Shown one piece after another: positions 1-64,000 of a stretch of 64,000 nt of DNA; the first letter of the stretch is position 1, and the number at the start of each line of letters is the position of its first letter. Source of the DNA: Eledone cirrhosa (taxonomy: Eukaryota). The notes below the pieces were generated by a model. The model had not been told where the DNA came from. It worked only from the letters and a program-made list of their open reading frames with translations, and ran no database searches. The stretch spans positions 239,010,001-239,074,000 of the forward strand of contig OZ024743.1 of NCBI GenBank assembly GCA_964016885.1, read 5' to 3'. The position numbers and the translations under genes were made by a program.

Positions 1-281
1 GTACTCCTGAGGAGAAGGGTTGCACACTTTTTTCGGGGGTGTGTGCGACCTCCCAAGGCGCCTCCTCCCTATTGAGGATTTTGTTATTAAATTTATTTTT
101 GTTATATTTTATATATTATTTTATATCTTGTTATTGCCTCCTCCTTATTGAGGACGCCTTTTTATGTAAACTCCCCCCATTGTACTTGTCCCCCTCTTTG
201 ATGCCCTGGTGGCAAATAAAAAGAAAGTTATCTATCTGTATGTAATGTCCTGGTGGTAAATAAATAGAAAGTTATCTATCT
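1..281 (+). mobile_element. 3' UTR/3' end of Tx1-like LINE (same family as 10096-15912 and 36186-41800), terminal ~45 bp duplicated
   Basis: Matches the 3' UTRs of the two full copies (ggttgcacac..ttcg..gtgtgcgacc hairpin; gtaaactccc..tgtacttgtccc..ccctggtggcaaataaa), followed by tatctatc and (TATG)n. Confidence 0.9.
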
Positions 282-844
282 GTATGTATGTATGTATGTA
301 TGTATGTATGTATGTATGTATGTATGTATGTATGTATGTATGTATGTATGTATGTATGTATGTATGTATGCATGTATGTGTGTGTGTGTGTGTGAGTGTG
401 TGTGTGTGTGTATACATTCTGCTCGCTCCATTCAGCTAATCTTTTTGTAGAATAAATCAGCATTTTGTGCTAGATTAAGGTAAAATGTAGCCGTTGGAAA
501 TTAAAGATCTATAAGGCTTTCATATTCTAACCATGAATGATCATTTCTATGTTTGTTGATTTCGTCAGTAATATATATTTCGTAATGTTATGCTTGTTTG
601 AAAGAAATGTCTTAATTTTCAGTTAAGAATGAAAGAGAACAAGTGATGATAGAGTGATGATAGAGTATGTATGCATGGTCCCGTAACTCCTGGTAGATTC
701 GTACCGGTACCGCATTGACATACGGAATTTTAAGACTGGTGGAGCCCATCCCTCTCCAGGCCTGAGTACAGCAGATTTCTTCCAGAGAAAGATAGAGAGA
801 GGGGGGAAATGAGAAAGAAATATAGAGGAAGAATCGAAACTCAG

Positions 845-925
845 TACTAAACTGGCACTTTTTTTTATCGACCTCGAAAGGATGAAAGGTAAAGTTGACC
901 TCGATGGGATTTGAACTCAGAGATG
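845..925 (-). mobile_element. SINE family A fragment
   Basis: ttttatcgacctcgaaaggatgaaaggtaaagttgacctcgatgggatttgaactcag is the reverse complement of the family A body. Confidence 0.8.
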
Positions 926-1246
926 ATAGAGTGATGAGTGGTAAATTAATTCCAGATAAACATTTCAACGGTACTCACAGGTCTTTGTTTTAGCTTCATA
1001 TTATTGTTCAGAATCAGATTGATAGAGGAATAGCAAAACAAAGAAATATCAAGAAAACCAATACGGTAGTCATATCGTGTTTACATTTTGGCTGTAGGCA
1101 AGCATCAATTCAAGCATTGCTGAAAAATGTTTTTCCTATCTTCTTACGAGACCCTGCACAAAATTTAATTGACGAGGGTAGAGCAGAAGAGGAGATTGTG
1201 TTTTTGGTCATTCGTCTAACGTATTTCTTTTACGTGGAAAGCTTTG

Positions 1247-1343
<97 letters not shown>

Positions 1344-1992
1344 AATATATATATATATAACTGTGTGTGTGTGTATGATAAAAAATGACAAACACAGAGA
1401 TAAAACAACGCTTAGTGTTATTAAGTTGACGCTTTGAATGAAAGAGAGAAAAGAAATTGAACGTGCCGCATGTTTGTCGTTTATCGTCAGGACAAGAAAA
1501 TAATAGATGGATTAGAAAATAAAATAAAATAAAAGAGACCGTGGGGGGGGGGGGGGGGGGGGGCATCCGAGTGTGTGAGTGTGTTGTTTTTAATTTCTTG
1601 TGTGTATCATATATAATATATAAAGGCAAAGCCAGTATTCGTACAAAACAGACTAGATGACGAGAAAAAGTTTTTGCTAGAAATAGCAGTCAATTTAAAA
1701 TCGTCCTTCATCTGAACAGATATAGGAGCAGTTTATATTTTTATATAAAAAAATTAGTCATCTCAATGAATAATATATATATAAGTATGTATACGTACAT
1801 ACATATATGTATACAGACGTACAGTAGTATGTATATATATATATACATACATGCACGCATATATATATATGTACGTATGGATTCACCGAATATTTATTAT
1901 AATGCTAAGTGTCTTTGTAAACAAACATCCCGAATTAAGCCGTACAATGTCTAGCAACCATCGTTGCTCATTTGTTCAACACTGACAAAGGA

Positions 1993-2035
1993 ACGCTGTA
2001 CTAGTTTCAAGCTTATTAGCTATCGTCAGCAACGT
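1993..2035 (-). ncRNA. Minimal type I hammerhead ribozyme
   Basis: Minus strand: acgttg-CUGACGA-u agcu aaua agcu u-GAAA-cuag-UA/cagcgu. 6-bp stem I, 4-bp stem II, palindromic ACUAGU stem III. Confidence 0.85.
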
Positions 2036-2427
2036 ATACCTTCCTGCCAGATGATTGAACGTCTGAAAGTTTATACTTTCCTTATGCATAATAACGGCTG
2101 AGCAGCCAAATTTGCATATCGAGTGAGTTAATCGGCCGGGCACCGAAAACGATAAACGGAAAAAATGAAACGAAATTTCATTTCCCACTCTTAGTACGGC
2201 TGTTACTTAAATATAAGTATGTATACGTACATATATATATATATGTATACAGACGTACAGTAGTATGTATATATATATACATACATGCACACCTATATAT
2301 ATATGTACGTATGGATTGACAGAACATTTATTATAATGCTCGGTGTGTTTGTAAAAAAAACATCCCGAATTAAGCCGTACAGTGTTTAGCAACCGTCGTT
2401 GCTCATTTGTTCAACACTGACAAAGGA

Positions 2428-2470
2428 ACGCGGTACTAGTTTCAAGCTTATTAGCTATCGTCAGCAACGT
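2428..2470 (-). ncRNA. Minimal type I hammerhead ribozyme (tandem copy, one stem I mismatch)
   Basis: Same core as 1993-2035, 435 nt away on the same strand. Confidence 0.8.
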
Positions 2471-2878
2471 ATACAGAAACTAGTACAGAGTTCCTTTTTC
2501 AGTGTTGAACAAATGAGCAACGATGGTTGCTCGACACTGTACGGCTTAATTCGGGATGTTTGTTTACAAACACACCGAGCATTATAATAAATGTTCGGTG
2601 AATCCATACGTACATATATATAGGTGTGCATGTATATATATATATACATACTACTGTACGTCTGTATACATATATATATGTATGTACGTATACATACTTA
2701 TATTTAAGTAACAGCCGTACTAAGAGTGGGAAATGAAATTTCGTTTCATTTTTTCCGTTTATCGTTTTCGGTGCCCGGCCGATTAATTCACTCGATATGC
2801 AAATTTGGCTGCTCAGCCGTTAATATGCATAAGGAAAGTATATACTTTCAGACGTTCAATCATCTGGCAGGAAGGTGC

Positions 2879-2921
2879 ACGTTGCTGACGATAGCTAATA
2901 AGCTTGAAACTAGTACAGCGT
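2879..2921 (+). ncRNA. Minimal type I hammerhead ribozyme
   Basis: acgttg CTGACGA tagctaataagctt GAAA ctag TA cagcgt. Confidence 0.85.
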
Positions 2922-3423
2922 TCCTTTGTCAGTGTTGAACAAATGAGCAACGATGGTTGCTAGACATTATACGGCTTAATTCGAGATGTTTGTTTACAAA
3001 CAAACCGAGCATTATAATAAATGTTCGGTGAATCCATACGTACATATATATATGTGTGCATGTATGCATATATATATACATACTACTGTACGTCTGTGTA
3101 CATATATGTATGTACGTATACATACTTATATATATATTATTCATTGAGATGTAATATATATGACTGACTAATTTTTTTATATAAAAATATAAACTACTCC
3201 TATATCTGTTCAGATGAAGGACGATTTTAAATTGACTGCTATTTCTAGCAAAAACTTTTTCTCGTCAACTAGTCTGTCTTGTACGAATACTGGCTTTGCC
3301 TTTATATATTATATATGACACACACAAGAAATTAAAAACAACACGCTCACACACTCGGGGGCGACCCCCCCCCCCCTCGCGGTCTTTCGTAATGTATAGG
3401 ACTGACTAATTTATATATATAGG

Positions 3424-3620
3424 AAAATGTTAGACCCCGACGGCAGAGCTCAAGCCGTTTCGGCGGCTATTTCTGGACTCAGTCCAGAAATAGCCATCGA
3501 AACGGCTTGAGCTCTGCCGTCGGGGTCTAACATTTTACTATCACCCACTCTACTACGCTATATATTGAGTACTCTGGTGCGTTATGGTCCATCTGGTTCC
3601 TTACCACACCTCCTTCGTTA
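3424..3620. mobile_element. Short PLE-like pLTR family (AGTCCAG family): hairpin 3424-3536 with HHR 3' half, then 3' tail to (TA)n
   Basis: Inverted repeat centred on ctggactcagtccag; contains GAAA-cggc..gccg-TC-ggggtc. Related copies at ~6845-6965, 31048-31108, 32372-32431, 44725-44833 and 50605-50782. Confidence 0.7.
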
Positions 3621-3742
3621 TATACATATATATATATATTCCCTTTTGAATTCCCTTTTCTATCAACCAATGACCTACACCCATCCCACTCCCCACCCTC
3701 TCCTACCACTTGTATAAATACCATACTTATTTTTTGATACCC

Positions 3743-3793
3743 AGATTCCTGATGATTTCTAAAGAATGAAACAGTTCTAGACCTGTAGAATCT
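3743..3793 (+). ncRNA. Type I hammerhead ribozyme
   Basis: agattc CTGATGA tttctaaagaat GAAA cag-ttctagac-ctg TA gaatct. Perfect 6-bp stem I, 4-bp stem III, weak stem II. TATAAATA upstream (~3713); ATTAAA and (TA)n downstream. Confidence 0.8.
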
Positions 3794-3805
3794 CATCTAT
3801 ATTAA

Positions 3806-3881
<76 letters not shown>

Positions 3882-3889
3882 TATACATG

Positions 3890-3919
<30 letters not shown>

Positions 3920-3920
<1 letters not shown>

Positions 3921-4349
3921 TTCGTTTCTGAATTTGTTTAACAAGATTCTTTATATGAAAACGTGTGTTGAAACCGATATTGTTATACTTTGGAATGGTC
4001 ATGTTGCCAATAAGAAACACACGCACCATTAGTTTTCACTCCAATTTATTATAAATTAAATTATAAATTTAAAAATGTATAAATTTCCGGTTGGTGGGAT
4101 GGTTCCACAACCGGACGGTTGTTCATATATTGTCAAAGTTGCTTCGTCACACATTCTGTGACCTCTTCAGTGGCTGGTGATTCTTTTCTTTGACAATATA
4201 TGAACAACCATCCGGTTGTGGAACCAACCAACCAACCGGAAATTTATAAATTTTTAAATTTACAATATAATTTATAATAAATTGGAGTGAAAGCAACTGG
4301 TGCCTGTATTTCTTATTGGCAACATGACCCTCCCAAAGTATAACAATAT
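3920..4349. mobile_element. Fold-back of a PLE pLTR family, inserted in (TA)n
   Basis: ~160 bp arms at 3978-4138 and 4188-4349. The spacer holds a minus-strand HHR core. Homologous to 9040-9292, ~43795-43825 and 55937-55990. Confidence 0.8.
4132..4174 (-). ncRNA. Degenerate hammerhead ribozyme
   Basis: Minus strand: gcca CUGAAGA g gucaca gaaug ugugac GAAG caac UU ugac. GAAA is mutated to GAAG. Confidence 0.6.
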
Positions 4350-4369
4350 ATATATATATATATATATTT

Positions 4370-4439
<70 letters not shown>

Positions 4440-6530
4440 AATTTCAGCAGAAAATGCACACAGTTATATAGGAGAAACAGACAGCTACATCTGTATCTCA
4501 TCAGCCAACTTACTGGTGTACCATTTCGCGCATTAAGGTGGTATTGTACTTGTGATACTAGTTTACAGAAACACTCCGTTGGGAGACTATAAAAAAAATA
4601 TAGTACAGGAAAATTTACTGCTGTCTTTCGACTAAAATAGTTAAATATTAAAACAAAATTACGAATAGAAATAAATAAACAGTGGTCTTAGCATGTAGAA
4701 AGTGTAACATATTAACGCTGGAATGGAATGAAAAGTTGAAGACTTTTACTTTTGTTAGGTGAATGTGATTTGTTTACGGAATCGAAGAAAAGTGGTCTGG
4801 TACTTAGTAAGGCAGACAAACAAAAGACCGAAGCATAGGTCAAACACCAGAGAGGAATTAGACACGCGGGCGATAGTGATAGAATGAAGGAGAGAGTGAT
4901 AGAGAGAGTGAAAAGGGTGAGGGGAGAAAGGAGGACGGAGAGAGGGGGGAGAGAGAACAGAGAGAGGGGGGAGGGAGAACAGAGAGAAAACGAAGGAGAA
5001 ACAGAGGGGAGAGTTTGAGTGACGCATGTAAAAAAGTAGTTTATCACAAAGCAGCGGATGTTACCGTTAATATGTATAAATACAATACCAGTAGAAAACG
5101 CACGTTGTTACATAAACAGAACAAGCAGCTGCATGTTTACCTTGTTGTTGCTGGTGTGCAATTTCGCGCATTATGTTGGTTTTGAGCGTGCGATGTCAGT
5201 TGGCGCTAAAGTTTGGAGACCATGACTGAGTAAAACATCTGTAAATCGCGAGTCCCTTGTAAGCCAGCAAATACTGTATATAACGAATGTATTATTTACA
5301 AGGACAGAATATTCAACACATATCTAGCCAACAGGAGATTCAGAGATATACAAAATGGTTGGATAAAATCCATAAGCCCGGTTGTTCATGCTTGCGGATC
5401 CAACTGAATCATTTGGAAATGGATTTTTCCGATAGGGCCCTCTGGGAGGCCGGTCAGAGGTAACTGCCTCCACGACCCTCTTAGTAATAAGCAGGCGAAG
5501 GCTCCAACCGTATCTAACGGTGGCTCCCTGTTTTAGGGGAACCCGCACTACTTACAAGATTTAACGCTAATGGTAGAGACATAAGAGCTGTGGACATAAT
5601 CTTGGTATTTATTTTAGCTCTCTCCGTTCTCAGTTCAAGTTCTACCGAGGTCTGTTTAATTTCAGCGGGATACCTTGCATAATTATTTGTATTCTTTACT
5701 TTTTATTTTTTTATTAGTGATAAACTTAATCCGTCACCTTGGCTACGAGCATCATTACCTGGTGGTCCTAGTATAGCTTTGGCACATTTTACTGTGTTAA
5801 AAAACATTTGGCTTAGATCTTCAGTTTAGTGTTGACTCTTTATTTTTCCTACAGTCTTCTCAGACGTCGTGGAAAAATATATAGTCATGGATCCGTACTG
5901 CAGCGTGCTACACTCTCTACTGCTGGAAACAAGGAGTCTGGGTGCTAGCTACATTTTCTGAAAAAACTGATAAACCAAACTGATCGATGGTGGCCACTTT
6001 CTGAATTAATTGACTAAAAACTTAATCTTCCCACATCAGTAAGCTACTGCGCTTACGGCTGGTGAACCTACACACAAACACACACGCGCGTGCACGCACA
6101 CACATTTATATATATATATACATAATTAGGTTTTATCTATACAAAATATATATTGATTATATATATATATATATAGTCATTTCTACTAATAGCGATTTAA
6201 TACAAGAAACGCTCTAATAAACATATATAATAGGAAAATATCAATGAAATGAGGTGTTTTTTCTTTTGTTTCTTAAATATATTTTTCTTCATTAAAGTGT
6301 TATTGCTTCAAAAACATGACACATTCTAAGAGAAAAAATGTTTTCTGTGAACAAAGAGAAACGCCCAATATTTGTCATTTCATGTAAATAACGATGTTTC
6401 ACTTTCTCTCTCTTTCTACACACACATGTATATATATACATACACACATACATACACATATACCTATGTATATATAAATATATATATATATCCGCATACA
6501 CACACGCACATACACACATGCAGATACACA

Positions 6531-6582
<52 letters not shown>

Positions 6583-6706
6583 CATATATATATATATTTT
6601 TTTTCTTTTGTCGATCGACTTTCGTCAAATCGGACCGAGGAAACAATGTTTCCGTTGGTCTTTCCAATTGCGAATACTATCTATCGGTCGCAACTCCAGG
6701 TAGAAG

Positions 6707-6822
6707 GAGCAACGTGAAATAAAGTGTCCTGCTCAAGGACATAACGCATAGCCTAGTCCAGGAATCGAACTGACAACCTCACGATTGCGAATCCAATTCT
6801 CTAACCAATCAGCCACACGCCT
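6707..6822 (-). mobile_element. tRNA-like SINE family B fragment
   Basis: Reverse complement carries an A box (gtggctgattggttag), a B box (gttcgattcc) and the conserved gtccttgagcag..actttatttcacgttgctc domain. Confidence 0.8.
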
Positions 6823-7793
6823 TCATTATATATAACAAAGAAAGTGGGGTAAGAAACCAGGTGGACCATAACGCACCAGAGTACTCGATACTTAGTGTAG
6901 TAGAGTGGGTAATAGGAAAAGAGTCAGGACCACGACGGCTGAGCTCCGCCCGATTTGACAGCTACATCTGACTTATATCTGGATGAAACTATCGTAGGCT
7001 ATTAAATGTTTTAAACACCATTTGATCGTAATTTATCTTGTATATGTATATATTTATATATATAAATATATGTGTGTGTGTGTATGTGTGCGTGTGTGTG
7101 TGTCTGCTTATGTGTGTGTGTGGGTGTGTGCGTATGTGTGTGTGTCTTCGTGTGTGTGTGCGTGCGTGCGTGTGTGTAAGTCCACACAGATAAGTGTACA
7201 ATTAATGGCTCGGAATACCTGTATATAGGTGTGAGCACGTGTGCGTGTGGGTGTATATATATGGGGAGGCAGGCAAGCAAGGGTATGGCATGGGAATTCA
7301 TAACAACTATCATGGCATGGGAATTCATAACAACTATCCTACACACAGCAGTAATCTATGGCGACGGAATTGGGGTGAGTGACAGCTCACGCCTGAATGG
7401 AAATGGCCAGCGGGTAGATTTCAAAGGTTAAGCACTTGATGACGTCATGAACTATCAACCAATCTAAGTGCCGCACAAACAGGAGGATGGCAGATGATAA
7501 AAATTCGAAGGGTCGGAGTCCAGCAGAAAGAGAATTTGCCTTGAAATCACTAGACGTATCTGAGGAACTTGCGATTCCAGAGTCAGGTTCGATCCACAAA
7601 TAGAATACAACCTCGAGCTGTTTGCCGGAGAAACTATTGTAATACGTAATAAATTGTGTTCCGATGCATCACTGATTCTTCGTTTTCCATATTATCATAC
7701 TCTGCTCCCAAGGAGCATAGAGTGCTCAACCGGCATACCGCCTATCGACGCATCCTAACAACCATACTACGCATATATTTATATATAATATAT

Positions 7794-7920
<127 letters not shown>

Positions 7921-8599
7921 AGTGTGTGTGCGTCTGTGTATATATATATATATATGTATATGTGTATGTGTTAGGGGTGTAGTAAAAATCCTGTGGATGT
8001 TGGAAAGATACAAGGAAAAGAGTGCTCAAACTGGTATTATAGCTGATATATTATATTAATTGATTTGTTTCATACACGGAACAAAAACTGCTACCTAAAG
8101 TTTCATGATCAAATTATAACCATCTCCCCAGATTTTAGACGGTGGTGCAAAGTGGAAGAACGATCATATTTGTGACCTTGTCGTCAGGCGAGTTTGAAGA
8201 TACCGTTAACGATATAGCGTGTTAAACGCTTCTTTATGAAAAAAGAGTATATATATATATATAATGAATTGAGGAGAACAAAGGGAAATAACTTAAGATA
8301 TAAAATTGAAATGGCTTTGCTAGTGTTCGTGTGTTTGTGTATACACAATGTAGAAAATGTATGGTATTATGTTGTGGTATGTAATATAGAGATGCTTATA
8401 ATTACTTAAGTTTTGGACTGAAGTAGTATAGAAGGTGTACCGTATTATGTAAGTGTGGAAAATATGTAAATAAATATAAACATATCAACGCATAATAGCC
8501 ATACATCTGCTATATTGAGTACACATAAATACTAACATAGCTCTTTCAATTTGACATATTATTTCCTTTTGTTATACTACGTTAATAGCTCGGACCAGC

Positions 8600-8830
8600 A
8601 GGTCTCGATCGAGAGGACGGCATGGGGCTGGACTGGATGTCGGCCCCTCATATGGGATGCTACATGCTGTGACACCTACTCAAGTCGCAATCCGGTGCGT
8701 TCGGCTACCAGCCCCCAGGCTTTGCTGTCCGCCAAGCCAAAGAGGTCAAACTGTCCAAGTTTCGATCGCTCTCGGGCAGGTTTGTGGTAAAGCCTGTAGC
8801 AGTGTAGACCACTGGCGCTCTTGGCTCCCT
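8600..8830 (+). pseudogene. CRE-like RLE endonuclease remnant
   Basis: Translation RPLIWDATCCDTYSSRNPVRSATSP resembles KTLVWDATCTKPFCSCNLVQSATDPG of the element at 22.7-25.7 kb. Confidence 0.7.
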
Positions 8831-8889
8831 GACCCCATCCCTACCCACTTCTATCAGAGCGGAATTTCCCACCCGCAAGTCCGAGCCCC

Positions 8890-9292
8890 ACTAAACATGA
8901 CAAAAATATTTAAGATGATGAAAGGTCTTAAAGAAGTGAATGGAAATCTCAGAAGGGACACCATTATACTGTTTATAGGAAAATATTTGTAGGACAAACA
9001 AGATGGTGTAGGCCAGAACAAAGGAGGGACACAAAATAAAAACCTCGTCATTGAGGAGGTCACAAAACGTGTGACGAAAGAGCTTTGACAATATATAAAC
9101 GACCATCCAATTATCGAACCAACCAGCCAACCAGCCAACAATAAATTTATAATAAATTGAAGTGAAACCAACAGATGCGTATGTTTTTTATTGGCAACGT
9201 GACACCCCCACCCCACCCAAAGTATAACAATATTTGTTTCAACACACGTTTTCAGATGAGAAATCTTGCAAAACAAATTCAAAAACGAAGTA
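8890..9292 (+). mobile_element. PLE 3' fragment with pLTR
   Basis: Possible GIY-YIG tail (LRRDTIILFIGKYL, weak), HHR motif at 9047-9089, pLTR homologous to 3920-4349, ends before (TA)n. Confidence 0.6.
9047..9089 (+). ncRNA. Hammerhead ribozyme motif (C3U variant)
   Basis: gtca TTGAGGA g gtcaca aaacg tgtgac GAAA gagc TT tgac. Stem I gtca/tgac, 6-bp stem II. Confidence 0.65.
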
Positions 9293-9324
9293 TATATATA
9301 CATATATATGTGTGTGTGTGTGTG

Positions 9325-9845
<521 letters not shown>

Positions 9846-10003
9846 CTTTAATTTCAACATTGTTTAAAGATGCTTGAATTTTCAATTTTCCTTGAATTCT
9901 TTCATCTTGTCACATCGGCCATCACTGTATCTCATTTTATATAAAGTCAATTACAATTAGTTCGCCTAAAACATATGCACTAAATTTCGAATACCTCATT
10001 TTG

Positions 10004-10095
<92 letters not shown>
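10004..10095. repeat. (CTAT)n microsatellite, 5' flank of Tx1-like LINE
   Basis: Direct reading. Confidence 0.95.
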
Positions 10096-10321
10096 GCTGT
10101 CGTCTGTTCTACAGCGTAGATGTAATTCACTTCGCGCAGAAGTTTTGTTCCAATTTATTGCGGAAATTTTGTAAGTTCAATTTTAATTTTGATACTATTG
10201 TGTAGCTTGACCCCCCGTCTGAACTGTCAGGCGGTGGGTTAGCTCATCTTCGACCCATCCTAGGGGTGAAAAACCTGTTTTTAAAAATTTTGTGGCATAA
10301 AATTTCAATCGTCTGACAGAA

Positions 10322-12250
10322 ATGTTAAACGAACCTAACGAAAATAGTGGGGGGGTGGCAGCGGTAAGAGTTGTAAGCTCGCACGCTTTTGTCCCCCCTT
10401 CCTTCCCAACTAACGTCATAGAGAAGGAAAGAAAAAATAAAATAAAAACAAACGAATGTGCGGAGAAAAATGACGAAAGCACAAATCTGGACATTGATTC
10501 CAACAACAACAAAAATTTGAAAAATTGCATGACAATATTAATACCACAAACAAAGACACAACAAACACAAAAATAACATTTGAAAACAACATCATAACAG
10601 AAAGCAAAGCAGACGACAAAGTCAACACCAATAATATTTCATTTGCACAAACAACAAAGAAATCTTTGACATATATACCTGAAAATATTTCAGATGTGGC
10701 ACAAAGAATTAAAAACGCCAAACAATACATAACTCAAGGGGAAAATGGTATTTTATCGGTAAAAATGCCTCAAGAACTCACCAAAGACATTGAAAGTCGG
10801 ACGGTTGTTTTCCGCACCATCAACAACATTTCTAAAAAACCTCAACAACCAACACAAACAGAAATCAAAGCAGTACTTACAGAAGTACTGAATGAAACCA
10901 CTTTCATAAGAAGAGACAGACTGTATGGAAGCCTAGCGATTATTATGAAGAACGAATCGGCGGCAAAAAAATATGCTTTGTCGCCGATTCGTTCGACAAA
11001 TTTTACTTTTTATCCATCTTATATGGGTAAAAGAACTCAGCGCATATGGCTGGATGCGATGATGCCAGATGTGGACTACTGCTGGCTCATAGCTGGCTTC
11101 ATCGATCCAGCGAATGACAACGTGATTTCCATTGGGAAAACCACAGGCAATGGGTTCAGTGGAACAGGTATAGAACTTGTAGTGCAAATGAAGCCTGAAC
11201 GAATTGCCCAAATACCCGACAGAATCCTATTAGAGGGCCACGGGTATATACACATTAGCGTGGAGGGGAGAAGGCCGTCCTGTCATATCTGTGCAGGCAG
11301 AGGGCACCTGACGGCGGCTTGTCCCCAACTCAACAAAAAGAAAACCCTGCTACCAACGCCAGCTCCACCATCACCACAACAGATAAACAAACAACAAAAC
11401 TCAGTCCCACCCAACCCGTCCCTCAGTAAAACTACACCACCACCACAACACAAACAGTCACAACACATTACCCAAAAACAAAACACAGTCCCACCCAACC
11501 CCTCACTCAATAAAACAACACAACCACCGCAGCCACAACACACAACACAGTCTAACATAGTGACATCCATCTCCCCCACAAAGAAAACCAACACAAACAT
11601 TACCAGCAAACATACCTCTTCCCTCCAACACTGAAGATAACCCAACGAATTCGGAGGAAGAAACGGAGTCCTTCAGACAGATTAAAAGGAAAAAAAGAAA
11701 ACATGTGCAAAACACACAAGGCCAAACAACCCCTACCCAAATGTCAACACAATCCAACAAAACACAAAACACCCCTCCAGCAACAAACAAAACCAAACCT
11801 GCCCCTCCCCTCTTCGAAACACTCACACCATCCGAAAAAAAGACATTACACTATACTTACATCAACAGAAACAATAATAAATTAAATGAACTCATAAACA
11901 ATAACCCTTCGGTACAAACCGAAGGTGTAAACTTTGTTTCTTCAGAAAACTACCCACATTTAAAATTAATAAAGATCCCAATGAACCTCTACCAAAAACT
12001 AAAAAAAGGATTTTAAGGAGGACGTAGGACCACCCTCTGTCAAACCCATAAACCGCGTCCTACTAAAAAGCTTTCCCCGTCCCCTTCCCCTCCCCAACAC
12101 AACTCCAAACACCCCAACCCCACCACACACTGACGAACCCACACCACCACAAGACACCCCTTCACCCAACACCCCCGACCCCATGGAAGTCGTGCGACCC
12201 GAAACACGGGAAGCAGAAAGGCAGGTCTCTACACTCTCCTTTGGCTTTGC
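10322..12250 (+). pseudogene. Tx1-like ORF1 (frameshifted; main ORF 10525-11634)
   Basis: SFAQTTK motif, CHICAGRGHLTAAC zinc knuckle, Pro/Thr/Gln-rich tail; collinear with 39859-41661. Confidence 0.85.
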
Positions 12251-12257
12251 CGCCCAC

Positions 12258-15200
12258 ATGGATGTGTTAAGAGTAGGATGTTTGAATGCACGTGGCCTAG
12301 GCTCAACTTGGAAGCAAGCAAAGCTTCTAAATGACCTCAGGTCACGTGGTATAAATGTAATGGTTATCTGTGAGACTCGTATCAGCGTCGTGCGTCAGCT
12401 GGACCCTACCTTCGATGACTTTGAGGTGCATGCATCTTTCTGTCAACCTGAAGGTGGGGGTGGGGTTGTCGTACTGATGGAAAAACACATGGGTCTCGCC
12501 GTACAGGTTGTTCACTCGCACCCGGAGGGTCGTTTGTTGGTGCTAGACGTTGACAGTAGTGAAGGTGCGGCCTTGAGACTGGTCGCCGTCTACTCCCCTT
12601 TCGGAGCTGAACGACCCGACGTCTTCCAGCGTCTGGAGACTTTTCTGGGAACGTCGCGTTCCCTGCTTCTAGTGGGGGGATTGGAATCACATCCTAGATG
12701 CACGTTGGGACTATGCAGGAGCATGTCCTAATAGATGGGGGTGTAACAGCCTCAAGGGGTTACTCGACCGTTTTATCTTGGTCGATAGATATCGACTAGA
12801 TTTTCCAACTGTGCCAACCTGGATTGGACGAACCACAGTGGTCAATATAGATCGTACTTAGATAGATTCTTAGTTAGAAGTAAGGATAGGGACATATTAA
12901 GCTGTCCAGAAATGCTCACGGTTGGCTATACGGATCACAAATTAGTGACCTGCGTAGTCAATCTTGAGAAAACACATAAACAGGGTCCCGGTTACTGGAA
13001 ACTTAATTTGTCTTTACTGGCAAAAGAGACTTTCAGAAACCGGATTAGCAGATTAGTTAAGGAGAGGTTAACGGGTGCAATCGTCAACAACCGATGGTGG
13101 GCATCTCTCAAAAGAGAGATTAGAACAGAATCAATAAGTTATAGCAAGATGTTAGATGTCGATAGGAATAGAAACGAGAAAGAATTAACAGGTAAATTAG
13201 AAGAGGCAATCAAGAGCGAAGATGTGGCCAGAGTGCTGGCATCGAGGACGGCCTTGAGCCAGTTTTTCGATGCAAAGCACGAAGGCTGCGTCATTCGAAG
13301 TAAAATACGTGCTCTAGGTAATGAGGGGGCCAAAGCCGTTGGCTGGGCCCGCGTGACAGAAGCTAAGAGTGGAAATCAATCCACCATCCGGTCTTTGCAA
13401 GACGAGGATGGACGGGTAATCCGGGAACCTAAGCAGATGTGCGAGGCCATTCAAAGGCACTTTGCCCGATTATTCGGGGGAGGCGAGGGTCCGGGCGGGG
13501 ACGTGGATTTCGGTCCATAGCTCGACGGCCTGCCGCGTCCCTCGAGCGAAGAGGAAGAGTCCTGCGAGGGACCAATCTCGGCTGATGAGAGCGGGGATGC
13601 GTTGAGCCAATGCAACAGACGCAAATCTCCAGGTCTCGATGGTATACCTTACGAACTTTATTTGTCAATGCCGGTCTTCTTCTCCGAACTCCTCGAAGCG
13701 GTCTACTGCAATTGGCAGCAGAACGGGAGAATTCGTTGTTCTGTAGCCAAGGGCGTAGTCTCGCTGGTGAGGAAGGACGAGAACAAGGGGGATAGTATAA
13801 ATAATTATCGGCCCATAACTCTGCTAAACACAGAGTTAAAGATTTTGGCCAAGGTGTTAGCAAAGAGGTTGGCGCTTGTCGTAGGTGGCCTGGTGGGAGA
13901 TGCGCAGACATGTGCTATCCCATCCAGGGCCATTCACGATAACCTCCACCTCATGCGATACATCATAGAGAGAGTTGGCAACAAACCCTGCTTCGGTGGG
14001 GCCCTGATCAACTTGGATCAGTCTAAGGCATTCGATAGGGTCGACCATGGTTACCTGAATGCGGTGCTAGCGGCGGCTGGGTTTGGTCCTGTTTTCAGAG
14101 GCTGGATCACTGCCTTACATAGCAACCACATCGGTTCTAGGATCAAGGTGAACGGCTACCTTTCGAAGCCGTTCGAAATCACACGATCCATTCGACAGGG
14201 GTGCCCTCTCTACTCCCTTCTGTACGTATTGACTCTCGAGCCTTTACTGAGGAAGTTGGAGTTGTTGCAGGGTATCCCCCTGGAACCAGGATTGAGCAAA
14301 GCGGTGTCGGCCTACGCCGATGACGTAACAGTAATGGTATCGACCGACTCGGAGATCGAGGCGATCGGTACCTTACTGGAGGATTACGAAAGGTTGTCAG
14401 GAGCGAAACTGAACCGGGAAAAATCCATCGGGCTGCAACTCGGAACGTGGAGAGGCAGACCGATGCCTCCCGACGGTGTCGTCGGACACTGGACGGAGGG
14501 CCTGGTGAAGTTGCTTGGGGTCTGGTTTGGACCGGACCTCCAGGTGGAACAGAACTGGGACGAGGTTACGAACAAGGTGTTTGCACTAACCCAGAAATGG
14601 GCCAAGTGTAAGCTGTCTCTAAAAGGTTGGGCGGAGGTGACGAACATTTACATAGCGTCCGTCACTTACTACCGCCTGACTGTCGTGCCTTGCCCTAAGG
14701 AAATACTCACCACCATGGAACGCATGCTCTTCCAATTTCTTTGGAAGAAGCGCCCTCCTATGGTGAGAAGATCCATCTGCTGCCAACAACCTTCGAAAGG
14801 AGGGCTGGGGATGCCGTAGTTGATGATGCGTAGGCACGCATTAAGGCAACGGCACCTACAGGTATTCCTCACTGGTCAACCGGTGTGGGCTCCGTTCGTG
14901 AAACGAGCCTTTCCGAGACTCGTCTCGCTCACCGAGCTGCAGTCTTGGGTCAAGCAAAGATCCGGAAAACTGGGAGACTGGCACACTGAGTGTGCCCAGG
15001 CGCTCAGGGCTCTCTGGCAAGCGGGCCCGGCCATCGGTGGAGAATCCACCTCATCATTTATAGAGGGCTGGTGGCTAGCAGGGGCGATAACACCCTTGGA
15101 GAGTCGCTGGACATGGAAGAGGACGAACTGGCCAGCCTGTTCGGTAGGACTTTCGGCCCGGGACCAATGGACAACTTCCAGAAGTCACTAGCCTGGCAGT

Positions 15201-15695
15201 GCTACCGGGGGGCTCTACCCGTTCGAGAGAGGCTCTACAGACACGGGCGCCCGGGCAGGGATCCCTCGAAAAAGATTTGCCCTAGATGCGTGCGTCACGA
15301 AGAGAACCGTTGCGCACGCATTGGTGCAATGTCCGGGCATGGCTGATCTGTGGGGCTACGCCGAACGACTGCTGTCGCGGGTGGCGCCGATTCGATTGAC
15401 CGCCGAGTCCGTGATGACTATCAAGCCGCCTCCCCTCTTCACAAAAGAAGCAAAGGCGGTTTTTCTGTGCGTAATAGCCATGTTGAAAGAGGTTGTTTGG
15501 TGGACACGATTGAAAGGTCTGAGGTCAGGTAACTTCCTTTCTGGCCATAGTCTGGTCTACTTCTTCCGATATTACTTCGGAAGAAGGATAAGAATGGAGA
15601 GAGAGGTGCTTGGCCACAGGCAGTTTTATGAAGGGTGGGTGAGAGTGGCGAGAATGGCTCGTGTAAATGGGCCTTCTCTGTCTACCATCCTGTGA
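12258..15695 (+). pseudogene. Tx1-like ORF2 (APE endonuclease + RT), several frameshifts/stops
   Basis: CLNARGL, ICETR, TDHKLV, GYWKLN, KSPGLDG, NYRPITLLN, DQSKAFDRVDH, IRQGCPL, AYADD, GGLGMP, CPRC..HALVQC. Confidence 0.95.
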
Positions 15696-16098
15696 GTAAA
15701 GAAGTAAAGGAGAGGGGAGCACCTTCTCCATGTGCTCCCCGGGCAAAGGATTGCACACTTTTTCGGGGATGTGTGCAACCCTCATCACGTCCCCTCCCTT
15801 TTGAGGTTGTTTTCGATTATTTTCATTTTATACCCTTTTTACTCGGTTTTATGTAAACTCCCTCTTTGTATTTGTCCCTTCTTTTTATGCCTTTATGGTA
15901 AATAAAGAAATATATCTATCTATCTATCTATCTATCTATGAACTGTTATTGGAATTTGTGCTGTACAAACATACACACGTGGCAAATATATATAGATAAC
16001 TATAGATAGGTTTACGATCAGGCAGACGGATACAAAGAGGTAGATAGCTATAGATAGCTATTTCTTGAGCACTGGCCATCTCGTCAACAGTCGTGTTA

Positions 16099-17109
16099 TC
16101 TATACATATATATAAAACTGTAGTTGTCTGTGTGTGTGTCCCCCTCATTTTTGCAAAGTCTAAACAAATCCACATTTCAACTCCGATTGACTTCAAACTT
16201 GCATTTATATATTCCTTGCGGTCTAAAGATATTAACTGCAGCTTTTATTTTTCAATTTTCTATTGTTAAAGGGGTGTTAGGCGCGGGTCATCGATCTCCA
16301 TCGCGCTCTTATAATATGTCTGTATTTCTGGCTGTCTGCATTACGGCATTATGACAAACATTGATGACGTATTATATTCACTATTTTCCGTTCATTGCCA
16401 GGTGTTTAAACTTTGATCTGTTATTTTAATATATAATATAAGCGAGGCAAGCCAGCCCAGTTGCCACTTCTTGCCAATAAACATTAACCCATTGTGCACC
16501 ATTCATCTAACTGTAGACCAACAACGATGGCGAATGAATCTTCGAGGTAAGCAGTTTCCTCCCGAGCTGTTACTTCACATGGGATTCTCTGCTACACCTT
16601 TTCGTAATAATACCGAACAACGTACTGCTGGTCACTCCTTCCTCCAAAAGCCGTACAAAGCGAACATATGCATCGGGAAGATGGATCGCGTGAAAATCTA
16701 CACCAGGTCTACGTGAGAAATTCTCAAGGGACTGCACTGAGAGGGATAGAGAGAAAGAGTAACTTAGTGACAAGAGTGCGAATGAACTTTTGAGGTAAGT
16801 AGCCTACGCCTTACTGCTATGACACTGGAACCTTCTGCTAACTTTACCTGTGACTTTCTCTTTCACATTTACTCCAAAAGGCCAAAACAGAGGAGTGTAA
16901 AAAGAAGGGGCTCAACAATATTTCTATGAACAATGCACGTAGACAGCTAAACTGTACTTTCAACTTCTTAATTTTCCCCAAATAAAACAACTTTCCTGTC
17001 GGTATATTTTCGTGAGTTTTTAACAGGCACTCACAAATAAACGTTTCTCATTGGAGGTGCTATTACCAATGTTTGTTCTTACCCGTGCAACGCCGGGATA
17101 CACTGCTAG
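16099..17109 (+). mobile_element. Non-autonomous Helitron
   Basis: 5' A|TCTATACATATATATAAAA; subterminal hairpin cccgtgcaacgccggg (17082-17097); 3' CTAG|T; internal blocks shared with 33.8-34.7 kb. Confidence 0.75.
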
Positions 17110-17874
17110 TATAAATATATATGACGTATTTATTGTGCGAGTTTCGAGAAAACCACAAATCTGTGAGGTTATCGACGCATAGTGAGATGTAGGGTTGGTA
17201 TTGTGAAGAAGTAGAATCTTAGCGCGTTCGGTTCTTTCAATCCGATTTACACGAATATTTTCAAAATACTTGTAGACAATCAAGTTGAAATAGAGGAGTT
17301 ACAATACTTTTGAATATATTATAACCATTGGACAGATTCAATCTTTCCTATTGCCCATGCCTCAATATTCAATATAGGATATTACATTGGTGAGCAATGT
17401 TTCTGCCTGTCTCTTTGTCGGTCTCAAAGTGTGTGTGTGTGCGCGATGCTGCTACTGTTGTTATTGCTGTTATTTTGGTTATTGGTGTTATTTATGTTGT
17501 CAAAATTATCATTTTCGGACTGAACATAATAAGGAAGACATTACCTAAGAATACAACGACAAAAACGCTTCCTGAAAATAATCTACTGCCGAACGAAGTA
17601 AACAAAGTATGATAGGCAAGTAGGAAAGTAAAGAAAACGAAGAGAAAGTAAGAGAGCTATAGTGTTAAGAGAGTCGCTCTTTGGAGATTATATCTCTGTG
17701 GGAAGTATAGACAAGAAGATTACTTAATGAAAGACATAGAAAATCGGATTACGATTATGATGTGATACGACCGCAAATTTCCCGTTCGCCAACTTCATTT
17801 GCAATGGCTAATTCCCGCACAAGTATAGATACATAAATACATATTTATATACATACATACATACATACATACAC

Positions 17875-17924
<50 letters not shown>

Positions 17925-19282
17925 AGTGTGTGTCTGTGCGGTAAATCAGGGCCTAGCTGAGGTCAAAGCAAAAACAAAAACAATTTCAATGCCATGTTGA
18001 AATATATCTCCTAAATAAAACGCATAATGCTAATACATGCAAGATACGTAGAAAGCTAAACAGCCAGAATATACATTACACAGTAATGACTACAATCGTA
18101 GCATCTGGCCTAAGGTATTACAATCTTTATTTAAAACGCCATTAGAGTAATTTAGCTGCAGAGAAAAAAGATACCTCTCGAGTTTGTTTTTATCTTAATT
18201 ATTTATTTTTCTCTTATTTGCTTCATTTAGTTGAAAGTTTCAGCAAGATATATGCTGAGATATTTAATAAAAAGACATTGCTAAAGTAGATGATACAGTA
18301 TATATATAGTTTTTATTATTCTTGTTTCATGATATTTGTTAGTTTTGTTTTCATCTATTGACTTCTCGTTTAACTTCATAATTTATGTGTTTGTGATTAC
18401 GGCAAATATATTACTACTCATCCATTTGCTTTTGAGTTTAGCAATGCTGGCTTGGATATGAAAGCGATGACAGAAAAGTTTAAAACTTAAAATCTATTAA
18501 TATAAGTGTCTTTTATTTCATTCCAAACTCATCTAAATCTTAATTAGAGAAAGAAGAAAGCAGAAACAAACAAAAAACACACTAAAAAAAACAAAACAGA
18601 ATTTGAAACGAAATACAAATTAAGAATTGCAATTAAAATAAGAGAAAATGTGTGTCTCTGTGTATATAATATATATACATCGATACACGTATGTGCGTAC
18701 TTTGCATTGAAATGACTTGAACGAGCTTGGTTCTGTAACGTAAATAGACGTTGACATATAATTCTGTAAAAAACAAAATCTTAATAAAACAGTCATTGGT
18801 AGAGTCGTAAAAATTAAAATTATAACAAAGATGATGGACGCTGTTTCATGTGATGATAGGAATGGAATCGGGAACAGAAGTTAATGGTAATAAGGGAACA
18901 TTCTTAATTACAAAATACATAAATTAAAAATGTCACACATGGCTGAGTTGGTATAGTATATATGAGAGTCAACTGATGGATCAATGTTTCGTATCTTGTA
19001 TACTGTATGATGACCTGGAAATAGATGGGCTCCGCCAGGTTTAAATGCTCAAGAAAAACCTTTTGTCACTATACATTCTCTCAGAATCCAGTACCTTACT
19101 GGTCTGGAGAAATACGGACAATTAAAGTTAGATCTAGTGTGAACTCATAAATGCATCTCTGTGACTAAAGATCATGGCCTTAAGCAACAAGTATGATTTT
19201 CCGTCAGTTTAGATGATGAGTATTTAGTTGTTCGATCAAGAAACTGCTCGACTCATTATATCTAGTAAATTGATGCGTATTC

Positions 19283-19368
<86 letters not shown>

Positions 19369-19394
19369 CACACACACATACACACACCCACACA

Positions 19395-19470
<76 letters not shown>

Positions 19471-20470
19471 CATACACACACGTACACACTCACATATACA
19501 AACAGTACTTTTACCATGATTCTCAGAAGGATATTTGACTCATACTTACACAGATTAAGTATGTAGAGGCCTTACTGAAATAGGTTACAGGACGTCGCAA
19601 ACTACTATACCTGGTTCTGTGCAAACCACGTCCTACGAATTTAAAAGAAGGAAGAAGACATTGAATGGTGATGCCCTGAAAACACCATATCTAAGAAATA
19701 AAAAAAAATGACAAAATGGTCACAGTTGGAACCTCTTTGCTCGAATGTTTGTTCAACTATGAGCTGTCAGGAGGCTAAATGATAACGAAGGCATCGGTCT
19801 TTAATCAGCTTAAAAGTCAAACAGTCAGCCATGAGACGTCAGCAAACAAACAGCCAGACCATCTAGAAAACGATAGCGACCAAAATATTGTTGGACATTG
19901 TCAAAAATGATTAGACTTCTTCTTGTCAAAGAATTGTTCACTTCTCGTGATAATTTTGTCATTTTTCCTATCTTTTGTCGCCTTGAATGAGGCGATGTCG
20001 ATGTTTTTGGCAATGAATGTTTGGGAAGCATTTATTGAAGGGTGAAGAGGTCTAGTTAAATTAGCGACAGCTTCCTAAATTTGGTTAATCAATCATTAAG
20101 AATGGTGAGAGAGACATAGGGAGAAAAAGAGGAGAGAGATAGATAGAGAGAGAGAGGGAGTCGGGGAGAAGAAGAAAGATTATGAATTGAATAAAAATAT
20201 AGAGAAAGAAGCAAAGACAACGAGTGTGATAGAAATATTATGGTACAGACAGTTCAGTCGATGCTGTGAATTTGCATACTACACTGGTTCGTTACTTTGC
20301 TTTACCAACCACAGCTAAGAAAATACTGGACACAAACCTTAAGCTTTTTTATAAATAAGTTTCTTTAGCATGCTTTAACGCTAATGGTAAAGCTTTGCAG
20401 CATTGCATTTCAAACCATTGTAAACAGTTGTGAGTGTGTTCGTGTGGGCGTGTGTGTATATATATATATG

Positions 20471-20597
<127 letters not shown>

Positions 20598-21287
20598 ATT
20601 TATGTGTGTGCATTTGTGAGTGCATTTGTGAGTGCGTATGTGCAGATGTTTGAACGTACAATCTACTATAACCTCGAATAAATTATTTTGGTTGATATGA
20701 AGGAATGGAAATCTCAATAAATATGTTAGGATGGTGACCGTCAGTAGCCACAAGATTTAAACTACTGTGTTTCAATTTGTCTGAAGAACAATTTTCTTAA
20801 AAGTTTTGTAAATATATTTCTCACCAATATTTTAAAAGTATGTCCTCAGTTGATGTGGTTGTTGCTAATATTGTTGTTGGCGGTGGTGGGTTGTCGTGGT
20901 GAGAGAGATGGTTAACTATCTAATGGTGATAACAATACTCTTACTGCTGTTAATGGTGATGATGATGATGATAAATGGTGATGATGATAATGAAGGATGT
21001 TACCAGTGAGAATGATGATAATGAGGATGGCGTTACCAGTGATGGCTAGAATGATGATGATAATCATCATAATCTTGATGATGATGATGATGATGATTAT
21101 AACCTTAACGTTTGTCGTTGCTCTCGTTGACTTTGATGTTGAGACTGTCATCGTTAATCTAAATGTTGCCGTGTTAATGTTATTATTGTTGTTGTTATTG
21201 TTGCATTATTGTTATTGATGATGATGATGATGGTAACGATGTGATAAGTATGGATGAACATTACAGACATCGCCCTCTCTTGTCCTA

Positions 21288-22030
21288 CAACCATCACCAC
21301 CACCACCACCACCACCACCACCACCATCACCAACACCACCACAACCACCACCAACACCGACACCACCACTACCACCACCAACACCACCACAACCACCACC
21401 AACACCGACACCACCACTACCACCACCAACACCGACACCACCACTACCACCACCAACACCGACACCACCACCACCACCACCACCACCACCACCACCAACA
21501 CCACCACCAACACCACCACCACCACCACCAACACCGACACCACCACTACCACCACCAACACCATCACCACCACCACTAAATGACGTATGGCGTTATGAAA
21601 TATTCAAACTATCAGTAGGCTGTTATTGCAGCTCATATAACTCTACTCTGTCATTTCTAACATTGAACAATAGAGATGGCTGTGTTAGTGGCAGTGGTGG
21701 TGGTCGTAGTAGTATTGGTGGTGGTGATGGTGGTGGTAGTGATGGTGATGTTGGTGCTAGTCGTAGTGTTGGTGGTGATTGTGGTGGTGTTGATGGTAGT
21801 GGCTTTGTAGTGGTGATTGTGGCGATGATGGTGGTGTTCATAATGGTTATGGAGGTGATTGTGGTGGTGGTTATGGTAGTGGTTATTGTTGCAGTGGTGA
21901 TTCTTGTAGTGTTGGTGATTGGGGGTGTTTGAGTTGAAAATAGTGTTGGTGAGTGTATTGGAGAATATGGTGGTGTCGGAGACTGTGGTGGTGATTGTGG
22001 TGGTGTTGGTGATTTTGGTATTAGCCATAG
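21288..22030. repeat. (ACC)n-derived repeat (21288-21577) and degenerate (GGT)n-rich tract (21685-22030)
   Basis: Direct reading; poly-Thr/His/Val ORFs here are artefacts. Confidence 0.9.
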
Positions 22031-22102
22031 TGGTAATGCCTGTCTTAGTGTTATAGTTTGATTATAGTTGTATTTTTGTAACGTTAGGGGTTTGATTATG
22101 AA

Positions 22103-22425
22103 GGTGCATGGCTTAGCAGTTAGAGCGTCGGGCTTATAAGCGTGAGGTTGTGAGTTCGATTCGCAGATCAGTCTTTGCGTTTTGTTCTTGAGCAACACAC
22201 TTTATTTCACGTTGCTCCAGTTCACTCATCTGTAGAAATGCGTTGCGACGTCACTGGTGCCAAGCTGTATCGGTCGTTGCCTTTCCCTTAGACATCATGG
22301 TGCGATGGAGAGGAGAGACTGGTATACATGAGCGACTGCTGGTCTTCCAAAAACAACCTTGCCCAGACTTGTACCTCGGAGGGGAACTTTAGAGGTGCAA
22401 ATCCCATGGTCATACGTGAGCGAAG
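22103..22425 (+). mobile_element. tRNA-like SINE family B, near full length
   Basis: A box tggcttagcagttag, B box gagttcgattc, conserved gttcttgagcaacacactttatttcacgttgctccag domain. Confidence 0.85.
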
Positions 22426-22718
22426 CTAGATTTCAGATGATGGTTGTAGCAGTGTTGATGTTTACCATGTTATTTGTATTGCTTTGGTATAAGTTGTTTT
22501 TGTTTAACCACAGGTAAGACATGGTCGAACGGACGTACAATCATAAAGCTTTCCAGTTACGAACACCCCATGCACGCTATAACCGTGAACAAAGTACATA
22601 GTCACACAGACGTAGTATACATGCTATGAAAAATATTGATTTATTATTTAGGTACGATGCCAACGCAGTTCGGGGAAGGGTCAAATTGATTAAATCAACC
22701 CTAATTCTTGACTGGTAT

Positions 22719-25680
22719 TTAAGGCAGAATGGAGAAGGACAGAATGGAGAAGGCGTTTCCCCGGAGGACGGCAAGGGAGACGAGCTGGGAAAGCGACTCC
22801 AACTCGCGGGGCTCACACCTGCGGCTGGCCAGCTCAGCGCCTATGGTTGTGAGTAAGGAGGTAGCCCTGGGGCCGAGGACACCAGAAGTCTCCAGTGCCA
22901 GGGGTACGACCGCAAAGCTGTCGGAGAGCGACCGGTATTTGAGGAGTTTGGCCCCCTCAGCCCGACGTGCAGCCGAACCTGGGTCAGTCGCAGACTGCAC
23001 CAGGTTGCAGCTGCAGAAAGGCTTGGTGCAAGTGGCATCCCAGACGAGGGTTTTGCCACCGCCGAACGCGAAGATGGTCATGCCATCTGGCCTTTTGCCG
23101 TCCCCTCCAGCACCACCGGCTCGAGCTGGGAAGGGAAGCCTGCAGCATGTCCAAGCCATGCTTAATGACCACGTTGAGGGCAGCATGGCGTGAATGCGGC
23201 CGACACTGTGGCGACAGGAAAGCGGATGGAGGCCGAAGGAGTCCACGGTGAAACCGCAGGGACATTGGTGTGACTGGCAGATCCGGAGGCCGAGCCTCAG
23301 GGAAACACTGATGCGCAGGCTATGGTTGTCTAGCTGCGTGCCAGTGGAGGAGGAGGGCAGGGCATGGAGCCAGGCACCACTGTGGGGTTTGGAGGCTGCA
23401 CGAAAACAAGCAAGGCGGTGCTAGTCGAGCAGGCTGCACTGGATGGCATCCCAAGTGCGTTGGGGGGACATGACGTCAACAGGGGGAGAAGGAGGAGGGA
23501 CGTCTAGTGGGCTAAGTCCCAGACGGTCCCACGTCTCACAGGCGGCCTCACGTTCTCTGAACACAGAGGGTTCTGTTGTGTTTTGAAGAACCCTTCTGAC
23601 GAGGACGCGGCATTAGGTTACCGACGAAAGATACGCCGGCAAAGCTAGTGAGATCGGGGACCGGAAGCCAAGGCCGCCATACCTGACAGGTAAAGTGGCC
23701 TGTTGCCACCCTATGTCGTCAAACTTGACGTTGCTTATCTCCTCGGCTGCTGTTCGGATACAAGTATCGAGGTCAGCGAGGAGAGATGTCTGGGTGTAGC
23801 ACGGAGCACTGCGGAGTGTATAGAGGAGCTTCGGCATGGCGAAGCAGTACCTCAGCAGAAAGAGAGCTGGGTGGCCGTCAATCAAGCCCAGTCGGCTCGT
23901 GAGAGTCTCGAGCTGTTGAAGCCTGGAACTGATGGTGGAGCGGATGGCCGGTGGGTGGATCGGTGACCCGGGGATAATGTCATCCTCTTTGGGGGTCACC
24001 TGAATCTGGCGGAGAATGGCCGCACGTCCAAGAAGGAGGCTGCAAAGCTCGCAGCATCGAGGCTGACATTCACCACCTCCGACTTAGCCGAGTTGACCAG
24101 GATGCCGATTCTCGCCAGGGCAGGAACCACCGATTGAAGGTCATGGCAGACCGACCGCACGGGCCTGCCTAACGTAGCATCATCCAGATACCAAACGTTG
24201 AAAGGGGCCGTGATACTCCGGGCGATGTGGTCAATACCAAGGGCGAACAGGAGGGGTCCCAAATAGTCGCCCTGTTGGATCCCAGTAGCCGAGAGTATGA
24301 CCGTATCAGCAGCAAGGAGCATGCTCGGGGCTCCATACGACAGGTAGGCCAGTGGGTAGGCAGAGGGGGCGGCTGAGGCAGGCTTCGAGCAGATGATCCC
24401 GGCGTAAAGAGTTGAAGGTATTCCACATGTCAAGCTTGACAATGAGGTTCCTGGAGTCCCTGGATGCCGGTTCCGATGGGCAGCTGTTGAAGAACTGCCT
24501 GGTTGCATGAGCGGCCCCCTCACAGCCAGCGGACACGCCGAAACCCAGTTGCATCGGACTAAACTCCTCACCCAGCTCGTGTGTTACGGAGTTGCAGATC
24601 ACCTTGGCAGTCAGACTCCGGAAGACATTGCCCACATCAATGGGGCGTATGCCACCGTCTTTCTTCCTAAGAGCGGAGAAACTGGCCGAAAAAAAGAGGC
24701 CTCGGGCGTAAGGGTCCAGGGCGCCATCGATGAGCCTATTGGTGAGCACCACAATTGCTAGCTGTGAAAGACCTGATAGCGGACATGATGTCTGCATCAG
24801 AAGCCACAAGGAGCAAGTGGGGGTCGGGTGGGGGTATGGTCTGAGATCAGTGGGTGGCTCATGGTGTTTGAGTCGCAGAGCAGCCAGGACCTCCTCGGTG
24901 GGTTGGAGGACAGTGTCCTCTGAGGCAACAACTCTGACTGCGGCCGAGACATCACCCATGATAAGCTTGGTGTTTACCTGGTCACGCAAACGCTTGGCGC
25001 TGGCCTCGGAAGTGGAAGATAGGGGTACCCGAGGGTGGCGTGTGTGGCTCCCTGGGCACGCTTGGAATGGGCCTTCGCCCAAAAGACGAGACGTTGGCCT
25101 TGACGAAGGCTGCTGTTAGCCAGCCGCCGCGGTCAGCGCCAGAGCTGGGGAGGCCGAGAGCGAGTGGGGCGAAATAGAACAGCCGCTCCCAGTCACTGGT
25201 TCGATTGGAGTCCAGGGCGCTCTCAATCGAGGAAGTGAGGGCATCGGCTACCGGCACCCCTGCCGCTCTCGGGATCCTGTGTGGGATCTTCCGGAGCCTC
25301 CTAAGCCGAGCGATGTTGACCAGCGAGGCTTGGGCGCCAGGCAAGCTCGCTGTCCCTGCTGGTGGTGTGCCAGACGGCTATTGCTGGGAAGACGTGGGGA
25401 AGAGGCAGCTCCTGCACCTCCACGCTGCGAGGGCATTGGAAGCTCGACGAGTCATGCTAACGCAGATGAGGTGGTGGAAGCAGCCGCACCCAAACAGTCC
25501 CCCCCCCCTTCCGTTTATTAGTGGAGCTGCCAGTGCTGCAGGTGTCGGCATGGAGGAATGGGGGAAGGGCGTGGGGCCGGAGACTGGGGATCGAGCGGCA
25601 TCAGGGGTGGGTGGCTGGCGTGTGTCGGTGGAGGGGAAAGTGCTAGTAAGAGGGCCTCATAGCTCACCTATATATATATA
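22719..25680 (-). mobile_element. CRE-clade-like non-LTR retrotransposon (RT + RLE endonuclease), frameshifted
   Basis: RKKDGGIRPIDVG, QLGFGVSAGCE, KLDMWNTFNSLRR, QQGDYLGPLLF, WYLDD, LPVRYGGLG, Cys/His motif (FGLHPLSC), GKRPDG..WDAT RLE motif; GC-rich island. Confidence 0.9.
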
Positions 25681-26140
25681 GAGATGTCAGAAAATAAGAA
25701 AGAAATGAAGGTGCTGCATGGAGGAGGACACAGAGGAAGGTAGAAAGTTAATAAATGAATGAGTGAATGGATGAATGTATAAAAAAGGGAGGTGACAGGC
25801 GGTTGTTCCCAGCGGAAAGACACAGAGTTCAGCACGCACACATGCGAGCAGCTTAGTAGTTTGTCATAGGACCTTGTGGCTGGAGGTGAGTCACTGATGC
25901 TGGGGTTGGCTTCCTCTTGTTAATGGTAGAGTTGTTGTTAATGCCACTGTTCTCGTCGTTGCTTTCCTCTTGTTAATGGTGAAGATAGCTGGTGAGATGT
26001 TGATCTATACACATGTGTGTTGTTGATGCTAATGTCACAGTTGTTGTCGTTGCCTTCCTCTTGTTAATTGTGATGGAGATGAAACTGCTACCAAGTCGGG
26101 CTCCTCTTTTACCGAAGATGCGGGGTCGATGTTATTATCC

Positions 26141-26314
26141 TGGCAGTATCGGTAGAGGGTCGGACACCATGCTTTCCAGCATAGTTACGTCCCTTTACAA
26201 TCTGAGTTCAAATCCCGCCGAGGTTGACTTTGCCTTTCATCCTTACGGGGTCGATAAAATAAAATACCAGTAATGCACTGGGTAATTGCTGGCCTTGTTC
26301 CTAAAGTAGAAACA
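26141..26314 (+). mobile_element. SINE family A with TSD gttattatcc(tg)
   Basis: A box tggcagtatcggtag, B box gagttcaaatccc, 3' end agtagaaaca; direct repeat at 26131 and 26315. Confidence 0.9.
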
Positions 26315-26399
26315 GTTATTATCCTGTTGCTGTCGCTTTCTTGACCGGAGATGCGGGTCAGTGGCTTTCGGCATCATCTGGCAGCACAACGGCAAATAA

Positions 26400-27465
26400 A
26401 TATATTCTCTATTTTTTTTTTTTGTCTTTTCTTTCTCTCTGTCTAATCCCATTCAAATTATTTGGCAGTGAATTAGTGGTCAGTTTTGTTTTGTTTTGTT
26501 TTATGTTTCCATTTGTTTTTATTTATTTCTCTCGCTCCTCTCGTATGTTTCGGTGCGTTAAATTTGTGAGGTTCCTAGCAGTTATTATTTGAGGTTATAT
26601 TTCCATTCTAGGGTGTATTCCACCATAACAGCACATACTGCTTCCCAGCATCATGGATTAAACTGTGAGTTAATGCCGCGAATGTTTGACTATTGGGTAA
26701 TCAGATAGTCCAAGCGTATAATCATCAATGTAGATATCGATAGAGTCTAGTGGATTTGAGAATGTGTTAGAAGTGATGAAGCAGCGTGGTAAATGTTTAA
26801 GATAAACATTCATTAACTCAAGAGGGTTGGTATCTGATGCAGGCAAATTTCCTTCATAGACGTCAGGATCAACATCTTTATGGGCTTCGCGTGTTGAGTT
26901 ACGTATGGCGAACTATAATGTTTAATAATTCGCGACTAGTATAACAGCTCTTTACGGCTCTCATTCAATGGGATGAAAAAGCCTGTAAATGGGTATACTT
27001 GCTCCAAGGAATGGCATAATATTAGCATAGCACATACATATATACACATACATGTATGCCCACGTACATATGTGTGTTGGTATGTCAAATACACACATAT
27101 ATGTGGGGAGCAACGCGCGTTGGTTTGTTTTTAATTTTTATTTCTTCTCTCTTTCTAATCCTATTCAAAAAAATTATTTAGCATTGAATTGATGGTCGTT
27201 TTTTTTTTTGTCCCCCTTCCTTTTATTTTGTTTCTTTCTCTCGCCCTTCGCGTAAATTTTGGTGCGTTATATTTGTGAGGTTCCTATCAATGGTTAATAG
27301 CATTTATTATTTGTGGTTATGTTTCCATTCTAGGATGTATTCCACCATAGCAGCACATTCTGATTCCAGGAATCTTGTATTAGACAGTGAATTAATGCCG
27401 CGAATGTTTGGAACGCAAAAGTATTTGAGTAATGGGTAATCCAAGAGTAAGATCATCAATGTATG
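26400..27465. repeat. Diverged direct duplication of ~330 bp (26400-26730 / 27125-27465)
   Basis: Shared blocks such as atttgtgaggttccta, tttccattctagg.tgtattccaccata and ttaatgccgcgaatgtttg. Confidence 0.8.
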
Positions 27466-28344
27466 GTAAACAAATCTTAAATAGAGCTTGGAGCAGATAT
27501 TACGTTAAGAGTACATGAGTGGATATGGAAAAAATGTTTACCTCGTTTGGTGTTGAATTTGTAGTTCCAGAAATTTTTTTTTTTCAATCACAGGAAAGTG
27601 CACACATATACATATATGTATATATACAGGTACATATATTAATGAACTTGTATTTCACGTTAAACACAGAGGGACATCAGTAAATAATAATAACGATATT
27701 TAGATATGACAATATAGATGTACATATCTCTATTTCGGGGGTTATTTTTTTTCCCTCTGTGTGACCATTTATGTGGTGTTTTTATACACCCTACTTATGA
27801 GGATGCTCGGTACATTAGAATTACAGCAACCAAGAGAGCAGATTATCAATATCGGAAGGAAGAAATGCAAATCTCATTTCGGCAGAATTTGATCTCAGAA
27901 TGATAAAAGGATAAATGAATACCGCAATGGCAGTTTATCCGAGGCTCTACTAATTCTGCCAATCCACTAGACTATGTTATGTTAAATATTACTATGATTA
28001 TGTTGAAATATGGAATTTACGTCGTATTTTTAACTGTGGTAATGAACTGGTTAGGCATGGCTGTACCATGGATAAAGAAAGGACGAGGGATGAACAGTAT
28101 GAGCACAGTTTATGGAAGGGTTAAAATAATCAACAAAAAGAGAAAAGGAAGAGTAAAGGATAGACAGACACTGGCTACATTGTCTATCTCAGTTGCGCCC
28201 TGCGGACAGTTGGCGGAAGTATTGCCGCAGAAAATAGCCAGCGGCACCCATTGTATAAACCATTCTACTTCATAGGAGCTCCTTCTTCAGGTGGGATGCA
28301 CTCTTCTCGTTTTTGAAGAAGACAATTAGGGAATTCGACGGAGA

Positions 28345-28590
28345 TCGGCACAAGGGAACGGTCGGTTAAGTACCTGTATTTTGGTTACCTTTTGCTCCTC
28401 TAGTGTATCTCTGGGATCTAGGATGCTGGAGGTCTTGACAGTGACCAGCACAAAGGAAGCAGTTGGTCAAGTCCCAGTATTTATCTATTTTCTTATTCTC
28501 TGCGTTACCGAAGGAAGTGTCTGGGATTGTGGCCGAAGCAACTACATTGGAACGAGAAAACGTATCGCAGTATGTCACCTCCCGAATTAG
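28345..28590 (-). pseudogene. CRE-like RLE endonuclease remnant
   Basis: CDTFSRSNVVASATIPDTSFGNAENKKIDKYWDL resembles the region after WDAT (..AEGAKLLKYRSL) in the 22.7 kb element. Confidence 0.55.
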
Positions 28591-29799
28591 AGATCCTCCA
28601 CCCGGGAAACTCGACTTGTTTTATACGTGGAGATGAAAAAACAAATTTTATGATTTGAAGTATTATTATACTTTAATATACTGGCAATTATTCTTATATT
28701 ACTCTATATAGTGGGAGTTATGCAAATATGAAATATATTTGTATAGTTTACTTAATAGTCAATTATGAGGAGGTAGTGTGATGGACTTGACTACAAGGAT
28801 ATATGCAATGGAATTTGGAGAAAATGTTGTATTGGATACATCTCTTAAAATGATATACAGAATTAAAATGATATACAGGTAATCAGAATTCTGCATCAGC
28901 GCCAAAAAAAAAAAAAAAGATTAAATTAATCGGATGAAAATCTTGGAAATGTAGATGTAAGCTTTATATAGCCTGTGGCACAGACATATAACACTTATCT
29001 AGAATATGTGACTGGTGCTATAATGAAGCTTTATTAAACATCATAAAAGGAAACGGTGAAATAAGAAAAAATTAGATATAGGACGGAAATGTTGAAAAAA
29101 TTAATAAATAATTAGGAAGAACATGAAGCAGTTAAGGGTTAATGAGATATATTCATATAACTCTAAAGAAATTATCTCGGCTTGGACACGAAACATTTAC
29201 AACGTTATGAATAAAATAATGCTATGATATATTTTTCCTTGGTATACGACGACAATAACCAGTAGCAACTATATGTACATCTACATGTTAAAGAAGGAAT
29301 TGATATGTAGATTGGAAACCAGAATTTCGGAGCAAAAAATGAAAAACCCAAAACCTAGATGTGTGATGATTTCAATTATCAATACTACATAGCTTTAAAC
29401 AGTTTATGGATTTCTAAACAAAGACATTTATATTTGCACAATTTTCGAACTAAATGACATTTCTGAAACTAGGAAGATTCTAAGATAGTGTTTTGATTTG
29501 CTAAAAATAGCAACCGAATCTCCCTTAAATTACAGTATATTCTTAAATTACATGGGACAGAGTATATCTAGATATAAAAAATGATCGTTTAGTGACCAGT
29601 AGAAAGTATTTGACGTTAGCTCTATGACATCAGGGCACACGAAGAATTCCACAACTGCAACAATTCAACAATAGACACAAAGCGACAATAAGAATAAAAA
29701 CAACAAGCCAGCATAAGAATCAATGATCAATGTAAACTTTACATTCCACGCACAATTATATTAGCACTGTGTATATATTGCTCATCAGAATATATGATA

Positions 29800-30065
29800 G
29801 TCACCTTCCATCATTCGTCAACACGGCCCCGAGGTACTTGAACTTCTCTGTCTGCTTCAGTTGAAGTCCATTCATATGTTGCGTGCAGGCTTCCTTGAGA
29901 GGACGAGTGTCTCAGTTTTCGCAGCATTGATTTTCATTCTAGCCATGCAGCACTCGGCATCAAACCTATCAAGTGCAAGTCGAAAATCATCTTCTGTCAT
30001 GTTGAGTAACACAATGTTGTCTGCAAATTCCAGCTGACTGATTTTACACCGATGTGCAGGAAGAT
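29800..30065 (-). pseudogene. RTE-like LINE RT fragment
   Basis: LEFADNIVLL..MKINAAKTETLV, then KQTEKFKYLGAVLTNDG in another frame. Confidence 0.8.
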
Positions 30066-30830
30066 CAGGCAAAGCCGCTTCATTTTCCCAGTGGTCAGAA
30101 TGGGGAAGGCATTACTCCGGAGTATAACGAGAAGGGGATGATACGTTGATATGGCCCTTCCAACACGTGGAGTTCACTCGTGCGGGTTTCAGTATATTCA
30201 TGAGATTTAACGTTATCTAACGTAGAGGGGCGAACATGGGTATAGAAGGGAAATGAGACGAGAGATGCAGATAACTGTATCCAAGCACACATAACCCATA
30301 CAATCATTCCTTAGTGAGTCTCCCTCTGAATAGTGTAACGTAGCGCCTCGACAAAACGAGATTGATTAAAGACTGACCGAACCCGAATAAGGTATAAATA
30401 AGAAATGTATATGATAGATTATATCAAGGCGGTGACTAAGCATTCAATTAGAAAATGAAAGCACACACATAAACACACTACATGTACACACACACACAGG
30501 CGCGTGGGTGGTTGCATGTATTTGTATTATATGTATGCATTTATATGTAAGTGTACGTATATCTATTCTATTCCGTGTCTTGTCATACACTATACGCCCA
30601 TCCGTCTAAGCAAAACAATCAATGATTTAAGATGCTTTTATTATGGTTCTGTGTGTACCTGTGTCCTAAACATTGTCCACTTAAAAGGAGTCTAGAACCG
30701 TTTCTGTGTGTGGGTGTGGGTACGTATATGTGTGTGTACGTATTGTCCTATATATAGAGATATGTATTGGTGTATATATGTACGTATATATGTATATATA
30801 TATATTTGTATGTATATATGTGTATGTCTG

Positions 30831-30905
<75 letters not shown>

Positions 30906-30927
30906 AGATATGTATGTGTATGTATGA

Positions 30928-31177
<250 letters not shown>

Positions 31178-31787
31178 ATATACAGTGATACACTTTCGTA
31201 CTTGTATGTATGTGTGTGTATAATTGTAGCTGGGTATGTATATTTGAGTTTGCGTGTTTGTGTGTGTGTATGGCTGAACATATGTATGTTTGTATTTATG
31301 TGACTGTCTGGGTATATCTACTTATGGTTGCACGTGACTGTATATAACTCTCCGTGTGGTGTCTGTATTTGTTGTGTGTGTTTGTGTATGTCCTATTCCT
31401 ATATGTCAATGTGTGCGTTGTGTCCTTGTGAATATTATGCTTCTATGTCTTCATGACTGTCTGTATGTTCGTGAGTATTGTCTGTGCTGTGTTCGTGTGG
31501 TGTGTTTCCGTGAGTCCGTGTGAAGTTCGTGTTTATGTATATAGTGGGCAGTATGAATATATGAGAGTTGTCTCTATATGTGTGTGTCCCGTCCATCTTG
31601 TGGCTCTTCTAGCAGTAAATCTCGCCAAATTGACGTGATTCTCGTTTGGAGATCAGTTAAAGGTTTAGTCATAGTTTCCCTTCTGAAGACTTTTTTGTTT
31701 ATCACCAATTATTTTTGACAGAACAGCATTTATAATAAGGTTAACGATAATACTACTTATACAACAACAACATCAAAAACAACAGCA

Positions 31788-32091
<304 letters not shown>

Positions 32092-32371
32092 TATCAAAAC
32101 GTACTGTTACAGCAACAACAAATAACAACAAAACAAAATCAAGATATTGTTACAACAAAGTTAACTACAAATACAAAAACGATGACAAACAAGAAAAAAA
32201 ACTAAAGCAACAACAACAATGAAACAGTAACATAAACGGATTAGTTACCTGACTATTAAAAACAATGTTTCAATACAAAATTTCACTTCAAGTATCTTGC
32301 ATAACAAATACAAAAACTATGTGGATGTATATGTATGTATTCATATGTGTGTATATATATGTATATGTATA

Positions 32372-32431
32372 TAGGAGAAAGTAGGACCCTGACGGCAGAG
32401 CTCAAGCCGTTTCGACGGCTATTTCTGGACT
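32372..32431 (-). mobile_element. AGTCCAG family fragment (HHR 3' half)
   Basis: Reverse complement of 31048-31108 with the same agtccag boundary. Confidence 0.75.
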
Positions 32432-32479
32432 ATGTATATATGTATATATTTTTGTGGAGCGAGAGACTCCTAGTCTTCA

Positions 32480-32960
32480 TTAAGACATATCTCTAGAAGA
32501 TCACTTTGATATAAAACTTGCGACTTCGTTCGCATCCAATGATGTAGATCAGTTCTTCTTAGTTGGCAAATGCACTCGATATTCAGAGAGTCGGATTGAC
32601 CCCGCGCAAAGCCTTTCCTTACCTGAAAAAACTTCAAGCACATGATTTTTTGCGATGCATGATATTGCTGGCCATATGCAAGTCCCTAGCAGGACTAAAA
32701 AAAAACACGTCCTTGATGCTCATGCTTAAGTATCAAGCAATGGCATTATTCAAAATCGTGTTGCAGTCATCATGTATGAATGTATGTATGCATACGGAAG
32801 ATCTGAAGATCTGTGTGTCATAATGAGATCAAGAACGTGTCCAGTTGTATCTATAGGCTTCAAGAAGCAAGAGGGAGGAGAAAAGCATCATCAAACATAC
32901 CAGCCACATTATCTATTAAACCTCATATTTGAAGGATTTGTGGACTTGCTTGCAAATCTT
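32480..32960 (+). pseudogene. Possible very decayed Ty3/Gypsy RNase H remnant
   Basis: HFDIKLATSFAS resembles HFD..L....DAS; LLAICK..YQAMALF. Weak similarity judged by eye only. Confidence 0.3.
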
Positions 32961-33539
32961 TGACAGGTCTAAAATGTCATGCCATATATAAACATCCAAA
33001 CTGAGTCTATTAGCAATCTATTTAGCATCGATAACTACATTAAATATGCATACACTTACACATAAACCATAAACCATATGCCTATAAAATGGAACAAACG
33101 CAAGCAATCATCGAATGCCCTATACGTAAATACTGCACTCAGAAAACAAAGCCAATAGTAAACAAAGCTTCTAATGGACAAGACCGTCGGATTGCAAACT
33201 CGTAAAATTTACATTTGCAAAAACCAAGCCAATCATGAATAAAATGTTTATATTAGAGCTAAGACATCCCCCAAAAGCCCTACCTTAGACATCATCCATA
33301 TATCCCAAACCCTAACCCGCTCTAAGTTTGAATATATGGGAGACGAAAGTTTCAAGCTGCAGTCGTCAAATTACGCAGTTTCTGTATAAGAATAGACATT
33401 AGATAATATCCATTATTACCTGCAGCGATTACAATTACATTACGTAATAGGCTTTGCTCCATATGTATAAGAAAACATTTATAAAAAATTAGAATTATAT
33501 AATATTTTTTATATCACTCATTGTATATTTTTCCTAACA

Positions 33540-34562
33540 CGTTGATTCGCTCTCTCTCATGAACCTGTTATTTTTATCTAAAGACATTTTTTCCAATTCC
33601 ATCCCGCCCGTTTTTTCCAATTCCATCCCGCGAAACCCATGGCGAGTGTTCCGGGTATGCTTGTGTATGTACGTATATGGATGCGTGTATGTATATATTT
33701 AATTTCAATTACCTTTGTATTTTATTTACTTTATTCTTAACTCTGAAGCCGAGAATCATTCGGTTTCCTAAATAGGTTTTTAGTCTACGACTTCAGTTAT
33801 ACCATTTACGTGGTTTTGTCTTTGCGTGTAATTGTTCTCATTGCACCACATAATGACGTATTATCTTCGTTTTTTCCGTTCATTGCCAGAGAACGTCTCC
33901 ATGAACCACCTAATGGAATATTAGTCTACGACTTCATTTATACCATAAACGTGGTTTTGTCTTTGCGTGTAATTGTTTTCACTGCTCCAAATAATGACGT
34001 ATTATCTTCGTTTTTTTTTCCGGTCTTTGCCAGGGAACGTTTCCACGAACGAAAGTATCGTCTTCCTGTCTTCCTTCAGTTGCAACGTTTTTTGAAATAT
34101 TTACTTCTGCGTTCACAGGTTGCCTTTTTTTAGTTTCAGAAGATCCCGTTAAGGGTAAAAGCAGCGATTCTTTGCCTAAACTTTAATCTGTTATTTTAAT
34201 ATATATATAGATAGAGAGAGAGAGAGAGAATGTCTGTTTGTCTGTCTGTCTGTCAGTCCAATTACTAAAACTCGAGAACCACCCAACCGAGTTTTTTCAA
34301 ACTTTACACATGTAATACTTATGTCCCCGTCAGTGTTTTGAGTAAAAACAATTTCAAATTTTCAATGCCCTCGGGACCGCATTAGTCGATTTAGCGATTT
34401 CTCTCTATAATTCTTAGTCTTTCTCTTTTTAGATAGATACATAAATATAACGTTGCGTCTTTATAATATCTGTCTGTATGCCTAGCTGTCTGCATTACGT
34501 CATTATGACGCGGTGTATGTGTGTGTGTGTGTCTGTGTGTATATATGTATATATATATAGTG

Positions 34563-34596
<34 letters not shown>

Positions 34597-34720
34597 GTGT
34601 GTGTAACGTATAACGTATTTCGAAATATTTACTTCTGCGTTCACAGATTTATTATTTTAGTTTCAGAAGATCCCGTTAAGGGTGAAAGAAGCGATTCTTT
34701 GCTTAAACTTTAATCTGTTA

Positions 34721-34792
<72 letters not shown>

Positions 34793-35122
34793 TATATTCG
34801 TGTACAGATATTTTTGCATACACATATAAACAAAAGTATCTATTTCGCGATAAAGTATTGATTTTCTTCGAACGGAAAAACACGCTGGTAATGTACGACG
34901 AATTGTTTTTATAAGCACAAAATGTAGACCCCAACCCGATGACGAGGTATTCCGTACTTCTCTGTACTGTTATTTATATAATCATGTACAGATATTTTTG
35001 CATACACAATAACAAAATATAAACAAACGTATTTATTTCACGAGGATCGTGAAGGATAAATATATATCAAATATATAAGAACCCTATAGCAAATCCCGAG
35101 CAACGCCGGGCCATTCTGCTAG
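33540..35122 (+). mobile_element. Non-autonomous Helitron(s) with internal tandem duplications
   Basis: 3' hairpin cccgagcaacgccggg (35095-35110) plus CTAG|T; duplications 33780-33900/33922-34050 and 34083-34205/34613-34730; blocks shared with 16099-17109. 5' end uncertain. Confidence 0.65.
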
Positions 35123-35124
35123 TA

Positions 35125-35156
<32 letters not shown>

Positions 35157-35158
<2 letters not shown>

Positions 35159-35362
35159 TAATATAGGCAATAGCAGTAAACTAACTGATCAATTTTATAC
35201 ACATAGCCGTTTTGACAAGATAGGAATTACTTACTAAAAGAAGTTCAAGTAGATCCTAAGTCCGAAGGTTTATCTGGTCGTGCTTAATCCGATTTCCTCG
35301 ACCTTAAATGACTGTGTGCGTATATACTTTGCTTTCGTCTATTGAAGGTCGATAAATATATA

Positions 35363-35435
<73 letters not shown>

Positions 35436-35850
35436 TGCATACATAGTCTTGTAACTGGTGGGGGAATTGTAGTGGCACCATATTGAAACGGCGTTTCTTG
35501 GGCATTTGAAATTTGGCGGAGCCCAATCTTCTCCAGGTTTGAATACAGCAGATTTCGTCTAGAGAATGATAGAGAGAGTGAGTGAATGGAAATTGGAAAG
35601 AGATATAGAGTAAAAATCAACCTCAGAAATTGACTGGTACTTTTTTTTTATCGACCTTCAATGGACAAAAGGCAAAGTATATACGCACACAATCATTTAA
35701 GGTCGAGGAAATCGGATTAAGCACGACCAGATAAAACTTCGGACTTAGGATCTACTTAAACTTCTTTTAGTAAGTAATTCCTATCTTGTCAAAACGGCTA
35801 ATATGTGTATAAAATTGATCAGTGAGTTTACTGCTATTACCTATATTAAT
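35157..35850. repeat. Fold-back with ~200 bp arms (35157-35356 / 35647-35850)
   Basis: Arms are near-perfect reverse complements; their inner ends include a SINE A fragment. Confidence 0.9.
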
Positions 35851-36131
35851 ACACCACCAAAGCTCTACCCAGACTTCATAAAGTATACTTTAAAGAATTC
35901 TTTTTCTTCCTAAAATATTTTATAAAATACGAATATGAAAAATCTGAAGCAAACATTCCCCACAGTCACAGAAGGGGATTTTTCGAGATCTGTGGTGGCC
36001 AAATTATGTAAACCAAACGAACACGCCAATGAGTATACAGAGGTTTTGTTTAAAGACGTAGATGAATGCATAAACGATAGAGATTGCTGTATAGGTATAT
36101 AGATACGTAGATATGTAAAAAGAGATAGTTG

Positions 36132-36185
<54 letters not shown>
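36132..36185. repeat. (GATA)n microsatellite, 3' flank of minus-strand Tx1-like LINE
   Basis: Direct reading. Confidence 0.95.
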
Positions 36186-36186
<1 letters not shown>

Positions 36187-36416
36187 GTTTCTATTTATTT
36201 GCCACCAGGGCACAAAAGAAAGGGACAAATACAAGGGGGGTGGGGAGTTTACATACAATAAAACGAGTACAAAAATATAACAAATAAAATAGAACAATCG
36301 AAGTCCTCAATAGGGAGGGGACGTTTTGTGGTCGCACACACCCCCGAAAAAATGTGCAACTCTTCTCCTTGGGAGCTCAAAGAGAGGGCACTCCCTTCTT
36401 CCTCTACCTTTTTCAC

Positions 36417-39400
36417 CTACAGGCTGATATATAGAGAAGGCCCATTCACACGGGCCATTCTCGCCACTTTCACCCACCTTTCATAAAACTGGCTGGGGTG
36501 GAGCACCACTCTCTCCATCCTGATCCTTCTTCCGAAATGGTATCAGAAGAAGAGAGCCAGTTGTTGACCAGAGAGAAAGGTGTCTGACCTCAGCCGTTTC
36601 AATCGCGTCCACCATATAACCTCTTTCACCATGGCTATTACGCACAGAAACACCGCCTCTTCTTCATTTTTGAAGGGGGGAGGCGGCTTGATCGTTACAA
36701 TGGATTCGGTGGTCAACCGGATTAGTCCCACCCGTGACAGCAGTCGTTCGACATAGCCCCACAGATCGGCGATGCCCGGGCACTGTACCAATGCGTGCGC
36801 AACAGTTTCCTCGTCGCGCACGTATCTGGGACAGATCTTTTTCGAGGGGTCTCTACCCGGGCGCCCGTGTCTGTAGAGCTTTTCTCGAACGGGCAGAGCC
36901 CCTCGGTATCACTGCCAGGCCAGGGACCTCTGGAAGTTATCCATGGGTCCCGGGTTGAATGTTCTACCGAACAGGTTGGCCAGTTCGTCTTCCTCCATGC
37001 CTAGGGCTTCTCCAAGGGCGTCGTCGCACCTGCGGCGCACCAGCCCTCTATAGAATGTCGAGGTGCAGTCTCCACTGAAAGCTGGGTCCGCCCACCAGAG
37101 AGCCGTGAGGGCCTGGGCACACTCGGTGTGCCCGGTGCCCAGTTTTCTGGGTCTTTGCTTGACCCAGGATTGCAGCTCAGTGAGTGAGACGAGTCTCGGA
37201 AAGGTTCGTCTCACAAACGGCGCCCACACCGGTTGACCGGTGAGGAATACCTGGAGGTGCCACAGCCTTGATGCGTGTTTACGCATCAGCAGCCACGGCT
37301 TCCCCAGCCCTCCTTTCGAAGCGTGTTGACAGCAGATGGATCTCCTCACCAAAGGTGCTCGCTTCTTCCAAAGGAATTGGAAGAGTGCGCGTTCCAATTT
37401 GGTGAGCGTCTCACTTGGGCAAGGCACGACGGTCAAGCGGTAGTAGATGACCGACGCTATAGAAGTGTTCGCCACCTCCACACGACCTTTCAGGGATAGT
37501 TTGCACTCGGCCCACTTCTGGGTCAGTGCAAACACCCTGTTCGATACCTCACCACAGTTCTTCTCCAACTGGAGGTCTGGTCCAAACCAGACCCCGAGCA
37601 ACTTCACCGGGCCCTCCGTCCAGCGTCCGACGACGCCATCGGAGGGCATCGGTTTGCCCCTCCATGTGCCGAGTTGCAAACCGATCGACTTGTCCCGGTT
37701 CAGCTTAGCCCCTGTAAACCTTTCATACTCCTCCAGTAAGGTGCCGATAGCCCCGATTTCCGAGGTGGTCGACACCATTACTGTTACGTCATCGGCGTAG
37801 GCCGACACCGCTTTCCGCAATCCCGGTTCCAAAGGGATGCCCTGCAACAACTCCAACTTCCGCAGCAGTGGCTCGAGGGCCAATATATGCAGAAGAGAGG
37901 AGAGAGCGCACCCCTGTCGGATGGACAGCATGATTTCGAACGGCTCCGAGAGGTAGCCGTTCACGTTGACTCTAGAGCAGATGCGGCTGCTGTGCATGGC
38001 AGTGATCCAGCCCCTGAAAACGAGTCCGAAACCTGCCGACGCTAGCACCGCATCCAGGTAACCATGGTCGACCCTATCGAAAGCCTTAGGGAATGAACCC
38101 GCCAAAGCCTGGTTCATTCCCTACCCTCTTTATGATGTATCGCATGAGGTGGAGGTTGTCGTGAACGGACCTGGACGGGATAGCACCTGTCTGCGCATCT
38201 CCCACCAGGTCCCCATGACAAGCGCCAACCTCTTTGCTAACACCTTGGTCAAAATCTTTAAGTTAAGAGTTATGGGCCTAACATTGCTAATCTCACCCCT
38301 TGTTCTCGTCCTTCCTCACTAGCGAGACTACGCACTTGGTCACAGAACAGGGAAATCTCCCGCTCTGTTGCCAGTTTCAGTAGACCGCCTCGAGGAAATC
38401 GGAGAATAAGTCCGGCATAGCTAAATAAAGTTCGTATGGAAAACCGTCGAGACCCGGGGATTTGCGTTTGCCGCATTGGCTCAGCACGTTCCCTATTTCA
38501 GCGGTTGAAATCGGCCTCTCGCAGGACTTCGCCTCCTCGTCCGAAAGACGAGGCAGGCCATCGAGGTATGGACCGACGTCTTCATCCCCATCCGGCACCC
38601 GCCTCTCCCGAACAATCGGGCAACGTGCTTTTGAAAGACCTCACACATCTGCTTAGGTTCAAGGATCACCCGTCCATCCTGGTCTCGCAAAGACCGGATA
38701 GTTGATCTAATCCCTCTTTTGGCTTCTGTCACGCGGGCCCAGCTAACAGCTTTGGTTCCCTCGTTTTCTAGCGCACGTATTTTGCTTCGGACAGCGCAGC
38801 CTTCGTGCTTCGCGTCAAAGAACTGGCCCAAGGCCGTTCTCGACGCTAGCACTCTGGCCACGTCGCCGCTTCTAATTGCCTCTTCTACACTATCTACCAA
38901 CTCCCTTTCCTTCCTATTTCTATCTGAGGCTAACTCCTTACTAAATCCTATTGAAACTACTCTAATCTCTCTTTTTAGAGATCCCCACCACCTGCTGTTG
39001 ACGATCGCTCCCGTCAACCGCTCCATAACTAAAGTACTTATCCCGTCCCTGTACACTTTACTTGTCGGTAAGGACAAGTTCAGTTTCCAGTAACCGGGTC
39101 CCTGTCTATGGGTTCTATCAATGTTGAGTATGCAGGTAACTAATTTGTGATCCGAATAGCCAACCATGAGCATTTCTGGAGAGTTTAAAATGTCCCTATC
39201 CTTATTTCTAACTAGGACCCTATCTAGGTACGACCTAGATGATCCGCTGAGGTTTGCCCAAGTCCAGGTTGACGCAGTCGGAAAATCTAGTTGATATCTA
39301 TCGGCCAGGTCAAATTGGCCGATTAACTCCTTCAGGCTGTTACACCCCCCTCTATCGGGACAAGCCCCTACATAGTCCCAACGTGCATCTAGGATACCAT

Positions 39401-39830
39401 TCCAGTCCCCCACTAAAAGCAAGGAGCGGGACGTCCCCAGAAAAGTCTCCAAACGTTGGAAGAAGTCCGGCCGCGCTGACCCAAAAGGGGCGTATGCGGC
39501 GACCACCCTAAAGGCTCCGCCTTCACCACTGCCAACGTCTACAACCACTAGTCGAGCCTCCGTGTCCAGGTGTACCGTCTGTGCGGCGAGACCCAGATGT
39601 TTTTGAAGCACAACGACAACCCTAGCCCCACCTCCAGGCTGACAGAGAGATGCGTGCATCTCAAAGTCGTCAAAGGTGGCGGCCAGCTGGCGCACGCTGC
39701 TGATCCGGGCCTCGCAAATGGCCATCACATTTATACAGTGGTGTGACCTGAGGTCATTTAGAAGTTTTGCTTGCTTCCAATATGAGCCCAGGCTACGCGC
39801 ATTTAGACAAGCCACTGTCAATACAGCCAT
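36417..39830 (-). pseudogene. Tx1-like ORF2 (APE + RT), disrupted
   Basis: CLNARSL, VGDWN, SYLDR, SDHKLV, KSPGLDG, KAFDRVDH, IRQGC, AYADD, HALVQC. Confidence 0.95.
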
Positions 39831-39858
39831 GTTGGTGGTAAAGAGAAAAAGGAGGCGC

Positions 39859-41661
39859 CTACCTCACTGCGTCCCGGGGACCAGGCCGCACAATTTCCAT
39901 GGGGGTGGGGGAGGGGTTGTTAGGTGGGGTGGAGGTTTGTGCTAGTGTGGGGGCATCAGTGTGTGGTGGGGTTGGGGTGTTTGGAGTTGTGTGGGTGTTT
40001 GGGGAGGGGGTGGGGAAATGTTTTAGGAGGATGTGGTTAATGGGTCCGACGCAGGGGGGCTCCACATCCTCTTTAAAATGGTCCTTTAATGTTTTGTATA
40101 TGTCCCTTGGGACTTTTATCATTTTGAGGTGGGGTAAATCCCCTGCTTGGGTGAAGTTAGGCCCTTCGGTTTTTACCAAATTGTTATTATAAATAATGTT
40201 CAACAGTTTTTTGTTTCTTGTGTTTATGTATGTGTATGCATATTTTTGTTTTTGTGTGGTGTTTTTGTCTTGCTGTTGTGTGTTCTTTTGTCTTGATGTC
40301 TGTGTTATGTTTTGGGGAGGGGTTGTTTTTATTTGTGTGCCTGAGGTGTGTTTTCTTTTCTTTCTTTTAAATTTTTGGAAATACTCCCCCTCGTCTGACG
40401 ATGAACGGGGGTCGTCTTCCGTGTTGGAGGGGAGGGGTACATTTTCGGGTAGTGTTTGCGTTGTGGGAGTTTTGGAAATTGTTTTTTGAGTGGGGGGGGA
40501 TGGGTTGGACAGTGTTTTGTTTTGTGTTAACTTGTGGGTGTTGTTTTTGTAGTGGTGGTGGTGGTGATTGTGTTGGTTGTGTAGTTGTTGGTGGTGTGGG
40601 CAGCATTGGAGTTTTCTTTTTAAGTTGCGGACAGACAGCCCTCACGTGACCTCTGGTTCCACAGAGGTAACAGGAGGGCCGCCTACCCTCAACAGTAATG
40701 TTTATAAAAGTTTGGTCATCAAGTATGACGCGTTTAGGGATCTGGGCGATCCTTTCGGGCCTCATTTGAACTAAAAGTTCGAGACCCGTTCCACCGAACG
40801 CGTCGCCCGATGCCTTTCCCATGGATATTAATACGTCATCGTTCAGGTCAAGAAAACCTGTTAACACCCACCATATGTTCATAATTGGAAGAATGGTGTG
40901 TATTTTTATTTTCTGTGTCCTTCTACCCATGTACGTATGGTAGAAGGTGTATGAGGTGGATGTAATAGGTTTTACCGAAAGTTTTTTTTACGTGTCCTGG
41001 TCCTTCATGAGAATGGATAGACTCCTATAGAGTCTATCCTTTAGTATGAACAGAATGTCTTTCATTACATCTTTTAAGATCAGCTCTATCTCACTCTGTC
41101 ATGGTTGAGCTGGTCTTTTCGTTTTATTTAACACTATCCTAAACATCACTGTGTTTAGGACTCTCTGACTTTTTAGTTCCGAGGGGCGGGAGAGTGGATC
41201 GAAAATGATCCATTTTCCCTGTATACTATGTATTTTATGGCTTCTGCCAGTAGCTCCTTAGCGTTGCTTATGTCTACTGGCAGGTATTTAAGGTTTTTTT
41301 TCGCAGTTTCGGCAAAGGAAATCTTTCCATTATCCTTGTACGCGTTGTTTTCTTTTTCGTTGCTTTTTTCTATTTTTTTTCTGTTTTCTTTGTCCTTGTT
41401 GATGTTGTTTTGCAGTTTCTGTGTGTTTGTGTTGGTGTTTCTGTCGTTTGTATTTTCATACAATTTCATGTTAACATTTTTTGGGTTTTTACCCACATTT
41501 TCACAATTTACAGTAGAAACATTATGCATAATCGTATTTGAAAGTGAGAGGGGGAAAGTTTCAATTACATTCATTTGTTGTTCCTTTCTCTCACTTTCGT
41601 CAGGGGCCGTGGCAGAGTTGTTGTTCATGTCATCCATTATTGACATATACCTCAACAACAT
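39859..41661 (-). pseudogene. Tx1-like ORF1, disrupted
   Basis: SFAETAK motif, VEGRRPSCYLCGTRGHVRAVC knuckle. Confidence 0.85.
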
Positions 41662-41994
41662 TTTTTAAAAGGTAGTCTACAAACTTAGGCGGGAGGTTAA
41701 TTCACACCGGGACACAAAATACAAACAAACACTTATTGTTAGCACGTAAAATATTCCAAAAAGACAGGAGCTGAAGTTACCTACGTCTATACCATCCGAG
41801 GATAGATAGATAGATGGATGGATAGATAAATAGATGGATGGATAAATAGATAGAGGGATGCATACATACACATATACATAGAAAGATAGATAAATTGATA
41901 TGTACTTTTATTCATATCTTTCTGTCTATATACATTTTTATATGCATGTATATATATATATATATAGATATATTTTAAACATATATATATATTA

Positions 41995-42372
41995 GGGTGT
42001 CCTTTATTTTTCAACTAAATGTTTAGATCCCGCGCCCCTATCTTGTTTCAATTCACAAAAGAATCAATCAATGCAAAATGTTAGCTCAAGCGGACAACGG
42101 CAAGACGACCCTCATAGACCGTGAAATTTTGAAGTTTTCGCCCGGAAGTCATTTTTTTAGATAAAATTTGTTTATCTCTTAGAGAATTTTCTCTTAAATT
42201 AAAAACTTATTCAGACTTATTCTTGGTTTTAGAAGGGTAAGTGACAATGTAATAGGTAAGGCAACTTGCAAAGTTAGGGACTGAGCGCAGGTATAAGGCA
42301 AACACCTATTTTTCGCTGTGGGAGTAGCAACGTTTTAATTTTCGGAAAATTACCTAATGCTAAGGGCCACCC
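41995..42372. mobile_element. Possible MITE (GGGTG..CC termini, TTA/TAA flanks)
   Basis: ttagggtgtccttt ... aagggccaccctaa form short imperfect inverted termini. Confidence 0.4.
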
Positions 42373-42431
42373 TAACAGATATATCCGTATGTTGTTGGCA
42401 GCTGAGAGAAATGAGTACTCGGTATTAACTA

Positions 42432-42567
<136 letters not shown>

Positions 42568-42692
42568 TTATATATATATATATGTATATATGTATATATA
42601 TATACTCTACTTACTATACTTGCTTTCATATTTCGCCTTGCTCCTCCCCTTTTCTCATTGTATTTGTATATAAACATAGATACAAGAAGAAA

Positions 42693-43757
42693 GGGAGAGC
42701 AAGGAGACCAATGAAAAAATGAGAACAATGAGGAAAGGAGAGCAAGGAGAGCAAGGAGACCAATGAGAAAAGGAGACCTAGGAGAGCAAGGGGAGCAAGG
42801 AGACCAATGAGAAAAGGAGAACAATGAGAAAAGGAGAGCAAGGAGAGCAAAGAGAAAAGGGGAGTAAGGATAAAAGGAGAGCAAGGAAAACAAGGAGACC
42901 AATGATAAAAAAGAGCAAGGAGAGCAAGGAGAGCAAGGAGACCAATGAGAAAAGGAGAACAATGAAAAAAGAACAATGAGAGCAAGGAGAAAAGGAGAGT
43001 AAGGATAAAAGGAGAGCAAGGAGAGCAAGGAGAGCAAGGAGACCAATGAGAAAATGAGAACAATGAGAAAAGGAGAGCAATGAGAGCAAGGAGAGCAAGG
43101 AGAGCAAGGAGAAAAGGAGAGTAAGGATAAAAGGAGAGCAAGGAGAGCAAGGAGAAAAGGATAGTAAGGATAAAAGGAGAGCAAGGACAGAAAGGAGACC
43201 ATTGAGAAAAGGAGTACAATGAGAAAATAGCAATGAGATCAAGGAGAAAAGGAGAGTAAGGATAAAAGGAGAGCAAGGAGAGCAAGGAGAGCAAGGAGAG
43301 CAAGGAGACCAATGAGAAAAGGAGGACAATGAGAAAAGGAGAGCAAGGAGAGCAAGGAGAAAAGGAGAGTAAGGAGAAAAGGAGAGCAAGGAGAGCTAGG
43401 AGACCAATGAGAAAAGGAGACCAATGAGAAAAGGAGAGCAAGGAGAGCAAGGAGACCAATGTGAAAAGAGACCAATGAGAAAAAGAGAGCAAGGAGAACA
43501 AAGAGAGCAAGGAGACCATTGAGAAAAGGAGAGCAAGGAGAGCAAGGTGAAAAGGAGAGTCAGGATAAAAGGAGAGCAAGGAGAAAAGGAGAGCAAGGAG
43601 ACCAATGAGAAAAGGAGAGCAAGGAGAGCAAAGAGAAAATGAGAGTAAGGATAAAAGGAGACCCATGAGAAAGGAGATCAAGGAGAACAAGGAGAAAATG
43701 AGAGTAAGGATAAAAGAAGAGCAAGTAGAGCAAGGCGAGCAAGGAGATCAATGAGAC
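42693..43757. repeat. Purine-rich modular minisatellite
   Basis: Shuffled modules ggagagcaa / ggagaccaatgagaaaa / ggagagtaaggataaaa. Confidence 0.95.
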
Positions 43758-44830
43758 AAATTGAAGTGAATGTCAACTGGTGTAGACGCTTTTATTTGGA
43801 GAATGCCCCTCCCAAAGTATAACGATTTTACTCCAAGAATCATGCAAAACTATTTCAAAAAGTGTATGTATATATATGTACATATATATGTATGTATATA
43901 TGTATTATGTGTCTGTGTTTGTACGTAAGTATGTATGTATATGTGTATGTATGTATGCACGTATACATGTGTGTATTGAGTCATTCGAAATTTGGATAGA
44001 ATGCTTTGTAGTGTTTTTTCTGACTCTGCGCTCTGAGGTCAAATTTTTCCTTCCATCCTCTTGAAGTCGACAAAAATGAACGAGTATGTGAGTACTCATT
44101 TTATATATCTTTTTCAATATTTCTCCATCACTACCTCACGTCTCTGGAAGGAATCGGCAGTGTTCAGATCTGTAGAGATATGGGTTCCGTCAGGTTTCAA
44201 AAATGACCCAGAAATGCAGCACCTGAAATAGTCGAAATAGATAGTACCAAATGACCCAGCATATGGCTTTGCTATATTAAAAAAAAAAAAAAAAATTAAA
44301 TTTTCGCTCTACATGGCCAGTCTTCTGATATGCAAATCTGGCTGATCAGTGGATCTGCTAATATGCAGATCTGACTCATCAGCCAGACCGCTAATATGCA
44401 AATCAGGCCGATCAGTCACTGTATATTTTAGAAAATGTCATATATTTTCACTAGCTCTGACACTCGGCAGGTGAACATTGGACTGTACTGATGAAGAATA
44501 TTAACTTATAAACATTAGTGTCTGCAGTTCTGTTTACATGCCAACACAAGAGCAATAATGAGGGGATCATTCTACTGACATGGCTTTAAAAATGAGGCTT
44601 GTTTGCTTAATTGCAAACGAATCAAATATTATTATCAATATTCGAAAAACTCAGATTACATGTATTGTATTCAGCCATGTAGAGCGAATATTTTTATTTT
44701 ATATATATGTATATATATATATATAACGAAGGAAATGTGGTAAGGAACCAGGTGGACCATAACGCACCAAATACTCAATACTTAAAGTAGTAGAGTGGGT
44801 AATAGCTCAGCCGTCGGGGTCTTACTTGTT

Positions 44831-44904
<74 letters not shown>

Positions 44905-44921
44905 AATATATATATAAATAT

Positions 44922-44952
<31 letters not shown>

Positions 44953-45314
44953 AATACATAGTATGTGTGCATATATGTATATATATATATATATATATAC
45001 ACAGTTCAAGAGTAACCAATCTTAAAGAGAGAGATGGAGATAGGAGAGGAGATAGGAGAGGAGAGATTGGTGAATTAGTTAGAAGCCAAAGCGTAAAGGC
45101 ATGTGCTCAATGTGCAATATGCAGTGGAAAGCAGCTAGGTGGCTGGGTTCATGCAGAAGTTAGGCGCGCAGAGCTGGAAATATTCATTAGTTAATCAAAA
45201 CAAGACCACAAATTTAACAAGGAAGACATTATTAAAAGATTGTCAACATATCTTAGTTTGATGTAAGAAATGTAGAGAATAATAATAATAATAATATTAA
45301 TAATAATAATGTAC

Positions 45315-45433
45315 GTTTACAATTGTTTCGCTACTCCATATAATATTTCTGGATCAAATGACTATATATCATTATTGATCTGGTTCAGTTGAAAATAATT
45401 AACATAATTAAAGATAGAGCGGCTCATCGGAAC
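45315..45433 (-). ncRNA. Hammerhead-like motif with extended stem II, CCGAUGA core
   Basis: Inverted copy of 46691-46808. Confidence 0.6.
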
Positions 45434-45564
45434 TTCAAAGGAATATAAATTAAAATAAGGAAAGTATGTTACATAATGTAATATTCCATATATTGGTATT
45501 TCACTATGGTGTCCTGGGTATATCAATTAGATTAGCCACTAATATCCCTAATATAGCCACTAAT

Positions 45565-46312
45565 ATCCCTAAACGCTTCTTCTCTATTTTATCTAAATAT
45601 CCACCCACCGCCCCCAACCATAGATATTACAAACTCTTTAATAAAAATAACATTAAAATCTCATTCTCCACAAAACCTAACCTAGCTAGCCACATCTTAT
45701 TCAGTAACCATCATAATCTAAGACAGTATAACTCCCACACCGCGGTAATACCACCCCTATCAAATACACCACGCCACTACACCAATACTTACTCTAGTAG
45801 CAATCTCCCCCATCTAATCCTTCTAACACTGACCAACCGCTTAGGTTAAACTACCCTACTCTCACTAACCGCAGAAGCAACTGCAAGTGCCGTTACCCTA
45901 ATGCATGCCCACTAAATGGACACTGCCTGACACCCAACATAGTCTATAGGTGCACGGTTAAAACTGCTTCGAATACCAGCACCTATATTGGGTCTACCTC
46001 TAACCCTTTTAAGATACGCGATAACGCGCACTCTTTTTCCTCCGAGACCGTAACAACAGATGTTCGACATCTCTAGCTAGGCTAATTAAAAACCTTAAAT
46101 TAACCAACATTGAACATTCACTAACATGGGATATCTTACCTAGGACCCAACCGTTCAATGGACGAAGAAAATCTTGTGATCTCTGTATTACCGAAGCATA
46201 TTACATAACTCTATCACGACCTCTACCAATTAACGATAGAACGGAGGTAACTATTAGCTGTCAACATCGAAGGGCCAATTCCTTCGCCAACAGAATATTT
46301 GACCCAACATAG
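45565..46312 (+). pseudogene. PLE linker + GIY-YIG endonuclease remnant
   Basis: HRYYKLFNKNNIKISFS..N; CKCRYPNACPLNGHCLTPNIVYRCTV..TYIGSTSNPFKIR; WDIL..CDLCITE..NDRTE..CQH. Confidence 0.9.
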
Positions 46313-46690
46313 TCATCTAGCCCCATTTTTACTTGTAGCTAATAAGTTAAATAGCTATAACTAACTTAGATATTTATAAGTTACCTCCCCTACATTGTCT
46401 CTCAATTAAAAAATTAAAAAATTAGCACTTAACTATAAACTACCCACAATTTCTAATCTCTCGAGGAGTTACTTCCTCTAAAACCACCCTCTAATTAGTA
46501 AGGTAAATATGTCCATTGGCGGCCATCTTGTTACCCATAGGCAGATCTCACACAATGCAGCCTCGACAGAAGAATATTACTTGATTATGGCAGACAATTG
46601 ATAAACCCAGGACACCATAGTGAAATACCAATATATGGAGCATTACATTATATAACATTCTTTCCTTATTTTAATTTGTATTCCTTTGAA

Positions 46691-46808
46691 GTTCCGATGA
46701 GCCGTTCTATCTTTAATTATGTTAATTATTTTCAACTGAACCAGATCAATAATGATATATAGTCATTTGATCCAGAATATTATATGGAGTAGCGAAACAA
46801 TTGTAAAC
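46691..46808 (+). ncRNA. Hammerhead-like motif with extended stem II, CCGAUGA core
   Basis: gtt CCGATGA gccgttctat..(~73 nt)..atggagtagc GAAA caattg TA aac. Confidence 0.6.
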
Positions 46809-46817
46809 GGACATTAT

Positions 46818-46991
46818 TGGCTGTATCGGTAGAGCGTCGGACGCCATGCTTTCCAGCATAGTTACGTCCCTTTACGATCTGAGTTCAAATCCCGCCGAGG
46901 TTGACTTTGCCTTTCATCCTTACGGGGTCGATAAAATAAAGTACCAGTAATGCACTGGGTAATTGCTGGCCTTGTGCCTAAAGTAGAAACA
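46818..46991 (+). mobile_element. SINE family A inserted in the PLE pLTR
   Basis: Full A box/B box body; absent from the mirrored arm; sits in an (ATT)n tract. Confidence 0.9.
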
Positions 46992-47084
46992 ATTATTATT
47001 AATATTATTATTATTATTATTCTCTAAATTCTTACATCAAACTAAAATATGTTGACAATCTTTTAATAATGTTTTGCTTAACTA

Positions 47085-47172
<88 letters not shown>

Positions 47173-48747
47173 TTGTATGGTGTACACATGGAGTTTAGGA
47201 GTCATTAGAACATAAATATACGTATACCTGCAGTAAACGAGGCAGTAAAAACAACACTGCTAATGATTGATTAAATTAGAAATATAGAAATGTGTTTTTC
47301 CAAAAGAGCTGTGACAGAGTACTTTAGATATAATGGTTCCTTTACCAACACGTGTCTAAATGAACGGGTTCTCCCATATATATATGACTATACGAATATA
47401 CACACACATACACACATACATATACCTACATATATACGTAGCTTTGTATACAAATCTATCTATCTATCTATATATATATTTAGGTTTGTTGGTTCACCAC
47501 TGGATAGAACTGGTCATTCCGTATGATGAAACTCGATGTAATATTATGGAGAGCACTCAACGTAATGCAACTCACCCGTCTTCGTTTTCAGCCCCATGGA
47601 TTTTGTCTATTATATTCCTTTGTTATATTTCGAATACCTGATGATGTCACCGGATTCATACTGAACCCGGTCATTGAAATTATCATAGCATAATAAACCT
47701 TTTAAGGAATGACACCAGTCCAGCCTCCTGTTATTTTATAATATCTATCTATATATATATATATATATATATATACCAGGATTTTACACCACTGTCCCAT
47801 CGCTCCAGCTATCCATCCTGCCACTAATGGATTCTCCAACATCTGATCACACAGACCGTGCAAAAACCCCAGAAACACACACACACAAACACTTACACTA
47901 TTTTTGCACCACGCCACCATACACCCACACCACATATTAACACACACACACACACACACGTGCGTATCCCCACATACACACACTCAGCCTCCGGACACCA
48001 CACGCACCCTCTCCCCCACTCCATCTGACCGCACTCTCCATCCACACGCACACACACACACCGTTTGACACCCCACCTTATGTACACACTGGTTTCCCTA
48101 TTACCCTAACATCCGAACATGGATCTCGTTTTTTACTCCAACTCTCACATTCACATCCACACACACACACACACGTACACCTACACACATACACACACAC
48201 CACCTTCAGCCCACCCCGCTCCGACCCCCCGTCTCCCTCCCCTCCATCCACCCCACACCTACACACCTCACACCCTTTCACCACTTGTTTCTTTTAATTT
48301 TAATTTGTTTACTCTCCAAAAAAGTTCCTTTTCCGCCCGTTTACTCCCCCCCCATTTTTAAAGTAATTTTTTAATGTCTTTCCACCACTCCCCCACATAC
48401 CCTCGGAACTCTCTTCCTGCCCACTTTTCTGCTTATGCCCGAAACGTGCCCTCCTCCCCCACTCTCAAGCGTGAAACTAATAATAACATTTGTACTGCCT
48501 CTTCGCTTCCACGTATTTTTGTTTGTTTTCTGTTTACTGTCGCAACTTGAAAAAAAAAAAAATATATATATATGCAGAGGTTATATTTAATTTGTTGGGA
48601 TTCAACAAGATTAAAAGTGCTTTTATAACTGATATAAAGCACACAACAGGTTAGTGGAGTAAATATACAATATACAATATATTAACAAATGGAAGTATAA
48701 TAAAATAAATATGGTTTTATAAATATAGTTTCCATTTGTTAATATAT

Positions 48748-48782
<35 letters not shown>

Positions 48783-48900
48783 AGAGAGAGAGAGAGAGAG
48801 AAATGAATAGATATATAGATAGATATATAGGTAGATGTATATAAACATTACGTACAAGTCAACAGGTTAACAGGCTATAATTAATTTAATTATTCATAAT

Positions 48901-49074
48901 TGTTTCTACTTTAGGCACAAGGCCAGCAATTACCCAGTTCATTACTGGTACTTTATTTTATCGACCCCGTAAGGATGAAAGGCAAAGTCAACCTCGGCGG
49001 GATTTGAACTCAGATCGTAAAGGGACGTAACTATGCTGGAAAGCATGGCGTCCGATCCTCTACCGATACTGCCA
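48901..49074 (-). mobile_element. SINE family A with TSD tcataat
   Basis: Reverse complement of the family consensus; direct repeats at 48894 and 49075. Confidence 0.9.
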
Positions 49075-49904
49075 TCATAATCACTGTTATATATACTGAT
49101 GTGTCGCTGATTAACTAACACATACTCTAATTAATATATATATATATATGTGTGTAGGTGTGAGTATACATATGTGTGTCTGTGTGCGTGTACATACATA
49201 CATACATACATACATACATACATACATACGCATATGTGTGTGTGTAACTTTGATCACGTTCACAGCTTGAAGATTCGAAAAGCCTTTTGTTAGGTTATTG
49301 TGTAGGAGTTTGTTAATTCAGAAATTAGTTTATAAAGATTAATTCCCCTAGTATATATTCTGTGCTCTCGGAAGGTGAAATGTCAACGTCAAAAGAAAAC
49401 AAAATAAAATATTAAATCTTAACAGAAAAAAACTGTGGCGAAATTTGTTGTCATTGATGATGAAGTTGGTTCAGTAATTATCACAGTAATAGGATGTAAA
49501 ATGGCAAACTAAAGAAATTAAACGGTAGGGGCGGGGGGATGATGGTAATAAAGAAAAATTATATAAATACTCCAGAGAACTTGTGTTTGGTCAATCATAT
49601 AATACGGAAATTTCTTAAAAAGTGGACACATTTTGATAATTCCCACAGGTGTCAGACAACTCTACCACGTCATCTTCACGGTGAATCACAGAATGCTAAA
49701 TGCGAAAAATAAAACTCTTCTACGAATAAAGCATGAAAAATAAACTTGACCTTGTGCTTAAGCAACAAAGGAAAGGAAGGCAACATTCTTGGAATTATAA
49801 ATGTTTAAGCTGAACAGAAACGTTAATGTCTAAATAGAGACTTTTTTTTTCGTTTTCTATTCATTGAAAAGCTAGCTAGACACATTAATGGAATTTAGGT
49901 ACAG

Positions 49905-50105
49905 AGCCAGCAAATTTGAGGGAAAGGCAAAGTTGATTAAATTAACCCCATTATGATCTGAGTTCAAATGCCGCCGGGGGGGTCGATAAAATAAAGTACC
50001 AGTCACGCACTGGTGTCAATTTAATGGACTTTCCCCTCCCCCACATTGCTGGCCTTGTGCCTATATAAGAAACCATTATTTGGCTGGTATTTTGTTTCAT
50101 CGACG
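49905..50105 (+). mobile_element. SINE family A-related fragments
   Basis: gagttcaaat..gggtcgataaaataaagtaccagt..ttgctggccttgtgcc. Confidence 0.75.
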
Positions 50106-50604
50106 TTTCAATAAATCTGCCATTGCGCCGTCCTAAAATATAATATTAAAGACAGTCGTACTGTTAATGGCGATATGAACAATTTACTTGCTGTTATTGG
50201 TTAGCCCTTCTTAAGAACTGATTCAGCATTGAATATGATCCAGTTTAATCCTCTCAGAGTAGAAAGGAACAACGTAACCATTCTATTTATTTATTTAGAC
50301 CACCGCAAAATAGTTGTTGTTACTGTTGTTGTTTAGTCCTAGGACATATTTGATCCCCAACGCCTGACATCATATTGTTTACATCTGTAATGATCTCTCA
50401 TCTTTAAACAAAACTGAGGATACACAGACACACACATGTCTGTGTATAAATATAAATATATGTGTGTATAGATGTGTATGTGTATGGATGTTATATATAT
50501 ACACATATATATGTATGTATATATATATATATATATGGGGGGGGGGGAGAGTGTGAGTGTGTGTGTGCGTGTGTGTGTATATATATATATATATCAGAAA
50601 GGGT

Positions 50605-50782
50605 GTCGTAAAATACCAGGTTGACCATAACCCACCAGAGTATTCGATACTTGCGGTAGTAGGGTGGGTAATAGGAAAAGATTCAGGACCCCAACGGCTG
50701 AGTTCCGGCCGTTTCGACAGCTAGTTCGGATCTAGCTGTCGAATCGGCCGGAGCTCTGCCGTCGGGGTCATACTTGTTCCTA
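50605..50782. mobile_element. AGTCCAG-related pLTR fragment with hairpin 50687-50769
   Basis: gacccc..gtttcgacagctag ttcggat ctagctgtcgaatc..gccgtcggggtc. Confidence 0.75.
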
Positions 50783-50784
50783 AT

Positions 50785-50960
50785 TGGTAGTATCGGTAGA
50801 GGGTCGGACGCCATGCTTTCCAGCATAGTTACGTACCTTTACGATCTGAGAGTTCAAATCCCACCGAGGTTGACTTTGCCTTTCATCCTTACGGGGTCGA
50901 TAAAATACAGTACCAGTAATGCACTGGGTAATTGCTGGCCTTGTGCCTAAAGTAGAAACA
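50785..50960 (+). mobile_element. SINE family A
   Basis: Full body, ends agtagaaaca. Confidence 0.9.
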
Positions 50961-51027
50961 ATTATATATATATATATATATATATATTTATTAAAATAAC
51001 AGATTTTAGTCTTCAAATTTATTATTA

Positions 51028-51106
<79 letters not shown>

Positions 51107-51446
51107 ACACACACATGCATATATAAATGTGTCCCTAATTTGTTTAATGGTATGTACTATATGAGAAAAGCCTGGTTATGAAATGAATATTTGTTTGCCG
51201 TTTCATTAGACAACTAAAGTTACTTCTGTTGCAGTAGTGGGTGTTCTGGTTGTTTATTAGCGTCAACTCAAATTTAGATGGAACCTTATTTCTAAATGTA
51301 TTACATGTAGAATCACATCGTTCAGTGCCTGTTCCCTGTGTTTTAAAGACAGTGGGATGTAGTTTAATATGGAGAAATTCAGCAGGTGTCTCTAGCGGAA
51401 GGCATTGTTAATGACCCTTCCGTTTTATCGACACTCAAGAAACATA

Positions 51447-51613
51447 TCGTATTTCCCGGCGCTGAAGACGCTTCGTCCTCGAGGACGCCCCTTAATTTTG
51501 ACAACCAAAAATTAAAAAAAAATAATAAACAACTTTCGGCCTCCAGGACGCATTGTAGATTTTTGAGATTTATTTTAGGAAAAAAGTAACGTCTTCGACG
51601 CCGGGAAATACGG
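51447..51613. mobile_element. Tc1/mariner (pogo/Tc2-like) MITE
   Basis: ~24 bp TIRs tcgtatttcccggcgctgaagacg / cgtcttcgacgccgggaaatacgg flanked by TA. Confidence 0.8.
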
Positions 51614-51789
51614 TATTTTCTTAGTGATAATTAACAGAAATCCACAAACTTTACATTTTCAGCTGTTACTGCTAACGTGGCCCTGTAGATTCAGCCAAAT
51701 ACTGTTTTCTTTTAAGTAATATTCATTAGTAACAAATGAGTGGTTAATTTGATTTGTGAGTTTAGAAGTATTGACTGGGATGAATATTA

Positions 51790-51965
51790 TGTGGTCCAAG
51801 TTAGGGTGTTGAGCATAGAATCGTAATGTATGTTCAGTTACTGGACCGGACTGTGCTCTGTGTTCTTGAGCAAAACATTTCTTTTCATGTTGCTCCAGTC
51901 CACTGAGCTGAAAATGAGAACCAGCACTAGTTAAGATTTAACCCTGCAATAGACAGGTGTCTATG
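51790..51965 (+). mobile_element. SINE family B, diverged
   Basis: gtgttcttgagcaaaacatttcttttcatgttgctccagtccac domain. Confidence 0.7.
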
Positions 51966-51966
51966 C

Positions 51967-52022
<56 letters not shown>

Positions 52023-52781
52023 TCATACATACACACATATGCATACGGGTAATGGTGGCTTTGAACATTTTAAAATCCGCTCAAAACTGCATAGTGTGCA
52101 CACTTCCACACATGTGTCTCTGTGTATAAATGTGTGTACGTGTATAGACCTGTTTATATATATTACATTATACGTTTATATAAACATTATATATACGAGA
52201 TGGAGGGGGGGGGGGGTGGAAGAGATGGGGAAAGAGTGTATGTGTGAGCAAGAAGGTCTTAGTGGAAAGAAAATAAAACGTAAATCTCTAAATTCACATT
52301 AGTTGGATTTAAAATGTATGTACTAAGACAGCGCACATAAAACACATCTCACGCGCATGCTCGCAGGATCGTATTTAGTTATGATGTCTAACATAAATTA
52401 TATTACAGAATAGTCAATAAATCTTTTCGAAATACTCCATATATATTTGGGAGTTATATTTTACTTTGTAGCTTTTGCTTCCATATGACTTATAATTAAA
52501 ATTGCTGTCATTAATAATGCATTTTAAATATTAAATTTGACTATTCATTAGTTAAAACTATAAACTTGTTGCTCTTTCTTTTTAATATCGATAGATTTTA
52601 TTTTGTTTAAATCTTACTTTCGTTGTACACACGCACATATTTATGTGTGTGTTCTCGTGAATGTGAGTGTATACGTTTTTTTAATGAGAATTAATATAAA
52701 TAGTTATAGATATAATCACACAAATATCACGCGGAATAATTAAGACTAATATAATGATTATTAAAAGTATTGTCCGTGAAT

Positions 52782-52958
52782 TGGCAGTATCAGTAGAGGG
52801 TCGGGCGCCATGCTTTGAAGCATAAAGTTACCTCTCTTTATGATCTAAGTTCAAATCCCGCCGAGGTTAACTTTGCCTTTCATCCTTACGGGGTCGATAA
52901 AATAAAGTACCAGTAATGCACTGGGATAATTGCTGGCCTTGTGCCGAAAGTAGAAACA
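52782..52958 (+). mobile_element. SINE family A
   Basis: Full body. Confidence 0.9.
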
Positions 52959-53149
52959 ACTATTACTTTTGTTATTATTATTGTTATTGTTATTATTGTC
53001 CCCATACACTCACACCAAGCTCACCCCTCGTAGACAGATCTCAGGAGATTTATTGATAAACAGGACTACACACTTCGCTCGCTTCTTTATTTTAATAAGT
53101 AGCAGTATATGTTGTTGAAAGTTTAGAGACGAAGAGGAAAATGCCTCGT

Positions 53150-54400
53150 AACCTAATGCATCATGGTACTTTGCAAACTGGTTACGGAAAACTGACCGTC
53201 ATTCCTTACAAAAGAAAGACGACTGGATAACGCAGTGAACTCATCTGAGAAGAGGGATACTTCATACACCCGATAGCAAATATTGATGTAACTCCACAAG
53301 TTAGTAATGTTCGCACACTAAACGACTGACTGTAGAGTTTATTTAAACTTGTTCCACGATTGCACTAACAAGCGAAGGACTTGAGAGTGCTCCAAACAAG
53401 ACTACTCTGATTGTCTTCGTCTGCGTCCAAAATTATTTAAATGCCATGGTTTTTCATACCCATCAATAATCTTGTATATAATACTAGTGTGAACATTCCA
53501 ACGATCAAAAGAGCTAAGTTGTTAAACTGCAGGTAAAAACTGGCTACATTCTCGATGCTGTCCACTTAACCACGACTGCAGCTAAAGTAAGGGACCAGCT
53601 GTAGAACGACATCTCACACAAACAATTTTCAGATTTGTTCATCGCTGTCTTCACCCAGGAATCGCTGCAAGTTTATAGTTAAAGTGCACACCTTTCTCTC
53701 AACATCCACTGCATCTTAAGTCTCCGCTGATTTAGTTGTTACGAGAAAATAAATCTCCTGAAGAACGGATCCGTTCTTTGTACAAGATAGAAAGAAAGAC
53801 GTGTTCTAATTTAGTTAGATATTCCCTGGGACAAAGAAGAAGGCTCAACCTCTACTACACCACCAAAGTATCAAATGCGTTACCACCCCTCCCTCTCCGT
53901 TCGACAAGTTTTGTGACCTTTTTCTTTTAGCCATTACTGAGAGAGTCAGACCACCTTAGTTATAATTATTTCTCAGTTTTTCTCCTTCAAGAAGGCCGTT
54001 TCGGAACAAATCCTGAGCATTTAAATTAGATTTTTGATCCATTGATAGAGACTGCCGTAATGCAAAGATTTAAATATCTATGTGTTAAATTACAGGCCCA
54101 CCAAAATTCTGTATGCTTACGTTATCATCGAACTCTTCCAGTATAACAGGACGTCCATTACCGTGACCGCACCCACATATGCTGACACGACCCTCTGTGT
54201 CACGCTTACTCAATACATTCAGCCTTCTGGCTGTGAAGTGAACGGCAACATGCAGAGAAAAGATGCAGAGTTCATCCTTGATGAGCCGAGCCATTGATGC
54301 AATACGCTTCGATCTCATAGTAACGCGTAGTACATTGTTAGTAATCTGTAGTAACGCTCCCTCTGAAATCGGGATCAAGACCGACTGTACTAAGGAGGGT
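53150..54400 (-). pseudogene. Possible decayed hAT (Charlie/SPIN-like) transposase
   Basis: RSKRIASMARLIKDEL..DTEGRVSICGCG..ILEEF resembles the RRI..MA..I..QL / D..QL.IFIR / EE segment of Charlie-type transposases. Judged by eye only. Confidence 0.35.
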
Positions 54401-55335
54401 CATTGGAGAGGGAATGCCGATCCTATTGAAGGTTTTAGATCGATTTAAATTTATCAGTGCCCCATTGAAGATACTAGGTAACAGTGGCACTAAAAATTTT
54501 AAACCCTCTATTTTCCTGGGAATGTCTTAAAACAATTATAATCATAAAAACTCTACCTTTTTTTCGCGGAAACTTAGGAAACTGTGTGTAAAATTATGGA
54601 GCGTCAGTGTTTATGATCAGAGAAGCACCGAGCTGATGATGATGAGAATGATAATAATAATAGTAATAATAATAATGATAATGATAATAATAATAATAAT
54701 AGGCTAACATTATGATAAGTCTGGTGATTGCTTCTATAACTTATTGATGAGTATGTAAAGAAGTTTTAGCAAAATGGGAAAAGAAAAGAATTCAATTAAT
54801 TTTCTCAAGAAAAGGCTTTTGCTTAAATGATTCAAGAGAAAAACCTTTCACTAACGGTATCTTAACTTCAGTGGCTTTCTTAGCAATATATATTCTTGTG
54901 GTATGTGGGCATCTGTGTGTGGGCGCCGGTATGTGTATGTGGGTGAGTGTATGTTTGCCTGTGTGTGCGTGAGTTTGTGTCTTCAGATATGTTCTTATTG
55001 GTTGGTTGTTTTATAATGTTTGTGTTTTTTTTTGTTTGTTGATTAGTTGATTGGTTGTTGTTGTTGTTTTGTATTTGTGTGTGTGTGTATGTAGTGGGGT
55101 GGGGGGCTTGTTTTGTTTTCCTGTTTGTTGTTATACTCTTTGTTTGTTTACTGCACCCTCAGATCAGATGTAGCGTAGTGTCGTGTGTGGTGTATTGACA
55201 ATGGGGTGGCGTTAGGGTGGAGGCCGTACGAGGTCAGATATGAGGAAAAAGTACGATAAGAAAGAAAAAAAATGAGGAAACTGCCAAAAATAACAGCGGA
55301 AATATAAAACAACATCAACATCAACAACAACAAAT

Positions 55336-55402
<67 letters not shown>

Positions 55403-55818
55403 AATAATATCAATAATAATAAATACTGGAAAAATGCAGGGGTGGAAAAGGGTAAAGAAAGAGGCGTGTGAGGTTAAAAAATAAAGAGATGGGTTAAACG
55501 TAATCGAAAATAAACAAACATGAGTCTTTTGAGGTGACTAAAGCATACGGGAAATTTCAATGACAAAGTGAGAGATAGAGAGAAGGGGTAGGGTGAAGGA
55601 GGAGGAAAGGAGTCAAGAGATAGAGGGTGAAGGGAGAGGTGTTCGGTAATTGGTTAAGTTTAAAGAAAGTAATGATTCCGTAATATTTCGATTTCCCATG
55701 GGTGAGATTATATCTACCTTTCACACTGGCACGCGTAATGTGGGAATATTTATATACACACATGCATATATGCTGATATTTACAAATATACTTATATACA
55801 TGTATGCATATATACATG

Positions 55819-55924
<106 letters not shown>

Positions 55925-55987
55925 TATACATATATATATTGTTATGCTTTGGGAGGGTCATGTGGCCAATAAATATATTCAAAAACG

Positions 55988-56054
<67 letters not shown>

Positions 56055-56243
56055 TATGTACACGTAGATACATATATGTATACAGACGTACAGTAGTATG
56101 TATATATATATACATACATGCACACATATATATACACACCGAACATTTATTATAATGCTCGTTGTGTTTGTAAACAAACATCCCGTATTAAGCCGTAGTG
56201 TCCAGCAACCATCGTTGCTCGTTTGTTCAACACTGACAAAGGA

Positions 56244-56286
56244 ACGCTGTACTAGTTTCAAGCTTATTAGCTATCGTCAGCAACGT
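56244..56286 (-). ncRNA. Minimal type I hammerhead ribozyme
   Basis: Identical motif to 1993-2035. Confidence 0.85.
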
Positions 56287-56669
56287 ATACCTTCCTGCCA
56301 GTTTGTTGAACGTATATACTTACCTTATGCATATTAACGGCTGAGTAGCCCAATTTGCATATCGAGTGGGTTAATCGGCATTATAATAAATGTTCGGTGA
56401 ATCCATACGTACATATATATATGTGTGCATGTATGTATATATATATACATACTACTGTACGTCTGTATACATATATGTATGTACGTGTACATACTTATAT
56501 TTAAGAAGCAGCCGTACTAAGAGTGGGAAATGAAATTTCGTTTCATTTTTTCCGTTTATCGTTTTCGGTGCACCCGGCCGATTAACCCACTCGATATGCA
56601 AATTGGGCTACTCAGCTGTTTATATGCATAAGGTAAGTATATACGTTCAACAATCTGGCAGGAAGGTAT

Positions 56670-56712
56670 ACGTTGCTGACGATAGCTAATAAGCTTGAAA
56701 CTAGTACAGCGT
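56670..56712 (+). ncRNA. Minimal type I hammerhead ribozyme
   Basis: acgttg CTGACGA tagctaataagctt GAAA ctag TA cagcgt. Confidence 0.85.
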
Positions 56713-56984
56713 TCCTTTGTCAGTGCTGAACAAACGAGCAACGATGGTTGCTGGACACTACGGCTTAATACGGGATGTTTGTTTACAAACACACCGAGCA
56801 TTATAATAAATGTTCGGTGAATCCATACGTACATATATATATATATATATATATGTGCATATATGTATATATATATACATACTACTGTACGTCTGTATAC
56901 ATATATGTATGTACGTGTACATACTTATATTTAAGTAACAGCCGTACTAAGAGTGGGAAATGAAATTTCGTTTCATTTTTTCCG

Positions 56985-57119
<135 letters not shown>

Positions 57120-57172
57120 AGTGTGTGTGTATATATATATATATACACACACATATATATATATATGTATGT

Positions 57173-57232
<60 letters not shown>

Positions 57233-57509
57233 ATACATATATACATATATATCTGTATATATGCGGTCGACTATTGCGCTGTACTTAATATTGCGTTGCA
57301 TATTTGAACATGTGTGTATAACTATATGTTATATGTTGGTATATAGCTTGTGAGTGGCCACCAGGGCCAATAATGTGTGTTTATGGTATTGTCATTATAG
57401 AGAAACTGGGATTATCCTACAGTGTGAAGACTAGGTTGTATAATCGATTCAGATTGATACATTTCACCTTCTATCTACAATTTTCATTTGCAATCCATGA
57501 ATTTCAGGG

Positions 57510-57572
<63 letters not shown>

Positions 57573-57664
57573 AAGAGAGAGAGAGGGAGGGAGAAAATGT
57601 ACACCTCTGTGACGCTTACCTTAAGCTAACCCTAAACAACGAAGTTTAATTAAGCTATGACTAT

Positions 57665-58060
57665 ACAAAGGAGTTGATTGAAGGAACATTGGAAATTTGA
57701 AATGTTTACGTCCCAACGCAAATGAACATAATAATAGTTGATCACAAGAAGCACTAGATTTCACAACAACTATATGTAGTCAACGACTATTATTATGGAC
57801 ATTTTATGGCATGGGTGCTGGATTGGCAGTATCGGTAGATGGTCGGACACCATGCTTTGAAGCATAGAGTTACCTCCCTTTATGATCTGAGTTCAAATCT
57901 CGCCGAGGTTAATTTTGCCTTTCATCTTTACAGGGTTGATAAAATAAAGTACCAGTAATACACTGGGTTAATTGCTGGCCTTGTGCCAAAAGTAGAAACA
58001 ATTATTATGGACATTTTTGTTGGGACGTAAACATGAAATTTTTCCTATTGATTCTTAAGC
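57665..58060. repeat. Old fold-back interrupted by a SINE
   Basis: atgtttacgtcccaac..aatgaacataataatagttg mirrored by cgactattattatggacatt..gttgggacgtaaacat. Confidence 0.7.
57806..58000 (+). mobile_element. SINE family A with 17 bp TSD attattatggacatttt
   Basis: Direct repeats at 57789-57805 and 58001-58017. Confidence 0.92.
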
Positions 58061-58284
58061 CAACGCTTTGTTTTATCCGTCATCTTTGGAATGTGACCAG
58101 TTAGTCAGAATCTAATTCTTTTGGTTGTACATAGGTGACAGTGATTGCCGTCAGTGATATTACCACTTCTGCACTTAGGTTATCAAATAAATTAAATGGT
58201 ATATATATATAAATATAAGAAAACTGGGGGTTTTTTAATAAAAAAAAAAGAAAAAAAAGAATAAAACGAGCTGTCCTACATGCG

Positions 58285-58655
58285 CCAGTTCGTGTTCCAA
58301 AGTTCTTATTGTATTTGCTTTAGACAAACCATCCTTTTCTTGACCTATATTACATGGCCATTCTTGTGACTGACCAACCATTAAAATTTCAAATACAATC
58401 AAGAACCTTCAAACACGAACTTTGATGTACTTATTCACGTGACAGCCATCAACCAACCAGATTACACTTAAAAAAACTCAAAGAATTTGAGCCACATTTT
58501 TTAGGGCAAATACAAAAAGAAATTTGGAACACGAAATTTATTGCACTTATTCACGTGACAGTCATCAACCAACCAAATTACTTTAACACCCCTCACCCAG
58601 CAATTCGAGTCACTATTTCCGCATTAAACATAAAGAACTTTTGAACACGAACCAG
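58285..58655. mobile_element. MITE-like element with internal ~117 bp repeats
   Basis: Inverted ends gttcgtgttccaaagttctt / aagaacttttgaacacgaac; internal repeat aacacgaa..acttattcacgtgacag.catcaaccaacca twice. Confidence 0.55.
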
Positions 58656-58794
58656 ATGCGAGACAAACCACAAACCCTCCATCTCAATTTTACTTTTGAA
58701 AAGCACAAGAACTGCGAAACCGGTAACGGAACCAAATCAATATTCTTAAAAAGACTCCAGCTGCATTTTCGATTTCTTTTCCTTATATATATGT

Positions 58795-59365
58795 CTGAAA
58801 AAAAGGAAAAGAATGACTTCACTTGTAGTTCTAAATAATTTGATTTTATAATATTATAATATTATGAGATAGTAGATCTAGTAAGTTCTTTGTTAAATTC
58901 GGTGGGAAGAATTTTAAAGATTCCTGGTTAACTTTTTTGGAGAACATTCTCGCATTCATCGGCGGCGTTCAGATGGACAATCGCCACCGAAGAATGCGAG
59001 AAAGTTCTCCAAGAAAGTTAACCAGGAATCTTTAAAATTCTTTCCAGCGAAGTTAACAAAGAACCTATCAGATCTATCAACTCATAAAATTATAATATTA
59101 TAAAAAGGGCGATGGGTTGGCAGCATTGGTAGAAGGTCGGACGCCATGCTTTGACGCATTGAGTTACGGCCCTTGCCATTCTGAGTTCAAATCCCGCCGA
59201 GGTTAACTTTGCCTTTCATCCTTACGTGGTCGATAAAATAAAGTACCAGTAATACACTGGGGTAATAGCTGGCCTTGTGCGAAAAGTAGAAACAATTATA
59301 ATATTATAAAATTAAATCAAATTATTTAGAACTATATATGAAGTCATTTTTTTCCTTTTTTCAAA
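58795..59365. repeat. Fold-back (58795-58966 / 58982-59365), right arm interrupted by a SINE
   Basis: Mirror sequences with a short loop; ccgaaga/ccgatga next to the centre. Confidence 0.85.
59106..59293 (+). mobile_element. SINE family A with 18 bp TSD aattataatattataaaa
   Basis: Direct repeats at 59088-59105 and 59294-59311. Confidence 0.92.
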
Positions 59366-59424
59366 TATACCTAACTGTACCAAGGATCTCACACATTATA
59401 TATATCTAAAGTCTAAAGACTGTC

Positions 59425-59685
59425 TTAAGCCAGAAGGCTCATTTGGCCGGTGCTTATCCCGGTTTCATGGCGCGAAGCGACTGCGAGTACAAGACTTCCC
59501 CCCTGGACAGGACGCCAGTCCATCGCAGGGTTAAACCTCCAGCTATTGCTGGTACTCATTATCAGGTGATTATAATGGAGCAACGTGAAATGAAGTGTTT
59601 TGCTCAAGAACACAACACGCAACCCAGGAATCGAGCCCACGACATTATGATCGTAGGTCCAACACCCTTACCACTAGGCCACTTA
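59425..59685 (-). mobile_element. tRNA-like SINE family B variant
   Basis: Reverse complement carries gtggcctagtggtaaggg (A box), ggctcgattcc (B box) and gtgttcttgagcaaaacacttcatttcacgttgctcc. Confidence 0.85.
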
Positions 59686-59696
59686 CCTCTACCCTC

Positions 59697-59732
<36 letters not shown>

Positions 59733-59859
59733 TAGAACACTGGAAGTTAGTATCCGTAGTGGTAGAGCACTCAGTCCATGGGACGAGTTAGGTAGAAGTC
59801 ATTACACAACATTTAGTACACCATACCGAGAACAATTGTCATAAATACCGCTCCATCTT

Positions 59860-60363
59860 TAACCGACACAAAGAACATGAAGGCCCACATCACCAACATC
59901 CCTAAGAGCAACACCCCACCAGGGTGCTCTTTCCGCGAACCCGAAGCTTGTCCCCTTCAACAGCAATGCAACACACCTGCTGTAATTTATGAAGCTGTGG
60001 TCACTTCCAATCGACCAAATCAACCACAGGAGGTCAAATCCTATGAGGGTATGGCGGAGGGCCGATTTAAGGAACGCTTCCTGAACCACCAGTCGACATT
60101 TAGGTACCCTGGATAGACGTTCATTTACGAAACTCGCGAGCCATGTATGGTCCCCCAAGGACTCAAGTATAGACTACTCCATTCAATGGAAAGCCATAAC
60201 TAGGGCCAAGCCATACGCAAGGGGAAATCCGTCGTGTGGACTATGTATTGATGAACAAATAAATATTCTAAAGAGATTATGCAATAGTGATTGCCTCAAC
60301 ACGAGAAATGAATTCTTCACGCGTTGTCCACACGTCTCGTAATACCTCTTACATAACTACTAA
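59860..60363 (+). pseudogene. PLE GIY-YIG endonuclease remnant
   Basis: CPLQQQCNTPAVIYEAVV..SYEGMAEGRFKERFLNHQSTF; after a frameshift TKLASHVW..IQWK..AKPY..CGLCIDE..LNTRNEFFTRCPH. Confidence 0.92.
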
Positions 60364-60544
60364 CCTCCGGATTGAATCACAATAACATCCTAATTTTCTT
60401 ATCAACTAGAAACTTTTCGGACTTTCGCAGTTATCTCCCTTACACCTCTCGCACGCTTTTTAGTATTGCCTGTGTGAAGTGACGGTTTCTGCGCATGCGC
60501 GTTCGTACGGTTGTCCTTCCTGTCCCGTATAACCATGTCCCTTA

Positions 60545-60582
60545 CGAGCTGAGGATCTGCTAAGGTGAAACAATTGTTCTCG
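60545..60582 (+). ncRNA. Minimal type I hammerhead ribozyme in PLE pLTR
   Basis: cgag CTGAGGA tctgctaaggt GAAA caattg TT ctcg. Palindromic ACAAUUGU stem III, weak stem II. Confidence 0.75.
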
Positions 60583-60607
60583 GTATGGTGAACTAACTGT
60601 TGTGTAA

Positions 60608-61589
<982 letters not shown>

Positions 61590-61774
61590 ATGTATGGATT
61601 CTTCCATATATATATATATATATGGATTCTTCCATAACTCGTTGAGTAACCTCTCACCGTACGTCAACTCTATCTAGTGTAGTAATTAACCATCAGTGCA
61701 TTCAGGATAACCCTCAGTATTTCTTGCATAGCCTAATATATATATATATATATGGTTTCTGAGTAAGGCACAAG

Positions 61775-61885
61775 GGGGAAGTCGATCAAATTGACCCCAG
61801 TGCGTTAGGGTGTTTTATTTTATCGATCCGGTAAGGATGAATGGCAAAGTTAACCTTGGAAGGATTCGAACTCAGAACGTAAACG
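61775..61885 (-). mobile_element. SINE family A fragment
   Basis: ttttatcgatccggtaaggatgaatggcaaagttaacc..gattcgaactcag. Confidence 0.75.
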
Positions 61886-63688
61886 GCTGTAACAATATTC
61901 CACAAAACATTGTGTCTGCTTGGGAAGAGACGTTCTATTCCATCCGTAATATTCAAATGTGTTGACATGGTATTTGCTTTAAAGTTGATTATATTGCGTA
62001 TTAAGGTGTCTTTCCTGTTTGTTTTCATTGTGGTGTTTAATAGAAATATGCTGTACCAGTATATTACTATCAAACATTTTCGTATTTCTATATATTTTGC
62101 ATTTTTGCTTTTGTGAGTTTTCACGTTTATATTTATGGAAATGTTAAAATATTATTTATAAATGTTCGGGAGATGTAGAAATGAAAATTATATATTACAT
62201 TTTTTATATGTTTAATTGTTCATTTTGAATATTCCTGGTCCGTATGCGTAGATATAATACCAACACTGTCCATATTGACCGAATCATTGTTTATCTAGAA
62301 CATACAAGTAATATGCTGGATTGTATTTAATAGACTTTCTTCTAGTACTCACCGAATCTATTATTGTTATGTAAGTTTCAGGGTAGTATACACATAATCC
62401 ATTTTAATACCAAATATATATTATACTATATTTCTTAAGTTGCCGTTGATATATAGGTTTATGGCCTACACCTCACAACCATGTATTCTGGCGTCACATA
62501 AAAATGCCGAATTTAATGTGTCTACCCGTTACGATTCCCATAACACATATCTAAATTAGCTTTTCGCGGGATTGCTGAGCAGGATTGTTGAGCATATTTA
62601 TAAAACGGGTTATTTTGAAGATAAGTGTTACCGGCTACAGACACTACCAACGAATGTCTGGTGAACGAAAGGGACCGTTGATCTATCACCTCATCAGTCT
62701 GAACTCTCACAACAATGAAGAAAAAGCGATAAACATATTGGATGAAAGAAAATAGCAGGAATATTTTTTAATGACAATATAGTGTAATCAATGACGTAGG
62801 AACGAATGCAAGAAGCTGGTGAAAAGAAAAAAGAAAGAAAGGAAATCATATTATAAATTACTTGCGCAAAAGTGATCACAATATGAAAGAAATATGTAAC
62901 ATATTAGCAGTGATGGTCAAATATTCAGACGAATATATTCAAGATAATAAACAGGGATACCGGAACTATGTATGACAGAAGTATGAAGAACATTCTCTGG
63001 GCATTCTGATCATAGTATGGAAGAAACGATTTATCAAAGAAACCTGGCCAAATTTAAAAGAATAAAATAAGATGTACAATATTAAGTAAAACAAAACTAG
63101 CGATAGATGACGTAAATCAGCAGAGGACCTTGGTCAAAGTATGACAAGAGATCTAAAAAGAAATGTTTGAAAATATCGTATAAATGAGAATAGCAAAAGA
63201 GTTTGTTCATAGTAAAACGGAAAAAAAATGAGTAAAATTAACGTAAGAAGCTAGTCAAAGGATGTTAAGACAGCAATTCCAAACAGATTTATCATTTAGC
63301 CGATGAATTATTAACAACTTTTGGCTGAAAGCAATTACGAAGAAGACTCACTTAACAAAGACCCAGTTCATTGTTTTTAAACCCCTCTACCCTTTCCTAC
63401 CTCACATCTCAAACTAATTTACCCTCTCATTTGCTTTCTAATTCTCTCATTCACACTCATTCTTTTATTCTGATTGTCTCCTAGTTTAACTTTTATATTC
63501 CCTAACTTTAATTTCTTCTTTTTCAGTTATTCTCTCCTTAAATGTCTCTATTTCTTTCTCTTTGCCATTCTGTCTCTTTCTATCCCTCTCTCACTAACAG
63601 ACACATACAAAAATACATATAACCGAAATCACATACACATTTACTCACACACTTCCTGTTACAGCATTTTTTATAGATCGTTCATTTT

Positions 63689-63799
<111 letters not shown>

Positions 63800-64000
63800 A
63801 TTTCCTCCATGCTTCGCCTCTGGAATCATTCCTCACTGATTCGTAGCTTTACGATTTTCACAACACAACAAAATCAAACATTTTGCTTGTTTTTCAAGAG
63901 AAACAAAGGAAAAACGAAACGTTCATGATCATCGTCAATAAATTCTAATAAAACAATAACGACATAGAAAACTTTTTCTATGATCGCCACTAGAGCGACG

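What the first reader, a model, noticed from the sequence alone, without database searches (positions are those of the whole stretch)
10004..15939. Tx1-like LINEs apparently site-specific for (TATC)n/(GATA)n microsatellites
Seen: both full-length copies have (TATC)n, in element orientation, directly at the 5' and 3' ends (10004-10095/15913-15939; 41801-41853/36132-36185). The 3' end at 1-281 also runs into tatctatc. There is no poly(A) tail. The two full copies are clearly divergent subfamilies, so the pattern is not one duplication. Established: the Tx1 clade includes sequence-specific APE LINEs, with Kibi and Koshi in TC/TTC-type repeats, Keno in U2 and Mutsu in 5S. Inference: this is a GATA-repeat-targeting Tx1 lineage; I do not recall one being described.
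Basis: partly seen in the sequence, partly recalled or inferred. Interest (0 to 1): 0.75.

Follow-up and report, generated by a model that had tools for sequence, protein, structure and literature searches.

The report
LINE family targeting GATA microsatellites
A young jumping-gene family with over 1,500 copies in this probably octopod genome sits in one fixed direction at TATC (GATA) repeats and duplicates the site it lands in, likely because its DNA-cutting enzyme recognises that repeat; repeat-seeking relatives are known, sister families here sit in ATT repeats instead, and I found no report of a GATA target.

Summary
Confirmed. Both window elements are APE-type LINEs (78% identical) with (TATC)n at both ends. 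Of 1,562 exact 3' ends of the first family, 1,519 are followed by [A/C]TAT, 1,239 by [A/C]TATCTAT, 134 by TA runs and none by poly(A). The repeat is mostly the target, not a tail: in 60 unselected copies, 26 have informative target duplications (mostly 16-23 bp) starting at TC^TATCT, some outside any array. 8 of 16 truncated copies have TATCTAT upstream (background under 1%); 4 of 16 show nothing. Copies stack, and 24 of 40 unselected (TATC)5+ arrays abut one. TATC subfamilies form one clade; the nearest sisters here sit in (ATT)n, which suggests a target switch. Intact copies are 99.7% alike. Nicking by the endonuclease and priming on read-through repeat are inferred, not shown. Tx1-clade membership is likely but was not tested against named references. 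Microsatellite targeting is known (Kibi, Koshi); ten literature searches found no GATA target, but Repbase could not be searched. This scan reported the same family earlier on other DNA of this genome, and a similar one in another genome.

The parts
10004..10093 (+). (TATC)22 array at the 5' junction of copy 1: left part of the split target
10091..15912 (+). Copy 1: full-length APE-type LINE, 5.8 kb, decayed (mean 95.6% to 35 other full-length copies)
   Evidence: both ends defined by comparing 60 genomic copies
10270..12221 (+). ORF1 of copy 1, two frameshifts; CCHC knuckle and Pro/Thr-rich C-terminal part (643 codons open in intact copy L067)
   Evidence: no Pfam hit
12225..15695 (+). ORF2 of copy 1 (APE endonuclease, RT, C-terminal zinc motif), interrupted by stops; 1,156 codons open in L067
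15886..15912 (+). 3' terminus: predicted 4-bp hairpin with 5-nt loop, AATAAA, then six bases; no poly(A)
15913..15939 (+). (TATC)6 at the 3' junction of copy 1: right part of the split target; the duplication lies in pure repeat and cannot be measured here
36132..36185 (-). (TATC)13 at the 3' junction of copy 2
36186..41800 (-). Copy 2: full-length copy of another TATC subfamily (76% ORF2 identity to the copy-1 family); ORF1 41409-39862 and ORF2 39854-36420, both frameshifted
41801..41853 (-). degenerate (TATC)n array at the 5' junction of copy 2
1..228 (+). 3' end of copy 3, a full-length 6.2-kb element of a third subfamily that begins before the window, stacked behind a fourth copy
229..288 (+). 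16-bp direct repeat beginning TATCTATC (229-244 and 273-288) around a 28-bp second 3' end (245-272): a very short truncated insertion with its duplication, or a tandem duplication
   Evidence: 44-bp period, 93% match

Best explanation
This is a young, likely Tx1-type LINE lineage whose copies sit in one orientation at the motif TC^TATCTAT, mostly inside (TATC)n/(GATA)n microsatellites, with 16-23-bp target duplications and no poly(A), likely because its APE endonuclease nicks the GATA strand and reverse transcription starts from that nick. Shown: junction sequences, orientation, duplications, absence of poly(A), stacking, intact young copies, one TATC clade beside (ATT)n sisters. Inferred: (1) first nick on the GATA strand at about 5'-AGATA^GATA-3', uncertain by 0-3 nt; (2) AATAAA lies only 6-8 nt before the element end, so the RNA would run on into the flanking repeat, and pairing of its UAUCU with the nicked strand would set the exact tail-free junction; (3) second nick 16-23 bp downstream; (4) each insertion leaves repeat on both sides, which later copies reuse, giving stacks; (5) the TATC preference arose once, by a switch from an (ATT)n-targeting ancestor.
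For: 3' ends genome-wide: 1,519 of 1,562 [A/C]TAT, 1,239 [A/C]TATCTAT, 0 poly(A). TA runs take 134, although (TA)10 ends number 1,860,434 against 5,141 (TATC)5 ends. First 60 copies by position: 0 in GATA orientation; TATCTAT within 35 nt upstream in 40 of 44 full-length and 8 of 16 truncated copies, background 0.47-0.75%. 26 of 60 have informative duplications, 22 of them 16-23 bp; target letters: T at -2 in 25 of 26, C at -1 in 22, TAT at +1..+3 in 26, C at +4 in 21, T at +5 and +7 in 26 (L091 and L092 are one duplicated event). L062, L094 and L116 have at most one TATC at the 3' junction, all of it inside an 18-bp duplication, so no repeat tail was added. The last element base (A or C) follows subfamily, not target. 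20 of 60 have another copy's 3' end within 300 nt upstream. 24 of 40 unselected (TATC)5+ arrays abut a copy in the same orientation; the only opposite-strand hit was 28 nt long. Intact ORF1 and ORF2 in L067, L076 and L093, 99.6-99.7% alike. TATC families form one clade (UFBoot 100) with ATT family S2 as sister (99).
Against: No enzyme assay and no empty allele. 4 of 16 truncated copies (L072, L083, L085, L110) have neither repeat nor duplication upstream; 11 of 60 gave no duplication and 23 only an uninformative pure-repeat match. Of 35 copies whose 3' flank leaves the repeat within 15 nt, only 21 repeat those letters at the 5' side (17 of 26 full-length, 4 of 9 truncated). In ATT family S2 the 5' (ATT)n is often not mirrored at the 3' side (L353, L359, L362), which points to repeat carried on the RNA. 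Junctions cannot separate endonuclease choice from RNA-DNA pairing. The position of ATT family S1 is weakly supported (69 and 28), so the direction of the switch rests mainly on S2. The 60 copies all come from the first 133 Mb of one chromosome and one subfamily group.
Confidence: 0.82

Rival explanations
1. The endonuclease is only loosely specific (AT-rich DNA with alternating T). The TATC preference comes mainly from pairing of a co-transcribed (UAUC)n RNA end with the nicked strand, which selects among nicks.
For: No poly(A) in 1,562 ends although AATAAA is present. The invariant target letters downstream of the junction are those an RNA tail would pair with. TA runs are accepted (134 of 1,562). 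ATT sisters seem to carry repeat at the 5' end. PMC1950540 (passages) argues that APE enzymes read DNA shape more than sequence.
Against: Letters upstream of the junction, which the RNA tail would not pair with, are also conserved (T at -2 in 25 of 26, C at -1 in 22 of 26), though partly because most targets are arrays. TA arrays are hundreds of times commoner and would pair over 3 nt, yet are rarely used. Twelve positions in the first 245 residues differ in a fixed way between five TATC and two ATT families.
Confidence: 0.12
2. The repeat is part of the element (head and tail, like the repeat tails of L2/CR1 elements) and insertion is close to random; the element creates the arrays.
For: 14 of 35 testable copies lack the duplicated unique letters; 4 of 16 truncated copies have no repeat upstream; 24 of 40 long arrays abut an element.
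Against: Truncated copies cannot carry a head, yet 8 of 16 have TATCTAT upstream (binomial p about 1e-13 against 0.75%). Duplications start at TAT in the 5' copy too, including non-array targets with no added units (L062, L094, L116). 16 of 40 arrays are free of elements.
Confidence: 0.04
3. Insertion is unbiased and copies only survive or accumulate in microsatellites, or the pattern is an assembly artefact at repeats.
For: PMC3812793 (passages) gives passive accumulation as the likely reason for Drosophila Waldo-A/B near CA repeats.
Against: Base-exact phase and one orientation (97% of 1,562 ends; 0 of 60 reversed), also in copies 99.7% alike; ordinary-sized duplications with unique letters; far commoner TA arrays nearly unused.
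Confidence: 0.02

Closest known systems
Kibi (TC)n and Koshi (TTC)n, Tx1 clade, teleost fish; crocodilian Tx1 families in (TTCC)n/(TTTC)n (PMC4494074, passages and section 15 read; PMC3812793, passages)
   Same: APE-type non-LTR element that inserts into a microsatellite with a pyrimidine-rich top strand; related families use related repeats.
   Different: Target is TATC/GATA here, with sisters in ATT; host is likely an octopod; no poly(A).
   Same: The best-scoring labelled relatives of ORF2 are elements lying next to U2 (392-466 bits) and 5S genes (313-351 bits), against 177 bits for human L1 ORF2p.
   Different: About 30% identity only; the lineage forms its own deep branch with unnamed 38-45% relatives; it targets a repeat, not an RNA gene.
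Xenopus Tx1L (PMC4494074 and PMC1950540, passages)
   Same: Site-specific APE; duplication of similar size (23 bp for Tx1L, recalled).
   Different: Tx1L targets the transposon Tx1D.
Waldo/Mino (ACAY, AC; R1 clade) and Dong (TAA) (PMC3812793, passages)
   Same: Microsatellite as a safe landing site, with stacking possible.
   Different: Other clades and other repeats; Dong uses a restriction-like endonuclease (recalled).

Membership tests
L1-group APE LINE | ORF2 with N-terminal APE endonuclease and non-LTR RT | tested here: met
   PF03372 (33-238) and PF00078 (523-766) above cut-off; aligns to human L1 ORF2p over residues 7-866, E=3.6e-51, ahead of R2 proteins
L1-group APE LINE | 3' poly(A) tail, as in mammalian L1 | tested here: not met
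   0 of 1,562 ends with A7 within 3 nt; 0 of 60 by inspection
Tx1 clade | Two ORFs; ORF1 with CCHC zinc knuckle; C-terminal zinc motif in ORF2 (feature list recalled) | tested here: met
   Cx2Cx4Hx4C seen in ORF1 (no Pfam hit); zf-RVT E=8e-6, 26.9 bits, just under the 27.5 cut-off
Tx1 clade | RT groups with named Tx1 families to the exclusion of L1 | tested here: inconclusive
   No named Tx1 or L1 reference could be put in the tree. Bit scores favour U2- and 5S-adjacent elements over human L1 about two-fold. The midpoint-rooted tree puts the lineage on its own deep branch.
Tx1 clade | Insertion into a specific multicopy target (Kojima's criterion: over 20% of flanks) with target duplication | tested here: met
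   79% of 1,562 ends followed by TATCTAT; informative duplications in 26 of 60; criterion from PMC4494074 passage
Tx1 clade | Endonuclease nicks the target specifically in vitro | not testable with these tools
   needs a nicking assay
Kibi/Koshi | (TC)n or (TTC)n target | tested here: not met
   1 of 60 ends runs into (TC)n (L068); 59 begin with TAT
Kibi/Koshi | Clusters with Kibi/Koshi in an RT tree | not testable with these tools
   sequences not held in any collection reached
RLE-type microsatellite elements (Dong/R4, CRE, Togen) | C-terminal restriction-like endonuclease, no APE | tested here: not met
   APE present; L1 ORF2p scores 177 bits, R2 proteins at most 75

The most novel reading that the evidence does not exclude
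An octopod LINE radiation switched its endonuclease from (ATT)n to (TATC)n within one genome lineage. It gave up poly(A) priming for priming on read-through target repeat, and it now occupies and multiplies most long GATA arrays of the genome. Intact sister enzymes 65-68% alike give a natural pair for mapping what sets APE target choice; one candidate is the hairpin tip, Ser205 in five TATC families against Ile or Met in two ATT families.
Probability: 0.4. Interest if true: 0.68.

Novelty: new variant of a known kind. Interest (0 to 1): 0.5.

Why it matters
How APE endonucleases gain and change sequence specificity is still open (PMC3812793 and PMC1950540, passages). Here intact, recently active sister families with different repeat targets coexist, so domain, loop and RNA-end swaps can test endonuclease against RNA pairing directly. 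The family also shapes the microsatellites of this genome: 24 of 40 sampled long GATA arrays abut a copy. GATA markers in this animal would therefore often have multicopy flanks, which is a risk for population-genetic markers (inference). The habit itself is known from fish and crocodilian Tx1 families, which limits the surprise.

Tried and rejected
Expression: no RNA holder listed, so nothing can be said. Empty site: laying four runs on 9800-16900 showed no joint skipping the element among the rows listed, but the unique 5' flank was covered in one run only and repeats were skipped, so the test was uninformative. Tails in other organisms: contigs of four runs coded as organisms B-E cover the 3' part of the element but are cut at the repeat. 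The metagenome scan gave 80 loci, 78 of them with only 24-34% identity and no loci of the 38-45% protein group to read flanks from; none showed TATC arrays. Cluster look-up gave no informative names for that group. A second homolog search for named Tx1 proteins gave only generic names. A pattern for the copy-2 end found 11 places, mostly other subfamilies at 83-89%. The wider list of 62 candidate truncation points (35 with TATCTAT upstream) was not used as the main count: its loci were chosen next to other copies, and it includes ends that only mark the limit of my references. The Fujiwara 2015 review is not held; supplements and Figure 3 labels of PMC4494074, which list targets of known Tx1 families, could not be seen and may bear on novelty. 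No structure prediction was run: it would not decide target choice.
Full report
OBSERVATION. The window is G000:C4:239010001-239074000 in a 3.0-Gb genome. The host is probably an octopod: the only close named ORF2 relative is an Argonauta hians protein at 67%; this is an inference. Copy 1 (10091-15912, +) has 22 TATC before and 6 after. Copy 2 (41800-36186, -) has a degenerate array before and 13 units after. The end at 1-228 runs into TATCTATC. The stretch before the window shows that this third copy is full-length, of a third subfamily, and starts on TATCTATC right behind a fourth copy. Copies 1 and 2 are 78.2% identical over 4,353 nt.

WHAT THE ELEMENT IS. Both window copies are broken. Among 35 unbroken full-length copies examined, L067, L076 and L093 have ORF1 (638-643 codons) and ORF2 (1,156 codons) open and are 99.6-99.7% alike, so the family moved recently. 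ORF2 has APE, RT and a C-terminal zinc motif. It aligns with human L1 ORF2p at 177 bits. ORF1 has a CCHC knuckle by eye. Metagenome relatives at about 30% identity include elements beside U2 genes (5 of 20 loci scanned) and 5S genes (2 of 20); these score 313-466 bits against ORF2. That favours the Tx1 side of the L1 group. No named Tx1 reference was available, and in the RT tree of 116 sequences the lineage and an unnamed 38-45% group form their own deep branch, so membership is likely, not proven.

3' JUNCTIONS. An exact 23-mer at the end of the copy-1 family occurs 1,562 times. Of these, 1,519 continue [A/C]TAT, 1,239 [A/C]TATCTAT, 134 [A/C]TATATAT and none A7 within 3 nt. The background for [A/C]TATCTAT is 0.02% per position. 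(TA)10 ends number 1,860,434 and (TATC)5 ends 5,141. The patterns are only roughly comparable and a TA array can count twice, but per array TATC is used about a thousand times more often (inference).

TARGET OR TAIL. I fetched the first 60 of the 1,562 ends by position, each with 6.3 kb upstream. 44 are full-length or nearly so (two, L075 and L078, assigned by hand because their 5' part comes from a related subfamily) and 16 are truncated. TATCTAT lies within 35 nt upstream of 40 of 44 and 8 of 16; background is 0.75% in the window and 0.47% in distal flanks. Of the other eight truncated copies, two have an 18-bp duplication starting at TAT in non-array DNA (L062, L094), one sits in a TA run, one has a single TATC at the junction, and four show nothing (L072, L083, L085, L110); these may be later deletions or insertions, which I did not test. 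Duplications were informative in 26 of 60, pure repeat in 23 and absent in 11. 22 of the 26 are 16-23 bp long. Their target reads T-A-T-C ^ T-A-T-C-T-A-T, with T at -2 in 25 of 26, C at -1 in 22, and T at +1, +3, +5 and +7 in all 26 (L091 and L092 are one event). L062, L094 and L116 show no added repeat unit. Against this, of 35 copies whose 3' flank leaves the repeat within 15 nt, 14 do not repeat those letters upstream (9 of 26 full-length, 5 of 9 truncated). Short duplications or a repeat head on the RNA could explain the full-length cases.

STACKING. 20 of 60 copies have another member's 3' end within 300 nt upstream. Of the first 40 distinct (TATC)5+ arrays on C1, taken without regard to elements, 24 abut a member in the same orientation (16 upstream, 19 downstream), several of them truncated copies; the only opposite-strand hit was 28 nt long.

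SISTER FAMILIES. Clustering 175 ORF2 rows from all fetched loci at 88% gave eight TATC-ended groups (73-85% to the intact protein; a ninth cluster is the frameshifted window copy) and two ATT-ended groups (65% and 68%). This is not a census, since the loci were chosen by my queries. S1: 30 of 30 ends run into ATT-type repeat; 14 of 20 fetched copies are full-length and all 14 have (ATT)n upstream, while two plainly truncated ones do not. S2: 30 of 30 ends in ATT; 18 of 19 5' ends were located and all have (ATT)n. In S2 the upstream ATT run is often not mirrored downstream, so repeat carried on the RNA is more likely there. In the ORF2 tree (one short TATC row, L304, left out) the TATC groups form one clade (UFBoot 100), S2 is its sister (99) and S1 is weakly placed; the RT tree agrees. 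The simplest reading is one switch from ATT to TATC. In the endonuclease, the residue aligned to L1 Pro197 at the hairpin tip is Ser205 in five TATC groups and Ile or Met in the two ATT groups. PMC1950540 (passages) ties that loop to target choice but stresses shape over sequence, so this is a lead only. All groups end in a predicted 4-bp hairpin before AATAAA whose outer pairs covary between families (the inner pairs were fixed by my search pattern). Such hairpins mark stringent 3'-end recognition in other LINEs (PMC3747384, passages).

MECHANISM. Established for the class (recalled): APE nick, then target-primed reverse transcription, then a second nick. Inferred here: the nick falls on the GATA strand at about AGATA^GATA; the RNA reads through AATAAA into the flanking repeat and pairs with the primer, which gives exact tail-free junctions; the second nick is 16-23 bp on; each insertion leaves target on both sides. 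The share of cutting against pairing is open.

WHAT IS KNOWN. Microsatellite-specific APE elements named in the texts read: Kibi (TC), Koshi (TTC), crocodilian Tx1 (TTCC, TTTC), Waldo (ACAY), Mino (AC) (PMC4494074 passages and section 15; PMC3812793 passages; PMC4640811 passages). The O. vulgaris repeat annotation lists 13 recently active L1-Tx1 families, and the words 'target site' do not occur in its main text (PMC13282606 passages). PMC10294476 (passages) gives no target either. Ten searches found no GATA/TATC-targeting LINE. Kojima and Fujiwara 2004, Fujiwara 2015, Repbase and the figure labels and supplements of PMC4494074 were not seen and could hold such a report. Earlier unreviewed notes of this scan describe the same family and the ATT sisters in this genome and a similar pair in another genome; they are not independent support.

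VERDICT. Real, and target-specific with high confidence. It is a new target variant of a known kind, with a testable sister-family switch. Interest 0.5.

Noticed in passing
window 22719-25681 (-): Decayed second kind of LINE: weak RT hit (E=3.6e-5, below cut-off) and a C-terminal part that looks like a restriction-like endonuclease of the CRE type (label by eye, recalled).
   Followed up: no
window 26131-26322, 46813-47021, 48881-49084 (-), 50782-50976, 52777-52988, 57813-58021, 59107-59315: Seven copies of a ~190-bp SINE-like repeat (86-96% alike). They end in a small hairpin with the same loop as the ATT families, then an ATT-like tail; likely moved by an ATT-targeting sister LINE.
   Followed up: partly
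L212-L261 (S1), L262-L291 and L353-L371 (S2): Two young sister LINE families in (ATT)n with intact ORF2; S1 gave 2,030 first-look candidates.
   Followed up: yes
G000:C1:168101478-168114287: Four family ends in one orientation, spaced 1.1, 5.8 and 5.8 kb: a head-to-tail array; several other 5.8-kb pairs appear in the same list.
   Followed up: no
L075, L078, L242, L249, L254: Copies whose 5' part comes from a related subfamily: recombinants or template switches.
   Followed up: no
L091 and L092 (C1:72.19 and 72.21 Mb): Two identical copies inside a short-period satellite that contains TCTATCTAT: one insertion duplicated later.
   Followed up: partly
L072:900-3150: Antisense fragments of another LINE kind (RTE- or Dong-like by eye) with ATT ends, lying between S1 and a truncated TATC-family copy.
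   Followed up: no
window 42682-43756: 1-kb purine-rich tandem repeat with 9/17/43/257-bp periods.
   Followed up: no
window 1773-3161 and 55783-57263: Two long TA-rich minisatellite tracts that match each other, partly inverted (84-90%).
   Followed up: no
window 33780-34050 and 34612-34740; 26412-26732 and 27125-27463: A 141-bp tandem pair with a further related piece nearby, and a 74%-alike local repeat pair.
   Followed up: no
P0004-P0074: About 70 unnamed ORF2 proteins at 38-51% identity, mostly from ENA assemblies, form the sister group of the octopod lineage; host and target unknown.
   Followed up: partly
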